From positions 20,945-84,944 of the forward strand of contig CAVYBY010000012.1 of the NCBI GenBank assembly GCA_963766935.1: a stretch of 64,000 bases of DNA, written 5' to 3'. Every line of letters begins with the position of its first letter. Positions within the stretch are counted from its first letter, which is position 1. Below are positions 1 through 64,000 of this stretch, piece by piece. The position numbers were made by a program, and so were the translations under genes. The notes beneath the pieces were generated by a model. The model was given only the letters and a program-made list of their open reading frames with translations, searched no databases and had not been told where the DNA came from. Origin of the DNA: an uncultured Actinomycetes bacterium. GTDB taxonomy: Bacteria > Actinomycetota > UBA4738 > HRBIN12.

Positions 1-397
1 CGCTGGTACCGAGCCAAGTCCTTCACGACGGAAGGCAACCCGAGCTCGTCGACGCTCTTGATACCGTAGGGGATCACGCGAAAGACCGCGCCGAGCGCGT
101 CTCGCTGCATGAACACATTTACCCGGAATCGGGCACGCCCGGGGAGCGAGTAGGACATGTCCAGCTCGAGTTGCTGCTCGAAACGCTCGCGCAGCTTCTG
201 GGGCAGGATCGCGTAGATCATCGTTTGCAGCGCCTTCGGAGTGAGCAGCGGGTACTCCTCGACGCGGCGGAGGTCACCGTTGATCCGGACCGTCGGAGCC
301 GCTCCGGCCGTCAGATGCAAGTCCGATCCATCCAGTTCGAGCAGTGCGCCGAGCAGTTCGGGAATCGGAATCTGAATGTCCTGGTCTTCTTGTGCGA
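1..397 (-). CDS. pilT: Type IV pilus retraction ATPase PilT, N-terminal 132 codons (the 3' part of the gene lies beyond coordinate 1)
   Basis: Minus-strand ATG at 397 to 395. Manual translation gives MSTVAQEDQDIQIPIPELLGALLELDGSDLHLTAGAAPTVRINGDLRRVEEYPLLTPKALQTMIYAILPQKLRERFEQQLELDMSYSLPGRARFRVNVFMQRDALGAVFRVIP, which matches the conserved PilT N-domain. It is absent from the ORF track because it runs off the window edge. Confidence 0.8.
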
Positions 398-409
398 CCG
401 TGCTCATCG

Positions 410-2095
410 TCACTTCACCACCCTCGCCACTTCCTCGATCGATGTAAGTCCCGAACGAACCTTGACGAGGCCGTCCTCGCGAAGCGTCACCATGCCCTGC
501 GCGATCGCGGCGGTCTTGATCGTCTCCGACGACGCGCGTTCGACGGTGAGCCGTTCGATCTCCTCGTTCACCTGCATGACCTCGTAGAGGCCGATCCGGC
601 CGCGATAGCCCGTGTTGGAGCACGCCTGGCACCCGGCCGCACGGAACAGGCTCTTGATCTCGGCCCGGTCCGCGTCCAGGAAGCCGGCCTCCTCGAGCTC
701 GGGGCCCTCAGGCTTGTATTCCTCCTTGCAGCGCTCGCAGAGCTTCCGCGCAAGGCGCTGGGCGACGATGCAGTCGATCGCCGACGCGACCAGGAACGTC
801 TCCACGCCCATCTCCGTGAGGCGCGTGAGCGCCGACGCGGAGTCGTTCGTGTGGAGCGAGCTGAGCACGAGGTGACCGGTAAGCGCCGCCTCGATGGCGA
901 TCGTCGCGGTCTCGGTGTCGCGGATCTCCCCGATGAGCACGATGTCGGGGTCCGCTCGCAGGATCGATCGCAGGGCCGACGCGAACGTCAGCCCGGCCTT
1001 CGGGTTGACCTGCATCTGGTTGGTCCCCGCGAGGCGGTACTCGACGGGGTCCTCGACCGTGATGATGTTCTTGTCTTCCTGGTTGAGGATCTTGAGCGTC
1101 GAGTACATCGTCGTGGACTTCCCGGAGCCCGTCGGACCCACCACGAGGATGGCGCCGTAGGGCTTGCTGAAGGACTCCGAGAACCGCTTGTAGGAAGACT
1201 GCAGGAAGCCGAGCTCCTCAAGCTTGAGCAGGCCGCTGCTCTTGTCGAGCACGCGGATCACGACCTTCTCGCCGTAGACGGTCGGAAGCGTGGCGACGCG
1301 AAGGTCCAGCTGCCGGCCTCCGACTTTCATCGAGATCCGGCCGTCCTGCGGGACGCGCTTCTCGGCGATGTTGAGGTCGGCCATGACCTTGAGACGGCTG
1401 ATCAGCCCACCCTGGATGTTCTTGGGGGCCGGCGGCATCGGCTCGTGCAGCACGCCGTCGACCCGGAAACGGATCCTGACGTTCGTCTCACCGGGCTCGA
1501 TGTGGACGTCCGAGGCACGGTCGCCGACCGCCTGCGTCATGATCGCGTTGACCAGCTTGACGATCGGGGCGTCCTCGAGCGCCGCCTCGAGCTCTTCCGT
1601 GTCGCCTTCGAGGGACTCCGCGACGACGCTCGCCAGCGCCTCGACCTGGGAGTCCATGCCGGAGAACCGCTGGATCGCCTGTTCCACGTCGCTCGCGGTG
1701 GCGACCAGGGGCTGAACCTCCCGGCCGGTGATCGTGCGGATGTCGTCGAGTGCGTAGACGTTGGTCGGATCGGACATCGCGACGAGCAACTTCCCGTCGC
1801 GCTCTCCGATCGGGAGCGCCCGGTACCGGCGCGAGAGTCCCTCGGGAAGCAGGACGGTCACCGTCGCGTCGATCGGGTACTCGGTCAGGTCCACGAACTC
1901 GAGACCGACCTGCTCGGACAGCGCGCGAACGAGGTCGGGCTCACCGATGAACCCCATGTCGATGAGGACCCGCCCGAGCGCCTTCGGCGTGCGGCGGTGC
2001 TCCTCCAGGGCGCTGTCCAGCTGCTCCTGGGTGATATGGCCGAGCTCGATGAGGATCTGGCCCAGTTGCTTCGTCTTGCGCTTGGTCGTCGTCAT
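410..2095 (-). CDS. pilB: Type IV pilus assembly ATPase PilB (GspE family)
   Basis: 561 aa. It has a T2SSE N-domain, a Walker A motif GPTGSGKST and a C-terminal CxxC...CxxC zinc motif. It sits 12 nt upstream of pilT. Confidence 0.9.
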   Translation of the reverse strand: MTTTKRKTKQLGQILIELGHITQEQLDSALEEHRRTPKALGRVLIDMGFIGEPDLVRALSEQVGLEFVDLTEYPIDATVTVLLPEGLSRRYRALPIGERDGKLLVAMSDPTNVYALDDIRTITGREVQPLVATASDVEQAIQRFSGMDSQVEALASVVAESLEGDTEELEAALEDAPIVKLVNAIMTQAVGDRASDVHIEPGETNVRIRFRVDGVLHEPMPPAPKNIQGGLISRLKVMADLNIAEKRVPQDGRISMKVGGRQLDLRVATLPTVYGEKVVIRVLDKSSGLLKLEELGFLQSSYKRFSESFSKPYGAILVVGPTGSGKSTTMYSTLKILNQEDKNIITVEDPVEYRLAGTNQMQVNPKAGLTFASALRSILRADPDIVLIGEIRDTETATIAIEAALTGHLVLSSLHTNDSASALTRLTEMGVETFLVASAIDCIVAQRLARKLCERCKEEYKPEGPELEEAGFLDADRAEIKSLFRAAGCQACSNTGYRGRIGLYEVMQVNEEIERLTVERASSETIKTAAIAQGMVTLREDGLVKVRSGLTSIEEVARVVK

Positions 2096-2135
2096 CCTGG
2101 GGACTTGGTCCCTTTCGGTCTAGGTCGGGGGGTCC

Positions 2136-2867
2136 TCACCCAGGAACTTCGTCATCGGGACGGTCCACCTGAAGCAGCCCCGTGAACTCTTTCGCGAGCA
2201 GGAACCGGTCGATCTCCGACTCGTCCCCGTCCCCCCCCTGGGGGAGCTGGGAGGGTGAGTCCATCTGCTCGGCGGATGCCAGGAGAATCTCCATCTCCGG
2301 CTCCCTCTCGGTCTGGATCTGCGGCCGGATCTCTGGCTCTGGCCGGACCTCCGGCCGGATCTCTGGCAGGATCTTTGGGGCCTGCGGAGCCTCGAGATCG
2401 AGGGCCGTCTGGCCAGGCGTGACCAGCGGGAACGCCTCATCCGGCTCCGCCGGGGGCCGATTCGGCTCGATCGGCTCGATCGGGGCCGGCGGGGGCGGCG
2501 GGGCCGCGGCGGCAGCGTGATCGGGATCCCCGGGCCCCAGGCTCACCTGGCCGCGCGACCGCTCGGCCTCGACCAGGACGTCTTCGATCCGGTCGATCAG
2601 GACACCGGGCCGCACGCCGGGGACCGCCACCGCGAAGGCCGAGTAGGGGCCCCGGTGGACAAAGGCCCAGATGGCCGTGGGGAACTCGACGACGCCCCGT
2701 TCGGACTCTCCGAGCCCCGCGAAACGGAGCCAGGCAGATTTGGCCAGGCCCTCATCCTCGTCGGGATAGCTGCCGAGAACGAAGCCGTCGCGCGACAGGA
2801 TGAGGCATCCACGAACCTCCGTGACGGAGTCCGCGATGCGCTGAGCAAACGAGGCGTAGGCGTCCAC
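2136..2867 (-). CDS. Roadblock/LC7 (MglB-like) domain protein with a C-terminal Pro/Glu-rich tandem-repeat tail
   Basis: The N-terminal ~110 aa (GCLILSRDGFVLGSYPDEDEGLAKSAWLRFAGLGE...VAVPGVRPGVLIDRIEDV) fit the roadblock/LC7 pattern. The C-terminus carries PEIRPEVRPEPEIRPQIQ repeats encoded by ~12-nt tandem DNA repeats at about 2280 to 2400. The start is GTG and no Shine-Dalgarno (SD) sequence is evident. It lies 40 nt upstream of pilB. Confidence 0.55.
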   Translation of the reverse strand: MDAYASFAQRIADSVTEVRGCLILSRDGFVLGSYPDEDEGLAKSAWLRFAGLGESERGVVEFPTAIWAFVHRGPYSAFAVAVPGVRPGVLIDRIEDVLVEAERSRGQVSLGPGDPDHAAAAAPPPPPAPIEPIEPNRPPAEPDEAFPLVTPGQTALDLEAPQAPKILPEIRPEVRPEPEIRPQIQTEREPEMEILLASAEQMDSPSQLPQGGDGDESEIDRFLLAKEFTGLLQVDRPDDEVPG

Positions 2868-2920
2868 CTACGGACAACATCGTCGGCCAACCTGCCGAGG
2901 TTGAATCCGTCAGGCCCGAA

Positions 2921-3820
2921 TCAGCGAGGTTCGCCGAGCTCGGCCAGGGCCGCGGCCGACATGGACTCCAGTGGGGGCCGTCGCCCCGTCCACAGCTCGA
3001 ACGAGAGCGCCGCCTGATGCAACAGGAGTCCGAGCCCGCCGAACCACGGCGCGCCCACGGAACGAGCCGCGACGAGGAGTGGCGTCACCACCGGCTCGTA
3101 CAGCAGATCGACGACGACCGTACCGGCGCCCAGGGGCGGCGTCGGCAGCATCTCGCCCGAAGCACCGAGCGGGGTCGCATTCACGACGAGGTCGGCGGGC
3201 TCGCGGGCGGCCGAGTCGAACGGCACCACCGAGACCTCCAGCGGCAACCCCTCGATCGCGCCGGCGAGCGCCTCGGCCCGGGCCGCGTCGCGCGCCGCAA
3301 CGACGAGGCGGGCGAGGCCGCCCCGCGCCAGTGCGAGCGCGCACGCCCGGGCGGCGCCGCCCGCGCCGAACACCAGAGCGACCCGGCCTCGCGGGTCGAA
3401 CCCCGCGTCGTCCGCGAGAAAACGCTCGAACCCGGTCACATCGGTGTTGTGACCGGCCAGCATGCCGCCGGCGACGACGATCGTGTTGGCCGCACGAAGC
3501 CGCTCCGCGTCCTCGGAGCGGGAGTCCGCGAGCCCGGCAGCCTCGGTCTTGTGCGGCATGGTCACGTTCGCGCCGGCAAAGCCAAGGCGCCGGAGCCCCT
3601 CGAGCGCCGCGCCCAGGCGGCCGGGCTCGACCGGCAGCGGCACGTACGCCCAATCCATTCCCATGTCTCGGAATGCCGCGTTGTGGATCGCCGGGGACAA
3701 GCTGTGCTCGACCGGCCAGCCGATGATCCCGACGAGACGGGTGGTCCCGCGGATCCAACGCGCGGAGGCCCAGGACGCGGACCCAAAGGGTGCGGACGAG
3801 CTCTCAGCCGAGGCAGTCAT
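2921..3820 (-). CDS. aroE: Shikimate dehydrogenase
   Basis: VGIIGWPVEHSLSPAIHNAAF and NVTMPHK motifs. The only in-frame start is the ATG at 3820, which overlaps the mltG 3' end by 17 nt. Confidence 0.85.
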   Translation of the reverse strand: MTASAESSSAPFGSASWASARWIRGTTRLVGIIGWPVEHSLSPAIHNAAFRDMGMDWAYVPLPVEPGRLGAALEGLRRLGFAGANVTMPHKTEAAGLADSRSEDAERLRAANTIVVAGGMLAGHNTDVTGFERFLADDAGFDPRGRVALVFGAGGAARACALALARGGLARLVVAARDAARAEALAGAIEGLPLEVSVVPFDSAAREPADLVVNATPLGASGEMLPTPPLGAGTVVVDLLYEPVVTPLLVAARSVGAPWFGGLGLLLHQAALSFELWTGRRPPLESMSAAALAELGEPR

Positions 3821-4868
3821 TGACGTTGCGAAGATGGTCCGCGTAGGTGGTGGCGAACCGGTGGGAACCGTCGGCGCCGCAGAGCACGTAGTAGAAGTAG
3901 TTCGTCGAAGCCGGGTGCAGCGCCGCCTTGAGCGATTCCTCCCCCGGGCTCGCGATCGGGGTCGGAGGCAGCCCCGTTCGAAGCCGCGTGTTGTACGGGC
4001 TGTCGGACGCGAGGTCGGAATCGCTCAGCGACCCGTCCGGCGTGGGGTCGTCGTACAACAGCGTGGCGTCGATGCCCAGCGCCATCCCCTTGCGCAGCCG
4101 GTTGTAGATGACGGAGGCGATCAGCGCGCGGTCGCGCTCGACCCTGGCCTCCTTCTCGATCATGGACGCCACCGTCACGACCTCGTACGGCGTCAGGCCA
4201 AGTCGCCGAGCGCCCGTATTCAGATGCAGGGTCTTCGCCTCCTTGCGAAACGCCCGAAGCATCATCTGGATCACCACGAGCGGGTCGGTTTCCCTCTTGG
4301 GAACGTCGTACGTCGCGGGGAACAGGAAGCCTTCGGCCGACGTGGCCGACGCCGGGAGATATGGCGGGAGCGCCACGCCCGGCTCCTCGAGCGCGGCGGA
4401 GAACGCCTTCACCGGGATGCCGACGTCCTCGTGAACCCGGTCGGCGATCTGGGTGAGCCGGTAGCCCTCCGGGATCGTGACCCGCACCGTCGGCACCTTG
4501 GCGGGCGGTGTCGTGAGCACGTCGAGGATCTCGTCGAGGGTCATCCCGCGCGTCAGCCGGTAGGTCCCGGCCAGAATGCCGTCGGCCTTCCCGGATCCGC
4601 GCAGGAACAGATCCATGACGAACCCCTGGCATGAGACGAGGCCGGCGTCGTGCAGCGAACGCACCACGTCCTTGCCCGTGGACCCGTCCTCGACCTTGAA
4701 CTCGACGGCCGAAGCCGGACCGCCGGGAGGACGCTGACAGCCCGTGTAGTAGCGGGCCGCTCCCACCGCGCCGGCGACGAGAACCAGCAGGACAACGAGG
4801 AGCGCTGCGAGGACGCCGCGCCGCGGACGCTCTCGCTCGCGGCGGCGCTGGTCCCGGTCGGCCTCCAT
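3804..4868 (-). CDS. mltG: Endolytic murein transglycosylase MltG (YceG family)
   Basis: 354 aa with an N-terminal TM helix and a YceG domain (LTPYEVVTVASMIEKEA...SPYNTR). Same position as Rv2553c. Confidence 0.85.
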   Translation of the reverse strand: MEADRDQRRRERERPRRGVLAALLVVLLVLVAGAVGAARYYTGCQRPPGGPASAVEFKVEDGSTGKDVVRSLHDAGLVSCQGFVMDLFLRGSGKADGILAGTYRLTRGMTLDEILDVLTTPPAKVPTVRVTIPEGYRLTQIADRVHEDVGIPVKAFSAALEEPGVALPPYLPASATSAEGFLFPATYDVPKRETDPLVVIQMMLRAFRKEAKTLHLNTGARRLGLTPYEVVTVASMIEKEARVERDRALIASVIYNRLRKGMALGIDATLLYDDPTPDGSLSDSDLASDSPYNTRLRTGLPPTPIASPGEESLKAALHPASTNYFYYVLCGADGSHRFATTYADHLRNVNDCLG

Positions 4869-4892
4869 GCGGACCGAGGATACGCGGACCTG

Positions 4893-5336
4893 TCACCTTG
4901 CCGGAGGCTGCGCGTCCAGCCAGGCCTGCAGGATCACCGTCGCCGCCGTCTGGTCGACCGCGGCTCGCCGCCGTCCCGCGGAGGCCCCGGTGGCTCTCAG
5001 CAGGCGCTCCGCCTCGACCGTGGAGAGCCGTTCGTCGTGCAGCTCCACGGGGATCGAGAGTCCCGAGCGAAGCGCACCGGCGAACCCCTCGGCTTGCTGC
5101 GCGCGGGGGCCGGTCGCGCCGGACATGGAGCGCGGCAGCCCGACGACGACCAGCGTGATGCCCCGTTCCTTCACGATCCCGGCGATGGCGAGCAACTCGC
5201 CGGGCGGCTGGCCGACGAGGATCGTGCCGAGCGGGACTGCCGTTCTGCGCTCGGAATCCGAGATCGCGGTCCCGATCCGGGCATCCCCCAGGTCCAACCC
5301 GAGCACGGGGCCGGGGGAGCCCGTCCCGGAGCTCAT
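4893..5336 (-). CDS. ruvX: Holliday-junction resolvase-like nuclease RuvX/YqgF
   Basis: 147 aa, LGLDLGDARIGTAISD motif. Its start makes an ATGA overlap with the alaS stop. Confidence 0.85.
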   Translation of the reverse strand: MSSGTGSPGPVLGLDLGDARIGTAISDSERRTAVPLGTILVGQPPGELLAIAGIVKERGITLVVVGLPRSMSGATGPRAQQAEGFAGALRSGLSIPVELHDERLSTVEAERLLRATGASAGRRRAAVDQTAATVILQAWLDAQPPAR

Positions 5337-7990
5337 CCGGCGTCGAGGATCTCCCGCAGACGGGCGGGGATCCCCCCAAGCGCCTCCGGGACCGAGCCGC
5401 CGTCGGGGCCGCCGGCGTTGGCCAGCACGTCCTTGCCGCCGGCTCCGCCGCCGATCACCCGGGCCGCGGTCTCGAGCACCTTGGGCGCCGTGAGCCCCAG
5501 GTCGACCGCCGGCTTCGTCGCCGCCGCGACCAGCATGGCCTTGCCGGCCTCGGCGTTGCCGATGACGACGACGGCCGGACGTGAGGCCATCCGGTCCCGA
5601 ACCTTCTGTGCCAGCTCACGCAGACCGCCGGGATCCTCGCCGGGAACCTCGGACACGACGAGCGCAACGCCGTCCACGGCCGTCGCCCCGTCGGCGAGCG
5701 ACGCGACGAGGGCCCCCCGGTCGCCGGCGCGGAGACCGCCCAGCTCGTTTCGAAGCCGTTTGTTCTCCTCGACGACCCGCCGCGCCTGTTCGATCGCCGC
5801 CGAGGGATCCGAAGAGCCGAGGGCCTGCACGAGCCCGCGCAACAAGGCGCGCTCGGCATTGATCTCGCGGAGCGCGTCGGGTCCGACGAGGGCCTCCACG
5901 CGCCGCATGCCGGCCCCGATCGAGCTCTCGCCCAGGATCCGGATGACCGCGACGCTGCCCGTTCGGGCGACGTGCGTGCCGCCACAGAGCTCGCGCGAGT
6001 AGTCGCCGATCTCGACGACGCGAACGAGGTCTCCGTACTTCTCGCCGAACAGGGCGATCGCTCCCAGCGACTTCGCCTCGTCCATCGTGGTCTCGAAGAT
6101 CGCGACCTGGTCGTCGCGAGCGAGCCGGCGGTTCGCCTCCAGCTCCGCCTCTTCGAGGACCTCCTGCGGGACGGGGCTCGGATGCGGGAAGTCGAAGCGC
6201 AGGCGGCCGGGTGCGACCAGCGAACCGGCCTGGCGCGCGTGATCGCCCAGGACGTGTTTGAGCGTCCAGTGCACGACATGGGTCGACGTGTGGGAACGTG
6301 CGGTCGCCTCTCGCCGCAGACGGTCGATCTCGGCGATCGCGTCCTGCCCCGCCCGAACCTCGCCGGACTCCACGACCCCGATGTGCGCGATCGCGTCGGG
6401 TCCGGCCCACTGCGCGTCGTTGATCCGGACCAGTCCCGTCTGGGTCCTCACGACGCCGTGGTCCCCGACTTGGCCACCACTCTCGGCATAGAACGGCGTT
6501 CGCCCGAGGAACAGCCGGACCTCGGCCCCTTCTTCTGCGGACTCGAGCTGCACGTTGTCCGGGTCGAGCAACGCGACGATCGGCCCTTCCGCCTCCGGCT
6601 GGGCATACCCCAGGAACTCGGTCGGCGGCACGGCGCCGGCCTCGCTCCCGACGGTGATGCGTTTCGCCGCCTTTCTCGCGCGCCGTCGCTGCTCCTCCAG
6701 CAGCTCCGCGAACCGTTCTCCGTCGACGTCGAGGCCGGCCTCCTCCGCCACCTCCTGCGTCAGCTGGAGCGGGAAGCCGAACGTGTCGGAGAGCTTGAAG
6801 GCCACGTCGCCCGAGAGCCGCGGACGATGCTTCGACCCGCCGCCGGATGCCCGCACGCCGTCGATCTCGCCCTCGAGCAGCTGCATACCCTGACGCAGGG
6901 TCCTCGAAAAGCGCTCTTCTTCCGAGTCGACCACCTGCTCCACGAACGCTCGTTGCTCCCGGAGCTCCGGGTAGGCGTCCCCGAACTCGGCGACCACGAT
7001 CTCGACCAGCGGATCCATCACGGCGGTGCCGGCGCCGAGGCGGCGCGCGTGCAGCAGCACGCGTCGAAGCAGCCGGCGCAGGATGTAGCCGCGACCCTCG
7101 TTGGCCGGCTGCACGCCGTCGGCGACCAGGAAGGCAGCTGCCCGCGCGTGCTCCGCGACGATGCGGATCGAGACGTCGTCACGCTCGTCCGCGCCGTAGT
7201 GCTTGCCCGACAGCGACTCGACTGCCTCGATGATCGGCGTGAACAGATCCGTGTCGAAATAGCTGGCCGCGTCCTGCATCACCATGGCGACACGCTCGAG
7301 CGAGGACCCCGTGTCGACGTTCATGCCGGGCAGCGGCCCGACGACCTCACCGGACGCGTCCACCTGATCCTGCATGAACACGAGGTTCCAGATCTCCACG
7401 AACCGTTCCTCGTCGGCGTCGGGACCGCCGTCGATTCCGTACTTGGCGCCCCGGTCGACGAAGATCTCGCTGCACGGCCCGCCCGGACCCGCACCATGGG
7501 TCGACCAGTAGTTGGCCGGCTCCCCCTCGGCATCGAACTTCCCCCGCCGCACGATCCGTTCGGGCCGGAGCCCCGCGAGATCGACCCAGGCCGCGGCCGA
7601 GTCCTCGTCCTGCTCGAAGACCGTCACCCACAACCGGTCGTGATCGATCCCATATCCCTGCGTGATCAGCTCGTGCGCCCAGGCGATCGCCTCCGCCTTG
7701 AAGTAGTCCGCGAACGAGAAGTTGCCGAGCATCTCGAAGAACGTGAGGTGTCGTGCATCGTGACCGACGTTTTCGATGTCGTTGGTGCGCATGACCTTCT
7801 GGGCCGTGACGGCGCGGCGGTACGGCGGCTCGGCCTGACCCAGGAAGTACGGGATGAACTGGTTCATCCCGGCATTCGTGAGGAGCAGACCCGACTCGGG
7901 CGGCGGGATCAGCGGGCTCGAGGGGACGCGTCGGTGCGCCCGTTCCTCGAAGAACGAGAGAAAGCGCTCGCGGATTTGGCGGCCGTCCAC
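5333..7990 (-). CDS. alaS: Alanine--tRNA ligase
   Basis: 885 aa with full AlaRS catalytic, editing (HTSTHVVHWTL) and C-terminal domains. Confidence 0.95.
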   Translation of the reverse strand: MDGRQIRERFLSFFEERAHRRVPSSPLIPPPESGLLLTNAGMNQFIPYFLGQAEPPYRRAVTAQKVMRTNDIENVGHDARHLTFFEMLGNFSFADYFKAEAIAWAHELITQGYGIDHDRLWVTVFEQDEDSAAAWVDLAGLRPERIVRRGKFDAEGEPANYWSTHGAGPGGPCSEIFVDRGAKYGIDGGPDADEERFVEIWNLVFMQDQVDASGEVVGPLPGMNVDTGSSLERVAMVMQDAASYFDTDLFTPIIEAVESLSGKHYGADERDDVSIRIVAEHARAAAFLVADGVQPANEGRGYILRRLLRRVLLHARRLGAGTAVMDPLVEIVVAEFGDAYPELREQRAFVEQVVDSEEERFSRTLRQGMQLLEGEIDGVRASGGGSKHRPRLSGDVAFKLSDTFGFPLQLTQEVAEEAGLDVDGERFAELLEEQRRRARKAAKRITVGSEAGAVPPTEFLGYAQPEAEGPIVALLDPDNVQLESAEEGAEVRLFLGRTPFYAESGGQVGDHGVVRTQTGLVRINDAQWAGPDAIAHIGVVESGEVRAGQDAIAEIDRLRREATARSHTSTHVVHWTLKHVLGDHARQAGSLVAPGRLRFDFPHPSPVPQEVLEEAELEANRRLARDDQVAIFETTMDEAKSLGAIALFGEKYGDLVRVVEIGDYSRELCGGTHVARTGSVAVIRILGESSIGAGMRRVEALVGPDALREINAERALLRGLVQALGSSDPSAAIEQARRVVEENKRLRNELGGLRAGDRGALVASLADGATAVDGVALVVSEVPGEDPGGLRELAQKVRDRMASRPAVVVIGNAEAGKAMLVAAATKPAVDLGLTAPKVLETAARVIGGGAGGKDVLANAGGPDGGSVPEALGGIPARLREILDAG

Positions 7991-8041
7991 GGCGGAGAGT
8001 CTAGCCCCGGCCCTCGAGGCGTCGGCTCGCCGGGCGGCCGC

Positions 8042-8305
8042 TCAGGCGGCGGGCGGACGTCGGCCGGCGTCGTCCACGTCGATGAACTCCTCGCGGAGCT
8101 CGCGTTCGCGCATCTCCATGGCTCGCCGACCCTCTTGCAGGGACTCGGCCACGAGCTTCGACAGGTCGAGCATGCCGCCTCTCGCCTCGCGGGCGATGGA
8201 GGTCGGCGCGAAGCGATCCGCCTGTCGCTTGGCCCAGCGGGATGCGAGAACGGCGCCGGTGGCGCCCAGGCCGAGACCCGCGGCGACCCAGAAGAAGCGG
8301 CGCAT
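8042..8305 (-). CDS. Hypothetical small membrane protein (N-terminal TM helix followed by a charged helical tail)
   Basis: 87 aa, abutting the stop of the upstream DUF948 gene. There is no recognisable family signal beyond topology. Confidence 0.4.
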   Translation of the reverse strand: MRRFFWVAAGLGLGATGAVLASRWAKRQADRFAPTSIAREARGGMLDLSKLVAESLQEGRRAMEMRERELREEFIDVDDAGRRPPAA

Positions 8306-8689
8306 CTAGGACTTCTTCTTGGACTTGGACTTCGCCTTCGAGAAGCCCTTGCGAAGACCGGCGCCGATGCTGATCACCTTGATGATCGGACTCGCGGCCG
8401 CCTGCTCGACGAGCCCGGAGAGCTTCTCCACCCGCCCGACGATTTGGGTGGCCGAGACGAGCATCGTGTCGACGCGGTCGATCTCGCGGTTCGTCTTCTC
8501 CACCGACGTCTTGACCTCGCGAAGAAGCGGGACGGTCTCCTCGCGCATGGCGTCGATGGTCAGCTTGGTGCTCTCGAGCACGCGAAAGGTGTTGAGCAGC
8601 ACGACGCACAGGAAACCGACGAGCACGACCCAGCCGACGGCGAGGACGATCAAGGCCACATCACCACCCGTGAGCGCCAGGAGCGTCAT
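8306..8689 (-). CDS. DUF948 family membrane protein
   Basis: The ORF-track M at 8935 gives an improbable Arg/Pro-rich leader. The internal ATG at 8689 has a GGAGG SD and yields a 127-aa TM plus coiled-coil protein ending in a KSKSKKKS tail. Confidence 0.55.
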   Translation of the reverse strand: MTLLALTGGDVALIVLAVGWVVLVGFLCVVLLNTFRVLESTKLTIDAMREETVPLLREVKTSVEKTNREIDRVDTMLVSATQIVGRVEKLSGLVEQAAASPIIKVISIGAGLRKGFSKAKSKSKKKS

Positions 8690-8810
8690 CCCCGTCCTCC
8701 GTTCGTCCGTCTCGGCCGTTGCGGGCCCGCGTTTCGGGCCCGATTGTCTCCGGCTCCGTAGCATACCGGCGGCGGGCGGGCGGCCCACCCGCCCCGAGCC
8801 GGTCGGCGTC

Positions 8811-10079
8811 CTACGAGCCCCCCGGCTCCGCGGGACTGCCGCTGCCCGGCTCCACCTCGACATCGGCGCCCATCCCGGACGGCTCGTAGTAGCGGCGTCC
8901 TTCGAATCGCTCGGGCCGGTACGCCTGCTCGACATGGTGGCCGGGCTCGTCGTGGGGGTATCGGTAGCCTTCCCCGTGGCCCAGCTTCCTGGCGCCGGGG
9001 CCCGAGGCGTCGCGCAGGTGGGGCGGGACGGACTCGGCGCCGGCAGCGTCCTCCTGCGCGCGGCCGAGCGAGACGATGACGCTGTTCGACTTTGGCGCCC
9101 GCGCGAGATACAGCGTGGCTTCGGCGAGGTTGATCCTGGCCTCCGGCAGGCCGACGTGCTCGACCGCCTGGGCCGCGGCCACCGCCACGACGAGCGCCAT
9201 CGGGTCAGCGAGGCCCACGTCCTCGCTCGCGTGGACGATCAGGCGGCGGGCGACGTAGCGCGGGTCCTCCCCCGCCTCGAGCATCCGAGCCAGCCAGAAG
9301 AGCGCGGCGTCGGGATCGGATCCACGGATCGACTTGATGAATGCGCTCACGACGTTGTAGTGCTGGTCTCCCTGGCGGTCGTACACGATCGGCTTCTTCT
9401 GCATCGCGTCGGCGACCCGGTCGCGGGTCAGCTCGGCGATCCCGGCGGCCCGCGCGGCGATGGCGGCCGCCTCGAGCCCTGCGAGCGCGGTTCGGGCATC
9501 GCCGCCGGATGCCTCCACCAGGTGCCCGAGCCCTTCGTCGTCGATCGTCAGCCCGTCCGCACCCAGCCCTCGTTCGCGGTCGGTGAGCGCCCGTGCGACC
9601 AGCTCGCGCAGGTCGTCCTCACCGAGCGGCTCGAGCCGAAGCAGCAGACACCGTGAGAGCAGCGGCGTGTTGAGCGAGAAGAACGGGTTCTCGGTCGTGG
9701 CCCCGATCAGGGTGACGGTGCCGTCCTCGACCGCCGGCAGCAGGACATCCTGTTGGGACTTGGACCAGCGATGGACCTCGTCGACGAAGAGCACGGTTTG
9801 GAACAGGCCGCCCCGCGCCCCCTCGACGATCTTGCGCGCATCCGCCACCCCGGAGGAAACCGCCGACAGCTGGGCGAGATGGGCCCCGACCTCGGCGGCG
9901 AGCAGGTGGGCAAGGGTCGTCTTCCCGCTGCCGGACGGACCCCAAAGGATCAGCGACGGGAGATGGCCCGCCTCGAGCATCTGCGTGAGCGCCAGCCCCG
10001 GCCCGATGAGATGCCGCTGACCGACGAACTCCTCGAGCGAGCTCGGACGCATCCGGGCCGGCAGGGGCGCCTCATGCAT
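8811..10079 (-). CDS. rarA: Replication-associated recombination protein A (AAA+ ATPase, MgsA/WRNIP family)
   Basis: 422 aa with Walker A GPSGSGKTT and the AeRMRP N-motif. Same position as Rv2559c. Confidence 0.9.
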   Translation of the reverse strand: MHEAPLPARMRPSSLEEFVGQRHLIGPGLALTQMLEAGHLPSLILWGPSGSGKTTLAHLLAAEVGAHLAQLSAVSSGVADARKIVEGARGGLFQTVLFVDEVHRWSKSQQDVLLPAVEDGTVTLIGATTENPFFSLNTPLLSRCLLLRLEPLGEDDLRELVARALTDRERGLGADGLTIDDEGLGHLVEASGGDARTALAGLEAAAIAARAAGIAELTRDRVADAMQKKPIVYDRQGDQHYNVVSAFIKSIRGSDPDAALFWLARMLEAGEDPRYVARRLIVHASEDVGLADPMALVVAVAAAQAVEHVGLPEARINLAEATLYLARAPKSNSVIVSLGRAQEDAAGAESVPPHLRDASGPGARKLGHGEGYRYPHDEPGHHVEQAYRPERFEGRRYYEPSGMGADVEVEPGSGSPAEPGGS

Positions 10080-10476
10080 CCGTTTTGGAGATCACATGGT
10101 CGGGCCGAATCCGGTACACGACACGAACCTGCCCGACGCGCGGCGTCCACGGCTCGCCGTCGTGGTAGCGACGGTTGAGAGCGTCGATGTGCGCCTCGGC
10201 CTCCGGCCCGGTCTCGATCGCAACGACGGTGCCCTGCACCGAGAGATACCGGTACGGATCGGACTGTTCGTGAATCGAGACGGCGACCCGCGGGTCGCGG
10301 CGGATGTTCCGATCCTTGCGGCGCCCGACGGCGGAGTTGACGAGGATCCGTCCCTCGTCGTCGGCGTCGACCCAGACCGGCGCCACGTGCGGCGCGCCGT
10401 CGGGGTCGATCGTGACGAAATGGGCGAAGTTCTTGCCCCGCAAGAGCTTCAGGTCATCCTCACTCAGTGTGCTCAT
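10072..10476 (-). CDS. Pyridoxamine 5'-phosphate oxidase-family / PPOX class F420-dependent enzyme
   Basis: 134 aa from the ATG at 10476 (FVTIDPDGAPHVAPVWV...). Its start makes an ATGA overlap with the aspS stop. The upstream extension of the ORF-track call (10977) reads as Arg-rich junk. Confidence 0.6.
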   Translation of the reverse strand: MSTLSEDDLKLLRGKNFAHFVTIDPDGAPHVAPVWVDADDEGRILVNSAVGRRKDRNIRRDPRVAVSIHEQSDPYRYLSVQGTVVAIETGPEAEAHIDALNRRYHDGEPWTPRVGQVRVVYRIRPDHVISKTDA

Positions 10477-12266
10477 CCACCCTCCCCCCGAGGCGCCGAG
10501 GGCGGCTCGGCGAGCCGGATCCCGAGCGACCGCAGCTGCTCGGGGTCGACCGGCGCCGGAGCGCCCGTGAGCGGATCCGCACCCGACTGCGCTTTTGGAA
10601 ACGCCGTGACCTCGCGGATCGCGTCCTTGCCGGCGAGCAGCATGACCAGCCGGTCGATGCCGAGCGCGATCCCGCCGTGCGGGGGCGCCCCGAACCGGAA
10701 TGCCTGCAGCAGGTGTCCGAACTGGGCTTCGGTCTCGTCGGGTCCAAGGCCGAGCACGCCGAAGACGCGCGCCTGCACGGCCGGGTCGTGGATCCGGATG
10801 CTGCCGCCGCCCAGCTCGTACCCGTTGAGCACGAGGTCGTACGCGCGAGCCGTTGCGGTGGCCGGATCGAGGTCGTCGGTCGCGGGGGCCGTGAAGGGGT
10901 GGTGCACGGAGACCCACTTTCCCTCCTCGTCGCTCCATTCGAACAGCGGCGGCTCCGTCATCCAGCAGTAGGCCCACGTTCCCTCGCCGATCAGACCCAG
11001 CCGGTCGGCAAGCGCGCGTCGCAGCCCGTCGAGCGCGACGTTCACGCGGTCGAGGCGGTCGGCGACGATGCAGACGAGGTCACCCGCGCCGGCGCCCGTG
11101 GCGCCGAGCACGGATGCGATCTCGTCGGGCGACAGATGCTTTTCGACCGGCGAGCGAACGGTGCCGCCGTCGCCGACGACCAGCCACACGAGACCGGCGG
11201 CGCCCCGTCCTTTGGCGTCCTGCACTAGCTGGTCGAGCTCGGACCGGCTGAACGAGCCCGCGCCCGGCGCGGCGAGGCCCTTGATCGCGCCACCCGAAGC
11301 GAGCGCCGAGGCGAACACGCCGAACGAGGTTCCTTCGAACGCCGCCGACAGGTCCGCCAGCTCCATCCCGTAGCGCAGGTCCGGCTTGTCCGAGCCGTAG
11401 CGCGACAGCATCTCCGCGTACGTCATGCGGGGAAACGGCTGCGGCACCTCGGCACCCACCAGACGCCGGACGATCTCCGCGTACAGCGGCTCGATCAGCG
11501 ACTGAATGTCCGCCTCGTCGACGAACGACATCTCCACGTCCAGCTGCGTGAACTCGAAGCTCCGGTCGGCGCGCGGCGCCTCGTCGCGGAGGCAGCGGAC
11601 GATCTGGTAGTAGCGATCCTGGCCCGCCACCATCAGCAGCTGCTTGAGCTGCTGCGGCGACTGCGGCAGCGCGTAGAACGTGCCGGGCCACAGCCGTGAC
11701 GGCACGAGGAAGTCGCGGGCCCCCTCGGGCGTGCTCCTCGTGAGCAGCGGGGTCTCGACTTCGACGAACCCGTGCTCGTCCATGTAGTCGCGGATCGTCT
11801 TGACCGTGTCGTGACGCAGACGAAGGATCCGCGTCATCTCCGGACGGCGAAGATCCAGGTACCGGTACTTGAGGCGCAGCTCTTCCCCCGCCTCGATCCG
11901 GTCTTCGATGGGAAAGGGCGGCGGCTCGGCGGCCGAGAGCACCTCGAGCCCTGCGGCGACGACCTCGACGTCGCCGGTCGCGAGGTTCGGGTTGGCCATT
12001 CCCGGGGGCCGCAACCGCACGGAGCCGGTGACGCGCACGACGTCCTCGGCGCCCAGATTCTGGGCGGCGGCGTGGGCGGCGGCGGCCTGCTCCGGGTGAA
12101 AGACAACCTGGACGGCGCCCTCGCGGTCGCGGAGGTCGATGAAGGTCACGCCCCCGTGGTCGCGACGCCGGGCGACCCACCCGCAGAGGGCAACCTCGGT
12201 CCCGGCGTGCTCGGCACCCAGCTGTCCGCAGGCGTGCGTGCGCATGGCCGTGCTCATGTCGCTCAC
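10473..12266 (-). CDS. aspS: Aspartate--tRNA ligase
   Basis: 597 aa with class II aaRS motifs and an anticodon-binding OB fold. The start is GTG at 12266 (GTGA overlap with the hisS stop); an alternative ATG lies at 12257. Confidence 0.95.
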   Translation of the reverse strand: MSDMSTAMRTHACGQLGAEHAGTEVALCGWVARRRDHGGVTFIDLRDREGAVQVVFHPEQAAAAHAAAQNLGAEDVVRVTGSVRLRPPGMANPNLATGDVEVVAAGLEVLSAAEPPPFPIEDRIEAGEELRLKYRYLDLRRPEMTRILRLRHDTVKTIRDYMDEHGFVEVETPLLTRSTPEGARDFLVPSRLWPGTFYALPQSPQQLKQLLMVAGQDRYYQIVRCLRDEAPRADRSFEFTQLDVEMSFVDEADIQSLIEPLYAEIVRRLVGAEVPQPFPRMTYAEMLSRYGSDKPDLRYGMELADLSAAFEGTSFGVFASALASGGAIKGLAAPGAGSFSRSELDQLVQDAKGRGAAGLVWLVVGDGGTVRSPVEKHLSPDEIASVLGATGAGAGDLVCIVADRLDRVNVALDGLRRALADRLGLIGEGTWAYCWMTEPPLFEWSDEEGKWVSVHHPFTAPATDDLDPATATARAYDLVLNGYELGGGSIRIHDPAVQARVFGVLGLGPDETEAQFGHLLQAFRFGAPPHGGIALGIDRLVMLLAGKDAIREVTAFPKAQSGADPLTGAPAPVDPEQLRSLGIRLAEPPSAPRGEGG

Positions 12267-13531
12267 GAGGTTCCTCCCGCCGCGGAGAGCCGGCCGACCG
12301 CTTCGGCCGCGGGCACCGTCTCCTGCATCCCGTCGGCGAGCCGTCGAAGCGTGACCGACCCCGCCTCCCGCTCACGCTCACCCAGGATCGCGACGAACGC
12401 GGCGCCGGCGCGATCCGCCATCCGCAGCTGGGCCTTGAGCGGCCGCTCCTCGAACGAGGCCCCCGACGGCACGCCGGCGTCCCGCAGCTCGCGCACGAAC
12501 GCCGAGGCCGCATCGGCCGAGCCAGGGCCGATACCGACGACGAAGCAGAGCCCTCCGGCTCGCTCGGGGGCGGGCAGCGACTCGCGCTCCATCGCCAGCA
12601 GGACTCGGTCGAGTCCCATGCCGAAGCCGACCCCCGGCGTCGGCGGTCCTCCGAGCAGCTCGGCGAGGCCGTCGTATCGTCCGCCGCCGCACACCGTCTC
12701 CGCCTGCGTGCCGGCGAGCGAGGGCGCCACGAACTCGAACGCGGTTCGCGTGTAGTAGTCGAGGCCGCGAACCAGGCTCGGCGCAAGCTCGAAGGCGACG
12801 CCCTCGGCCGCAAGCCCGGCGCGAACGGCCCCGAAGTGCTCCGCGCACGGCGCGCACAGATGATCGGAGACGGCCGGGGCGGCCAGGACGAAGTCCTTCT
12901 GTCCGTCCACCTTGCAGTCGAGCACCCGGAGCGGGTTGGTGCGGAGCCGGCGCCGGCAGTCGTCGTCGAGATCGTCCAGGTGCGGCTCCAGATACGCCAC
13001 GAGCAGCCCCCGATACGCCGGCCGGCAGACCTCGTCGCCGATGGAGTTGAGATGCAGCACCGCATCGAGCCCGCGCCCGCGCAGATACCGGTCTGCCGTC
13101 GCGACGACCTCCACGTCGGCCGCGGGCGATTCGGCTCCGATCGTCTCCACCCCGAAGACGCGGAACTCGCGCAGACGTCCGGCGCCCGGGCGGTTGTGCC
13201 GGTAGTTCGCGTTGACGTAGTAGCTCTTGAACGGCGCCGGCAGCTCCTGCGTGTGCGCCAGATAGGCGCGCACCACCGGCGCGGTGCTCTCGGGGCGAAG
13301 GGTCAGCGATCGCCCGGCCTTGTCCTCGAACGTGTACATCTCCTTCGTCACGACGTCCGACGTCTCGCCGGAGGTCCGTGAGAACAGCTCCGTGTGCTCG
13401 AATGCCGGGGTCTCGACGTAGCGGTATCCGAACAGCGCCGCCACGCGATGGGCTTCGTCCTCGAGCGCCAGCATCGCCTCCGAGCGCGGCGGCAGGAGGT
13501 CGTCGGTGCCACGCGGCGGAGCGATCTCCAT
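12263..13531 (-). CDS. hisS: Histidine--tRNA ligase
   Basis: The ORF-track call (start 14110) runs through the upstream gene in another frame. The true start is the ATG at 13531 (MEIAPPRGTDDLLPPRSE..., 422 aa), which makes an ATGA overlap with the MBL hydrolase stop. Confidence 0.9.
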   Translation of the reverse strand: MEIAPPRGTDDLLPPRSEAMLALEDEAHRVAALFGYRYVETPAFEHTELFSRTSGETSDVVTKEMYTFEDKAGRSLTLRPESTAPVVRAYLAHTQELPAPFKSYYVNANYRHNRPGAGRLREFRVFGVETIGAESPAADVEVVATADRYLRGRGLDAVLHLNSIGDEVCRPAYRGLLVAYLEPHLDDLDDDCRRRLRTNPLRVLDCKVDGQKDFVLAAPAVSDHLCAPCAEHFGAVRAGLAAEGVAFELAPSLVRGLDYYTRTAFEFVAPSLAGTQAETVCGGGRYDGLAELLGGPPTPGVGFGMGLDRVLLAMERESLPAPERAGGLCFVVGIGPGSADAASAFVRELRDAGVPSGASFEERPLKAQLRMADRAGAAFVAILGEREREAGSVTLRRLADGMQETVPAAEAVGRLSAAGGTS

Positions 13532-14175
13532 CACACAAGCTCCCGCAGGAACGGGTTGGAGGCGCGCTCCCGCCCCACCGTCGTTCGCGATCCGTGGCCG
13601 GGAAAGACCTCCAGTGCGTCCGGCAGCAGCAGGAATCGCGACAGGCTTTCCCGCATCAGCACCGGGTCGGAATTCGAGAAGTCGGAGCGCCCGATCGAGC
13701 CCGCGAAGACGAGGTCCCCGGAAAGGACCATCAGGTCTTCGTCGACACGGAAGCAACAGTGGCCGGGGGTGTGCCCCGGCGTGTGGAGCACCTCGATCGA
13801 CATGCCGCCGAGGGAGAGCACCTCTTTGTCCCGGACGGGCCGCAGGTCGCGCGCGGGCTCGAGCGTCTCCGCGAACTCGCCCCACGCCTTGGGGTCGTGA
13901 AACGCGAGCGCGTCCGCCTCGTGGATGTAGACGGGAAGGTCCCCGGCGAAGATGCCGGCCTGCCAGGCATGATCGAGATGGGCGTGGGTGAGCAGCACCG
14001 CGACGGGATTGATCCCGGCGCGGTCGAGCATCGAGTGGATCGTCTCGGGCTCGAACCCGGGGTCGACGACCACCGCGCCGTCCGAGGTCCGGGAGGCAAG
14101 CAACCAGCAATTGGTCCCGTAGGGATTGGCATCGAAGACGTCCAGATACGTGAGCGGGACCATGGGCGGCGTCAT
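13531..14175 (-). CDS. MBL-fold metallo-hydrolase (glyoxalase II-like)
   Basis: 214 aa with THAHLDHAW and PGHTPGH motifs. It shares Rv2581c-like synteny next to hisS. Confidence 0.8.
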   Translation of the reverse strand: MTPPMVPLTYLDVFDANPYGTNCWLLASRTSDGAVVVDPGFEPETIHSMLDRAGINPVAVLLTHAHLDHAWQAGIFAGDLPVYIHEADALAFHDPKAWGEFAETLEPARDLRPVRDKEVLSLGGMSIEVLHTPGHTPGHCCFRVDEDLMVLSGDLVFAGSIGRSDFSNSDPVLMRESLSRFLLLPDALEVFPGHGSRTTVGRERASNPFLRELV

Positions 14176-14227
14176 CTTAGCCGGTGCCTCTGCGGGCCCC
14201 GGCCGGAGCCGGGACTAGGCTGTCATC

Positions 14228-14611
14228 GTGGAGCGCGCGGTGATCCTGTTCGACGACGACTGCGGCTTCTGCCGCTGGTCGGTGGTGAAGCTGCAGCGCT
14301 GGGATCGCGGCCACCGGCTCCGCCCACTTGCGTTGCAGACCGAGGAGGCCACCAGCCTGCTCGGTCCGATGGATCCGCAGACCAGGATGGCCTCCTGGCA
14401 CCTGGTCACCGCCGACGGGCGCGTCCACTCCGGAGGGGATGCGGTGGCTCCCCTCGCCCGGCTCCTGCCCGCGGGAGCTCCGATCGCGGCGCTCGCGCGG
14501 ACCTTCCCGGCGGCGACCTCGGCGGCCTATCGGTGGGTGACTCGGCACCGCGACGGACTGGGTCGCGCAGTCGGCCAGCGGGCCTGTTCGGTCCAGCCGA
14601 GGAACGGCTAG
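14228..14611 (+). CDS. DCC1-like thiol-disulfide oxidoreductase family protein (DUF393)
   Basis: 127 aa with an N-terminal [12 protein letters not shown] CxxC motif. It is the only plus-strand gene between 2.1 and 32.2 kb. Confidence 0.6.
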
Positions 14612-15054
14612 CTCGTCCCGGTCTCCAGCACCAAGGTGAGCGGACCGTCGTTCACGAGCTCGACCGCCATGTCCGCCCCGAAACGACCGCGGGACACCGC
14701 GATGCCGCGCGACTCGAGCGCGGCCGCGAACGCCTCGACCCGCTCCGCGGCCAGCGGTGGATCCTCCGCGGCGGTCCACGAAGGCCGCCGGCCCTTCGAC
14801 AGGTCGCCGTAGAGCGTGAACTGGGAGACGACCAGCGCTTCGCCTCCCACGTCGGTGATGTCGAGGTTCGTCTTGCCCTGTTCGTCGGCGAACACCCGGA
14901 GCGTGGCGATCTTGGCCGCCAGGCGTTCCGCGTCCTCGGGCACGTCACCCCGGCCGACACCGACGAGCAACAGCAGCCCGCGTCCGATCGCCGCGATCTG
15001 GCCGCCGTCGACGCCGACGCTCGCCCGGGTCACCCGCTGCAGGACGACCCGCAC
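14608..15054 (-). CDS. dtd: D-aminoacyl-tRNA deacylase
   Basis: 148 aa with MRVVLQRV...SQFTLYGD motifs. It lies directly downstream of relA, a widely conserved pairing. Confidence 0.85.
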
Positions 15055-17322
15055 CTATTGCGGGACCATCCGGTAGGCGTCGAAGACGCTCTCCACCCGC
15101 TTGACGGCCGCGAGGACGCTGGATAGATGCGCGATGTCGCCCAGCTCGAACGCAAAGCGGAGCCGGGTGATCCGGTCCTTCCCGGTGGTCGAGGTGGCCG
15201 AGAGGATGTTGACGTGATTGTCCGAGAGTGTGGTCGCGACATCGGACAGAAGCCGCACGCGGTCGAGCGCCTCCACCTGGATGGCGACCACGAACGAGGT
15301 CGGCTTGCCCTCGGCCCACGTCACCTGGATGAGCCGTTCGGGTTCGCGCCGGAGCGACCCGACGTTCGGACAGTCGACCCGGTGCACGCTCACACCCTGA
15401 CCGCGCGTCACGAAACCGACGATGTCGTCGCCGGGCGCCGGCGTGCAGCAGCGGCCCAATCGCACCCACAGATCCGAGGTCCCCTCCACCACCACCCCGT
15501 GTGAGACCTCCGAGGGCGCGATCACGACCGGCCGCGCCAGCGGCACCTCGATCACGTCCTCCTCGATCGTCCCCGACAAGAGCCTGGAGAGCCGGGCCAC
15601 GACCGATTGCGGCGAGACGCGTCCCTCCCCCACCGCGACGAACAGCGACTCGAGGTCGGGGTGGTTGAGGTCGCGCGCGACCTGCTCGAGCGTCTCCTCC
15701 GACGCGAGCCGCTTGATCGGCAGGTTCTGCTTGCGCATCGCCCGCTGGACGGCGTCGCGGCCCATCTCCATGGCGTCCTCGCGCCGCCCACGGGAGAACC
15801 ATTGGCGGATCTTGTTGCGCGCGCGGGGTGTGTTGACGAACTTCAGCCAGTCCTGCGACGGTCCCTCGCCCTCGGCCTTCGAGGTGAGCACCTCGATCGA
15901 CTCGCCGGTGCGCACCTCGTAGTCGAGCGGGACGAGCTTCCCGTTGACCTTCGCGCCGATCGTCCGGTGACCCACCTCGGTGTGGATCGCGTAGGCGAAG
16001 TCGACCGGTGTCGCCCCATGCGGCAGGTTGATCACGTCGCCCTTGGGCGTGAAGACGAACACGCGGCCGCCCGAGAGGTCGATCCGAAGGCCCTCCATGA
16101 ACTCCCGCGGGTCGGCCATGTCCTTCAGCCACTCCATCATCTGGCCGAGCCAGGCGAGGTCGTCCTTCGACGTCTTCGCCCCCTCCTTGTACCGCCAGTG
16201 CGCGGCAATCCCGAATTGGGCGGTGGTGTTCATTTCGCGCGTACGGATCTGGATCTCGAGCGGCGTCCCCTCTGGTCCGACCACCGTCGTGTGCAGAGAC
16301 TGGTACATGTTGGGCTTGGGCATCGCCACGTAGTCCTTGAACCGTCCGGGGACGGGCTTCCACAGGACGTGCACGGCGCCGAGCGCTCCGTAGCAGTCGC
16401 GGAGCGAGCCGACCTGGATGCGGATCCCGACCAGGTCGTAGATCTCGTTGAACTCCTTGCCCCGGATCACCATCTTTTCGTAGATGGAATACAGGTGCTT
16501 CGGGCGGCCCTCGACCTCGCCCTTGATCCCCAGCTCTTTGAGCTTGTCCCGAGCCTCCGACGTCACGCGCTGGATCAGGGCCTGCCGCTGTCCCCGGCGA
16601 CTTTCGACGAGCCGGGCGATCTCGTGGTACGGCCCCGGGTGCAGGGTTTTGAACGCGAGGTCCTCGAGCTCCCACTTCAACTCCTGGACGCCGAGGCGGT
16701 TGGCGAGCGGGGCGTAGATCTCGAGCGTCTCGATCGCGATCCGCCGCTGCTTCGGCTCGGCGAGCACGTCGAGCGTCCGCATGTTGTGCAGTCGGTCCGC
16801 AAGCTTGATCAGCAGCACGCGGATGTCGCCCGCCATCGCGACGATCATCTTGCGGACGTTTTCCGCCTGCTCCTGCTCCCGGCTGCGGAACTCGAAGTGA
16901 TCGAGCTTGGTAAGACCGTCCACGATCCGGCCGATCTCGGGGCCGAACTGCTCCTCGATGTCGTCGAGCGACACGTCGGTGTCCTCGACGGTGTCGTGCA
17001 GGAGCGCGGCCTGCAGGGTGGTGGTGTCGAGCCGCAGCTCCGCGAGGATCCCGGCCACGGCGAGGGGGTGCTCGATGAAATCGCCGCCCGAGAGCCGCTT
17101 CTGGCCCTCGTGGTGGGCCTCGGCGAACCGGTAGGCGTGCTCGATCCCTTTGAGGTCGGCCTTCGGGTTGTACGAGCGAATCTTCTTGAGCAGCGGGCTC
17201 AGACCGGCGGGGGCCGACGCGTCGAGCCGGCGGCGCCGCGGCAGCGGGAGTCGGGCGCCGCGCCTTCCGGCCGGCGCGTCTCGCTGCTCGACGCCGACGT
17301 GCTCCGGCTCCGGGTTCTCCAC
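15055..17322 (-). CDS. relA: Bifunctional (p)ppGpp synthetase/hydrolase Rel (RelA/SpoT)
   Basis: 755 aa with HD hydrolase (HDTVEDT), synthetase, TGS and ACT domains. The start is GTG at 17322 with a GGAGGTG SD. Confidence 0.95.
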   Translation of the reverse strand: MENPEPEHVGVEQRDAPAGRRGARLPLPRRRRLDASAPAGLSPLLKKIRSYNPKADLKGIEHAYRFAEAHHEGQKRLSGGDFIEHPLAVAGILAELRLDTTTLQAALLHDTVEDTDVSLDDIEEQFGPEIGRIVDGLTKLDHFEFRSREQEQAENVRKMIVAMAGDIRVLLIKLADRLHNMRTLDVLAEPKQRRIAIETLEIYAPLANRLGVQELKWELEDLAFKTLHPGPYHEIARLVESRRGQRQALIQRVTSEARDKLKELGIKGEVEGRPKHLYSIYEKMVIRGKEFNEIYDLVGIRIQVGSLRDCYGALGAVHVLWKPVPGRFKDYVAMPKPNMYQSLHTTVVGPEGTPLEIQIRTREMNTTAQFGIAAHWRYKEGAKTSKDDLAWLGQMMEWLKDMADPREFMEGLRIDLSGGRVFVFTPKGDVINLPHGATPVDFAYAIHTEVGHRTIGAKVNGKLVPLDYEVRTGESIEVLTSKAEGEGPSQDWLKFVNTPRARNKIRQWFSRGRREDAMEMGRDAVQRAMRKQNLPIKRLASEETLEQVARDLNHPDLESLFVAVGEGRVSPQSVVARLSRLLSGTIEEDVIEVPLARPVVIAPSEVSHGVVVEGTSDLWVRLGRCCTPAPGDDIVGFVTRGQGVSVHRVDCPNVGSLRREPERLIQVTWAEGKPTSFVVAIQVEALDRVRLLSDVATTLSDNHVNILSATSTTGKDRITRLRFAFELGDIAHLSSVLAAVKRVESVFDAYRMVPQ

Positions 17323-17365
17323 ACGACCACCTCCGGTCCAGTGTACCGGCGGTCCTCGGTGGCCC

Positions 17366-17887
17366 TCAGTACTTGATCAGGGTGAACAGCTCGTAATCGG
17401 TGAGCCGGTCGCGGCCGTTCAGGAACCCGAGCTCGATCAGACAGGCGATGCCGCAGACCTTTCCACCGATCGCTTCGACGAGCGAGGCGGCGGCCTCGGC
17501 GGTGCCACCGGTCGCGAGCACGTCGTCGACGACGAGCACGCGCTCCCCCGGGCGGATGGCGTCGCGGTGCAATTCGAGCGTGGCGGTCCCGTATTCCAGC
17601 TGATAGTCCGCGTCGACCGTCTCCCAGGGCAGCTTCCCCTTCTTGCGGATGGGCACGAACCCGGCGCCGAAGTGGTAGGCGACCGGCGAGGCGAGGATGA
17701 ACCCGCGCGCCTCGATGCCGACCACCTTGTCGACGTTGCCACGGCCGAAGCGGACGACGATCAGATCGGTGATCGTCGAAAAGGCGATGGGGTCGGCCAG
17801 GAGCGGGGTGATGTCCTTGAACACGATGCCCGGCTCGGGGAAGTCCGGCACATCGCGGACCAGCGCCCGGATCTGCTCGAGCTCCAC
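17366..17887 (-). CDS. apt: Adenine phosphoribosyltransferase
   Basis: The ORF-track start at 18199 gives a ~100 aa Arg/Pro junk leader. The GTG at 17887 has an AGGAGG SD and yields 173 aa (VLVVDDVLATGGT PRPP motif). Confidence 0.85.
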   Translation of the reverse strand: MELEQIRALVRDVPDFPEPGIVFKDITPLLADPIAFSTITDLIVVRFGRGNVDKVVGIEARGFILASPVAYHFGAGFVPIRKKGKLPWETVDADYQLEYGTATLELHRDAIRPGERVLVVDDVLATGGTAEAAASLVEAIGGKVCGIACLIELGFLNGRDRLTDYELFTLIKY

Positions 17888-17891
17888 CGGC

Positions 17892-18992
17892 CTACCTCCT
17901 GCGCTTCTTCGCCGGGGGCCGTTTCCGGCTCTTCGGTCTGGGTCGGGCGCTCGCGCCGGTCCGCGCAGTGACGGCGGTCGCCGCCGCGTCCGAGGCGGCG
18001 GCGGCGGGCGCGGCCTGCTCCTTGCGCGCCGCCTTGCCGGCCTGCGCCTCCCGCGGCCGCCGCCCGTCCGTCCGGGTCTTCGCCCGCTGCCGCTCGCGGA
18101 CGACGGTGAGGATCGGCGCCGCGACGAAGATGGACGAGTAGGCGCCGACGGCGACCCCAACGAACATCGCGAAGGCGAAGTCCTTGAGCGTGTCGCCACC
18201 GAACAGCAGCAGGGACAGGATCGGGATCAACACGACGAGGGACGTGTTGACCGAGCGCATCAGCACCTGGTTCAGGGACATGTTCACGACGGCGGAGTAC
18301 CCGTGCCGGGACACGAGCACGGTCGACTCCGTGTTCTCCTGCACCTTGTCGTAGATCACGACGGTGTCGTAGAGCGAGAACCCGAGGATCGTGAGGATCG
18401 CGATGACCGTCTCGGGCGTCACTTCGCGACCGGTCAGGGCATAGAACCCCGCCGTGATCGTTACGTCGTGAATCAGCGCTACGAACGCGCCGATCGCCAT
18501 CTCCGTGGAGAAGCGGAGCCCGACGTAGAGCGCGATCGCGACGAGCACGATGACGAGCCCACGGATCGCTTTGTTCGAGATCTCCTTGCCCCAGGTCGGG
18601 CCGATGTCCTCGACCGAGACCTCCTCGACGGTCGTACCGGCCAGCTTCGCCAGATCGCTTCGGAGCTGGTCGGACCCGGTGACGCTTCCGAGCGACTCCG
18701 CGCGGATCGACACGGTGTTCCCGTTGACGATCTGAACCTCCGCGTTGGCGACGCCCCCGTCGGTCAGCACGCCCTTGATCTGGTCCACCGTCAGCGCTTT
18801 CCTGATGGGAAAGCTGACCTGAGCGCCTCCTTCGAAGTCGATCGAGTAGTTGAGGCCGCGAATCACCAGCGCGCCGATGGAGATCGCAAGCAGCGCGCCG
18901 GAGAACGCGAACCACTTGTTCCGGCGCCCGACGACGTCGATGTCCGGGACGTGCTCCCCGCGGTACACGGCGACCAGATGACCGAGGTTCAC
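17892..18992 (-). CDS. secF: Protein-export membrane protein SecF
   Basis: 366 aa with SecF TM topology. The GTG start makes a GTGA overlap with the secD stop. Confidence 0.9.
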   Translation of the reverse strand: MNLGHLVAVYRGEHVPDIDVVGRRNKWFAFSGALLAISIGALVIRGLNYSIDFEGGAQVSFPIRKALTVDQIKGVLTDGGVANAEVQIVNGNTVSIRAESLGSVTGSDQLRSDLAKLAGTTVEEVSVEDIGPTWGKEISNKAIRGLVIVLVAIALYVGLRFSTEMAIGAFVALIHDVTITAGFYALTGREVTPETVIAILTILGFSLYDTVVIYDKVQENTESTVLVSRHGYSAVVNMSLNQVLMRSVNTSLVVLIPILSLLLFGGDTLKDFAFAMFVGVAVGAYSSIFVAAPILTVVRERQRAKTRTDGRRPREAQAGKAARKEQAAPAAAASDAAATAVTARTGASARPRPKSRKRPPAKKRRR

Positions 18993-21178
18993 GATGCCTC
19001 CGGGTCCTCGTGGGGCAGACCGGCTCCGACGGCGCTCGCGAGCCCGAATCCGCGCAGGCCGACCAGCCGTTCATTCCGCGCGATCAGGAACACCGTCGGG
19101 CGCTTGAAGAAGTAGACGACGAACAGGTCGAGCAGGGTGGCGACCCCGAGCGTGAGCGCGAACCCACGGACCGAGCTGACCGCGGTCAGGTAGAGCACCG
19201 CGGCGGCGATGCCGGTCACGGCGTCCGCGGCGCGGATGGTGCGAAACGCCCGCTTGAAGGCGGGCTGGACGACGCTCCGCACCGAGCGTCCCCGGCGTGC
19301 CTCGTCCTTCAACCGCTCGAAGAAGACGATGTAGGAGTCGGCCGTGACGCCGAGCGAGATCACCAGCCCGGCCACGCCCGCCAGGCTCAGGGCATAGCCG
19401 AACTCCTTCCCCGCGATCGCGACGAGCGCGATCGCGAGCGCGGCCCAGATCGACATCCCGAGCCAGGCGACGACGCCGAGAAGCCGGTAGTAGAAGAGCA
19501 TGTAGGCAAAGAGCAGGATCAGGCCGGCGACCGCCGCGACGATGCCCTGATGGAGCGACTCCTTGCCCAGGGTCGGGCTGACGGTCTGGACCGACTGCCG
19601 CGTCAACTCGACGGGCAGCGCACCGGCGTTCAACACGGTCGCGAGGTCCTTCGATTCCTGTTGGCTGAAGTTGCCCGTGATCTCGCCGCTGCCGTTCGTG
19701 ATCGGGTTGACCACGCGAGGCGACGAGATGATCTTGCGGTCGACCACGATCGCGATCTCGTTCTGCGGCTGCGGCAGGGCCACGGCCTTCGTCGTCGCGT
19801 CGGCGAACGCCTTGGATCCCGATCCGGTGAGATCGAACGAGATGGTCCATTGGCTGGTGAGGTTCTGCTGGCTGGCGGGTTGGTTGATGGCCGTCGCCTT
19901 CGAGATCTGGTCCCCGCTGATGGCGACCGGGGCCAGGCTGAACTTGTTGCCGGAGTCGTCGAGATAGACGACCGGCTTGTCGCGAAGCGCGTCGAACGAA
20001 CATGCGTCCGTGTCTCGCTCGGCCGGCGTCGCACAGGTAACCTGCGTGCCGGCGTACGTCGCGCTGCCCGGCGAATCGACGGAGAGCACCGGCCGCTCCT
20101 CGAGCCGGGCCGTTTCGCCGATGATCTTGAGCAGGCGATCCTGACCCGTCTCCTGCTGCCGGCGAACGGCGGCGGCCCGGTCGATGAAGCAGCCCTGGTT
20201 CTGCCCTCCGGAGCTCGTGACGCAGTACTCCACGGTCTCGGGCGTCACCGAGACCCCGGCGATCGCGGCCGTGGCATCGTCCTTCGTCGCAAGGTTGCAC
20301 GGCAGCGCCTCGGCTCCCGAGACGTCGAGGGCCGCATAGCCCGTCGCGCTGGCCGATGCGCTGGCGCTGGCCGATGCGCTGGCGCTGGCCGATGCGCTGG
20401 CGCTGGCCGATGCGCTGGCACTGGATGAGGGCGTGGGTGAGGAGGAATCGGATGGCGCGGCGACCACGCAATACAGCGACTTGGTCACCTTGGTCTTCAA
20501 CGTGCCCTGCGCCGCCTGGGCTTTGGCCCGCGAGTCGTAGCACGCCAGCTGCGAGCCCGCGCTGTCGTCGAGGCAGAATCCACCGGGCGCGGGGGCGGGA
20601 CCCTCGGTCGGCGACGCCGACGCCGATGCCGACGGGGTCGGAGTCGGGCTCGCCGACGTCTCGGGTTGGATCGTGATCGTCGAGATCGTGGCTTGCGCCT
20701 CTTGCTCGCTCGTGAAGCACGCGTTCGTGAGCTGAGTGCCGCCGGCGTCGACGATGCACACCTGGCTCGGCTGGGACTGAACGTTCAGCTCGTCGAGCGC
20801 GGCCGCGGCGGTCGCTCGATCGGTGCCACATCCGTAGTTCGTGCCGTCCGTGCCGACAAGACAGAACTGCTCCTTCTGCCGCTGATCGATCGTCCCGCGG
20901 CCGGCACCGGGGATCTGCACCTCGATCGTGGTGCCCGACAGGAAGATGTCCGGCTCGCCGACACCGAAGGCGTCCACGCGGTTGCGGATGTTCTCGAGGG
21001 CGGTCTCCATGACGTCCTTGGGCGTTCCCGGCGGCGCCGAGAGGATGACCGAGACCCCGCCCTCCAGGTCGAGGCCGAGGATCGGCGAGAGCACGCCCGT
21101 CAGAAGCCCCGCGAGCGAGCCGGCGACGAGGATCGCGACGACGATCACCGAGACCCAAAGACCACGAGTCCGCTTCAC
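18989..21178 (-). CDS. secD: Protein-export membrane protein SecD, with a long Ser/Ala/Pro/Thr-rich periplasmic insertion
   Basis: 729 aa from the GTG at 21178 (GTGA overlap with the HD-protein stop). The periplasmic P1 region carries SSPTPSSSASASASASASASASASASASASASASATGYAAL encoded by an 18-bp tandem repeat. Confidence 0.9.
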   Translation of the reverse strand: MKRTRGLWVSVIVVAILVAGSLAGLLTGVLSPILGLDLEGGVSVILSAPPGTPKDVMETALENIRNRVDAFGVGEPDIFLSGTTIEVQIPGAGRGTIDQRQKEQFCLVGTDGTNYGCGTDRATAAAALDELNVQSQPSQVCIVDAGGTQLTNACFTSEQEAQATISTITIQPETSASPTPTPSASASASPTEGPAPAPGGFCLDDSAGSQLACYDSRAKAQAAQGTLKTKVTKSLYCVVAAPSDSSSPTPSSSASASASASASASASASASASASASATGYAALDVSGAEALPCNLATKDDATAAIAGVSVTPETVEYCVTSSGGQNQGCFIDRAAAVRRQQETGQDRLLKIIGETARLEERPVLSVDSPGSATYAGTQVTCATPAERDTDACSFDALRDKPVVYLDDSGNKFSLAPVAISGDQISKATAINQPASQQNLTSQWTISFDLTGSGSKAFADATTKAVALPQPQNEIAIVVDRKIISSPRVVNPITNGSGEITGNFSQQESKDLATVLNAGALPVELTRQSVQTVSPTLGKESLHQGIVAAVAGLILLFAYMLFYYRLLGVVAWLGMSIWAALAIALVAIAGKEFGYALSLAGVAGLVISLGVTADSYIVFFERLKDEARRGRSVRSVVQPAFKRAFRTIRAADAVTGIAAAVLYLTAVSSVRGFALTLGVATLLDLFVVYFFKRPTVFLIARNERLVGLRGFGLASAVGAGLPHEDPEAS
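20341..20426. repeat. Tandem repeat, 18-bp unit gccgatgcgctggcgctg in about 4.7 copies, coding (SA)n within secD
   Basis: Direct reading shows copies at 20352 to 20369, 20370 to 20387, 20388 to 20405 and 20406 to 20423 (last copy degenerate), preceded by a partial copy. Confidence 0.8.
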
Positions 21179-21984
21179 GCGACCGCGGCCCCGTTGATCA
21201 GCAGCTTGAACCGGGCGTCGAGGTGGCCGGCCGCCACACGGCACATCTGCATCCGGCCCATGAAGATCTCGAAGTACTCCATGACCTGGCTGATCGAGGT
21301 GTCGATCGACAGCTCGAGGGCGATGGTCCGCGCCTCGGAGTCCACGCGCAGGAACGACTGCTCGACGGCGAAGTTCACCCGGTCGTGGATGTCCTGCTCG
21401 ATCTGGCCCGAGCGGCGCACGCGGCTTCGGTGCACGTCGGACTTGTCGGCCAGGATGACCGCCGCCGAGATCGGTGAGATCGCCGTGCCCTCGGTTTCCT
21501 CGTGGTTCGCGATGGCGGCCATGATCGGCAGGAGATCCTGTTCGGGAACCGAATCCCGGAGTGCCTGGTAGACGAGGAGCGCGCCGGTCTGGCCGTGGGC
21601 GTCACGCGCGAGGGCGTTGCCGACGTCGTGCAGATAGCCGGCGACGCAGGCGAGCGTCGCCTGGCGCTCGTCGAAGCCGAGCCGGTGCAGGACCTGGTAC
21701 GCGATGCGCGCCACCAGGTTGGCGTGACGGAAGCCGTGCTCGGTGAAACCCATGGCATCCATGACCCGGTCCGCCGACGCGATGAACAGCGACAGCTCCT
21801 CGTTCGCCTGCACCTGCTCCAGCGAGACTGCGGGCTTCTCGCCGTCTCCGCCGTCCTCACGCGGCAGCGGCGGCGGATCCATCGATGCCGGATTCTCGGC
21901 CGCAACCGTCCCACCGGAGACGACCGGACCGACCTCGGCCCGCTCGGGCGGCTGCGGCTGCTCCTTTGCGCGACGAGACGCCAC
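21175..21984 (-). CDS. HD-domain phosphohydrolase family protein
   Basis: 269 aa with H...HD...H...D metal-binding residues (HANLVARIAYQ, LHDVGN, ANHEE, ILADKSD). It is inserted between yajC and secD and its N-terminal ~60 aa are low-complexity, so the start is uncertain. Confidence 0.6.
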   Translation of the reverse strand: MASRRAKEQPQPPERAEVGPVVSGGTVAAENPASMDPPPLPREDGGDGEKPAVSLEQVQANEELSLFIASADRVMDAMGFTEHGFRHANLVARIAYQVLHRLGFDERQATLACVAGYLHDVGNALARDAHGQTGALLVYQALRDSVPEQDLLPIMAAIANHEETEGTAISPISAAVILADKSDVHRSRVRRSGQIEQDIHDRVNFAVEQSFLRVDSEARTIALELSIDTSISQVMEYFEIFMGRMQMCRVAAGHLDARFKLLINGAAVA

Positions 21985-21988
21985 GGAT

Positions 21989-22321
21989 CTACCCCGCGCC
22001 GTCGGCAGGGGCCTCGTCGTCCTCGTCGACGAGACGGCGCGAGACCCCGCCCTTCACCATGCGGACACGGGTCCCGGGAGCGATCTCGACCGTGATCAAT
22101 CCTTCGTCCTCGTCGATGTCCACGATGCTTCCGAGCATGCCGGACGTGGTCAGCACCTCGTCGCCGACCTCGAGGCTGCCCAGAAGAGCCTGCTGAGCCT
22201 TGGCGCGGCGTTGCTGCGGCCGGATCATCAGGAAGTACATGATCGCGAACAGCGGGAGCAGGACGAAGAGAATGCTGGCCGGGTTGCTCTGATTCTGTGT
22301 GGCGGCGATGAGCGAGAGCAT
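21989..22321 (-). CDS. yajC: Preprotein translocase subunit YajC
   Basis: 110 aa from the ATG at 22321 with a single TM helix (ILFVLLPLFAIMYFLMIRPQQRR, the YajC signature). An alternative start lies at 22369. Confidence 0.75.
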   Translation of the reverse strand: MLSLIAATQNQSNPASILFVLLPLFAIMYFLMIRPQQRRAKAQQALLGSLEVGDEVLTTSGMLGSIVDIDEDEGLITVEIAPGTRVRMVKGGVSRRLVDEDDEAPADGAG

Positions 22322-22392
22322 GCCTAATCCTTCATCGGTCGGGAAACGACTTGCGAGTCTACCCGTCAAGAGCGGCGGCGATGGCCGTTTCG

Positions 22393-23430
22393 CTACAAGG
22401 GAAGGGCTCCCGGCGGGCGGATCCCGAGATGCCGATGGGCGGCCTCGGAGGCCACGCGGCCCCTCGGGGTGCGCTGAAGGAACCCGAGCTGCAGCAGGTA
22501 CGGCTCCACCACGTCCTCGATGGTGTCGGGCTCCTCGCCGACGGCCGCGGCCAGGGTCGACAGACCCACGGGGCCGCCCCCGAACTTCTCGACCAGCGTT
22601 CGGAGCACGGCATGGTCGAGGCGGTCGAGCCCTTCCTCGTCCACCTCGAAGACCTCGAGTCCGCGCCGGGCGACGTCGGCCGAGATCCGGCCGTCACCGC
22701 GGACCTGGGTGAAGTCCCGGACGCGGCGCAGCAGCCGGTTGGCCACCCGCGGCGTGCCCCGCGCACGCCGCGCGATCTCCTCCGCCCCCGCCTCGTCGAT
22801 CCCGACCTCGAGGATGCCCGCGGAGCGCGCCACGATCCGGGAGAGGTCGTCGACCGGGTAGTAGTCCAGACGCGGAGAGAACCCGAACCGCTCCCGCAGC
22901 GGGAGGGTCACCCGGCCCGGCCGCGTGGTCGCCCCGATCAGCGTGAACGCCGGCAGCTCGATCCGGATGCTGCGCGCCGTCGGGCCCTTGCCCAGGACGA
23001 CGTCGAGGCGAAAGTCCTCGAGCGCCGGATACAGGACCTCCTCCACCGCGCGCGGCATCCGGTGGATCTCGTCGACGAACAAGACGTCGCCGTCCTCGAG
23101 GTTCGTCAGGATCGCGGCGAGGTCGCTCGGGCGCTCCAGCGCCGGGCCCGATGTCGGTTGCAGGCCGGCCTCCATCTCGGTCGCGACGATCTGCGCAAGG
23201 GTCGTCTTCCCGAGCCCCGGCGGGCCGCTGAACAAGAGGTGGTCCACCGGCTCGCCCCGGCGCTTGGCCCCGTCGACCAAGAGCGCGAGCTGCTCCTTCA
23301 CCCGGTCCTGGCCGACGAATTCCTCGAGCACCCGCGGACGCAGCACGACATCGAGCGCGTGGTCCTCCTCGTCCGGCTCGCCACTCATCGCCGCGGCGTC
23401 CGGTGGCCGGGGCGTCGGGTCGTCGGTCAT
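22393..23430 (-). CDS. ruvB: Holliday junction branch-migration ATPase RuvB
   Basis: 345 aa from the ATG at 23430 (ATGA overlap with the ruvA stop) with Walker [10 protein letters not shown]. The ORF-track call to 24072 is a frame run-through of ruvA. Confidence 0.9.
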
Positions 23431-23993
23431 CGTCCCGCCCGTTGCAAGGCGTCGCGCAGCAGGTCCTGCACCGGACGCCCGTCCGTCAGGATGCCGGCCA
23501 TGGCCTCGCTCGCTTCCTGGGCGGACAGGCCCAGCGACAGCAGCGCGTCCCGCACGTCGGCGAGCGGGCCCTCGGCCGGAAGCTCGCCACCGCCGCCGAG
23601 CGTGTCGCGAAGCTCGACGATGACGCGCATCGCGACCTTCTTCCCGACGCCCGGGACGACGGTGAGCGCCGCGGCGTCGCCCGCGGCCACCGCGCGCCGC
23701 AGCACGTCCGGAACGAGCGTGGACAGGAACGCCAGCGCGACCTTGGGCCCGACGCCGGTGACGCCCGTCAGCAAGTCGAAGAGGGTTCGTTCGTCCGGCG
23801 AGGCGAACCCGTAGAGCACGATGGCGTCGTCGCGGACCGTCATCCGCGTGTGGATCCGGGCCCGCTGGCCCGTCGGGGGAAGCGCCGCCAGCACGGACGC
23901 CGGGACGAGGACCTCGTAGCCGACCCCGCCGACATCGAGCGTCACCCGGCCCGCCGAGATACCGGCCACCAGGCCGTCGAGAAAGGCGATCAC
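23427..23993 (-). CDS. ruvA: Holliday junction DNA helicase subunit RuvA
   Basis: 188 aa from the GTG at 23993 ([11 protein letters not shown]...). This start makes a GTGA overlap with the ruvC stop. Confidence 0.85.
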
Positions 23994-24499
23994 CGGCGCG
24001 CCGCCTCCGAGATGTCCTTCCACCCCGCGGCCAGGACATGCGTGAGGGCAACGGCGGCGGCATCGGCCGCATCGGGTCCCGCGGGCAGGCCCCGGAATCC
24101 GTGGACGCGCTCGAGCGCCCGGCGGACCTGGTCCTTGTCGGCGTTGCCCGAACCCGCCACGGCCATCTTCACCTCGTTCGGCCCGTACTCGTCGACCGGC
24201 AGCCCCGCATCGGCCGCCACCATCATGACCGCGCCCGTCGCCCGGGCGACGGCGAGCGCGCTGACCTCGTTGCGGTTCCAGGCGATCCGCTCGACCGCGA
24301 CCGCCGTCGGCCGGTGCCCGGCGATCGCCTCACGGACGGCCCGGCCGATCAGACCGATCCGCTCCGACTCCGGGTCGTCCTTGGACGTGCGGATCGTCAT
24401 GGCCCACACGAGGGCCGGCGTCCGTCCGCGCTGCGAGACCACCGCAAGGCCGACGCGCGCAAGCCCGGGGTCGATACCGAGCACACAGCGTTCGAACAT
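23990..24499 (-). CDS. ruvC: Crossover junction endodeoxyribonuclease RuvC
   Basis: 169 aa with the [15 protein letters not shown] motif. A LexA box overlaps its ATG. Confidence 0.9.
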
Positions 24500-24507
24500 C
24501 CGTTCGG
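24492..24507. promoter_or_regulatory. LexA (Cheo-type SOS) box TCGAAC-ATCC-GTTCGG overlapping the ruvC start codon
   Basis: A perfect GAAC-N4-GTTC palindrome read directly from the sequence. ruvC is a classical SOS gene in mycobacteria. Confidence 0.7.
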
Positions 24508-24533
24508 CAGTCTAGGGCCCGGGCGGCGTCGGC

Positions 24534-25295
24534 TCAAGCAGGCGCGTCGAGCGACGCCATGATCTCCTCAGGGATGTCGAAGTTGCCGAAGACGTTCTGC
24601 ACGTCGTCGAGGTCTTCCAGCGTCTCGACGAGCTGGAGCGCCTGGCGAGCCGCGGCCCCGTCCGCCGCGACGGTCGTCTGGGGGATCATCGAGAGCTCCG
24701 CCGAGGCGACCGGAATGTCCGCGCCCTCGAGCGCCACCCGGACCCGGTGAAGCGCGGCAGGCTCGGTGAGGATCTCCCACGAGGTGTCGGCATCGCTCAG
24801 GTCCGACGCTCCGGCCTCAAGGGCCACCTCGAGCACCCGCTCCTCGAGCGGCGCGTCCACCTTGTCGACCACGATCAGACCGGAGCGCTTGAACATCCAC
24901 GCCGTCGACCCCGTCGCGGCGAGGTTTCCACCCCACTGCGTGAACGCGTGCCGGACGTCCTGCGCCGTTCGATTCCGGTTGTCCGTCAGCGCCTCGACGT
25001 ACAGGGCGATTCCACCGGGCGCGTAGCCCTCGTATGCGACTTCCTCGAACCGAGCCGCATCGGCGTCCATCCCGCTGCCGCGTTTCACCGCGCGTTCGAT
25101 GTTCTCGCCGGGAACGCTGGAGCTTCGTGCGCGGTCGATCGCCGAGGCGAGCGTCATGTTCGCGGCCGGATCGCCCCCGCCCTCGCGCGCGGCCACCTCG
25201 ATCGCACGCAGCAGCTTTGCGAACGCGTTCGACCGCTTCGCGTCGGTGGCGGCCTTCCGCCGTTTGATCGTTGCCCATTTCGAGTGCCCGGACAC
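24534..25295 (-). CDS. yebC: YebC/PmpR family DNA-binding transcriptional regulator
   Basis: 253 aa from the GTG at 25295 (VSGHSKWATIKRRK...), 4 nt after the pdxT stop. Same position as Rv2603c. Confidence 0.9.
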   Translation of the reverse strand: MSGHSKWATIKRRKAATDAKRSNAFAKLLRAIEVAAREGGGDPAANMTLASAIDRARSSSVPGENIERAVKRGSGMDADAARFEEVAYEGYAPGGIALYVEALTDNRNRTAQDVRHAFTQWGGNLAATGSTAWMFKRSGLIVVDKVDAPLEERVLEVALEAGASDLSDADTSWEILTEPAALHRVRVALEGADIPVASAELSMIPQTTVAADGAAARQALQLVETLEDLDDVQNVFGNFDIPEEIMASLDAPA

Positions 25296-25299
25296 GGCC

Positions 25300-25854
25300 T
25301 CACACCTTCCCGAGCAGGCGCGCGTGCAGCGCCGATTCGCCGACGAGCTCGGGGTGAAAGGTCGTCGCCAGGATTGCGCCCTGCTCGACGACGACCGGCC
25401 GCCCGTCGTGCGACGACAGTACCCGGACGTCCGGCCCCACTTCCTCGACCCAGGGAGCGCGGATGAACACCCCGCGGACCTCGCCCATGCCATCGACCGC
25501 CAGGTCGGCCTCGAACGAGTCGACCTGGCGCCCGTAGGCGTTGCGGCGGACCCCGATGTCCAGCAGCGAGAACAGCGGCTCGCCGTCGGCGACGCGCTCG
25601 GCGAGGACGATCATCCCCGCGCAGGTTCCCAGGATCGGCATGCCCTCGCGTGCCCGGTCGCGAACGGGCTCGACGAGTCCGGCCCAGCGGGCCAGCTTCG
25701 CGATCGTCGTCGACTCCCCTCCGGGGATCACGAGACATGCGACGTCGGACAGGTCCGCCGGCGTCCGAACCTCGATGGGGACTGCGCCGGCGTCGGCAAG
25801 AGCCCGCGCGTGTTCGCGGAAATCCCCCTGCAGTGCGAGAACTCCGGCCTTCAC
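25300..25854 (-). CDS. pdxT: Pyridoxal 5'-phosphate synthase glutaminase subunit PdxT
   Basis: 184 aa class I glutamine amidotransferase (LGTCAGMI, catalytic Cys). Confidence 0.9.
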   Translation of the reverse strand: MKAGVLALQGDFREHARALADAGAVPIEVRTPADLSDVACLVIPGGESTTIAKLARWAGLVEPVRDRAREGMPILGTCAGMIVLAERVADGEPLFSLLDIGVRRNAYGRQVDSFEADLAVDGMGEVRGVFIRAPWVEEVGPDVRVLSSHDGRPVVVEQGAILATTFHPELVGESALHARLLGKV

Positions 25855-25858
25855 GGGC

Positions 25859-26746
25859 TCACCACCCGCGGGTCTGGAGCAGACCCTCCTCGCCCAGCTC
25901 CTTGATGTCGATGCCGGGCATCGCTTGCCCCAGGCCGTGCGAGACCTTGGCCAGGACGTCCGGGTCCTGGAAATGCGTCGTGGCCTCGACGATGGCGCGC
26001 GCGCGGATCGCCGGGTCCTCCGACTTGTAGATGCCGGATCCGACGAAGACGCCGTCGACCCCGAGCTGCATCATCAGCGCGGCGTCGGCCGGGGTCGCGA
26101 TCCCGCCCGCGGCGAAGTTGACGACCGGCAGCCGGCCCAGCTCCGCGACCGTGCGGACCAGGTCGACCGGAGCGCCCAGCTCCTTGGCCATCGCGACGTG
26201 CTGCTCGGGACGAAGCTGCGTGCACTCGGAGATCTGGCGAAGCATCGTCCGCTGGTGGCGGACGGCCTCGACGACATTGCCCGTTCCGGGCTCGCCCTTC
26301 GTCCGGATCATCGCGGCGCCCTCGGCGATCCGCCGCAGCGCCTCCCCCAGGTTCCGCGCCCCGCAGACGAACGGGACCGTGAACGTCCATTTGTCGATGT
26401 GGAACTCTTCGTCGGCCGGCGTCAGCACCTCGGATTCGTCGATGTAGTCCACCCCGAGCGCCTGCAGGATCTGGGCTTCGACGAAATGGCCGATCCGGGC
26501 CTTGGCCATTACGGGGATGGTCACGGCCTGCTTGATCTCCTCGACCTTCGTCGCGTCGGCCATGCGGGCCACGCCGCCTTCTGCGCGGATGTCGGCGGGA
26601 ACCCGCTCGAGCGCCATGACGGCGCAGGCCCCGGCGTCCTCGGCGATCTTGGCCTGCTCGGCGGTCGTGACGTCCATGATCACGCCGCCCTTGAGCATCT
26701 CCGCCAGGCCGGATTTCACGGTGAACGTCCCGGTTTCGCGCTGCAC
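25859..26746 (-). CDS. pdxS: Pyridoxal 5'-phosphate synthase lyase subunit PdxS
   Basis: 295 aa. The start is GTG with a GAGGAGG SD. Confidence 0.95.
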
Positions 26747-26872
26747 GGATCTCTCCTCCTCGGCGTCGTATCGCGTCCGCGCCGGCCCGGCTGCGGGGCG
26801 GTCGAACGGACGATCGAAGTGTACCGCCGGCGCTCCCGGCCAGAATCGCCGACAGTCGAGACGGCGCGCGAG

Positions 26873-27925
26873 CTACTTGGTGAAGGTGACGGCCGCGTCG
26901 AACATGCCGGTGGGGGCGAGCTCCACCCAGGTGGTGCCGGGTGCGAGCGGGATCGCCGAGCCGTCCTTCGTGACGAACGTGGTCACGTCGCCGTCCGCGT
27001 CGCGGACCCAGCGACCCGCAACCACACGGCCGTTCCGCAGGATCCAGGCCCGGCCGCCGCCGGTCATCTCGACCTCGGGCGAGTGAAAACCGGCGGCGTC
27101 GATCACGGTCCCTTCCGTCGTCTTGACGCGCTGGATCACGACATTCGTCGCGGTCACGGGGCGGCCGTTCTCGAGGAGCATCGGCGAGTCCTCGAGGTAT
27201 CGCACCCAGCGCCCGCCCTGCCACCGCCAGTCGGCAGCGACGAGCGGGAAGTCGACGAGGACCGACTTGATGCGCTTGCCGGCCGCGGGCACCGCCTCGT
27301 CATAGGTGAAGACCCCCCGGGGCGGGCCCTCGTCGCGAACGGACTTCGTTCCCTCCTTGACGAGCTCGAGGGTGCTCGCGAACAGGTTGTGCGGGATGAC
27401 GCGGGCGCTGTCGCGGGTGAACGCGGCCGAGGCGCTCGATTCCGTCAGCCCGACGATGCCCGAGCGGTCGACATTGTGCACGACGAGCGGTGCGCCGCCG
27501 GAGTACCCGAGAAGCGGGTGCGCCTGGAACTGGAGCAGGATCTTCGGATCGGTCGTCCGCGCCGATCGGACCGGCCCGACACGATCGGTCTCCTGGCAAT
27601 GGAAGAGCGCGACGAACCGGGTGATGCCACCCTCGACGACCTCTTCGTAGACGATGTCGGCGCGGTCGAGGCCGGCGAGCGGGTACGCGTCCGGCGTGTT
27701 CTCCACCTTCACCGCCAGCAGCGGTCTCGCCGGAGTCTTCCGCCCGGCCGGGAGCGTTCGCCCGGTGAGCGGGCACGTGGCAGGTGGGTCGTTGTGGAAG
27801 TTACCGCCGAGCACGTGGATCGGGTTGGCATTCGTGAGCACGGCCGCGCCCACTGCGACCGCGACCACCATGGCAACGACGGCGCCCGCAGCGATCACTC
27901 GTTTTCCACGACGCGTCAGGGCCAC
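26873..27925 (-). CDS. DUF3048 domain-containing secreted/lipoprotein
   Basis: 350 aa with an N-terminal signal/TM and the VKVENTPDAYPLAGLDRADIVYEE core typical of DUF3048. Confidence 0.6.
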   Translation of the reverse strand: MALTRRGKRVIAAGAVVAMVVAVAVGAAVLTNANPIHVLGGNFHNDPPATCPLTGRTLPAGRKTPARPLLAVKVENTPDAYPLAGLDRADIVYEEVVEGGITRFVALFHCQETDRVGPVRSARTTDPKILLQFQAHPLLGYSGGAPLVVHNVDRSGIVGLTESSASAAFTRDSARVIPHNLFASTLELVKEGTKSVRDEGPPRGVFTYDEAVPAAGKRIKSVLVDFPLVAADWRWQGGRWVRYLEDSPMLLENGRPVTATNVVIQRVKTTEGTVIDAAGFHSPEVEMTGGGRAWILRNGRVVAGRWVRDADGDVTTFVTKDGSAIPLAPGTTWVELAPTGMFDAAVTFTK

Positions 27926-28071
27926 GCGGCGACCTCCCCAGCTTGTGGACGGATGCGGACGAATCCGGGCGGCCGACGCGGGACGGGACCCCGGCCCCGG
28001 AAACCGAACAGGCCGATGCTAGCTGCGTCCAGGGGGCGGCTCAAACACCCGGGGTGATCTCCATTCGAGCG

Positions 28072-28977
28072 TCACATCTCCTCCAGACGCTTGATCCGCT
28101 CCTCGATGGGCGGATGGGTCGAGAACACCCGCTCCATGAAGGAGGTCTTGTCCCCCGGCAACCTCGAGGGCTGGTCGAGCCAGAGATGGGCCGTGGCGTT
28201 GTTCGCCGAGCGCATGGCATGGGGCGCCGCCCCGATCTTCCTGAGCGCGCTGATGAGCCCGGGGGGATACCGGGTCAGCAAGGCCCCCTGCGCGTCCGCG
28301 AGGTACTCGCGGTTCCGCGAGACGGCCAGTTGGATCAGCTGGCCGAAGAGCGGCGCGAGGATCAGCAGCACGAACCCGACGGCGAACACGATGGCTTCGG
28401 CCGCACCGCCGTTGTTGCGATTCCCGCGCCGGCCGCCGAAGCCGCCCCACCACCACGACCGCAGGAAGAACTCGGAGAGCAGGACCACGGCGCCGATCAC
28501 GGTCGCGATGATCGTGCCGTAGAGGATGTCGCGATCGACCACGTGGGACATCTCGTGGCCGATCACCCCCTCGAGCTCGACGCGTTCCATGATGTCGAGA
28601 AGGCCCTGCGTGACCGCGATCGAGGCGTGCGCGGGATCGCGTCCGGTGGCGAACGCGTTGGGCGCGGTCTCGGGGACGACGTAGACGCGCGGCTTCGGCA
28701 CGCCGGCAGCGATCGCAAGACCTTCCACGATGTTGTGCAACCGTGGCTGCTCGTCCGGCGTGACCTCCTTGGCCCTGGCCGAGGCGAGCACGAGGCGGTC
28801 GCCGGCGAAGTACGCGCTGAGCTGAAGGAAGACCGCCACGACGACGGCGATTCCGAGCCCGATCCATCCGACGCCGTAGATGTAGCCGATCCCATATCCG
28901 ACCGCTGCCAGCAGCACGATGGCCACGACGAGCAACAGGACCGTCTTGCGGCGGTTCGAGGCGATTTGCTCGTACAT
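28072..28977 (-). CDS. htpX: Zinc metalloprotease HtpX (M48 family)
   Basis: 301 aa from the ATG at 28977 with the HEMSHV zinc motif and TM helices. The ORF-track start at 29520 overlaps lemA. Confidence 0.9.
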   Translation of the reverse strand: MYEQIASNRRKTVLLLVVAIVLLAAVGYGIGYIYGVGWIGLGIAVVVAVFLQLSAYFAGDRLVLASARAKEVTPDEQPRLHNIVEGLAIAAGVPKPRVYVVPETAPNAFATGRDPAHASIAVTQGLLDIMERVELEGVIGHEMSHVVDRDILYGTIIATVIGAVVLLSEFFLRSWWWGGFGGRRGNRNNGGAAEAIVFAVGFVLLILAPLFGQLIQLAVSRNREYLADAQGALLTRYPPGLISALRKIGAAPHAMRSANNATAHLWLDQPSRLPGDKTSFMERVFSTHPPIEERIKRLEEM

Positions 28978-28979
28978 GC

Positions 28980-29531
28980 CTAGAGGTCGACCTGGACCGG
29001 ACCGCGAGCCGGCTCGTCGATCTCGAAGAACGACCGCGGGCGAAAGCCGAACCGGCGCGCCACCAGATTGGCGGGGAACCGCTGGATCATCGTGTTCAGC
29101 CGCATGACCTGATCGTTGTAGAACTGCCGCGCGTAGGCGATCTTCGACTCCGTCGAAGTCAGCTCCTCCTGCAGCGCGAGAAAATTCTGGTTCGCCTTCA
29201 GATCCGGGTAGTTCTCGGCAACGGCGAGCAGCTGGCGGAGCCCCGCGGTGACCGCGTTCTCCGCCTGGGCCTGCTGCGGGACGTCGGACGCCTGCATGGC
29301 CTGCGAACGCATCTGGGCGACATGCTCGAAGAGCTCGCGCTCGTGCTCCGCGTAGCCCTTGACGGTCTCCACCAGGTTCGGGATCAGGTCGTAGCGCCGC
29401 TTGAGCTGGACATCGATCTGCGACCAGCCGTTGTCGACGCGGTTGCGGATCGAGACCAGCCGATTGAACGCCCAGGCGACGAAGAGCAGGGCGAGGACCA
29501 GGACGGCGAGCAGGACCCACACGGCGATCAC
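28980..29531 (-). CDS. lemA: LemA family protein
   Basis: 183 aa from the GTG at 29531 with an N-terminal TM helix and LemA domain. It lies 4 nt after the pimA stop and 2 nt before the htpX start. Confidence 0.85.
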   Translation of the reverse strand: MIAVWVLLAVLVLALLFVAWAFNRLVSIRNRVDNGWSQIDVQLKRRYDLIPNLVETVKGYAEHERELFEHVAQMRSQAMQASDVPQQAQAENAVTAGLRQLLAVAENYPDLKANQNFLALQEELTSTESKIAYARQFYNDQVMRLNTMIQRFPANLVARRFGFRPRSFFEIDEPARGPVQVDL

Positions 29532-29535
29532 GTCC

Positions 29536-30660
29536 CTATGGTAGCCCGGGCGCTCTCGATTTCCCGGTCGATCCGCCTGCCGCTCGCTCGTAGACGCCCT
29601 CAATCCTTGGGGTAAGCACCGACCAGTCGTAGGTCCGCGCGCGCCGGCGGCCCGCCGCGCCCAGCCGCTCGGAGAGCTCGGGGTCCTCGAGGACGCGCCC
29701 GGCCGCATCGGCCATCGCAGTCGCGTCCCCCGGCGGGACGAGCAGGCCTTCTTCGCCGTCGTGGACGACTTCTCGATACCCGGGGATGTCGCTCGCGACG
29801 ACCGGAAGCCCCGCCGCCATCGCCTCGAGCAGGACGTAGCCGAAGCTCTCTCCGCCGGCAGCCGGCCCGATGTAGAGGTCGCACGCGGCGTAGATGGACG
29901 GGAGCCGGTCGTGCGGGACCGACCCCAGCATCCGCACCCGCGAGCGGAGCTCCGGCCCGAGCAACCGGGCTGCGTCGCGCTCGGCGCCGTCGCCGGCGAC
30001 CACGAGACCCAGGTCCGGCCGGTCGCGCGCCAGGATCTCGAACGCGGCCACCGCGGTCGGGAACCCCTTTCTCGGATGCAGCCGCCCGACGAACAACAGC
30101 TTGCGGCCCGGTCCGAGGTCGGCCGGGGCCACGCTCTGGAAGGGAGCGACGTCGAGCCCGTTCGGGATCAGCTCGTAGGTCCCCCCGAGGCGAGATCGGG
30201 CCACCTCCGCGGCCCGCTCGGAGACCGCGATGCGAACCGACAGGCGCCGCGCGACCCGCCGCAGGATCGGGGCCGCGAGGTCGTACAGGAGCGCCCGGTC
30301 CGGGCCGGCGTGAAAGGTCCCGACCACCGGGGCGCGGGCCGCCAGCAGGGCCCACATCCCCGTGCTGGGGGTAAGCGGCTCGTGCGCGTGAACCACGTCG
30401 GGACGAAACGCGCCCAGCGCGCGGCCCGCGGCGCGCGTGGACCAGGGCCACGGGTCGATCGGCGCCGTCGAGCGGTTGTACGGGATGCCGAGCGGCCGGC
30501 CCACCCGGATGACCCCCGCCTCGACGACGCGGCTTGCGGATGGGGCGAGAACGACGACGACGTGCCCTCGCTCGCGAAGACGTTCGCTCAGCTCGCGGAC
30601 GTGGACCTGGACGCCGCCGGGCTGGTCCCACGCGTAGGGACACGCCATGGCGATCCTCAC
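29536..30660 (-). CDS. pimA: GDP-mannose-dependent alpha-(1-2)-phosphatidylinositol mannosyltransferase PimA-like GT4 glycosyltransferase
   Basis: The GTG at 30660 gives MRIAMACPYAWDQPGGVQVHVREL, the PimA N-terminal signature, plus the GT4 EX7E region (GESFGYVLLEAMAAGLPVV). It makes a GTGA overlap with the patA stop and shares synteny with Rv2610c. Confidence 0.8.
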   Translation of the reverse strand: MRIAMACPYAWDQPGGVQVHVRELSERLRERGHVVVVLAPSASRVVEAGVIRVGRPLGIPYNRSTAPIDPWPWSTRAAGRALGAFRPDVVHAHEPLTPSTGMWALLAARAPVVGTFHAGPDRALLYDLAAPILRRVARRLSVRIAVSERAAEVARSRLGGTYELIPNGLDVAPFQSVAPADLGPGRKLLFVGRLHPRKGFPTAVAAFEILARDRPDLGLVVAGDGAERDAARLLGPELRSRVRMLGSVPHDRLPSIYAACDLYIGPAAGGESFGYVLLEAMAAGLPVVASDIPGYREVVHDGEEGLLVPPGDATAMADAAGRVLEDPELSERLGAAGRRRARTYDWSVLTPRIEGVYERAAGGSTGKSRAPGLP

Positions 30661-31589
30661 GGGTCCGCAGGATCCCAACCCGGCTGGAACAGGTGCCAGT
30701 CGGCCGGCGCGGCCGAGATCGCCTGTTCGAGGGCCGCCGCGATCGAGCGGGTCAGCGACGTGACATCGGCCCGCCGGTCCCCGGTGTGGGGCGGCTCGAG
30801 CGGCCGGTACATCTCGCAGTGCCAGCCGCCGCGACGGTGGTAGATGGGCGTGACCATGACCGGAGCTCCCGTCGCGATCGACAACATGGCCGGCCCGGCC
30901 GGGAGCCTGCGCATGCGGCCGAACATCTCGACCTCGATCCCCTGGCCCGTCAGATCGCGATCGGCGACGAGCGCAACGACCCGGCCACGCCCGAGCTCGG
31001 CGCGCAGCAACCCGCCGAGTCCGGCGTCGCCCAGCGCGACGATGTCCATCCGCAGCGCCCGCCGGTGCTCGAGGAAGAGCCGGAACAGCCGGTCCGGCTT
31101 GAGACGCTCGGCGACCGAGAGGATGGGATAGCCCTTGGCCGCCATGAACCGCCCGGCGACGTCCCAGTTCCCCATGTGTGGCAGGACCGCCACCACACCC
31201 TTGCCCCCAGCCGCGGCGAGCTCCATGTTCTCGAAGCCACCGACCTCGAACGCCTCCAGGATGCGTTCGTCCGACCACGAAACGACGCGGAAGGTGTCGA
31301 ACCAGTACCGCGCATAGAGCCGGAACGCCGTCCGGGCCGACGCTCGCACCAGCGGATCGGTGACCGGCCGGCCGAGAACCTGGGCCTGGTTTGCCAGGAC
31401 GGTCGCGCGCAGACCCGGGAGCGCGCGAAACGCGATCAGGCCGATCCGCTCGAAGATCCCGCGACCGGCGGCCTCCGGAAGCCCCTCCGCAATGCGGGCC
31501 AGCGTTCGGTACCCGTGATAGGCGGCGCGTTCGTGAAGCGTCTCCCGAGGCTCGCCCCGGTCCGTGGTCCGCAGGCCCGCCGCGGTCAC
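30657..31589 (-). CDS. patA: Phosphatidylinositol mannoside acyltransferase PatA-like (HtrB/LpxL lysophospholipid acyltransferase family)
   Basis: 311 aa from the GTG at 31589 (GTGA overlap with the pgsA stop). Same position as Rv2611c. Confidence 0.75.
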   Translation of the reverse strand: MTAAGLRTTDRGEPRETLHERAAYHGYRTLARIAEGLPEAAGRGIFERIGLIAFRALPGLRATVLANQAQVLGRPVTDPLVRASARTAFRLYARYWFDTFRVVSWSDERILEAFEVGGFENMELAAAGGKGVVAVLPHMGNWDVAGRFMAAKGYPILSVAERLKPDRLFRLFLEHRRALRMDIVALGDAGLGGLLRAELGRGRVVALVADRDLTGQGIEVEMFGRMRRLPAGPAMLSIATGAPVMVTPIYHRRGGWHCEMYRPLEPPHTGDRRADVTSLTRSIAAALEQAISAAPADWHLFQPGWDPADP

Positions 31590-32215
31590 GCCGCCCGCTC
31601 CTCGCCGGCCACCTGGCCGGTTCGCACCAATGCGGTAAGCGCGACCAGCACGGCGGTCGCCCACACGGCGGGACCGATGCGGTCGAAGGCGAGGCCGGCC
31701 GTGACCAGACCGTAGCGAATCCCGCGGGTCACATGGCTCTCCTCCACCGAGTAGTCCAGTGCCGCGCCGCGAGCGCGCACATACGCCGAGAGAAAGCTGG
31801 CGCAGAGCGCCACGATCGCGCCCGCGGCCACCTCGGGACGTCCCTCGCGCGCAACCCACGCGACGGCGCCGAGAACCCCGGCGTCCCAGGCACGGTCGAG
31901 CAGGTCGTCGAGCATCCGGTCGACGGGTCCGCCCGAACCGTGGTTGGAGCGGTGCCCCCCCGTGAGCAGCAGGGCCGCGGACGCGCCGGCCGCCAGCGCC
32001 GCCCAGTGCGGCGCCCGCGCCACCACCAGCCAGGTGGATCCGGCGGCCAATGTGCCCCCGGCGAGCAGGCAGCCGCGCGTGATCGCCGTACCGGGCGGCT
32101 GTCGCTGAAAGCGGACCATCGAGACGGGGGCGAGCCTAGCACCCGTCCCCCGCGCGCCTCCTTCGGCGAGGTTCCGTAGAATCGCGCCCATCGCGGCGCC
32201 CGTCGCAGCCGTCAT
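31586..32215 (-). CDS. pgsA: CDP-alcohol phosphatidyltransferase family protein (PgsA1/PIP-synthase position) with an atypical catalytic motif
   Basis: 209 aa multi-TM protein with the distal G-x3-D-x3-D part of the motif (GGPVDRMLDDLLDRAWD). The proximal D-G-x2-A-R reads LTGGHR, so the first Asp is absent. Rv2612c-like synteny. The start is uncertain (internal M at +9 and +33). Confidence 0.6.
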   Translation of the reverse strand: MTAATGAAMGAILRNLAEGGARGTGARLAPVSMVRFQRQPPGTAITRGCLLAGGTLAAGSTWLVVARAPHWAALAAGASAALLLTGGHRSNHGSGGPVDRMLDDLLDRAWDAGVLGAVAWVAREGRPEVAAGAIVALCASFLSAYVRARGAALDYSVEESHVTRGIRYGLVTAGLAFDRIGPAVWATAVLVALTALVRTGQVAGEERAA

Positions 32216-32234
32216 CCTGCAGAAGGAGAGCGAG

Positions 32235-34325
32235 TTGGACGTCTACGAGGCGAAGGACATCCGCAACGTCTTGCTCATGGGACATGGCGGCTCGGGCAAG
32301 ACGACGTTGCTCGAAGCCATGTTGTTCACGAGCGGCCAGACGACCCGAATGGGCACGGTCGAGGACGGCACCACGGTCTCGGACCACGACCCCGACGAGC
32401 AGCGCAAGGGCATCTCGGTCTCGCTTGCCGGCGCGCCGGTGATCTGGAAAGGCGTCAAGATCAACGTCCTCGACGCGCCGGGGACCGCGGACTTCGTCGG
32501 CGACGTTCGATCCGCCATCCGGGCCGTCGACGCCGTCATCCTCGTGGTCTCGGCCGTCGACGGCGTCGAGGTGCAGACGGAGTACGCCTGGGAGCTCGCG
32601 GTCGAAGAGGGCCTGCCGCGGGCGATCTTCGTGAACAAGCTCGACCGGGAGCGCGCCGACTTCCAGTCGACGCTCGACCAGCTGGTCGCGGCGTTCGGGA
32701 ACCAAGTCGCCCCGTTCGAGCTGCCGATCGGTCAGGAGAGCGAGTTCGAAGGCGTCGCCGACCTGTTGCACGAGAAAGCCGACCGCTATCCGGACGGCCC
32801 GCACGCGGAGGAGTCGGAGTGGCCGCAGGATCTGCATGCCATCGCCGACCCGTTCCGCGAGAAGCTCATGGAGGCGGTCGCCGAATCCGACGACGCGCTG
32901 ATCGAGATCTATCTGGAGGAGGGAACCCTTCCGGAGGCCGACATCGTCCGCGGCGCCAAGGAAGGCTTTGCCAACGCGAGGCTCGCCCCCGTCATCGTCG
33001 GTTCCGCCTCCCGCGCCGTCGCGGTCGACCGCTTGCTCGACTTCGTCGTCGAGGAGTTCCCGTCCCCGCTCGACCGGGCCCCGGTCCGGGTCGCGACAGC
33101 GGACGGAACCGAGTCGGAGCGGGCGAGCGAGGCCGACGGACCGCTCACCGCGTTCGTCTTCAAGACCGTGTCCGACCCGTTCGTCGGACACATCACGATG
33201 TTCCGCGTGTTCAGCGGGCGGGTTCGCCCCGACTCGAGCATCCACGACGCGACCCAGGGAACCGACGAGCGGATCGGCCAGCTGTTCGTCCTGGTCGGCA
33301 AGGAGCACGAGAGCGTCCCCGAGGTCGCCGCCGGCGACATCGGCGCGGTCGCCAAGCTCCAGCACGCGCACACCGGCGACACGTTCTCCACAAAGGACGC
33401 CCCCGTGCAGCTGACCACCGTGGAGCTGCCCCCGCCGCTCCTCGCGTACGCCATCACGCCGAAGGCCAAGGGGGACGAGGACAAGCTGGCCACTGGGCTC
33501 GCCCGGCTCCGGGAGGAGGACCCCACCTTCCACGTCAGCCGGAACGAGGAGACGCACGAGACCGTCATCTCCGGGATGGGCGAGGCCCACCTCGAAGTGA
33601 ACATCGAACGCCTGAAGCGGAAGTTCGGCGTCGATGTCGACGCCAAGGCCGCCAAGATCGCCTACCGCGAGACCATCCGGGGAAAGGGTCCCGGCATCGG
33701 ACGGCATGTGAAGCAGACCGGCGGACACGGTCAGTACGCGGTCTGCAACATCGAGATCGAGCCGGTGCCGCGTGGAGACGGGTTCGTCTTCGAGGACAAG
33801 ATCTTCGGCGGCGCGATCCCGCAGAGCTTCATCCCGAGCGTCGAGAAGGGGGTCGTCCGGACGATGTCCGAGGGCGTCATCAGCGGCAACCCGATGGTCG
33901 ACGTGAAGGTGACGCTCCTCGACGGAAAGTTCCACACGGTGGACTCCTCCGACATGGCCTTTCAGATCGCGGGGTCGCTCGCGCTGAAGGACGCGGTGGA
34001 GCGCGCGGGTATCGCCCTGCTCGAACCGGTCGTCCAACTCTCCGTGGTGGTGCCCGACGCCTTCACCGGCGACGTCATGGGGGACCTCAACTCAAAGCGC
34101 GGGAAGATCCAGGGCATGGAGCAGCTGGGCGCCGGCAAGCAGCAGATCAACGCCCTGGTTCCCCAGGCGGAGGTCGCGCGCTACGTCATCGACCTCCGCT
34201 CGATCACCGGCGGACGCGGCGCCTTCACGATGGCCTTCTCCCACTACGAGGAGCTGCCGCAGCAGCTCGCGCAGAAGGTCATCGACGAGCACCAGAAAGC
34301 CCGTGAAGACGCGACGAAGAAATAG
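32235..34325 (+). CDS. Elongation factor G family GTPase paralog (EF-G2/FusA2-like)
   Basis: 696 aa with all five EF-G domains. The G motifs are GHGGSGKTT, DAPG and NKLD. It uses a TTG start with an AAGGAG SD 6 nt upstream, and sits divergent from pgsA with only a 19-nt spacer. Confidence 0.85.
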   Translation: MDVYEAKDIRNVLLMGHGGSGKTTLLEAMLFTSGQTTRMGTVEDGTTVSDHDPDEQRKGISVSLAGAPVIWKGVKINVLDAPGTADFVGDVRSAIRAVDAVILVVSAVDGVEVQTEYAWELAVEEGLPRAIFVNKLDRERADFQSTLDQLVAAFGNQVAPFELPIGQESEFEGVADLLHEKADRYPDGPHAEESEWPQDLHAIADPFREKLMEAVAESDDALIEIYLEEGTLPEADIVRGAKEGFANARLAPVIVGSASRAVAVDRLLDFVVEEFPSPLDRAPVRVATADGTESERASEADGPLTAFVFKTVSDPFVGHITMFRVFSGRVRPDSSIHDATQGTDERIGQLFVLVGKEHESVPEVAAGDIGAVAKLQHAHTGDTFSTKDAPVQLTTVELPPPLLAYAITPKAKGDEDKLATGLARLREEDPTFHVSRNEETHETVISGMGEAHLEVNIERLKRKFGVDVDAKAAKIAYRETIRGKGPGIGRHVKQTGGHGQYAVCNIEIEPVPRGDGFVFEDKIFGGAIPQSFIPSVEKGVVRTMSEGVISGNPMVDVKVTLLDGKFHTVDSSDMAFQIAGSLALKDAVERAGIALLEPVVQLSVVVPDAFTGDVMGDLNSKRGKIQGMEQLGAGKQQINALVPQAEVARYVIDLRSITGGRGAFTMAFSHYEELPQQLAQKVIDEHQKAREDATKK

Positions 34326-34348
34326 CCGGGCCGCCGGGCCGGACCGGG

Positions 34349-35161
34349 TCAACGAGGGCGGAACTCGGTGAGGAATCCCAGCACGGTCCTATCGAACGCC
34401 TCGGGCTGCCGAACGTTGACCACGTGGTCCGAGCCCGGGATGACGACCCGGCGCGCACCCCGAATCCGGCTCGCGATGGCGTCGTAGGCGCGCATCTCGG
34501 GCGGCGGGTCGTGGTCGGGGCAGACGACGAGCGTGGGGACGGCGATCTCCCCGAGACGGCCGGCTGCGGGCGGGTCGAGCTCGGCGGCGCCGCTCTCGTC
34601 CATGTGCATCTCGTGGATGTTGTCGAAGGCGATGTCGCGGATCCGGCGGCCGGCGTCGTCGTCCGTCCCGAGCGACGCCCAGATGGCGAGCCGCAGGTCC
34701 TGCGTGCGATCCCAGTCCTCCGCGTCGTAGGCCTCCTCCACGGGGCGCCACGCCTCGGTCCACCACGCCTCCTCCTCGGGCGTCCGCTCGAACCCGCCGA
34801 CGCCGGGGGCGATCGGTACGAGCGCCCATACGCGTCCGGGGTGCTCGAGCGTCGTCTCGATCGCGAGACGGCCGCCGACCGAGCAGCCGACGAGCGCCGT
34901 CCGCTCGACCTGGAGCGCATCGAGCACGGCGACGAGATCGGCCAGGTCCGAGTACGGCTCGCCGCTCGGGCGGCTCGACTGCCCGTAGCCACGGATGTCG
35001 TATCGCACCGTTCGAAAGCCGGAGGCGGGAAACGTCGTCATCTGCCGGTCCCATGTCCGCATGTCCCACAGGCCCGGATGGATCAGCGTGACCACGGGGC
35101 CGTCGCCGGAGACCTCGTAGTGGATCCGCCCGCCGGCGACGTCGACGAACCCCTCGCTCAC
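34349..35161 (-). CDS. Alpha/beta-fold hydrolase
   Basis: About 271 aa from the GTG at 35161 (VSEGFVDVAGGRIHYEVSG; nucleophile elbow GCSVGG). It makes a GTGA overlap with the HIT stop. The ORF-track start at 35260 is an alternative. Confidence 0.7.
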   Translation of the reverse strand: MSEGFVDVAGGRIHYEVSGDGPVVTLIHPGLWDMRTWDRQMTTFPASGFRTVRYDIRGYGQSSRPSGEPYSDLADLVAVLDALQVERTALVGCSVGGRLAIETTLEHPGRVWALVPIAPGVGGFERTPEEEAWWTEAWRPVEEAYDAEDWDRTQDLRLAIWASLGTDDDAGRRIRDIAFDNIHEMHMDESGAAELDPPAAGRLGEIAVPTLVVCPDHDPPPEMRAYDAIASRIRGARRVVIPGSDHVVNVRQPEAFDRTVLGFLTEFRPR

Positions 35162-35646
35162 GCGAACCTCGGCGCCAGCCGCGCGTAGGTCTCCTCGAGC
35201 AGCTGCGGCAGCACCCGCGTCTGGCCTACGACCGGCATGAAGTTCGTGTCGCCGCCCCATCGGGGGACCACGTGCCAGTGCAGGTGGTCGGGGATGCCGG
35301 CACCCGCGGTCCGGCCCAGGTTCAGACCCACGTTGAACCCGTGCGGCGCCGCCTCCTCACGAATGGCGCGAACCGAGCGCTGCAACAGCGCCTGAAGCTC
35401 CGCGTTCTCCTCGGCGGACAGGTCCTCCAGCTCGCCCGTGTGGCGCACCGGCAGGATCAGGACGTGACCCGGGTTGTACGGGTACTTCGCGAGCGTGGCG
35501 AACGCGAGGGCGGTCCGGGCCAGGATCAGGGCATCCGGGTCGTCGTCGGGCCGCGCTTGCAGCTCGCAGAAGACGCAGCCACCGCCCGGCGTCTCCTTGG
35601 CCTCCTGGATGTACGCCATCCGCCAGGGGCTCCACAGTTGGTCCAC
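35158..35646 (-). CDS. HIT family protein (Ap4A phosphorylase-like, Rv2613c position)
   Basis: HIT motif HLHWHVVPR. The probable GTG start at 35646 lies 5 nt after the thrS stop; the ORF-track start at 35745 overlaps thrS. Confidence 0.75.
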   Translation of the reverse strand: MDQLWSPWRMAYIQEAKETPGGGCVFCELQARPDDDPDALILARTALAFATLAKYPYNPGHVLILPVRHTGELEDLSAEENAELQALLQRSVRAIREEAAPHGFNVGLNLGRTAGAGIPDHLHWHVVPRWGGDTNFMPVVGQTRVLPQLLEETYARLAPRFA

Positions 35647-35650
35647 GACG

Positions 35651-37582
35651 TCAGCCGCCGAAGTGTGTTTGCGCGATCGCCCGGGTGCGAGCTTCCTCGA
35701 CGAGGGCGGCCACGACGTCGTCGTAGGCGAGGCCGCGCGTCTCATTCCCCTGGCGGTCGCGAACCGTGTAGGTCCCGGCCTCGAGGTCGCGGTCCCCGAC
35801 CACGAGCGTGTAGGGCGCCCGCATCAGCTGCGCCGCACGGATCTTCTTCCCTACGCTCTCGTGCGCCTCGTCCACGAACGGTCGGAGGCCGGCCGCGCGC
35901 GCACGATCCGCGAGCTCGAGGCAGTGCTCGACGTGGCGGTCGGCGACCGGCACGAACCGAATCTGCTCCGGCGAGAGCCACAGCGGGAACGCGCCCGCGT
36001 AGTGTTCGATCAGCACCGCGCTGAATCGCTCGAGGGTTCCCAGGATCGCCCGGTGGATCATCACGGGACGGTGCAGCTCGTTGTCCTCCCCCGAGTACTT
36101 CATGTCGAATCGCTCGGGCAGCGCGAAGTCGCACTGCACCGTGGTGAGCTGCCACAGCCGGCCGATCGCGTCGCGGAAGTGGAAGTCGACCTTCGGGCCG
36201 TAGAACGCGCCCTCCCCCTCGGCCACCTCGTAGTCGAGCCCGCTCTTGTCGAGCGCCTGACGCAGCGCCTCGGTGGCGCGCGCCCACATCCCCTCGTCGC
36301 CGATCGCGAGACCCGGCTTCGTCGAGAGGTTGACGACCGGATCGTCGAACCCGAACGTGCGATGGATCTCGAGCGTCAGGTCGAACGCAGCGAGGATCTC
36401 GTCGATCAGCTGGTCGGGCGTGCAGATGATGTGCGAGTCGTCCTGAGTGCCACCGCGGATCCGCAACAGGCCGTGCAGCGCGCCGAGCCGCTCGTAGCGG
36501 TAGATGGTTCCCAGCTCGGCAAGACGCATCGGGAGCTCCCGGTAGGAGCGCACCGCCGACTTGTAGATCAGCACGTGGAACGGACAGTTCATCGGCTTGA
36601 CGAAGTACTCGTTGCCCTCGCCGTCGTCCATGACGGGATACATGTTGTCGATGTACTTGGCGGTGTGGCCGCTGGTATCCCACAGACCCCGCCTCGCGAC
36701 GTGCGGGGTCACCACCAGGTCGTACCCGCGCTCGAGATGCAGCTCTCGCACGTAGTCCTCCAGCTGCTTGCGGAAGATGCCGCCGCGCGGGTGCCAGAGC
36801 CAGAGCCCGGGGCCCAGCTCGTCGGGCGACGAGAACAGGTCCAGCTGGCGGCCGAGCTTGCGATGGTCGCGCCGCTCGGCCTCCTCCAGCCGCACCAAGT
36901 GCGACTCGAGGTCCGCCTCGGAGGCCCACGCCGTCCCGTAGATGCGGGTGAGCATCGGACGCTGCTCGTCGCCGCGCCAGTAGGCGCCCGCCAGCGAGGT
37001 CAGCTTGAACGCGCCGAGGGCCCCGGTGGACGGGACGTGCGGGCCGAGGCACAGGTCCACCCAGTCCCCGTTTCCGTACAGCGTCACCGTCTCGCCCGCG
37101 CCGGCCTCGGCCTCGTCGGCGAGCCCCTCCAGGATCTCCACCTTGAACGGCTGCCCGGCGAGCCGGTCGAGGGCCTCGGTCCGGGTCACCTCCTCACGGA
37201 CGAACGGCTGATCCGCGGCGATCAGCTCTCGCATCCGTGCTTCGATCCGCGGCAGGTCGTCGGCCGACGGCGCCGACGGGAGCGCGAAGTCGTAGTAGAA
37301 CCCGTCCTCGATCGCCGGCCCGATCGCATAGCTCGCACCCGGGTACAGGTCGCAGACGGCCTGCGCCAGGACGTGGGCGGTGGAGTGCCGGAGCACGTGG
37401 AGCCCGTCCTGGCTCGCGGGCTCGACGGGCTCGAGAGCCCCGTCGCCGGTGGGAACGAACGACAGGTCGCGAAGCGTCCCGTCGAGCCTGGCGGCGATGG
37501 CGCCCGGCTCGAGCACGGCTCCAACCGGCTCCCCGTCGGGGAGCTCCGTGCTGGATCCGTCGGGCAGGCTCAACCGGGGCAC
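35651..37582 (-). CDS. thrS: Threonine--tRNA ligase
   Basis: TGS, editing (HSTAHVL), class II core and anticodon-binding domains. The GTG at 37582 lies 29 nt after the ABC permease stop. The ORF-track start at 37708 overlaps the upstream gene by 97 nt. Confidence 0.9.
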   Translation of the reverse strand: MPRLSLPDGSSTELPDGEPVGAVLEPGAIAARLDGTLRDLSFVPTGDGALEPVEPASQDGLHVLRHSTAHVLAQAVCDLYPGASYAIGPAIEDGFYYDFALPSAPSADDLPRIEARMRELIAADQPFVREEVTRTEALDRLAGQPFKVEILEGLADEAEAGAGETVTLYGNGDWVDLCLGPHVPSTGALGAFKLTSLAGAYWRGDEQRPMLTRIYGTAWASEADLESHLVRLEEAERRDHRKLGRQLDLFSSPDELGPGLWLWHPRGGIFRKQLEDYVRELHLERGYDLVVTPHVARRGLWDTSGHTAKYIDNMYPVMDDGEGNEYFVKPMNCPFHVLIYKSAVRSYRELPMRLAELGTIYRYERLGALHGLLRIRGGTQDDSHIICTPDQLIDEILAAFDLTLEIHRTFGFDDPVVNLSTKPGLAIGDEGMWARATEALRQALDKSGLDYEVAEGEGAFYGPKVDFHFRDAIGRLWQLTTVQCDFALPERFDMKYSGEDNELHRPVMIHRAILGTLERFSAVLIEHYAGAFPLWLSPEQIRFVPVADRHVEHCLELADRARAAGLRPFVDEAHESVGKKIRAAQLMRAPYTLVVGDRDLEAGTYTVRDRQGNETRGLAYDDVVAALVEEARTRAIAQTHFGG

Positions 37583-37610
37583 GCCGGAATGATATCGACG
37601 CGCCGTCGGG

Positions 37611-40160
37611 CTACTCGTACGCGATCGACTCGAGCACGTTGAGCTTCGCGGCTCGCCGGGCCGGCCAGATGGCGGCCAGGACCCCGGCAAGACCGGCGAA
37701 CACGACATAGAGCACGAGCTGGCGCCCGGGGATCGCGAGCTCGGTGACGCCCTGAGGCGCGAGCGCCTGCTGAAGCGCCCACCCGAAGAACGCGCCGATG
37801 CCGAGGCCGAGCACCGCGCCGAGAATCGCGATGATCACCGACTCCCACCGGATCATCGACTTGACCTGCCGGCGGCTCATGCCGACCGCGCGAAGAAGTC
37901 CGAGCTCTCGTGTTCGTTCGAAGATGGACAGGCCGAGCGTGTTCACGATGCCAAAGAGCGCGATCAGGATCGCCATCGCCAGCAGCGCGGTGATCAAGCC
38001 GAGGAGCTGATCGATGAACCCGGCCGCCTCGTCGCGGTAGGCAGCCTGGTCCTGGACCTCGATGTTGCCGAACGGCTCCGTAGCCGCGACCAGCGCCTGC
38101 TTGACGGTCGCCGCGTCCGCACCCGGCTCCAGCGTCAGCAACACCGTCGTGTCGAGCTGCTCGGGGAAGAACTGCGTATACGTGTCGAGCGAAATGAGGT
38201 AGTCCCCGACGAGCCCGTTCTCGGAGTAGATCCCGCCGATCGTGAGCGGGTGCGGTCCCGAGGCGGAGAAGGAGGCCGGGACGGTGTCGCCCACCTTCCA
38301 ACCGTGGTCGTCGGCCACGTCGTCGTGCACCAGGACGGCGCCCTGGTTGAGGGCGTCGACCGATCCGGCCTCCAGTCCGATCGAGGTGACGGGATCGAGG
38401 GTCGCCGGATCGACCGCGCTCAAGAACGACGACGATCCGTTGACGTGGAACCCGCCCTGGCGAAACTCGGCCACGGTCTGCACCCCGGGGACCGACGCAG
38501 CCGCCGACGCCACGCTCGGACTGAACGAGCCGAACGAGTTCGTGGAAAGGATGAGGTCGGCTTTGAGGGTCCTCTTGAGTGACAGCTCGAACGACGCCTT
38601 CAGCGACGCCGACAGGATCGCGACCATCGACACCAGGCCGAGGCCGATCATCAGGGCGGATGCGGTCGATGCGGTGCGCCGCGGGCTTCGCATCGCGTTC
38701 TCGCGTCCCAGCCGGCCCTGGACGCCGAGCCCGCGGATCGGGAACCCGATGGCACCGGCCAACGGCCGGGCGGCGAGCGGTGCGAGGATCGCGACCCCGA
38801 CGAACGTGACGGCTGCCCCGAGACCGATCAGCGAGACCGCGTTCGATGGGGTTGCGAACAGGCCGTACAGGAGGGCGGCGACCCCCAGACCGGTGACCAG
38901 GGCTCCGCCTACCATCCGGCGGCCGGACGATCCGGCCACCGCGGCCTCCTGCGTCTCACCGAGTGCCTGAACCGGCGTGATCCGCGACGCCCTGCGGGCC
39001 GGCATGACCGACGCGATCACCGTCACGAGGGTTCCGACGATCAGCGACACGACGATGGTCCGCATGTGGAGCTGGGTCGACGTGCTGGGCAGGTCGATTC
39101 CGAACGCGGAGAGCAGCCCCTGCAGGCCGATCGCGATGCCGATCCCGGCCACGATCCCGATGCCCGACGCGAACAGGCCGACGACCACCGCCTCGGAGAC
39201 GACCGATGTCATCACCTGCCGCCGGCTTGCCCCGAGGGCGCGCAGAAGCCCGAGCTCGCGGGTGCGCTGCGCCACGATGATCGAGAAGGTGTTGAAGATG
39301 ATGAAGGCCCCGACGAACAGGGCGATGGCGGCGAACACGAGCAGCGCGGTCCGGAAGAACCCGAGCCCCTCCTTGACCTGGTTCGACTGTTCGTCGGCAA
39401 CCGTCTTGCTGGTGACGGCTTCGGTCTTCGGCGGGAGCCCGGCCTGGATACGCTGCTGAAGCTCGCGGGCCGTGACACTCCCGTCGCCGACGACATCGAT
39501 CTCGTCGAACTCCCCCTGCTTGCCGAGCACCTGCTGGGCCGTCGGGGTCTGGAACATCGCAAGGGTGGCGCCGCCGAGGTTGTCGGCGTCGCCGAAGCCG
39601 ACGATGCCCGAGATCGTGAACTCCTGCCGGCCGCCTTCGAAGATGATCGGGATCTTCTCTCCGACCGTCAGGTTGTGCTTCTTGGCGGTCCCGGCATCGA
39701 CGACGACTTGCCCGGGACCCTCGGGCGGGGAACCCTCACGGAGCTTCAACGCCGCGTTCGCCACGAGGTTCCAGTTCGTGCCGATCGTCGGCGGCCCCAA
39801 CCCGCCGATCGTGTCCCCTGTGTCCGGATCGATCATCGTCGCGCAGCCCGAGAGTCCACCCTCGGCCGTCGCCACCCCCGGCACCGCCTGAACCGTCGTC
39901 ACCAGCGTTTCCGGGATCGAGTTGCGCTCGTCACCGCCGCATCCGCTCCCGCCGGCGATCGGGTCGAAGGCGGACGATGCGCGAACGACCACGTCGCTCC
40001 CGGACGCGGCCTGACTGAACAGCTGGTCGAAGGCGGCGTTCATGGTGTCCGTGAGCACGTACGTGCCGGCGACGAACCCGATGCCGAGGACGATCGAGAG
40101 CGCCGTCAGCATGAGACGGAGCTTCCGCGCGAACAGGCTCGTGAGGGTTGCTCGCAGCAC
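37611..40160 (-). CDS. ABC transporter permease, FtsX-like (MacB-type, two FtsX domains)
   Basis: 849 aa with two 4-TM FtsX/MacB_PCD modules. Confidence 0.85.
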   Translation of the reverse strand: MLRATLTSLFARKLRLMLTALSIVLGIGFVAGTYVLTDTMNAAFDQLFSQAASGSDVVVRASSAFDPIAGGSGCGGDERNSIPETLVTTVQAVPGVATAEGGLSGCATMIDPDTGDTIGGLGPPTIGTNWNLVANAALKLREGSPPEGPGQVVVDAGTAKKHNLTVGEKIPIIFEGGRQEFTISGIVGFGDADNLGGATLAMFQTPTAQQVLGKQGEFDEIDVVGDGSVTARELQQRIQAGLPPKTEAVTSKTVADEQSNQVKEGLGFFRTALLVFAAIALFVGAFIIFNTFSIIVAQRTRELGLLRALGASRRQVMTSVVSEAVVVGLFASGIGIVAGIGIAIGLQGLLSAFGIDLPSTSTQLHMRTIVVSLIVGTLVTVIASVMPARRASRITPVQALGETQEAAVAGSSGRRMVGGALVTGLGVAALLYGLFATPSNAVSLIGLGAAVTFVGVAILAPLAARPLAGAIGFPIRGLGVQGRLGRENAMRSPRRTASTASALMIGLGLVSMVAILSASLKASFELSLKRTLKADLILSTNSFGSFSPSVASAAASVPGVQTVAEFRQGGFHVNGSSSFLSAVDPATLDPVTSIGLEAGSVDALNQGAVLVHDDVADDHGWKVGDTVPASFSASGPHPLTIGGIYSENGLVGDYLISLDTYTQFFPEQLDTTVLLTLEPGADAATVKQALVAATEPFGNIEVQDQAAYRDEAAGFIDQLLGLITALLAMAILIALFGIVNTLGLSIFERTRELGLLRAVGMSRRQVKSMIRWESVIIAILGAVLGLGIGAFFGWALQQALAPQGVTELAIPGRQLVLYVVFAGLAGVLAAIWPARRAAKLNVLESIAYE

Positions 40161-40162
40161 GA

Positions 40163-40933
40163 TCAGGTCTCGAGCAACTTGATCCTGTCGAACACGCGCT
40201 CCGCCGTCGGATCGCGCATTTCGTCGGCCACGTTGCCGTCCTCGAGGAACACGACCCGGTTCGCGTAGGCAGCGGCGCTGGCGTCGTGCGTCACCATGAC
40301 CATCGTCTGTCCATGGTCACGGACCGCCGACTGAAGGAATGCCAGCAGCTCCGCGCCGGATCGCGAATCGAGATTGCCGGTCGGCTCGTCCGCGAACACG
40401 ATGTCGGGGCGAGCGACGAGCGCGCGGGCCCCGGCGACCCGCTGTTGCTGCCCGCCCGACATCTCGCTCGGCTTGTGCGACAACCGATCGCCCAGGTGCA
40501 CGGCTTCGACCACCGTGTCGAACCATGACCGGTCCACGTTCCGGCCGGCGATGTCGAGCGGGAGCGTGATGTTCTCTTTTGCCGTCAGCGTGGGCACGAG
40601 GTTGTACGCCTGGAAGACGAATCCCACGTGATCTCGGCGGAGTCTCGTCAGCTCTTTCTCTTTGAGCTTCGTGATGTCGACGTCGCCGATGAACACCCGG
40701 CCGCTGGTCGGTTTGTCCAGCCCGGCCATGCAGTGAAGGAGCGTCGACTTCCCCGAGCCGGACGGGCCCATGATCGCCGTGAACTCCCCGGCCACGAAGT
40801 CGACGGACACGCCTCGAAGCGCCTGGACGGCGGCGTCGCCTTTTCCGAAGGTCTTGCGCAGGTCCTCCGCCCGTGCCGCCACGGAGGAACCGGCGTCGGG
40901 ACGGTCTGGCATCTCGTGCTGGATGTCGGCCAT
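40163..40933 (-). CDS. ABC transporter ATP-binding protein
   Basis: 256 aa from the ATG at 40933 with Walker [10 protein letters not shown], signature LSGGQQQR and Walker B. It ends 2 nt before the permease start. Confidence 0.9.
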
Positions 40934-41129
40934 GGGCGGACACGATACGAGCCGTGGCCCGGCCTCGCATGTCCGCTGCGTACAGCGACTCGGAGCGGCC
41001 CCCAGTTGCGGGGGACCAGGACAGCAGAATCGTTCGAAGCGGCGGTTTGCCCGGGGCATCGCTCACCGAACGCCTTGCGGCGTGTGGCGCGTCCGGTCCC
41101 AGCGGTACTCAGAGAGAGCGGGGTTTCCG

Positions 41130-41357
41130 CTACCTCATCCTGAAGCCTTCGCCCTCGGTGTCGTCCTCGGTCTCACCGACCTTCAGCCTGAAGCCTTCGC
41201 CTTCGGTGTCGTCCTCGGTCTCACCGAGCTTGATCTTGAAGGATTCGCCTTCGGTGTCGTTGGCAGACGTGCCTTCCGCGTCGCCCTCTTCGATGACGTG
41301 CCTGACACTTTGGCCCTCCGTGTCCTCAGAGTCCTGCGGGTCCTTCTCCTCGGCCAT
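41130..41357 (-). CDS. Hypothetical small, highly acidic tandem-repeat protein (75 aa)
   Basis: ATG at 41357 with a GGGAGG SD 6 nt upstream. It is Asp/Glu/Thr/Gly-rich with three GEGF(K/R)(I/L)K(L/V)GETEDDTE repeats encoded by a 48 to 49-bp DNA tandem repeat. No family is recognised. Confidence 0.45.
   Translation of the reverse strand: MAEEKDPQDSEDTEGQSVRHVIEEGDAEGTSANDTEGESFKIKLGETEDDTEGEGFRLKVGETEDDTEGEGFRMR
41141..41262. repeat. 48 to 49-bp tandem repeat (about 2.5 copies) inside the acidic small ORF
   Basis: Units at 41141 to 41189 and 41190 to 41238, plus a partial third copy (gaagccttcgcc(c/t)tcggtgtcgtcctcggtctcaccga...). Confidence 0.8.
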
Positions 41358-41569
41358 CTCTGGCCTCCCTTCGTCGGGGGTGTGGCCCCACACTTCACGA
41401 GATCAAGGGTCGGCGCAACCCCGCGCGCCTGTCAGGTTGCCGACACGATCGATGGCGACCACCTCGTTCCTCGCTCGGCCGGATGAGGCCGAGACTGCCG
41501 AGGGGGATATAGGCGCTCTGATGACCGAGCGCGCAGAGTGTCGATGACCAGGGCAAACACCGATTGTCG

Positions 41570-41641
41570 TGGGCGCGGCAGGTTTCGAACCTGCGACCTC
41601 TTGCGTGTGAAGCAAGCGCTCTCCCGCTGAGCTACGCGCCC
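41570..41641 (-). tRNA. tRNA-Val (anticodon CAC)
   Basis: A 72-nt cloverleaf folded by hand: GGGCGCG acceptor, GCTC/GAGC D-stem, anticodon loop TTCACAC, T-loop TTCGAAA. CCA is not encoded. Confidence 0.85.
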
Positions 41642-41706
41642 GAGATTCCGGAGTCTAGCGAACGCCCGAGGCAGATCGGACGGGGAAGGAGCCGGAGGAA
41701 AGCGCA

Positions 41707-41752
41707 AGGGAAAAAGAATGACGGCGGCACGTGCCCGCGTCGTGCCGCCGTC
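41707..41752 (-). terminator. Putative intrinsic terminator between tRNA-Val(GAC) and tRNA-Val(CAC)
   Basis: A perfect 12-bp GC-rich inverted repeat (gacggcggcacg / cgtgccgccgtc) with a 9-nt loop, followed on the minus strand by ATTCTTTTTCCC. Confidence 0.5.
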
Positions 41753-41975
41753 GCCGCCGAGCCGAGTGGGCCCGGACGAAAGCGACAGAGTCTGGCACGG
41801 AAAGGCGAGGCCACGCAATACGCCGACGGTCCCTCGCTGGGGCTGACTCGAAGCGCAACGAGGGGCCCCGCGGTGGGCCAGGTTGAGACGGCTCCCGATC
41901 GACCCCACAAGACCGCATTCGCCATCCGCACGAGGAACCGAAGGGCGGCCGGGGCGGCCTCGACCCGGCGTCGCG

Positions 41976-42050
41976 TGGTGGGCGCTAGAGGATTTGAACC
42001 TCTGACCTCTTCCGTGTCAGGGAAGCGCTCTCCCCCTGAGCTAAGCGCCC
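41976..42050 (-). tRNA. tRNA-Val (anticodon GAC)
   Basis: 75 nt including the encoded CCA, with anticodon loop CTGACAC and T-loop TTCAAAT. Confidence 0.85.
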
Positions 42051-42096
42051 TTGTGACCGATCGTAGCCGATGGGGTGAGTGCGACGACCGAACTCG

Positions 42097-42168
42097 AGGC
42101 GGGGACCGGAATCGAACCGGTGTGCGGGGCTTTGCAGGCCCCTGCCTAAACCACTCGGCCACCCCGCC
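42097..42168 (-). tRNA. tRNA-Cys (anticodon GCA)
   Basis: 72 nt: GGCGGGG acceptor, anticodon loop CTGCAAA, T-loop TTCGATT, discriminator U. Confidence 0.85.
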
Positions 42169-42230
42169 GGATCTGGGTCAGTCTACGAAGAAGACAAACA
42201 GACGGCCGCCCGCAGGCGGCCGTCTCACCG

Positions 42231-42302
42231 AGCGGACGACGGGATTCGAACCCGCGACCCCCACCTTGGCAAGGTGGTGCTCTACCACTGAGCCACGTCC
42301 GC
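42231..42302 (-). tRNA. tRNA-Gly (anticodon GCC)
   Basis: 72 nt with anticodon loop TTGCCAA. The Gly-Cys-Val order matches the mycobacterial glyV-cysU-valU cluster. Confidence 0.85.
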
Positions 42303-42345
42303 GCGCCGATCCATCCTAGAGTCGGCTTCCGGGGCCTTCAACCGG

Positions 42346-42786
42346 TCAGGTGGTGCCCGTCGACCCGAACCCTCGCTCGCCCCGCTCGGAAACCGGCAGC
42401 TCCTCGACCCAGACCGCGCTCACGGCCGGCACCGCGACGATCACCAGCTGGGCGATGCGATCGCCGACCGCGAGCTTGACCGCCTCGTCACGGTCGAGGT
42501 TCACCACCGCGCAGACGAGCTCGCCTCGATACCCCGAGTCGATCAGGCCGGGCGCGTTCGCCAGGGTGAGACCGTGCTTCGAGGCCAGCCCCGACCGGGG
42601 AAGGACGAGCCCCGCGTACCCATCCGGGATCGCCACGGCGACGCCGGTCGGGACCATCGCCCGCTCCCCCGGCAGCACCTCGATGTCGACCGCCGACCGC
42701 AGGTCGAGCCCGGCATCGCCCGGATACGCGGCCGCCGGCAGCTCCCCCTCGGCGCGCAGCCGGCGGACGGGAAGCTCGGGGCTCAT
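42346..42786 (-). CDS. dut: dUTP diphosphatase
   Basis: 146 aa with dUTPase motifs (AGLDL, RSGLA, GLIDSGYRGE). It makes an ATGA overlap with the stop of the upstream VOC gene. Confidence 0.9.
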   Translation of the reverse strand: MSPELPVRRLRAEGELPAAAYPGDAGLDLRSAVDIEVLPGERAMVPTGVAVAIPDGYAGLVLPRSGLASKHGLTLANAPGLIDSGYRGELVCAVVNLDRDEAVKLAVGDRIAQLVIVAVPAVSAVWVEELPVSERGERGFGSTGTT

Positions 42787-43163
42787 TGCGTCTCTTCGAT
42801 CAGCTCGATCCGGTTGCCGAACGGGTCACGCACATAGATCCGCTCGTACCCCTCGAGCGGCACGCTGTCCATGACGCGATAGCCCGCCTCTTCCACCCGG
42901 GCGCGGAGCGTGTCGAGATCGGAGACGAGGAACGCCGGGTGCGCCTTCACGGCCGGGGTGAACGTCTCCTCCACCCCGAGATGCACCTCGAGCGTGCCGT
43001 CACGGAACCAGACACCACCACGCGGGGAGAGCTCCGACGGCTTCTCGACGCGCGTCAGCCCGAGCACGTCGCCGTAGAACTTGACCGCCGAGTCCTCTTC
43101 GTCGGGCGGCATCGCGAGCTGCACGTGATGCAGCCCGAGGAGCCGTGCTGCGTCTTCGTCCAC
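42783..43163 (-). CDS. VOC (glyoxalase/bleomycin-resistance) family protein
   Basis: About 126 aa from the GTG at 43163, 8 nt after the nrdJ stop (HHVQLAMPPDEEDSAVKFYGDVLGL...GNRIELIE). The 596-aa ORF-track call is a run-through overlapping nrdJ in another frame. Confidence 0.7.
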   Translation of the reverse strand: MDEDAARLLGLHHVQLAMPPDEEDSAVKFYGDVLGLTRVEKPSELSPRGGVWFRDGTLEVHLGVEETFTPAVKAHPAFLVSDLDTLRARVEEAGYRVMDSVPLEGYERIYVRDPFGNRIELIEETQ

Positions 43164-43171
43164 GCCGCAGT

Positions 43172-45922
43172 CTATGAGCAGCCGCTGGTGCTGCCACAAC
43201 TCGAGCAGACGTAGCACGAACCCGCCGGCTGCATCTTCGACCCGCACGAGTAGCAGAGCGGCGCGTCGAGCACCCTCGCGGTGGGCCGCTCGGCCGACCG
43301 GTCGGCCGGCCGATTCGTCAGCTCGATCACGATCGGATCCGGATCGTCGGGCCCGCCCCAGACCGCCGGCGGGCCGGCGATCTCGTCGGCAGCATCGGCC
43401 TTGCGCTCCTCGATCGACCGGATCCCGATTGCCTCCCGCTCCTCGAGCGACAAGAAGTCGAGCGCCAGGCGGCGGAAGACGTAGTCGACGAGCGAGGACG
43501 CGAAGCGGATGTCCGGGTCGTTCGTCATCCCCGACGGCTCGAACTTCGTGTTGACGAACTTCGACACGTAGGCGTCGAGCGGCACGCCGTACTGGAGCCC
43601 GATCGAGATCGCGATCGAGAACGCGTCCATGACACCGGCGAGCGTCGAGCCCTGCTTCGACGTCTTCAGGAAGATCTCCCCGAGGCCGTCGTTCGGATAC
43701 GAGCTGGCCGTGATGTATCCCTCGGCGCCCCCGACCTCGAACTTCGTGGTGACGGACGGGCGGCTCCGGGGCAGCCGCATCCGAACCGGTTGCGAGCGCC
43801 CGGCCGGGGCCGGCGCCTCCTGTGGCTTCTTCTTGTCCGCCGAAAGCGGCTGCGCGACCTTGCAGTTGTCGCGATAGATGGCGACCGCCTTCAGACCCAG
43901 CCGCCAGGACTCGACGAAGAGCTGCTCGACCTCTTCGACCGTCGCCTCCTCGGGCATGTTGACCGTCTTGGAGATGGCCCCGGAGATGAACGGCTGGGCC
44001 GCCGCCATCATCCGGACGTGTCCCATGTAGTGGATCGGACTGTCGCCCATCGCCGTGTCGAAGACCGCCTTGTGCTCGTCGGCCATGTGCGGCGCCTCGT
44101 TCACCGAGTTGTGCTCGGCGATGTAGGCGACGACGTCGTCGACCTGCTCGCGCGTGTACCCGAGCCGGGAGAGCGCCCGCGGCACCGTCTGGTTGACGAA
44201 CTGCATCGTCCCGCCGCCGACGAGCTTCTTCGTCTTGACGAGGGCGAGCTCGGGTTCGATCCCGGTGGTGTCGCAGTCCATCATCAGCCCGATCGTGCCG
44301 GTCGGCGCGAGCACCGATGCCTGCGCGTTGCGGTATCCCTCGAGCTCGCCGGCCGCCACGGCCTCGTCCCAGGACTGCTTCGCGGCCGACAGGACCGCCT
44401 CGGGGACGAGCTCGCCGTCGATCTGCTCGGTCGCCGCGCGGTGCTTGCGCATCACCCGGAGCATGGCGTCGGCGTTGGGGGCGTAACCCTCGAAGGGTCC
44501 CTTGACCGCCGCGATCCCCGCGCTGGTGCGGTAGGCCCAGCCCGTCATGATCGCGGTGATGGCCCCCGCCCACGCACGCCCGCCGTCGGAGTCATACGGC
44601 AGGCCGCGCGCCATCAGCAGCGCGCCGAGGTTCGCGTATCCGAGACCCAGCTGCCGGAATGCCCGAGCGTTCTCGCCGATGGCCGGCGTCGGGTAGTCGG
44701 CCTCGCCCACGATGATCTCCTGGGCCGTGAAGACGATCTCGACCGCGTGCTTGAACGAGGCGACGTCGAACGTCCCGTCGTCGCCGAGGAACTTCATCAG
44801 GTTGAGCGACGCGAGGTTGCACGCGCTGTTGTCGAGGTGCATGTACTCACTGCAGGGGTTCGAGCCGTTGATGCGGCCGGTCGCCGGGCACGTGTGCCAT
44901 TCGTTGATGGTCGTGTCGTACTGCATGCCCGGGTCCGCGCACTCCCACGCCGCCTGCGCGATCTGGCGCATCAGGTCCCGCGCCCGGGTCGTCTCGATGG
45001 TCTCCCCCGTCTTGACCGCCTTCAGCCGCCAGTCCTGGTCCTGCTCGTAGGCGCGCATGAACTCGTCGTTGACGCGGACGGAGTTGTTCGCGTTCTGGTA
45101 CTGGATCGAGTGGCTGTCGCGGCCGTCGAGATCCATGTCGAACCCGGCGTCGCGCAGGGCCCGCGCCTTTCGCTCCTCGTTGGCCTTGCACCAGATGAAG
45201 TCCCCGACGTCGGGGTGGTCCACGTCGAGGATGACCATCTTGGCCGCGCGGCGCGTCTTGCCCCCGGACTTGATGGTGCCGGCCGAGGCGTCGGCGCCCC
45301 GCATGAAGCTGACCGGGCCCGAGGCCGTCCCGCCGCCGGCGAGGGCCTCCTTCGACGAGCGGATCTTCGACAGGTTGATCCCGGACCCGGATCCGCCCTT
45401 GAAGATCGTTCCTTCCTCGACGTACCAGTTGAGGATCGAGGACATCGTGTCGTCGACCGCCAGGATGAAGCACGCGCTGCACTGCTGCGGCGTGTCCGGC
45501 ACCCCGAGGTTGAACCACACCGGCGAGTTGAACGCGGCCTTCTGACTTGCGAGGACGTGGCTCAGCTCGTCGGCGAAGACCTGCGCGTCCCTGTCGCTCG
45601 CGAAGTAGCCGTTTCGCTCGCCCCAGACGCGAACCGTGTCGACGACCCGCGACACGAGCTGGCGCACGGACGACTCCCGCTGGGGCGTCCCGAGCGTTCC
45701 GCGGAAGTACTTCTGGGCGACGATGTTGGTGGCGTTCTGCGACCAACCCTTGGGGAACTCGACGTCGCGCTGCTCGAACGCGTTGCCACCCTCCTTGTAG
45801 TTGGGGATGACTGCGTCGCGCACCTCCCACTCGATCTCGTCGAAGGGATGCGTGCCCTCCGTCGTGAAGTACCGATTGAAGGTGAGGCCTTTGACCTCGA
45901 CGTCCGCGTCTTGCTTCGCCAC
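43172..45922 (-). CDS. nrdJ: Class II (adenosylcobalamin-dependent) ribonucleoside-diphosphate reductase NrdJ
   Basis: 916 aa with a C-terminal CxxC...CxxC zinc ribbon. The start is GTG with a GAGGGGGA SD. Confidence 0.9.
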   Translation of the reverse strand: MAKQDADVEVKGLTFNRYFTTEGTHPFDEIEWEVRDAVIPNYKEGGNAFEQRDVEFPKGWSQNATNIVAQKYFRGTLGTPQRESSVRQLVSRVVDTVRVWGERNGYFASDRDAQVFADELSHVLASQKAAFNSPVWFNLGVPDTPQQCSACFILAVDDTMSSILNWYVEEGTIFKGGSGSGINLSKIRSSKEALAGGGTASGPVSFMRGADASAGTIKSGGKTRRAAKMVILDVDHPDVGDFIWCKANEERKARALRDAGFDMDLDGRDSHSIQYQNANNSVRVNDEFMRAYEQDQDWRLKAVKTGETIETTRARDLMRQIAQAAWECADPGMQYDTTINEWHTCPATGRINGSNPCSEYMHLDNSACNLASLNLMKFLGDDGTFDVASFKHAVEIVFTAQEIIVGEADYPTPAIGENARAFRQLGLGYANLGALLMARGLPYDSDGGRAWAGAITAIMTGWAYRTSAGIAAVKGPFEGYAPNADAMLRVMRKHRAATEQIDGELVPEAVLSAAKQSWDEAVAAGELEGYRNAQASVLAPTGTIGLMMDCDTTGIEPELALVKTKKLVGGGTMQFVNQTVPRALSRLGYTREQVDDVVAYIAEHNSVNEAPHMADEHKAVFDTAMGDSPIHYMGHVRMMAAAQPFISGAISKTVNMPEEATVEEVEQLFVESWRLGLKAVAIYRDNCKVAQPLSADKKKPQEAPAPAGRSQPVRMRLPRSRPSVTTKFEVGGAEGYITASSYPNDGLGEIFLKTSKQGSTLAGVMDAFSIAISIGLQYGVPLDAYVSKFVNTKFEPSGMTNDPDIRFASSLVDYVFRRLALDFLSLEEREAIGIRSIEERKADAADEIAGPPAVWGGPDDPDPIVIELTNRPADRSAERPTARVLDAPLCYSCGSKMQPAGSCYVCSSCGSTSGCS

Positions 45923-46066
45923 CTGATGGTCCCCCTCTCGCTTGTTGCCGTCCGCGCGTGGCCGGGGAAGGTCACAGCCGGTGAATCACAGGGTGGTGAT
46001 TCTCACTCCAGGGTGCCGGGCTGTCAACACCATTTTCCCAACATATGGCGACATGACACATCGACA

Positions 46067-46082
46067 AACACAATATGTAGTG
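46067..46082. promoter_or_regulatory. NrdR box (14 of 16 match to acaCwAtATaTwgtgt) in the nrdR-nrdJ spacer
   Basis: The minus-strand sequence reads ccaCTACATATTGTGT. A degenerate second candidate lies about 31 bp downstream (tcgCCAtATgTtGgga, 46036 to 46051). Confidence 0.5.
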
Positions 46083-46110
46083 GTTAGCGACAATTCCTGC
46101 TGAGAGGTCC

Positions 46111-46584
46111 TCAGCGGCCGCGGCGCTTGGCCGGCTCGCGTTTCTGCAGCAGGCCGAGCTCTCGCTGGAAGTCCGTCGCGCCCTGGAAGTCCTTGTAGAC
46201 ACTGGCGAACCGCAGATACGCGACCTCGTCGAGCTTGCGGAGCTGGGAGAGCACTTCGATGCCCACCTGCTGGGAGCTGACCTCCGGCCCCTTTCGACGC
46301 AGACGCACCTCGACCCGGTCCACCAGACCGGCGACGTCGGAGACCGAAACCGGCCGGTTCTTGCCCGCCCTGGACACCCCCGCGGAGAGCTTCTCGGGGT
46401 CGAACGGCTCCTTCGAGCCGTCCCGCTTGGTCACCGTAAGGGCGATCCGCTCCGCCCGCTCGAAGGTGGTGAACCGGCGCCGGCAGCGGGCACACTCGCG
46501 CCGACGCCTGATCGCCGATCCGCCGTCGGCGGCTCGCGAATCGACGACCCGGTCCTCGTCGGCACCGCACCAGGGACACCGCAT
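46111..46584 (-). CDS. nrdR: Transcriptional repressor NrdR
   Basis: 157 aa with an N-terminal zinc ribbon (MRCPWCG...CARC), an ATP-cone and a GGGAAGG SD. Confidence 0.9.
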   Translation of the reverse strand: MRCPWCGADEDRVVDSRAADGGSAIRRRRECARCRRRFTTFERAERIALTVTKRDGSKEPFDPEKLSAGVSRAGKNRPVSVSDVAGLVDRVEVRLRRKGPEVSSQQVGIEVLSQLRKLDEVAYLRFASVYKDFQGATDFQRELGLLQKREPAKRRGR

Positions 46585-46646
46585 GAATGGACCTTCCCAC
46601 AAGATGCTGGGGACGCGGGGCACCGTAGCCGCATCATCTTGCGGCG

Positions 46647-46952
46647 TCAATCGCCGAGCGGCGCGGGTACCAGGATGACCTCGCCCTGGTGGATCCGGCC
46701 GGGATCCACGCCGTTGGCCTCGACGATCCTGGCCACCACGTCTCGCGGATCCTCGCCGGGCGCCGACCGCGATGCGATCGACCACAGCGTGTCCCCCGAG
46801 GCGACGACGACCCGCCGGGCCGCGACCGGCCGCAGGTGCCCCCGGTCCTGCGCCGCCCGGGCGCGAAGTCCCATGCCCGCGACCCAGACCATGGCGCCGA
46901 CCACCAGCCACAGGGCGATGATCCGGTCGATGCGAACACGTGTTCGGCTCAT
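46647..46952 (-). CDS. LysM domain membrane protein (Rv2719c-like, divergent from lexA)
   Basis: 101 aa from the ATG at 46952 with a TM helix plus LysM (GDTLWSIA...). The longer ORF-track call is a run-through. Confidence 0.75.
   Translation of the reverse strand: MSRTRVRIDRIIALWLVVGAMVWVAGMGLRARAAQDRGHLRPVAARRVVVASGDTLWSIASRSAPGEDPRDVVARIVEANGVDPGRIHQGEVILVPAPLGD
46933..46946. promoter_or_regulatory. LexA box CGAAC-ACGT-GTTCG lying inside codons 3 to 7 of the LysM gene
   Basis: A perfect palindrome, identical over 15 nt to the recA box. Confidence 0.65.
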
Positions 46953-46966
46953 GGCAGCATCATGCC

Positions 46967-46980
46967 CGAACGCGCGTTCG
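46967..46980. promoter_or_regulatory. LexA box CGAAC-GCGC-GTTCG in the lexA/LysM divergent promoter region
   Basis: A perfect Cheo-type palindrome. Confidence 0.7.
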
Positions 46981-46994
46981 ACGTCAAGAGGGAA

Positions 46995-47010
46995 TCGAAC
47001 GTGTGTTTGA
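46995..47010. promoter_or_regulatory. LexA box TCGAAC-GTGT-GTTTGA, 33 nt upstream of the lexA ATG
   Basis: One mismatch to TCGAAC-N4-GTTCGA. This fits lexA autoregulation. Confidence 0.65.
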
Positions 47011-47042
47011 ACGCCGGACGGCATCGTGGTAGCGTCCCGGCC

Positions 47043-47651
47043 ATGGCGGATCCCACGGCACGACAGCAGCGAATCCTCGAGTTCATCCGTGAGACGGTGC
47101 GGGATCGGGGCTACCCACCGACCGTCCGCGAGATCGGCGAGGCCGTGGGTCTCACGTCCTCGTCCAGCGTCCATGCCCAGCTCGCGAACCTCGAGCGCAT
47201 GGGGCTGCTGCACAAGGACCCAACGAAGCCCCGGACGGTCGCGCTTTCGGGCGAGCCGCGCGCCGCGTCGGTGCCGGTACCGCTCGTGGGCCGTATCGCT
47301 GCCGGCGCTCCCACCATGGCCGACCAGGAGGTCGACGAGTACCTCGCCCTGCCCGCCGGCTACGTCGGGTCGGGCGACCACTTCGCTCTGACGGTTGCCG
47401 GTGACTCCATGGTGGGCGCCGGGATCATGGATGGAGACGTCGTGGTCCTGCGGTCCCAGGACGACGCCGACGACGGCGCGATCGTGGCGGCCCTGCTTGG
47501 AGGCCCGGCCGAGGACGAGGCCACGGTGAAGCGCCTCGGCCACGACGGGGACCGGGTCATGCTCATCCCCGAGAACCCCTCGATGAAGCCCTTCGAGATG
47601 GTGGACGGCAGGATCGTGGGCAAAGTCGTGGCGGTCCTTCGTAAGGTCTGA
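47043..47651 (+). CDS. lexA: LexA repressor
   Basis: 202 aa from the ATG at 47043 (MADPTARQQRILEFI...). It has a winged HTH plus S24 peptidase with the AG cleavage site and Ser/Lys dyad. The upstream part of the ORF-track call is junk. Confidence 0.9.
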   Translation: MADPTARQQRILEFIRETVRDRGYPPTVREIGEAVGLTSSSSVHAQLANLERMGLLHKDPTKPRTVALSGEPRAASVPVPLVGRIAAGAPTMADQEVDEYLALPAGYVGSGDHFALTVAGDSMVGAGIMDGDVVVLRSQDDADDGAIVAALLGGPAEDEATVKRLGHDGDRVMLIPENPSMKPFEMVDGRIVGKVVAVLRKV

Positions 47652-47720
47652 GCCCGGCTTCCTTCGCCATACCCCGGCAACCGTCTAGGCTTCCGCCATC
47701 CCCATGCGAGGAGCCGTCAG

Positions 47721-48716
47721 ATGACACCAGCCAAGACCACGAACCTCGAACGGCAGATTCGGTCCCAGCCCGACGAGCTCGCCAAGATGCTCGACTCGTC
47801 CACGGTTCGCCAGCAGGTCTACGAGGCCGCCCAGGGCCTTCACCGAGCCCGCAGGATCTGGCTGACCGGCACCGGCACGAGCCAGCACGCGGCCGCGCTC
47901 GGCGCCTCGATGATCCAGGAGGCGGGACGAGCCGCGCACTCGGTCTCGTCGATGCAGTTCGTCGGCTGGGCTCCGATCGTGGGGCCGCAGGACGCGGTCA
48001 TCGTCATCTCCCACACCGCCGAGACGCCATACGCGCTCGCCGCCCGGGCGCTTGCGTTCGAGGCCGGTCTCGAGGTGATCATGGTGACCCGCGAAGGTGC
48101 CGGGTTCCCGTCCTCCATCGAGACCGTGCCGAAGGAGACGTCGGAGACCTACACGGTGAGCTATACGACCGCCGTGCTCGCGCTTGCGATGCTCGCTCGG
48201 GAGCTGGGTGCGGAGAGCATCACCGACGAGGCCCTGGCGCTCGTGCCCGGCGCGGTCAGGAATGCCATCGAAGGCTCCGGCGTCGAGACGATCCAGGCCC
48301 CCGAACGGATGCTGACGTTCGTCGGCGAGGGACCCTCGGCGATCACCGCACGAGAGGGGGCCCTCAAGGTCCGAGAGGGCGCGAGACAGCTGGCGGAGGG
48401 GTTCGACGCCGAGTACCTGCTGCACGGCTCGGCGGTACCGCTCACCTCGAAGGACCGGCTCGTGGCCCTGAGCCCGCCGGACAAGGACGGTCTCGTGGAA
48501 GGACTGGTCACGGCGGCGGAGGCCGAGGGCATCCCCGTCTCCCGGGTACGCGAGCCGGCGCCGCTGCCGCTTCACCTGGCGCAGATTCCGCTCGTCGCCC
48601 GGCTGCAGCTCCTTGCGCTCCGACTCGCCGTTGCCGGCGGACAGGATCCGGACACGGTCATCACGGGTCACTGGGCGGACAAGGGGCTCTGGTCGATCGG
48701 CATGCCGACGGCATAG
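47721..48716 (+). CDS. SIS (sugar isomerase) domain protein, GlmS-C/AgaS-like
   Basis: 331 aa with two SIS modules and a GAGGAG SD. Confidence 0.65.
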   Translation: MTPAKTTNLERQIRSQPDELAKMLDSSTVRQQVYEAAQGLHRARRIWLTGTGTSQHAAALGASMIQEAGRAAHSVSSMQFVGWAPIVGPQDAVIVISHTAETPYALAARALAFEAGLEVIMVTREGAGFPSSIETVPKETSETYTVSYTTAVLALAMLARELGAESITDEALALVPGAVRNAIEGSGVETIQAPERMLTFVGEGPSAITAREGALKVREGARQLAEGFDAEYLLHGSAVPLTSKDRLVALSPPDKDGLVEGLVTAAEAEGIPVSRVREPAPLPLHLAQIPLVARLQLLALRLAVAGGQDPDTVITGHWADKGLWSIGMPTA

Positions 48717-48732
48717 CCGCCCGAGAGACGGC

Positions 48733-50091
48733 TCAGCCGTCGGCGGCGGCGTGGTCCGGTGAGACCCGGGTCGCGAACGGCCGGATGGCGGCCAGCTCCC
48801 TCAGGCCCACCCGAGCCCGGACTCGCGTGCCCGCTGGCTCGGCCTCGGCCGATTCGACCTCCGCCCGGTCGTAGAGCATCGCGACGAGATCCCCGCGCGC
48901 CCACGGGATCAGCGCTTCGATCGCGACGGGCGGGTTCGGGATCGCCCCAAGGACGGCCCGGAGCAGACCCTCGGTTCCCTCCCCGGAGAGTCCCGAGACG
49001 GAGATGGACCCCGGGTGTCTCCGGGCGAGGCGCGCGCGCTCGGGACCCCCGACCTGATCCACCTTGTTGAGCGCGAGCACCTCGGGCACGTCGCCGGCGC
49101 CGATCTCGCCGAGGACCCGACGGACCGCCTCGACCTGCTCCTCCAGCTGTGGCGACGAGGCATCCGCGACGTGGAGCACGAGGTCCGAGCGCGTCACCTC
49201 GTCGAGGGTGGACCGAAACGCCTCCACCAGATCGTGCGGGAGCTTGCCGACGAAACCGACCGTGTCCGAGATGACCACGCGCCGGCCGCCCGGAAGGGTC
49301 AGCCGTCGGGCGGTGGGATCGAGGGTGGCGAAGAGCTGGTCGGCGACGACCACCTCCGAGCTCGTGAGCTGGTTCATCAACGTCGACTTCCCGGCGTTCG
49401 TGTAGCCGGCGATCGCGACCTGGGGCACGCCGGAGCTCTGGCGCCGAGCGTTCTTCAGATCGCGGGACTTCGAGAGCGAGTCGATGTCGCGGCGAAGGCG
49501 CGAGATCCGCCTGCGGATGTGCTGGCGGTCGACTTCCATCTTGGTCTCGCCCGGCCCACGGGTTCCGATGCCGCCGCCCAGCCGGCTCATGGCCTCGCCC
49601 CACCCACGAAGCCGCGGAAGCAAGTAGTTGAGCTGCGCCAGCTCCACCTGCGCCTTGCCCTCCCGGCTGCGTGCGTGCAGCGCGAAGATGTCCAGGATCA
49701 GAGCTGTCCGGTCGACCACCTTCACGTTGAGCCGCTCTTCCAGCGACCGAAGCTGTCCGGGCGTCAGCTCCTCGTCGAGAATCACGGCCTGCGCGCCGGT
49801 CCGGTGGATCTCGCGGTGCAGCTCGTCCACCTTGCCGCGGCCGACCCAGTACTGGGCGTCGGGCTCCGATCGGCTCTGCACGACCCGGGCGACCGGCTCG
49901 GCGCCGGCGGAGTCGGCCAACGCCGCGAGCTCGTCGAGGTCCTCCTCGCGAATCCCCGGGCCGATCCCGACGAGAACGGCGCGCTCACGCACCATCGGCC
50001 GCCACGTGGCCGCGAGCGGCGACTCGAGGGTCCGCGGAGCAGGCGCTCGGTGCTCCGCCACGTGATCAGGCCATGGCCGAGCCGTGCTCAC
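48733..50091 (-). CDS. hflX: GTPase HflX
   Basis: G domain (GYTNAGKST, DTVGF, NKVD) plus N-terminal HflX domain. The alternative ATG at 49995 avoids a 26-nt overlap with dapD. Confidence 0.9.
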   Translation of the reverse strand: MSTARPWPDHVAEHRAPAPRTLESPLAATWRPMVRERAVLVGIGPGIREEDLDELAALADSAGAEPVARVVQSRSEPDAQYWVGRGKVDELHREIHRTGAQAVILDEELTPGQLRSLEERLNVKVVDRTALILDIFALHARSREGKAQVELAQLNYLLPRLRGWGEAMSRLGGGIGTRGPGETKMEVDRQHIRRRISRLRRDIDSLSKSRDLKNARRQSSGVPQVAIAGYTNAGKSTLMNQLTSSEVVVADQLFATLDPTARRLTLPGGRRVVISDTVGFVGKLPHDLVEAFRSTLDEVTRSDLVLHVADASSPQLEEQVEAVRRVLGEIGAGDVPEVLALNKVDQVGGPERARLARRHPGSISVSGLSGEGTEGLLRAVLGAIPNPPVAIEALIPWARGDLVAMLYDRAEVESAEAEPAGTRVRARVGLRELAAIRPFATRVSPDHAAADG

Positions 50092-50899
50092 GCAGCAGCT
50101 CGTTCAGCCGGAGCTTCTCGTCGGTCCCCTCGCTCCGGTAGGCGATGATCAGGCCGCATGGGAGGCCGTAGCTGCCGGCCGGGAACTCGCGTGGCCGGGT
50201 GCCCGGCACCACGACGGCTCCGGCGGGTACCTCGCCGCGGACCTCGACGGGAGTCGTCCCCGTCACGTCGATCACCGGCGTGCTGGCGGTCAGGACCGTT
50301 CCCGCCCCCAGCACGGCCCGGGCCCCGACGCGGACGCCCTCGACGACGACGCAGCGCGAACCCAGGAAGCAGCCGTCCTCCACGATCACGGGCGCGGCCT
50401 GCACCGGCTCGAGCACGCCGCCGATCCCCACGCCGCCGGACAGATGCACGTCCGCACCGACCTGCGCGCACGAGCCGACCGTGGCCCATGTGTCGACGAG
50501 CGTGCCCGGGCCGATCCAGGCCCCGACGTTCACGTAGCTGGGCATCAACACGACGCCCCGTGAGAGGAAGGACCCGAAGCGCGCGGCCGCCGGCGGCACC
50601 ACGCGCACGCCGAGCCCCGCGTACCCGTGCTTGAGCGGCAGCCGGTCGTGGAACTCGAGCGGGCCGGCCTGCGTCGTCTCCAGAGCCCGAACGCGGAAGT
50701 ACAGGAGCACCGCTTCCTTGAGCCACGCGTGCACGACCCAGCCGTCCCCGTCCGGCTCGGCGACGCGAACCTGTCCCCGGTCGAGCAGACCGATCGTTTC
50801 CTCCACCGCTTCGGCATCGATCGACGATGCCCCGCCGGAGCTCTCCGCGCCGGCCCACGCGGCCTCGATCCGCCCCGCCAGCTCGGCGTGAGACGTCAT
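50066..50899 (-). CDS. dapD: 2,3,4,5-tetrahydropyridine-2,6-dicarboxylate N-succinyltransferase
   Basis: 277 aa from the ATG at 50899 with left-handed beta-helix hexapeptide repeats. It makes an ATGA overlap with the dapC stop. Confidence 0.85.
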   Translation of the reverse strand: MTSHAELAGRIEAAWAGAESSGGASSIDAEAVEETIGLLDRGQVRVAEPDGDGWVVHAWLKEAVLLYFRVRALETTQAGPLEFHDRLPLKHGYAGLGVRVVPPAAARFGSFLSRGVVLMPSYVNVGAWIGPGTLVDTWATVGSCAQVGADVHLSGGVGIGGVLEPVQAAPVIVEDGCFLGSRCVVVEGVRVGARAVLGAGTVLTASTPVIDVTGTTPVEVRGEVPAGAVVVPGTRPREFPAGSYGLPCGLIIAYRSEGTDEKLRLNELLREHGSAMA

Positions 50900-52065
50900 G
50901 CGCGCACCCCGGCCAGAACGCCGTCCAGCAGGGCCGCAGCCCGCCGGCAGGCATCGAGCGAGGGCACCGCCGCAAGCCGCACGTACCCCTCCCCCTCCGG
51001 ACCGAAGAACGAGCCGGGCGCGACGACGACGCCGGCCCGCTCGAGCAGGTCGATCGCCCACGCCAGTGAGCTCCGGTCATCGGGGACGCGCACCCACAGG
51101 TAGAACGTGGCGGCGCCCCCGGCCACCTCGACCCCGTGCCGCTCGAAGACGTCGAGGAACAGACGCCGCTTGGCCGCGTACGCGGCGCGATGCCGTTCGA
51201 CGTGCTCCTCGTCGTTCCACGCGGCGATCGACGCGCGCTGGACGAACTCCTGCGGCGTGACGCCGACGCTCGGCCGAAGACGACGAAGCGCCCCGATCAG
51301 ATCCGGATCGCCCGCGAGGAAGCCCGACCGGTAGCCGGTCATGTGCGAGCGCTTGCTGAGCGTGTTGAGAACGAGCACGCCGGAGAGATCGCCGACCTGA
51401 AGCGCCGACGCGGGCGGCTCGTCGAACCACAGCTCGCTGTACGCCTCGTCGGACGCAAGGACGACGTCGTGCGCGCGGCATCGCTCGGCCGCCGCGGCGA
51501 ACAGATCGAGCGGAGCCACGGCGCCGGTCGGGTTGTTCGGGTAGTTGAGCCACAGCACGGCGCTCCGCCGCCAGTTCTCCTCGTCCACGGCGTCCAGATC
51601 GGGAAGGAAGCCCCGCTCCGCCGCGAGCGGAATCCGGACGACCTCGCCGCCCAAGTACCGGGCCCCGCGCTCGGGGATCGCGTAGCCGGGGGCCGTCACG
51701 ATGACGCGGTCCTTGCCGGCGGCGGGATCCAGGAGCGCGCCGGCGAGGGAGAAGATCGGCTCCTTGCTGCCGAGGGTCGGCAGCACGTGACGATCCGGGT
51801 CCAGCTCGACGTCGAACCGCCGCCCCACCCAGGCGGCCACGGCGTTCCGCAGCTCCGGAAGCCCGGCCGCGCGGGGGTACGACGAGACCGGCTCGATCGC
51901 GGCGGCGAGGGCCTCGCGGATGAACGCGGGCGTCTCGTCGCGGGGATCGCCGATCCCGAGATCGACGACTTCGCGGCCCGCCTCGAGCGCGGCTTGCTTC
52001 CGGCGATCGAGCTCCTCGAACGGGTACGGCTCGCTTGCTCGGATGCCGGGTGAAAGATGGACCAC
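50896..52065 (-). CDS. dapC: Succinyldiaminopimelate aminotransferase-like class I PLP aminotransferase
   Basis: About 389 aa from the GTG at 52065, 2 nt after the dapE stop, with the PLP lysine motif SKRSHMTG. The assignment rests on its position between dapE and dapD. Confidence 0.7.
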   Translation of the reverse strand: MVHLSPGIRASEPYPFEELDRRKQAALEAGREVVDLGIGDPRDETPAFIREALAAAIEPVSSYPRAAGLPELRNAVAAWVGRRFDVELDPDRHVLPTLGSKEPIFSLAGALLDPAAGKDRVIVTAPGYAIPERGARYLGGEVVRIPLAAERGFLPDLDAVDEENWRRSAVLWLNYPNNPTGAVAPLDLFAAAAERCRAHDVVLASDEAYSELWFDEPPASALQVGDLSGVLVLNTLSKRSHMTGYRSGFLAGDPDLIGALRRLRPSVGVTPQEFVQRASIAAWNDEEHVERHRAAYAAKRRLFLDVFERHGVEVAGGAATFYLWVRVPDDRSSLAWAIDLLERAGVVVAPGSFFGPEGEGYVRLAAVPSLDACRRAAALLDGVLAGVRA

Positions 52066-52067
52066 GA

Positions 52068-53183
52068 TCAGGCTCCCATCGCCCGCGTCCCGGTCAGGAA
52101 CGCATGCAACACGTCGTAGGAGCGCACCAAGGCTTCCGCGCCGACGCGCTCGTCGTCGCGATGAGCGTACCGCGGGTCCCCGGGGCCGAAATTGATCGCG
52201 GCCACGCCGGCGGCTGCGAAGTCGGCGACGGGCGTCCAGGCCTGCTTCGGGCCGACGGGCAGGTCCCCGGCGGCCCGAAGCCGCCTGACGAGCGGGTGGC
52301 TCGCGACGACGGGGGCGGGCGGTGAGTTCCCCAGGATCTCGATCTCCGCCCGGGGGTCGCCGAGCAGGCTCCCGAGCCTCGCCTCGGCGTCCCCGGGCGC
52401 GACGTTCGGTGCATACCGCAGGTTGACGTCCGCCTCGACGACGTCGGGGACGACGTTTGTCGAGGCGCCGCCCCGGATGGACGTCACGCTGGCTACCTCG
52501 CGGTAGACGAGCCCGTCGATCTCGACGTCCACCGGTGCGAGCTCCGCCAGCGGCGACAGGATCTGGATCGCGGCGTGGATCGCGTTCTCGGCCAGCCACG
52601 GTCGCGCCGTGTGACCGGCGGTCCCCCGCACCCGGACCCGCGCGTTGAGGTTGCCGAGACAACCGACCTCGGCGGCGTTGTCCGTCGGCTCCATGACGAT
52701 CGCGAGATCGGCCGCCCGAAGCGCCGCGGACCGTTCGAGCATCGGCGCGAGAACCCCATGTGGCGCCGGCAGCTCCTCGCGGCCGAACAGGACGACGCCC
52801 AGGTCGAGCCCGGTCGGAGGTTCCGCGAGATCCCGCACCAGCTCGACGATCACGGCCACCGCGCCCTTCATGTCCGCCGCTCCGCGTCCCGTCACATGGC
52901 CGTCCTCGATCCGGCCCGCGGCGGCGCCGGCGATCGGAACCGTGTCGACGTGTCCGGCCAGGAGCACCAACGGCACGCCCGTGCGACGGTGGGGCAGGGT
53001 CGAGAGCACGCCGTCGCCGCGCTCGACCGGACGGAGCCACGCCGTCTCGAGAAGCCCGCCGAGGTGCGACAGGATGCCGGACTCGTCTCCGCTCTCGGAG
53101 GGAATGTCGATCAGCTCGAGCGTCCGCCGTTGCAGCCGCTCGGCGAGCGAGGCGGCTTGATCCGCAGACGCCCCCCTAGGCAC
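52068..53183 (-). CDS. dapE: Succinyl-diaminopimelate desuccinylase (M20 peptidase family)
   Basis: 371 aa from a GTG start that overlaps the dapF stop by 8 nt (GTGCCTAG). It has metal-binding His/Asp/Glu motifs (AGHVDTV, GAADMKG). Confidence 0.8.
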   Translation of the reverse strand: MPRGASADQAASLAERLQRRTLELIDIPSESGDESGILSHLGGLLETAWLRPVERGDGVLSTLPHRRTGVPLVLLAGHVDTVPIAGAAAGRIEDGHVTGRGAADMKGAVAVIVELVRDLAEPPTGLDLGVVLFGREELPAPHGVLAPMLERSAALRAADLAIVMEPTDNAAEVGCLGNLNARVRVRGTAGHTARPWLAENAIHAAIQILSPLAELAPVDVEIDGLVYREVASVTSIRGGASTNVVPDVVEADVNLRYAPNVAPGDAEARLGSLLGDPRAEIEILGNSPPAPVVASHPLVRRLRAAGDLPVGPKQAWTPVADFAAAGVAAINFGPGDPRYAHRDDERVGAEALVRSYDVLHAFLTGTRAMGA

Positions 53184-54039
53184 GGCGTCCGGTCCCGAGG
53201 TCGAGATCGATGGTCCCCTCGAACACGGCGTCGACCGGGCCGCTCAGCGAGACCGAGCCGTCGGCTCCCCGCTCCACGTCCAGCCGGCCGCCCGGGAACC
53301 GGACCCACGTCCGCGCGGGTGCCACGCCCATCTCCTGGGCGGCCACGGAGACCGCGCACGCCCCCGAACCGCACGAGAGCGTCTCGCCGGACCCGCGCTC
53401 CCACACGCGGGCCTCGAGCCCACCGCCCGCGGCGCGCGCGAACTCGACATTCGCACCCTGCGGGAAGAGCGGCAGATGCTCCAGCGCCGGTCCCAGGCGT
53501 TCGACGTCGATCTCGGCCGGATCCTCCTCGACGAAGAGCACGAGATGTGGATTGCCCATCGACAGGGCGCTCGCCACCACCGTCCGTCCATCCAGCTCGA
53601 ACGGCTGCGCGAGGAACGTCTCCCCCGGTGGGCCGCTCATCGGGACCGCGGCGCGCGCGAACGCGGGGGAACCCATGCCGGCCGTGACGACGACCTCGCC
53701 ATCGACCGACGGCGAGACGGTGACGCGCGAGATCCCCGCCGGCGTCACCACCGCGAAGCCGTCGGTGCCGGCGAGCCCCCGGTCGTGCGCCAGCCGGGCG
53801 AGGCACCTGATGCCGTTGCCGCAGGTGCCGGCCGGCGAGCCATCGGCGTTGCGGTAGTCCATGAGGAATCCCTCCGCGGCGGGGGCGACCCGGATGACCC
53901 CGTCCGCGCCGATGCCGGTCCGGCGATCGCACAGCGCCGCCGCTCTTTCGGGACTCACCTCGAGATGACCGTCCAGATCGAGCAGGAGCACGAAGTCGTT
54001 CCCGCACGCCTCGTACTTCCAGAACGGCTCGATGCTCAC
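53176..54039 (-). CDS. dapF: Diaminopimelate epimerase
   Basis: 287 aa from the GTG at 54039 (GTGA overlap with the miaA stop). It has both catalytic Cys motifs (CGNDF, GSGACA). The 405-aa ORF-track version borrows a miaA out-of-frame segment as leader. Confidence 0.85.
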   Translation of the reverse strand: MSIEPFWKYEACGNDFVLLLDLDGHLEVSPERAAALCDRRTGIGADGVIRVAPAAEGFLMDYRNADGSPAGTCGNGIRCLARLAHDRGLAGTDGFAVVTPAGISRVTVSPSVDGEVVVTAGMGSPAFARAAVPMSGPPGETFLAQPFELDGRTVVASALSMGNPHLVLFVEEDPAEIDVERLGPALEHLPLFPQGANVEFARAAGGGLEARVWERGSGETLSCGSGACAVSVAAQEMGVAPARTWVRFPGGRLDVERGADGSVSLSGPVDAVFEGTIDLDLGTGRRA

Positions 54040-54959
54040 GCGGTCTCCAGGTACTCGAGCATCGCACCGACGGCCTCCGGCGCACCGGCGGGCCCGACGT
54101 CGAACCAGCGGATGCGCGGATCCCGCCGGAACCAGGACATCTGGCGCCGCGCCAGGTTTCGCGTCCGAGCCTGCGTCCTCGTCACCGCCTCCTCGAGCGG
54201 GAGCCGGCCCGCGAGATGTTCCGCGAGCTCTGCGTACCCGATCGCCTGTGTCGAGGTCAGCCACCCGCCGAACCCGCGAGCCACGAGCCGCCGGACTTCG
54301 TCGAGCCAGCCGGCCGCGAACATCGACCGGACCCGGTCCTCGATTCGCGCCGCGCAGGACCTCGGGCGGCATCCGGATCCCCGCGACCCGCACCCGCTGC
54401 GGCGGGGAATCGCTCCCACGCCGTGGCGAACGAGCTGAACGGCGCGCCGGTCACCTGGACGACCTCGAGCGCCCGCACGATCCGGCGCAGGTTGGCGGGC
54501 TCGATCTTGGCGGCGGCCACCGGGTCGATCGCCTCCAGCCGGAGGTACATCGCCTCGACGCCGTGGGCCTCGGCGTCCCGCTCCAGGCCGGCTCGGATCC
54601 CGGCATCCTCGGGCGGGAAAGACCAGGTCGTCGACGAGCGCGCGGAAGTACAGACCCGACCCGCCCACGAGAAGCACCCGGCGGCTCCTGGCCTGCACAT
54701 CGGCGAGCACGTCGCGCCCGATCGCCTGGAACCTCGAAACGGTGAACCGCTCGGTCGGCTCCGCGAGGTCGAGCAGGTGATGCGGAATCCGAGCGCGCTC
54801 GGCCGGCGTCGGCTTGGCCGTTCCCACGTCCATCCCGCGGTAGACGAGCATCGAGTCGACGCTCGCGATCTCGGCCCCGAGCGCCTGCGCGAGGACGACG
54901 GCCGCGGAGGTCTTGCCCGACGCGGTCGGTCCGACGAGCGCCAGGAGCGGTCCGGTCAC
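54036..54959 (-). CDS. miaA: tRNA dimethylallyltransferase MiaA. The ORF is continuous, but the central ~85 codons are encoded in the two other frames, consistent with three compensating +1 insertions.
   Basis: The N-terminus (GPTASGKT...RALVDDLVF) and C-terminus ([22 protein letters not shown]...) are in frame A. The conserved middle ([63 protein letters not shown]) is in frame +1, and [14 protein letters not shown] is in frame +2. The shift sites are at runs TTT (about 54619), CCCC (about 54405) and CGCGGCGCG (about 54350). Confidence 0.75.
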
Positions 54960-54966
54960 GGCCGAG

Positions 54967-56309
54967 TCAGGTCGCGACGGCCGCCGGGACGGCGCCGAGC
55001 AGATGGTGCGGGGCCGCGCTCACGATCCGCGCCTCGACAAAGGTGCCCGGCGCGAGCGACTCCTCCAGATGCACGATCCGGTTGGTCCGCGTCCGGCCCT
55101 GTGTCGAACCCGCCTTCTTCCCGGCGCCCTCGACCAGGACCTCGACGACCGAGCCCACCTGCTCGAGGTTCCGCTCCAGCGAGATCCGCTCCTGCGCCGC
55201 CACCAGGCGATCGAACCGCTCCTGCACGACCGGTTTGGGGATCTGCTCGTCGAACGAGGCCGCGCGCGTGCCGGGCCGGGGCGAGTACTGGAAGAGATAG
55301 GCGCTGTCGAACCTCGCTCGCTCGACGACGTCGAGCGTGTCGGCGAAGTCTTCCTCGGTCTCGCCCGGGAACCCGACGATGACGTCGGTCGAGACGGCGA
55401 CCTCCGGGATCGCCGCCCGGATCCGTTCGAGCCACGACAGGTATCGCTCGCGGCGATACGAGCGCTGCATCGAGCGAAGGATCCGGTCCGATCCCGACTG
55501 CAGCGGGAAATGGATGTGCTCGCACACCTTCTCGCACTCGGCCATCGCGTCGATCACGTCGGGCGTGAAGTCGTGGGGATGCGGCGACGTGAACCGGATC
55601 CGACGGATGCCGTCGACCTCGTCTACACGCCGGAGCAGTTCGGCGAAGAGCGGGCGGCTGGGACGCGCCGTCGACGCTCACGTCCCGCCCGTAGGTGTTG
55701 ACGTTCTGCCCGAGCAGCGTCACCTCGAGCACTCCCTGGGCGGCGAGACCCTGGACCTCGGCGAGGATGTCGCCGATGCCGCGCGAGCGCTGCGGTCCCC
55801 GCACGAGCGGCACGATGCAGAACGTGCAGGCGTTGTCGCACCCGACGGCGACGGAGACCCAGGCACGATTGGAATCGCCGCGGGCGGCCGGGAGCGCGCT
55901 CGGGAACGTCTCGGTGTACTCGCGCACGTCCATCTGCGGACCGTCTTCCTCGGCCATGCGGAGGAGGTCGAGAAGCTGCGGGAGTGCGTGGGTTCCCACG
56001 ACGACGTCGACCCACGGCGCCCGCTGCTGGATCAGGCCCTGATCCTTCTGAGCCAGACACCCGGCCACCACGATCCGCAGGTCGGGCCGCCGGTCCTTCA
56101 GCGGCTTGAGATGTCCCAGGTTGCCGTACAGCTTGTTGTCGGCGTTCTCGCGGATCGCGCAGGTGTTGAGCACCACCACCCGCGCGTTCTCGCAGGTCCT
56201 CGGCCGGCGTCATGCCGTCCCCGATCAGCAAACCGGCGATGCGCTCCGAATCATGCTCGTTCATCTGGCACCCGAAGGTGCGGATGAGGAATCCCCCCGT
56301 CACGCTCAC
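54967..56309 (-). pseudogene. miaB: tRNA-2-methylthio-N6-dimethylallyladenosine synthase MiaB, split into three frames by two +1 frameshifts
   Basis: The MTTase N-domain (IRTFGCQMNEHDSE) is in ORF 55623 to 56309. The radical-SAM core ([11 protein letters not shown]...CDNACTFC) is in ORF 54956 to 56179. The TRAM end ([13 protein letters not shown]...) is in ORF 54967 to 55557. The shifts lie at about 56195 and about 55650 (a CCC run). The total length is 3n+2. Confidence 0.8.
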
Positions 56310-57842
56310 CTCGCGTACTCGGTCGAGCGCGTCTCGCGAACCACCGTGATCTTGATCTGCCCCGGGTATTGGAGCTCCTCCTCCACGGTCTTGGCGATAT
56401 CGCGCGCGATCACCTGCGCCTGGAGATCGTCCACGTCGTCGGGCTTCACCATGACCCGGACCTCGCGGCCGGCCTGCATCGCGAACACCTTCTCGACGCC
56501 GGGCTGCGCGCTGCAGATCTCTTCGAGGCGTTCCAGACGCCGCACGTAGGTCTCGAGCGACTCGCGCCGGGCGCCCGGCCGGCCACCGGAGATGTGGTCG
56601 GCGATCTGCGCGAGCACGGCGTCGACGGAACGCTGCTCCACTTCGCCGTGGTGAGACTCGATGCAGTGCACCACCTCCGGCGACTCCTTCAGCCGCCTGG
56701 CGATCTCGGCGCCGATGATGGCGTGCGACCCCTCGATCTCGTGTGTGACCGCTTTGCCGATGTCATGCAGGAACGCCCCGCGTTTGGCGACGGAGGGGTC
56801 AAGACCCAGCTCCGAGGCCAGCGCCGACGCGATGTGCGCCGACTCCACCAGGTGCTTCAGAACGTTCTGGCCGTACGACGTCCGGTATTGGAGGCGCCCG
56901 AGCAGCTTGACGAGCTCGGGGTGCAGGTCGGTCAGGCCCACCTCGGCAACGGCGTTCTCGCCGGCACGACGAACCTGCTCGTCCAGGTCTTTGAGCGACC
57001 GCTGGTGGATCTCTTCGATGCGCGCCGGGTGGATCCGTCCGTCCGCGACCAGCTTCTCCAGCGTCATCCGGGCCGCCTCGCGCCGAACCGGGTCGAAGCA
57101 CGACAGGACCACGGCCTCCGGGCGTGTCGTCGATGATCAGGTTGACGCCTGTGGCCGCCTCGAACGCGCGGATGTTGCGGCCCTCACGCCCGATGATCCG
57201 GCCCTTCATGTCCTCGCTCGGGAGCGTGAAGACGCTGACCGTCGACTCCGCCGTCTGCTCCGACGACACCCGCTGGATCGCGATCGTGACGATCTTTCGC
57301 GCCCGCTCCTCGCTCTCCTCGCGTGCCCGCTGCTCGATCTCGCGGACCTGGACCATCGCGTGGCGCTTGGCCTCGTCGACGGTCTGCGCCATCAGCTGGT
57401 CGCGGGCCTCGGTCGAGGTCATCTGCGCGATGCGCTCCAGCTCGGCCGCGTGCGTCGCGGCCGAGGCATCAACCTGCTCCTGCGCGCCCGACGAGCGTGC
57501 GGTCACGCTCGTCCAGGTCGCGCGGCTCGCTCCTCCAGCTTCTGCGCCCTGGCGACGTAGCTCTTCCTCGGACTGGGTGATCCTTCGCTCCAGCCGGGCA
57601 ACCTCGTCCCGGCGGAGCTTCAGGTCCTCATCGGTCTCCTTGCGTGCGGCGGCGGCATCGGCTCTGGCGTCGACCAGGGCCTGGCGGCGCGTATCGGCCG
57701 CCTCCTGCTCCGCCTCGACCAGCAGCTCTTCGGCGCGGACCTCCAGGCTTTGGGTATTGGAGGCGGCGATCGTCTTCCAGACGAAGAACCCGACGACGGC
57801 ACCCAGGATGACGCCGCCAACGCCCACCAGTGCCTCTTGCAT
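56306..57842 (-). pseudogene. rny: Ribonuclease Y (TM helix, coiled-coil, KH and HD domains) with at least four +1 frameshifts
   Basis: The KH motif GRIIGREGRNIRAFE and the HD domain are in different ORFs, with the junction at about 57127 (a GG run). The N-terminal coiled coil reads naturally only as frame 0 (RRQGAE), then +1 (KLEERAAR), then +2 (DLDERDRTLVGRA), then frame 0 (QEQVD...). The length is 3n+1. Confidence 0.8.
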
Positions 57843-57848
57843 CCGTTC

Positions 57849-57868
57849 CTCCCACGATTCCGTGGGAG
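57849..57868 (-). other. 8-bp perfect hairpin (CUCCCACG-GAAU-CGUGGGAG) whose 3' arm carries the GGGAGG Shine-Dalgarno of rny
   Basis: Read directly from the sequence. The stem ends 6 nt before the rny AUG. Confidence 0.35.
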
Positions 57869-58104
57869 AGGACCCCTGCGGGCCCCGTGTTCAGGCGCGA
57901 CGTTGCGGCGCGACGAACGGAAGGTGCGGGAACGGTCAACCCACCTGGGGCCGTACCGCCTCCGTCCTCAGTCGTTGTCGTCTGGTCGGGAATGATCTCC
58001 GTCACAAGCCTTCTGCTCGAACTCGGGGTGTGCGTAGGCGTTTCCTCTCCGTTTCGGGCCATGGTAAGCGGCCCCGAGACGAGAGACAAGCGCCGGATGG
58101 CCGA

Positions 58105-58619
58105 TCAGGCCTCCGAATCGACCCCGCGATCGATCTCCAGGGCCGACCTGGCGGCCCGCCGGGCCATCTCGGGTCCGTACCCACGCCGCAGCAGGAAGGA
58201 GGTCAGCCGGCGGAAGGCTACGGCCGGCTCCAGGGAGCCCATCCGTTTGGCCCGCCGGGCGGCGAGGTCCCGCGCCCGTTCCTCCTCGTCGTCCCCGAGC
58301 GACGCGAGCGCCCCCGCCGCAACCGCCGGCGTGACCCCGCTTCGGGCCAGCACCGAGCCCACCAGGCGCCGTCCCGACCCGCGGGAACCGACCTCGTGTT
58401 CGATCACCCGCCGGGCGAACGCCTCGTCGTCCACGAGGCCCACCCCCTCGAGCCGCTCGAGCTCGCCCTCGACTTCCTCCGCGTCGAAGCCCGCCCGCAG
58501 GAGGCGCGTCTCGAGCTCCCGGCGGCTGCGCGGCCGGACGGCGAGCAGCCCGAGTGCGCGATCGTGACAGCTGCGAGCGCCGGGCCGTTTCGCCGTCGTC
58601 TTCCCGCCGAATTGGCCCG

Positions 58620-58623
<4 letters not shown>
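58105..58623 (-). CDS. recX: Regulatory protein RecX
   Basis: 172 aa from the GTG at 58623 (GTGA overlap with the recA stop). It has three-helix RecX repeats and is intact. Confidence 0.8.
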
Positions 58624-60837
<2,214 letters not shown>

Positions 60838-60964
60838 CCTACCGATCCTCTCCCCACCGATCGACGCACGGTACCGGCCGGGTCCGACAAAGTTACACCC
60901 GTGTGATCCGGCCCGCTGTTCGACCCGGCGTCCCGGCCGGCCCGAGGGCCAGCCCGCAGGCTAG

Positions 60965-60980
60965 TCGAACACGTGTTCGG
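60965..60980. promoter_or_regulatory. LexA box TCGAAC-ACGT-GTTCGG, 128 nt upstream of the recA start
   Basis: A perfect Cheo-type palindrome read directly from the sequence. Confidence 0.7.
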
Positions 60981-60994
60981 CCGCAAGCACCCCG

Positions 60995-61584
60995 TCACCC
61001 GCCCTCGAACGGGGCCACCAGCAGTGGCTCGTAGACGGGCGCCGGGCGGCGGAGGTGGCTTTGGAACAGGACCACGCGATCCACGCGAAACGGCTCCGAG
61101 GCGAGCGGCGTCAGGGCGAACTCGCTCGGGAAGGGCGATCGGCGGATCGCTCCTCGCGACCGTCGAGGTGCGCATGGAACGGCCGGGACTCCGGTGGGAA
61201 CTCGGCCGCGAGGGCCGTCCGAGACGGCTCCGGCTAGCGACGCCAGCGCCCCGCCGTCCGGCGATGCCCGCCCAAAGGACGCGAGCGCCGGCGCGCCGAC
61301 GGAAACGCGCCGAGGCCATCGATCCTCGCCTCGAACGGCGCCGTCCGGCGGGCAACGGCCGCCACCCGCTCCTCGACCCACGGACGCAACCGCGGCCACG
61401 TCCGCCCGAGGAACACCAGGGTCACGTGCCAGTTCTCCTCGGGCGGCCACCGAGCCTTGGGGAACCGCTCGCGCCACGGTTCGGTCGCCGAGGCGACGGC
61501 TCGCTTTGCGTCCTCGGGAATCTCGACCGCCACGAACAGACGGAGCGGAGGCGCCTCCGGCCGCGCGGACCGGTCGCGGGCCAT
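60995..61584 (-). pseudogene. thpR: RNA 2',3'-cyclic phosphodiesterase (ThpR/LigT, 2H family) with two +1 frameshifts
   Basis: The N-terminal part (LRLFVAVEIPEDAK...NWHVTLVFLG) is in ORF 61234 to 61584. The RAGARVLWAGIAG segment is in ORF 60834 to 61355. The C-terminal part ends at 60995. The ATG at 61584 makes an ATGA overlap with the cinA stop, and the length is 3n+2. Confidence 0.6.
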
Positions 61585-62878
61585 CAGGGCTGCTTCGCAT
61601 CCTGGTCGAACCACCAGGTCGGGCCCCGCTGCGGACGAACGAGCCCGCCGGTGAGATGCCGGCGGACGAGATCGAGCGCGGCCTGCTCGGACCAGGACGT
61701 GACCAGCTCCCGGTTCGCCGGCGCCGACAGGGACCGCGTGAAGGTCTGCTCGCCGCCGTCGAGTGCGAGCCAGACCGTGCCCGGCTCCGCTCCCCCGTGC
61801 GGCTCGGGCCCGGCGGCCCCGGTCACGGCGACCGCCACATCCGCCGCGAAGAGCGCGGCGCGCTCCGGCCGCCATCTCGAGGGCGCAGGCCTCGCTCACG
61901 ACCCCGTGCTCCTCGATCGTCGACGCGGCCACACCGAGCACCTCCTGCTTGGCCTGAGCCGAGTACACGACCGCCGATCCGCGGAAGTAGGCGGACGCCC
62001 CGGGCACCGACGTCAGCCGTGCCGCGATCCGCCCGCCGGTGAGCGATTCCGCCGCGGCGACCGTCTTCGACTGCTCGCGCAGCAGCCGGCCCACCACTTC
62101 CTCCAGCCGTTCGTCGGTGGTGCTGAAGACCGATGTCGCCGAGCCGGTCCGCGATGACCTCCACGAGCGGTGCGATCAGCGCGTCCGCCTCCTCGGCCGA
62201 CGGGGCCTTCGCGGTCAGCCGGATCTTGACCTCGCCGGCGCCCGCCAGGTAGGCGATCGTCGGGTTGCGCCCCGCCTCGAACAGGTCCTCGAGCACGCGC
62301 GCCACGGCCGACTCCCCCACCCCGGTACATCGCAGCACGCGGGAACGAACCACCGCCGGACCGGCGAGCGCCGCCAGCTCGGGCAGCACCGTTCCCTCCA
62401 TGATCTCGCGCATCTCCGCCGGGACCCCGGCCATCGCGTAGAGCCGCACGCGGCCGATCTCGACGGCGAGCCCGGGCGCCGTGCCGATCACCGGTCGGAT
62501 GTACCGAGCGCCCCGCGGGACGTCCGCCTGGCGGAGATTGTTCTCGGGCATCGCGCGGCCCATCCCGGAGAAGCGCTCGCGGAGCATGGCTTCGAGCTCC
62601 GGCTGCCGCTCCATCGGCGCCGCGAGCACGCCGGCGATCGCATCCCGCGTCAGATCGTCGCCGGTCGGGCCGAGCCCGCCCGTCACGAGGACGACATCCG
62701 CGCGCTCGATGGCGCGGCGGAGGATCTCTTCGATGCGCGGCTGGTTGTCGCCGACGACCGTCTGGTAGACGACGTCGACCCCGACGTCCGCCAGCCGCTG
62801 CGACATCCACTGCGCGTTCGTGTTCGCGATCTGCCCGAGCAGCAGCTCCGTGCCGACCGCGACGATCTCGCTCTTCAC
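61584..62878 (-). pseudogene. cinA: Competence/damage-inducible protein CinA (MoCF-binding N-domain plus CinA C-domain) with two +1 frameshifts
   Basis: The N-domain is in ORF 61823 to 62878 (GTELLLGQIANTNAQ...). The CinA-domain start (TVAAAESLTGGRIAARLTSVPGASAYF) is in the 61234 to 62097 frame. The C-terminus (AVAVTGAAGPEPHGGAEPGTVWLAL) is in ORF 61584 to 61838. The length is 3n+2. Confidence 0.75.
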
Positions 62879-62906
62879 GCCCGGTCACGTCCCGCAGGCA
62901 TCACGG

Positions 62907-63620
62907 TCACGCCCCATCGGTGCACGCCACCGGGTCCTCGCCCGGCGCGTAGCGCATACAGAACGAACCTCGGATGCCCGCGGTGTCGACGGCGACGCCG
63001 TTGACCTCCACCTCCGCGGCCGATCCCTCCTCCAGGAAGACGGAGACCTCCCTCGCGCCCTCGAGCGACCGGCTCTCCCCCGGTTGCAGCGCGAACGTGG
63101 TCGTGGTGCCGTCGACGACGATCCGCGCCTGGACCTCGCGGATCCCCTTGAGGACCACGTCGACCGGTTCCGTCGACGCGGCCGAGGTACGCGGCGTCGA
63201 TGCCGGCACGTCCGCCGGACGAGGGGCCGAGCTCCGCCGGCCCACCGCACCGATCGCGACGAAGACGACGAGGAGCGCGGCGGCGGCGATGAGCAGGAAC
63301 CGTTGGTTGTCGCGGATCCTGGTGGCGGCGATCGCGCGCTCGATCGCCCCGACCTTCGCGGGTGGTGGCGGCGGGGTCGGCGCGTCGGCGCGCCGGCCGT
63401 AGGCGGCGAGCACGCGGTCGGGGTTCACGCCGAGGTATGCCGCGTAGGTACGAAGGAGCCCCCGGACATAGACCTCGCCCGGAAGCCCGGCGAAGTCTTC
63501 GCGTTCCAGGGCCTCCAGCTGCTCTGCCCGGAGGCGAGTATCGCGTGCCGCCTCCTGGATCGTGACCCCCCGGACGAGGCGGGCCTTCCTGAGCGCCGGC
63601 CCGACCCCGTTCGCTCGGTC
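62907..63620 (-). CDS. Helix-turn-helix (XRE) / DUF4115 RodZ-like membrane protein
   Basis: It has an HTH region (RGVTIQEAARDTRLRAEQLEALEREDF...VYVRGLLRTYAAYLG), a Pro-rich linker, a TM helix and a C-terminal DUF4115-like beta domain. The start is approximate because the ORF-track N-terminal extension looks non-coding. Confidence 0.6.
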   Translation of the reverse strand, partial: DRANGVGPALRKARLVRGVTIQEAARDTRLRAEQLEALEREDFAGLPGEVYVRGLLRTYAAYLGVNPDRVLAAYGRRADAPTPPPPPAKVGAIERAIAATRIRDNQRFLLIAAAALLVVFVAIGAVGRRSSAPRPADVPASTPRTSAASTEPVDVVLKGIREVQARIVVDGTTTTFALQPGESRSLEGAREVSVFLEEGSAAEVEVNGVAVDTAGIRGSFCMRYAPGEDPVACTDGA

Positions 63621-63718
63621 ACGTGCGGTTCCTCCGGCCAACCCGGGGATGATAGCGCCCGGGGTGCCGGGACCGGCTAGCCTTCCGCCGTGTCCCGACC
63701 GGTCGTCCGTGGTTCCCG

Positions 63719-64000
63719 CGTGCTCTTGCGTCCGCTGACCGTCGCGGACGAACGAGAGTTCCTCGAACGCGTCCGGGTCTCGCGGCGGCTCCATCGTCCG
63801 TGGTCGTATCCCCCGGACACACCCGAGCGCTTTCGCGCCTTTCTCCAGCGCTACCGGGCCCCGACCACGAAAGGCTTCGCCGTCTGCCGCCGGGAGGACG
63901 GCGCCATCGTCGGGTGGTTCGGTCTCTCCCAGATCTTCCACGGCGCGTTTCGGAACGCCTTCCTGGGCTACTACGCCTTCGAGCCCTATGCGGGGCAGGG
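63719..64000 (+). CDS. GNAT family N-acetyltransferase, truncated at the 3' end by the window edge
   Basis: Translation from the GTG at 63719 gives VLLRPLTVADEREFLERVRVSRRLHRPWSYPPDTPERFRAFLQRY...GWFGLSQIFHGAFRNAFLGYYAFEPYAGQ, which is RimJ/RimL-like. Confidence 0.55.

What the first reader, a model, noticed from the sequence alone, without database searches (positions are those of the whole stretch)
1..2867. A roadblock/LC7 (MglB-like) protein with a proline-rich repeat tail is encoded immediately upstream of the pilB-pilT motor ATPases
The 243-aa product of 2136 to 2867 has a clear roadblock/LC7 fold signature in its first ~110 residues. It then has an acidic Pro-rich tail of PEIRPE-type repeats, encoded by about 12-nt tandem DNA repeats. 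It ends 40 nt before pilB, which ends 12 nt before pilT. In Myxococcus, the roadblock protein MglB is the GAP of the small GTPase MglA that sets the polarity of type IV pilus-driven motility. Actinobacterial roadblock proteins normally sit in conservon (Cvn) operons with a Ras-like GTPase. Here there is no GTPase gene in the window; the roadblock gene alone is physically coupled to the extension and retraction ATPases. That suggests a direct regulatory or scaffolding role at the pilus motor. It starts with GTG and has no SD, so its expression may be low or leaderless.
Basis: inference. Interest (0 to 1): 0.5.

Follow-up and report, generated by a model that had tools for sequence, protein, structure and literature searches.

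The report
Roadblock-fold gene heading pilus operon
A small uncharacterised gene sits directly in front of the type IV pilus motor genes in a large group of uncultured Actinomycetota; it encodes a roadblock-fold domain, a floppy acidic linker and a nearly invariant C-terminal peptide, which suggests a lineage-specific pilus accessory protein that works without a partner GTPase nearby.

Summary
The ORF at 2136..2867 (-) is a real, conserved gene.

- **Tail:** the Pro-rich repeat tail is real but specific to this genome. Across the family the linker varies from 60 to 224 aa.
E-V-D-R-V-L-L-A-K-E-F-S-G-L-L-Q followed by acidic residues.
- **Family:** about 311 clusters at 50% identity, in at least 173 species-level genomes, all from uncultured bacteria.
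- **Linkage to pilB:** the gene lies directly upstream of pilB-pilT-pilC in essentially every locus, whether sampling starts from this gene or from PilB. This holds even where the upstream neighbour aroE is missing.
- **GTPases:** no small GTPase gene lies within 6-10 kb in more than 80 loci.
- **Promoter-like motif:** TCAAG-N17-CGATG lies 10-27 nt before the start codon in 78 of 80 loci. This suggests the gene heads the pilus operon on a leaderless or short-leader transcript.

Direct action on PilB or PilT is still inference. I rate it a new variant of a known kind, of moderate interest.

The parts
2878..2904 (-). Promoter-like bipartite motif TCAAC-N17-CGATG; family consensus TCAAG-N17-CGAT[G/A]. 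It ends 11 nt before the GTG start codon.
   Evidence: It is the only match in the 64-kb window on either strand (0.52 expected). The motif is present in 78 of 80 relatives, with a 17-nt spacer in 76. It resembles the flagellar/WhiG sigma consensus, but only loosely (PMC8325347).
2136..2867 (-). Gene 'X': 243-aa protein, GTG start, stop codon at 2136-2138.
   Evidence: ORF list and sequence. 262 homologues at E<=1e-3. 311 clusters at 50% identity.
2538..2867 (-). N-terminal roadblock/LC7-fold domain, residues 1-110, with secondary structure alpha-beta-beta-alpha-beta-beta-beta-alpha.
2223..2537 (-). Disordered acidic Pro/Ala/Glu-rich linker, residues 111-215. It is not conserved in sequence or length.
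   Evidence: pLDDT is mostly below 65. Composition and net charge -15. Family linker length is 60-224 aa. Alignment.
2337..2378 (.). 12-nt tandem repeat, 3.5 copies, encoding PEIRPEVRPEPEIRPQ.
   Evidence: TRF score 56, 83% matches. It is absent even from the 78%-identical relative P0002.
2462..2483 (.). 9-nt tandem repeat, 2.4 copies, encoding PIEPIEP.
   Evidence: TRF score 44.
2169..2213 (-). Conserved C-terminal peptide I219-Q233 (IDRFLLAKEFTGLLQ), flanked by acidic residues. Predicted to be a short helix.
   Evidence: Nearly invariant columns E218-Q233 plus D239 and E240. The strict motif occurs in 68 of 80 loci, with variants or frameshifts in the rest. It persists in the most divergent members. 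In all fetched DNA it occurs only at the C-termini of X proteins. Helix at residues 221-228 in the AF2 model.
2108..2126 (-). Conserved intergenic motif GACCTAGACCGAAAGGGAC between the X stop codon and the pilB start codon. Role unexplained.
   Evidence: The ACCTA[G/A/T] core is present in 60 of 79 loci. Alignment. No conserved hairpin was predicted.
410..2095 (-). pilB, the extension ATPase, with an N-terminal MshEN c-di-GMP-binding domain.
   Evidence: Pfam T2SSE 1.3e-139 and MshEN 7.9e-24. TIGR02538 655 bits (cutoff 675.65) and NF053729 66.9 bits against a cutoff of 38.
1..407 (-). pilT, the retraction ATPase; its N-terminal 135 aa, running off the window.
   Evidence: TIGR01420 3.7e-31. 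Translation.

Best explanation
Gene X is the first gene of the type IVa pilus operon in a broad clade of uncultured Actinomycetota. It encodes a dedicated cytoplasmic accessory protein of the pilus machine.

Shown:
- The protein has three parts: a roadblock/LC7-fold N-domain, a disordered acidic linker of free length and sequence, and a nearly invariant C-terminal peptide that probably forms a helix.
- The gene is inseparable from pilB-pilT-pilC across the whole family.
- A conserved promoter-like motif sits just upstream, there is no terminator before pilB, and no small-GTPase gene is nearby.

Inferred:
- The roadblock domain dimerises, as other roadblock proteins do, and serves as a docking platform.
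- The C-terminal peptide, held on a flexible tether, binds a component of the cytoplasmic pilus motor. The most likely target is the hexameric ATPase PilB encoded 40 nt downstream; PilT or PilM are alternatives.
- In this way X recruits, positions or gates the motor as a protein-protein adaptor rather than as a GTPase-activating protein, as the orphan roadblock protein MglC does in Myxococcus.
- Transcription probably starts a few bases before, or at, the start codon, which would explain the missing Shine-Dalgarno sequence.
For: **Fold**
- AF2 pLDDT >90 for residues 1-110.
- Foldseek against PDB puts roadblock proteins at the top, including Streptomyces roadblock 3kye, MglC, LAMTOR and MglB.
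- 87 of 113 members give sub-threshold Pfam Robl_LC7 matches.

**Architecture**
- Alignments A1 and A2 show the three-part layout.
- The C-terminal motif is kept across the family, including divergent members. It is exclusive to X in the fetched DNA.

**Linkage to pilB**
- pilB lies directly downstream in 79 of 80 genome loci, median gap 43 nt.
- In metagenome loci found with PilB, X is present in 58 of 61 by its N-domain and in the other 3 by its C-terminal motif.
- Divergent members remain adjacent to pilB where aroE is absent.
- The downstream cluster is pilT, pilC, pilins, the PilD peptidase and PilM.

**Operon head**
- The motif TCAAG-N17-CGATG occurs in 78 of 80 loci, 10-27 nt before the start codon, and only once in the window.
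- There is no terminator-like site between X and pilB.
- Loci with a short motif-to-start distance lack a Shine-Dalgarno sequence, and loci with a longer distance mostly have one.

**No GTPase nearby:**

**Precedents**
- An orphan roadblock protein acting as an adaptor: MglC (PMC4719450).
- Sigma-WhiG promoters driving actinobacterial pilus clusters (PMC8325347).
Against:
- The structural neighbours with known partners (MglB, CvnB, LAMTOR and Rag C-terminal domains) work with small GTPases. A GTPase encoded elsewhere in these genomes could not be excluded.
- The family profile does not reach canonical roadblock proteins by sequence, so homology rests on fold and weak Pfam signals.
- The promoter-like motif misses the WhiG consensus criterion of Schumacher et al. 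In the window it has four mismatches and a spacer 1 nt longer.
- No transcript data exist.
- A conserved motif between X and pilB could mark separate regulation of pilB.
Confidence: 0.55

Rival explanations
1. X is a true MglB- or CvnB-type partner (GAP or regulator) of a small Ras-like GTPase encoded elsewhere in the genome. It controls pilus polarity or activity through that GTPase, not by touching the ATPases.
For: - The best structural matches are GTPase-associated roadblock proteins: CvnB5, MglB and Rag C-terminal domains.
- In prokaryotes 421 of 749 MglB homologues are coupled to an MglA-type GTPase, and orphans often arise by gene loss or relocation (PMC4316618).
- MglB also uses a C-terminal helix on a linker; this point is from my own knowledge and was not checked here.
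Against: - No small-GTPase motif was found within about 6 kb in 80 loci or among called genes within 10 kb.
- The tight, universal linkage is to pilB.
- The family is sharply separated from canonical Robl_LC7 by sequence: 282 of 311 hits are below 1e-10, and no PDB roadblock protein is reached.
Confidence: 0.2
2. X is a localisation or scaffold factor that ties the pilus machine to another cell structure, such as the pole, the division site or the cytoskeleton. It would use the roadblock dimer on one side and the tethered peptide on the other, without regulating ATPase activity.
For: - The layout of folded domain, long variable linker and conserved terminal peptide is typical of tethering proteins.
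- Roadblock proteins such as LAMTOR and MglC act as scaffolds.
Against: Nothing in the loci points to a non-pilus partner. The gene is always inside the pilus operon next to the ATPase genes.
Confidence: 0.15
3. The N-domain is a small-ligand or poly-proline sensor of the related GAF or profilin fold class, not a roadblock-type protein-docking module.
Against: - Pfam Robl_LC7 is the only recurrent family signal.
- The proline run is not conserved in relatives.
Confidence: 0.06
4. X is a passenger gene with no role in pili, kept between aroE and pilB only by synteny.
For: The whole alaS-ruvX-mltG-aroE-X-pilB region is syntenic.
Against: - X stays glued to pilB when aroE is absent.
- The gap to pilB is short, with no terminator-like site in the window's gap.
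- The promoter-like motif precedes X, not pilB.
Confidence: 0.03

Closest known systems
MglC of Myxococcus xanthus (orphan roadblock paralogue of MglB; PDB 7ct3/7cy1)
   Different: - MglC has no long disordered linker and no conserved C-terminal peptide.
- MglC is not encoded next to pilB and works within the MglA/MglB/RomR polarity module.
- Sequence identity is only 9-15%.
MglB (GAP of MglA; Thermus and Myxococcus; PDB 1j3w, 3t1s, 6hjm)
   Different: - No mglA-like gene lies nearby.
- The Pfam Robl_LC7 match is below threshold.
- X has an added tail of about 130 aa.
- GAP activity is untested.
CvnB of actinobacterial conservons (PDB 3leq CvnB5, 3kye)
   Different: [quoted passage not shown] None of these flank X; its neighbours are aroE or mltG and pilB.
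PilB-binding regulators of Gram-negative bacteria (for example the PilZ-FimX complex of Xanthomonas, PMC8389850)
   Same: These are small cytoplasmic proteins that control the extension ATPase. The proposed role of X is analogous.
   Different: The folds are unrelated, and no homology was found. For X the interaction with PilB is only inferred.
Sigma-WhiG / flagellar-type promoters of actinobacterial pilus clusters (Rubrobacter, Actinoplanes; PMC8325347)
   Same: An asymmetric bipartite motif with CGAT in the -10 element and T-AA in the -35 element, lying in front of pilus operons.
   Different: - The consensus here is TCAAG-N17-CGATG.
- The window copy has four mismatches to TAAA / GCCGATAA and a spacer 1 nt longer.
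- Neither the sigma factor nor the start site is known for these genomes.

Membership tests
Roadblock/LC7 superfamily (fold level) | Alpha-beta-beta-alpha-beta-beta-beta(-alpha) fold, superimposable on solved roadblock structures | tested here: met
   [not shown]
Roadblock/LC7 superfamily (Pfam PF03259) | Score at or above the Pfam gathering threshold (23 bits) | tested here: not met
   The score is 16 bits, E=0.01, over residues 13-38 only. 87 of 113 homologues give sub-threshold matches, best E=3.9e-4. One member carries JGI's automatic name 'Roadblock/LC7/MglB family'.
Roadblock/LC7 superfamily | Homodimer or heterodimer through the edge strand and helix alpha2 | not testable with these tools
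   No multimer prediction was available.
MglB-type GAP | Gene coupled to an MglA-family small GTPase, within four genes (criterion of PMC4316618) | tested here: not met
   A G1-G3-G4 motif scan found nothing in 80 loci of about +/-6 kb. No GTPase Pfam family appears among called genes within 10 kb in four loci. In the window only an EF-G-like gene and HflX were found, 29 and 46 kb away.
MglB-type GAP | Stimulates GTP hydrolysis by its partner GTPase | not testable with these tools
   This needs a biochemical assay.
Conservon CvnB | Encoded in a cvnA (histidine kinase)-cvnB-cvnC-cvnD (GTPase) operon | tested here: not met
   The neighbours are always mltG or aroE upstream and pilB-pilT-pilC downstream.
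Type IVa pilus gene cluster component | Conserved position inside a cluster with pilB, pilT, pilC, prepilin genes, prepilin peptidase and pilM | tested here: met
   79 of 80 genome loci and 61 of 61 loci sampled from PilB with enough upstream DNA. Cluster content.
Type IVa pilus gene cluster component | Required for, or modulating, piliation or twitching | not testable with these tools
   No cultured host was identified; every named source is a MAG or a metagenome.
Sigma-WhiG/FliA-dependent promoter | -35 TAAA and -10 GCCGATAA with at most two mismatches in total (criterion of PMC8325347) | tested here: not met
   The window site is TCAA-N16-GACGATGT, with four mismatches and a longer spacer. 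Five divergent loci have CCCGATAG. The resemblance is only a lead.

The most novel reading that the evidence does not exclude
X is a roadblock-domain regulator that acts directly on the hexameric secretion-type ATPases PilB and/or PilT with no small GTPase involved. That would be a bacterial counterpart of roadblock/LC7 proteins riding on the dynein ATPase. It would also be the first lineage-specific motor regulator described for type IVa pili of monoderm Actinomycetota.
Probability: 0.25. Interest if true: 0.7.

Novelty: new variant of a known kind. Interest (0 to 1): 0.55.

Why it matters
- **Pilus biology:** type IVa pili of Actinomycetota are almost unstudied; a review notes that the pili studied so far in this phylum are of the Tad type (PMC6916266). 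A gene that heads the pilus operon in every member of a large soil-dwelling clade is a strong candidate for a missing machine or control component.
- **Roadblock proteins:** this family is a clean natural case of a roadblock domain coupled to an ATPase motor instead of a small GTPase. It bears on the old proposal that the superfamily regulates NTPases in general (Koonin and Aravind 2000, cited in PMC4316618). It also bears on the function of the many orphan MglB homologues, none of which had been characterised in 2014.
- **A testable handle:** the conserved C-terminal peptide can be used directly in binding experiments.

Tried and rejected
- **NCBIfam.** No match for X.
- **afdb50 fold search.** The library was not available.
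- **The proline-rich repeats as the functional element.** Rejected: the linker is unconserved even in the 78%-identical relative.
- **An RNA structure between X and pilB.** RNAalifold predicted no pairs.
- **Rfam.** Only four tRNAs were found in the window.
- **The promoter-like motif as the pilin promoter.** It lies upstream of the first pilin gene in only 1 of 45 loci. Weaker copies lie further downstream in about 10 loci.
- **A cultured host.** All 16 members looked up are unnamed, 'hypothetical protein', or from an 'Actinomycetota bacterium' MAG.
- **Literature.** No paper links a roadblock protein to pilB in Actinobacteria. The Actinoplanes pilus paper is not held.
- **A terminator or sigma-70 promoter around X.** Nothing above chance.
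Full report
**What is in the sequence**

On the minus strand the window begins inside pilT (405..1 onward). The gene order, read 5' to 3' on that strand, is alaS, ruvX, mltG, aroE (2921..3820), ORF X (2136..2867, 243 aa, GTG start), pilB (410..2095) and pilT.

- PilB is 561 aa with MshEN and T2SSE domains. It scores 655 bits on the PilB model TIGR02538, just under that model's 675.65-bit cutoff. It passes NCBI's c-di-GMP-binding motif model (66.9 bits against a cutoff of 38).
- pilB ends 2 nt before the pilT ATG, or overlaps a GTG by 4 nt. It does not end 12 nt before pilT.
- The tail of X is 24% Pro and 13% Glu, net charge -15.
- The tail contains a 12-nt repeat of 3.5 copies at 2337-2378 and a 9-nt repeat at 2462-2483.

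**Is the N-domain a roadblock domain?**

By sequence alone the signal is weak.

- Pfam Robl_LC7 gives E=0.01 and 16 bits, below the 23-bit cutoff, over 26 residues.
- NCBIfam finds nothing.
- Family profiles do not reach any solved roadblock protein.
- However, 87 of 113 homologues give the same sub-threshold Pfam match.

Structure prediction settles the question.

- With a 113-sequence alignment, AlphaFold2 models residues 1-110 at pLDDT 83-97 as alpha-beta-beta-alpha-beta-beta-beta-alpha.
- Nearly all of the top 50 Foldseek matches against PDB are roadblock-family structures: Streptomyces roadblock 3kye, MglC, LAMTOR, MglB and Asgard roadblock proteins.

The fold claim is therefore confirmed. 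Membership of Pfam PF03259 by its own threshold is not.

**The family and its architecture**

- X has 262 homologues at E<=1e-3 in the 5.8-billion-protein collection. All are unnamed or 'hypothetical' except one with an automatic roadblock name.
- An HMM of the N-domain finds 311 clusters at 50% identity among 1.84 billion representatives, and 282 of these are below 1e-10. The family is sharply bounded and does not merge into canonical roadblock proteins.
- 173 species-representative genomes encode it. All 80 loci listed are uncultured Actinomycetota MAGs.

Alignments show three parts:

1. A conserved N-domain of about 110 aa. Invariant residues include L22, L24, S25, R26, G28, W46, W67, F78, R86 and P87.
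2. A linker of 60-224 aa rich in Ala, Pro and Glu, mostly acidic and with no conserved sequence. The one exception is a PSGKPRTSLHP-like motif just after the domain, present in 65 of 80 relatives and missing from the window protein.
3. A nearly invariant C-terminal peptide, [E/D]-[V/I]-D-[R/P]-[V/I/F]-[L/M]-L-A-[K/Q]-E-F-[S/A]-G-L-L-Q, followed by acidic residues. In more divergent members a looser core, L-[A/S]-x-E-F-x-x-L-L, remains.

In about 1.4 Mb of fetched DNA, translated in six frames, the C-terminal motif occurs 155 times, always at the end of an X protein.

**Linkage to the pilus motor**

- Among 80 genome loci found with X, pilB lies immediately downstream in 79; the other locus ends too early to show it. 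The median gap is 43 nt, and pilT follows.
- Sampling the other way, with PilB as the query against metagenomes (PilB identity 74-84%), 58 of 61 loci with at least 400 nt upstream carry the X N-domain. The other three carry the X C-terminal motif on truncated contigs.
- Six further members looked up one by one are still directly upstream of pilB; N-domain identity is 35-48% and PilB identity 55-73% where measured. In four of these loci, from three members, aroE is absent and the order is mltG-X-pilB. The association is therefore with pilB, not with the housekeeping genes upstream.
- Downstream the cluster continues with pilC, one or two prepilins, three unannotated proteins, the prepilin peptidase, an HTH protein and pilM.

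**GTPases**

- A G1-G3-G4 motif scan finds no candidate in the 80 loci.
- No GTPase family appears among called genes within 10 kb.
- In the window itself only an EF-G-like protein and HflX match.
- Whether a small GTPase is encoded elsewhere in these genomes could not be tested.

**Expression signals**

This part is new relative to the finding.

- Aligning the 100 nt upstream of X shows an asymmetric bipartite motif, TCAAG-N17-CGAT[G/A], in 78 of 80 distinct loci. The spacer is exactly 17 nt in 76 of them.
- The motif ends 10-27 nt (mode 12-15) before the start codon.
- The window copy (2904..2878, minus strand, TCAAC...CGATG) is the only match in 64 kb on both strands, where 0.52 would be expected by chance.
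- Loci with a short distance to the start codon lack a Shine-Dalgarno sequence: 4 of 69 have one. Those with 18 nt or more mostly have one: 6 of 9. This is what a promoter giving leaderless or near-leaderless transcripts would produce.
- The motif loosely resembles the flagellar/WhiG sigma consensus (TAAA / GCCGATAA). That consensus drives pilus clusters in Rubrobacter and Actinoplanes (PMC8325347). The motif here fails those authors' two-mismatch criterion, so I treat the resemblance as a lead only.
- No terminator-like site lies between X and pilB.
- A second conserved motif, GACCTAGACCGAACGGAC, lies between X and pilB in most loci. It has no predicted conserved structure and remains unexplained.

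**Interpretation**

The best-supported reading is that X is a pilus-operon-encoded accessory protein. It would consist of a roadblock platform, probably dimeric, carrying a tethered conserved peptide that docks on a cytoplasmic motor component. PilB is the most likely target. X would then work as an adaptor, like the orphan roadblock protein MglC (PMC4719450), rather than as a GAP.

- Shown: the fold, the architecture, the universal linkage to pilB, and the absence of a nearby GTPase.
- Inferred: dimerisation, the binding partner, and the effect on the motor.

The main rival is that X partners a distally encoded small GTPase. It keeps about 0.2 probability because the closest structures are GTPase partners and whole genomes could not be searched.

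**Novelty**

- Orphan MglB-like proteins are known to be numerous and were uncharacterised as of 2014 (PMC4316618).
- I found no paper linking a roadblock protein to pilB in Actinobacteria.
- The fold is known. The fusion to a tether and peptide, the strict coupling to pilB, and the lack of a coupled GTPase make this a new variant of a known kind.

Noticed in passing
window 2878-2904 (-); L001-L080 about 40 nt upstream of the X start codon: Bipartite motif TCAAG-N17-CGAT[G/A] with a fixed spacer, present in 78 of 80 relatives and unique in the window. It is promoter-like and loosely WhiG/FliA-like. Weaker copies (CTCAAG...CTGCCGA[T/C]G) lie 5.5-6.4 kb downstream of the X start, after the first pilin gene, in about 10 loci.
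   Followed up: partly
window 2108-2126 (-); X-pilB spacer in L001-L080: Conserved intergenic motif GACCTAGACCGAACGGAC between the X stop codon and the pilB start codon; the ACCTA[G/A/T] core is present in 60 of 79 loci. No conserved hairpin was predicted. Its function is unknown.
   Followed up: partly
window 1910-2068 (-), PilB residues 10-62: PilB passes NCBIfam NF053729, the MshE-type c-di-GMP-binding motif (66.9 bits against a cutoff of 38). The extension ATPase is therefore probably c-di-GMP-responsive.
   Followed up: no
relatives of X, residues about 120-135 (alignment A1 columns 170-185): A second short motif, PSGKPRTSLHP, follows the roadblock domain in 65 of 80 relatives. In the window protein it is replaced by a PPPPPAPIEPIEP stretch.
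   Followed up: partly
window 405-413: The pilB stop codon and the pilT start codon are 2 nt apart (ATG at 407), or overlap as GTGA (GTG at 413). This suggests translational coupling.
   Followed up: yes
window 32109-34322 (+) and 48736-50103 (-): Two GTPase genes are present in the window: an EF-G-like protein and HflX. Both are large GTPases of translation-factor or ribosome-associated families, not Ras-like.
   Followed up: yes
window 41569-42302 (-): A cluster of four tRNA genes: Val(cac), Val(gac), Cys(gca) and Gly(gcc).
   Followed up: no
[not shown]
   Followed up: partly
L050, L051, L052, L067, L072 and others (MFD MAGs): Several relatives appear frameshifted in the C-terminal part of X: their reading frames end in ...GQRVLGIASGGLGR in place of the conserved peptide. 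These are probably assembly errors rather than real variants.
   Followed up: no

Follow-up and report, generated by a model that had tools for sequence, protein, structure and literature searches.

The window, the whole 64-kb stretch of DNA that was analysed, carries about 37 single-base indels (34 insertions and 3 deletions), all of them within 7.8 kb. This block is very probably a locally poor consensus of a metagenome-assembled contig, most likely assembled from Nanopore reads only with Flye and Medaka or similar tools. Judged from the deposited letters and their relatives, the eight genes concerned are almost certainly intact in the organism, and the deposited sequence alone would be wrong. 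The block makes up 12% of the window, and under an even spread over 64 kb the chance that all 37 events fall inside it is about 1e-34. The excess of insertions over deletions is likewise strong (34:3, binomial p = 1e-7). No frame break was observed in the other 56 kb of the window: a codon-position hidden Markov model showed no coding segment ending without a stop in 1-54040 or 62135-64000, and the control genes flanking the block showed no internal hops. An earlier note, made from the sequence alone, had described at least 17 frameshifts in an 8.7-kb block of an otherwise clean stretch. The clustering and the clean surroundings are confirmed, while the count rises to about 37 and the block narrows to 7.8 kb.

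Hops were called by frameshift-aware protein-to-DNA alignment with four to five independent guide proteins per gene. This replaced tblastn and tblastx, which alone misplaced or missed closely spaced hops and gave many off-frame matches in the high-GC sequence. The events comprise 3 in miaA, 2 in miaB, 4 in rny, 1 in the tail of recX, 19 in the RecA intein, 5 in thpR and 2 in cinA, with at least one intergenic event on top of these (Table 1). The hops that the earlier note had counted by hand in miaA, miaB, rny (at least four) and cinA were recovered, all as +1 shifts, and its gene lengths modulo 3 (0, 2, 1, 1, 2 and 2 for miaA, miaB, rny, recA, thpR and cinA) agree with ours. It had undercounted thpR (two hops) and the intein (at least four), the latter being frame-broken as it stated, and had considered recX to be intact. 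The rule that every hop is +1 applies to the 34 insertions and fails for the three deletions, all of which lie in the intein. An apparent hop at about 54047-54049, at the junction of miaA and dapF, was rejected as an artefact of the alignment end; the related contig L081 (see below) has no indel there.

Table 1. Features of the error block and positions of the indels (positions in the window; lengths as deposited)
Feature	Coordinates	Strand	Length (nt)	Indels and remarks
Error block	54351..62134	.		about 37 indels, all inside; flanks clean
miaA (tRNA dimethylallyltransferase)	54036..54959	-	924	3 inserted bases: ~54351 (C), 54399-54406, 54617-54623 (G)
miaB (UPF0004, Radical_SAM, TRAM domains)	54967..56303	-	1337	2 inserted bases: ~55663 (A), 56193 (C)
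rny (RNase Y)	56306..57842	-	1537	4 inserted bases: ~57118 (C), 57484-57492 (G), 57523-57532 (C), 57545-57554 (C)
Extra G, rny-recX intergenic spacer	57977	.		relative to L081 DNA; polarisation by protein impossible there
recX	58074..58623	-		called ORF 58105-58623; inserted T at 58112, premature stop
recA precursor	58620..60822	-	2203	N-extein 60217-60822, C-extein 58620-59120
RecA intein (LAGLIDADG_2 homing endonuclease)	59121..60216	-		~16 insertions (60141, 60113, 60085, 60060, 59914, 59826, two near 59732, ~59528, 59427, ~59383, 59337, 59317, 59212, 59199, 59193) and 3 deletions (~60002, 59931, ~59301); net +13
thpR (LigT-type RNA 2',3'-cyclic phosphodiesterase)	60995..61584	-	590	5 inserted bases: 61287, 61262, ~61220, 61164, ~61127
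cinA (MoCF_biosynth, CinA_KH, CinA domains)	61584..62878	-	1295	2 inserted bases: ~62134, ~61854

Removal of the extra bases restores ordinary proteins. The Pfam profiles of MiaA, MiaB, RNase Y, ThpR, CinA and RecA with its LAGLIDADG intein are then covered end to end, the reconstructed frames contain no in-frame stops, and identity to relatives is normal. In miaA, the net shift of +3 leaves the reading frame open with about 90 codons out of frame; five guides concur on the three hops, and the reconstructed protein matches positions 2-243 of the 243 of Pfam IPPT. Reconstructed RNase Y has 510 residues, a length shared by nearly all of the 120 best homologues, and carries the RNase_Y_N, KH and HD domains, with a C-terminus that is 87% identical to that of L001. 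A check for substitutions showed that it departs from its homologues at 8 near-invariant columns. The run QEQVD, which follows the third rny hop, is among these departures and its DNA is common to L081; we read these residues as probably lineage-specific and not as errors. In recX, about 12 C-terminal residues are lost and the conserved tail runs on in the next frame as far as about 58074. A further difference in recX, at 58369/58446, is an error pair of L081 and not of the window. All five thpR insertions lie within 167 nt, with five guides in agreement, and the reconstructed protein matches the LigT_PEase and 2_5_RNA_ligase2 domains.

The densest part of the block is the RecA intein, with 19 events in 1.1 kb. 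Its events were placed by alignment guided by the intact intein of L004 and, over 59121-59694, by comparison with L081 DNA. As deposited, the intein is not encoded in one frame. The two recA exteins carry no indel, yet they lie in different frames. The reconstructed intein starts with Cys1 and ends with His-Asn, followed by Ser, with the junctions GVMFG/CFSM... and ...VVVHN/. It matches LAGLIDADG_2 over positions 1-168 of 168 with 110 bits (cut-off 25 bits), and the Intein_splicing profile with 29 bits, which is under the cut-off of 35.8 bits. Homologous intact RecA inteins were found in L004, L039, L050 and L051. With the RecA inteins of Actinomycetota the window shares the insertion site (...KIGVMFG / SPETTTGG), Cys1, His-Asn, Ser+1 and the LAGLIDADG_2 domain; GVMFG/SPETTTGG is what we take to be the Mycobacterium leprae-type site. 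It differs from them in being broken by about 19 indels as deposited, and the intein would be functional only after correction.

The earlier note had suggested a comparison with a close relative, and an independent contig (L081, ENA ERZ1700618) with 91% DNA identity over window positions 44347-59694 made this possible. At every hop within its reach that was predicted from proteins, L081 lacks the extra base. The sites covered are 54351, 54399, 54617, 55663, 56193, 57118, 57484, 57523, 57545 and 58112, together with nine sites in the intein; the comparison ends at 59694, and 59695-62134 lies outside its reach. L081 is itself noisy and has indels of its own at positions other than those of the window, and each difference was polarised by protein homology. 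No genome of the same species was found in the databases searched, where the best RNase Y identity was 79% and the nearest DNA was that of L081. A scan of species-representative genomes gave RecX identities of at most 62%, and a RodZ search did not find an L081 orthologue of the RodZ-like protein.

That the frameshifts are real, so that a local shower of insertions has recently cost the population miaA, miaB, rny, recA, thpR, cinA and the tail of recX, appears highly improbable to us. The deposited sequence does carry them, and one tract of error-prone repair or recombination, some 8 kb long, is a conceivable source, 7.8 kb being about the size that a repair-synthesis or recombination tract would have. 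L081, moreover, shows that indels at this locus occur in more than one record, but its indels lie at different positions. No other decay accompanies the shifts: there are no stops, the proteins are full-length and the Pfam domains run end to end. Known bacterial indel spectra are associated with runs, which the 34:3 bias towards mostly non-homopolymer insertions does not resemble. It is also implausible that a population would become fixed for losing RecA and RNase Y together, and unrelated Nanopore MAGs show the same signature at other places, while short-read MAGs lack it. Even more improbable is the specific version in which about 8 kb of insertion-prone synthesis, centred on the endonuclease-bearing recA intein, filled the locus of the sampled population with +1 mutations and so inactivated RecA, RNase Y, MiaA/MiaB, ThpR and CinA together. 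Frameshifted neighbouring housekeeping genes are likewise seen in clustered pseudogenes of the Mycobacterium leprae type. However, in reductive genomes such as that of M. leprae true decay is also marked by stops, substitutions and deletions, and conservation is lost, whereas the damage in the window consists of single-base indels only and the corrected proteins are canonical.

The least probable reading, which we give hardly any credence, is that programmed +1 ribosomal frameshifting, transcriptional slippage or RNA editing lets the genes be expressed in spite of the shifts. The shifts are almost all of one sign, and frame is restored over short distances (three shifts within 62 nt in rny, three shifts in miaA), as such a system might produce. 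The sites share neither a motif nor a slippery sequence nor a homopolymer tract, though, and none of them is shifted in L001-L006 or in L081 despite its 91% identity. Insertions also fall in an intergenic spacer and, beside deletions, in the intein. Programmed +1 frameshifting in prfB similarly needs a +1 shift for the full protein, but it acts at a single conserved site marked by a defined motif, in contrast to the roughly 37 unconserved, motif-free and partly intergenic sites of the window. We know of no such frameshifting or editing system in Actinomycetota.

The distribution of the errors inside the block bears on how a consensus artefact could have arisen. Events are strongly uneven, with 19 in the intein against 5 expected (p = 2e-6) and none in the RecA exteins, where 5 would be expected (p = 0.006). 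The density of errors rises with the local divergence from L081 (Spearman 0.41, p = 0.002). Errors are densest in the RecA intein, the rny coiled coil and the C-terminal half of thpR, which vary most among relatives, and the RecA exteins, which are conserved most strongly, are error-free. Because errors are densest where relatives vary most and absent from the exteins, we infer that the consensus at this locus was built from few reads of the organism's own strain or from a mixed pile-up. Low or heterogeneous coverage would then be the cause, and co-occurring relatives with a different intein or divergent alleles may have led to it. In this process about 34 spurious single bases would have been added and 3 dropped over the 7.8 kb. 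The earlier note had placed several sites in short homopolymers, which classic Nanopore errors favour. Most insertions turned out not to extend one, which speaks against classic Nanopore errors. Comparison with L081 DNA polarised 18 insertions, and 12 of these neither extend nor duplicate the neighbouring base, which is unlike natural slippage, and the base make-up of the polarised insertions tracks the GC content of the genome.

We consider it possible, although unlikely, that the artefact is of a different kind: the block may be a chimeric join, a hybrid assembly may have bridged a gap with one raw long read or a few of them, or two strains may have been collapsed. The sharp boundaries and clean flanks of the block would suit such an origin, and the correlation with divergence from L081 fits a consensus of mixed haplotypes. 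On the other hand, raw reads would have more errors than the roughly 0.5% seen in the block overall. Stretches of 0.5-0.8 kb without errors, in the exteins and the C-termini of rny and miaB, speak against a fill from a single read, and composition is unchanged across the block.

The preferred explanation, a poor local consensus of long reads, gains weight from other assemblies. A crude frameshift detector was run on 60 high-GC related loci. Isolates and short-read MAGs gave 0-4 events per 20 kb by this detector, most of them 0-2. In Microflora Danica Nanopore MAGs the figure rose to as many as 32; 68 of the signs were '+1' and 12 were '-1'. In related Nanopore-only Actinomycetota MAGs the events likewise come in local bursts. 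A direct check of two of the Nanopore MAGs revealed three +1 shifts in L003 (cinA, rny and miaB), at positions other than those of the window, and a cluster of 7 insertions in 1.1 kb of L002, between clean flanks. Another Nanopore-only MAG, L015, carries a homologous RecA intein and shows 12 events (11 scored as +1, one as +2), confined to recA and its intein, and four short-read MAGs with the same intein show none. The earlier note's proposals of a local consensus-quality problem, and of the intein-bearing recA as a plausible trigger, are thus both strengthened, the former by L081, the restored proteins and this Nanopore signature.

Indel and frameshift errors in Nanopore assemblies are reported to depend on coverage and to be commoner in soil data (PMC9262707, PMC13087279). 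As in MAGs affected by such errors, for which truncation scores of the IDEEL type are used, single-base indels that independent sequences lack split or truncate conserved genes in the window, and the +1 bias and the bursts recur in the Microflora Danica MAGs L002, L003, L015, L042 and others. Two differences stand out. About two thirds of the window's sites are not homopolymer extensions, whereas the literature stresses homopolymers, and all errors lie in a single 7.8-kb block, while the rest of the 64 kb is clean. These comparisons point to a long-read, probably Nanopore, platform for the source record.

The practical value of these results lies in curation. The window's proteins are already public, on an NCBI/ENA contig of 134,499 bp, and they include fragments from the block, among them a 351-aa CinA fragment with an out-of-frame tail and a 172-aa truncated RecX. 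These broken products belong to the public record itself, so no bases can have entered the window at a later stage. Automatic pipelines would call eight core genes pseudogenes or missing, and such mislabelling skews estimates of completeness, conclusions on metabolism and phylogenies based on recA. An intein-bearing recA is a local hot spot of insertion errors in two independent assemblies, L015, which is known to be Nanopore-only, and the window, whose platform we infer; with the four short-read MAGs carrying the same intein clean, this may be a methodological lead. As for the biology, normal miaA, miaB, rny, recX, recA (with its intein), thpR and cinA genes are almost certainly present in the organism, which would be ordinary in this respect.

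The window has ~70% G+C along its whole length, and composition does not shift at the block that carries miaA, miaB, rny, recX, recA with its intein, thpR and cinA. G+C at the third codon position is ~90%, so composition directly reveals the coding frame. In a sliding frame plot, the high-GC3 phase changed within genes between 54 and 62 kb, and when the minus strand was translated in three frames, conserved peptides passed from one frame to the next. A seven-state codon-position model gave seven coding segments without a terminal stop codon inside the block and none in 1-54040 or 62135-64000, and five control genes flanking the block showed no internal frame change ('hop'). Frameshifts are thus confined to one block, as the earlier note had proposed, and the gene lengths modulo 3 that it stated were reproduced on recomputation. 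Elsewhere, a 350-nt stretch of atypical codon-position composition (20338-20691), possibly a linker or a region of low complexity, was called as plus-strand by the frame model; it sits inside an intact 751-aa ORF (18989-21244, minus strand) that is unbroken. A cluster of four tRNAs (Val-CAC, Val-GAC, Cys-GCA, Gly-GCC; 41569-42302, minus strand) lies in an otherwise non-coding stretch of 1.4 kb.

Single-base events were counted with a frameshift-tolerant protein-to-DNA aligner written for this analysis. Related loci retrieved through a RecX query supplied the guide proteins; the closest were uncultured Actinomycetota MAGs of 56-62% RecX identity. Four to five independent guides were used per gene and were concordant. 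The block spans 54351-62134 and holds ~37 events, whose positions are accurate to within a few bases. The earlier counts for miaA, miaB and cinA and the minimum of four for rny held, but thpR and the intein had been undercounted. The claim that every hop is an added base was borne out in five genes but not in the intein, where three one-base deletions had been missed. An inserted T at 58112, also overlooked, truncates recX, which had been described as intact. An insertion was found outside genes too, in the intergenic region at 57977. The cinA stop codon and the thpR start codon overlap at 61584, where the latter begins, which suggests translational coupling of both genes in one operon.

Hops in the block and Pfam families of the products after removal of the extra bases
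Feature	Position (strand)	Hops (frameshift-aware protein-to-DNA alignment)	Pfam families of corrected product
miaA		3, all +1	IPPT (positions 2-243 of 243)
miaB		2, all +1	UPF0004, Radical_SAM, TRAM
rny (RNase Y)		4, all +1	RNase_Y_N, KH, HD
thpR		5, all +1	LigT_PEase
cinA		2, all +1	MoCF_biosynth, CinA_KH, CinA
recA			RecA, RecA_C
recA intein, 361 codons, between GVMFG and SPETTTGG	59121-60216 (-)		LAGLIDADG_2 homing endonuclease

The events are spread very unevenly inside the block. The RecA exteins are free of hops (0 events in 1.1 kb, p = 0.006), yet their reading frames differ. They are separated by the intein, a 1,096-nt insert that is the variable and worst-hit part of the block, with 19 events versus 5 expected (p = 2e-6). 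With the intact homologous intein of the short-read MAG L004 as guide, ~16 insertions and 3 deletions were needed (net +13); two '+2' steps were each scored as two insertions, and one of these steps was confirmed by the DNA relative L081 (59199 and 59212). In thpR, all five events fall inside 167 nt. Events become denser where the sequence diverges more from L081 (Spearman 0.41, p = 0.002). Homologous inteins occupy the same site in L004, L015, L039, L050, L051 and L081, and this RecA intein allele is therefore widespread among these soil Actinomycetota.

The window's proteins are singletons that all derive from one NCBI/ENA contig of 134,499 bp, and no same-species genome was found in the searched databases. 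The public record itself holds the broken products (CinA as a 351-aa fragment, RecX with 172 aa), so the shifts were not added after deposition. L081 (ENA ERZ1700618), reached via a cluster neighbour, aligns with 91% DNA identity across 44347-59694. It lacks the extra base at all protein-predicted hops within its coverage: at the miaA, miaB and rny sites 54351, 54399, 54617, 55663, 56193, 57118, 57484, 57523 and 57545, at 58112 and at nine intein sites. At ~59301, a base missing from the window is present in L081. L081 has single-base indels of its own elsewhere, along its full length and mostly insertions, and its gene calls (contig_EHDLDABF_26442) are fragmented in hflX, dapF, miaB, rny and recX. 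It is a second noisy assembly and an imperfect reference, and every difference was therefore polarised through protein homology. Events in 59695-62134, outside L081 (N-terminal intein, thpR and cinA), come from protein-guided alignment, in which 4-5 guides agree. L081 also lacks ~985 bp matching 52191-53175, a deletion or misassembly.

Among 18 insertions polarised at the DNA level, 12 do not copy the adjacent base, and G or C accounts for 14, matching genome composition; no common motif was found at the event sites. After the extra bases were taken out, every product aligned end to end with its Pfam families. The corrected RNase Y has 510 aa, equal to nearly all of the best 120 database homologues, and the corrected products showed neither in-frame stops nor signs of relaxed conservation. 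Genuine decay produces stops and substitutions, with indels tied to base runs and of both signs, and recoding is conserved and motif-bound. Neither natural mutation nor gene decay nor programmed recoding looks like this pattern, which fits a local consensus failure, in agreement with the earlier reading. The consensus step may have been short of reads from the strain itself, or have met a mixed pile-up, at this locus.

A crude frameshift detector was also applied to 60 high-GC related loci. Isolates and short-read MAGs gave 0-4 events per 20 kb, most 0-2, which is near the detector's false-positive level. Much higher counts came from several Microflora Danica Nanopore MAGs (32, 14, 10, 8, 8 and 7 events), with 68 events scored '+1' versus 12 scored '-1 or two +1' in these high-count MAGs. 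Three of them were checked directly. In L003, cinA, rny and miaB carry +1 shifts, and L002 has seven insertions in 1.1 kb with clean sequence on either side, about half of them not homopolymer extensions. These MAGs were built from Nanopore reads only, with one Medaka polishing round (PMC12313526), and it is well documented that indel and frameshift errors in Nanopore assemblies vary with coverage (PMC9262707, PMC13087279). Frameshift-like breaks were very dense in L042 (MFD04935.bin.2.18) and the related loci L066, L036 and L037; most of them are +1, and their number reaches 32 in 20 kb. Such breaks weigh heavily on some of the public species-representative MAGs.

The third MAG checked directly, the Nanopore-only L015 (MFD01721.bin.1.111), carries 12 events, 11 scored +1 and one +2, all within recA and its intein (7850-9335). 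Full-length ORFs are present for rny and miaB in this MAG, and a single further event was scored in the locus by the detector, at 14545. This confinement to recA and its intein lends indirect support to the suggestion that an intein-bearing recA was the trigger. No such events were present in four short-read MAGs that share this intein (L004, L039, L050 and L051). Long-read MAGs may have a recurrent hot spot of consensus errors at intein-bearing recA.

The errors of the block are no biological feature of this organism. They are of value for curation of the public record, and they hint that the consensus of long-read MAGs may be systematically weak at intein-bearing recA.
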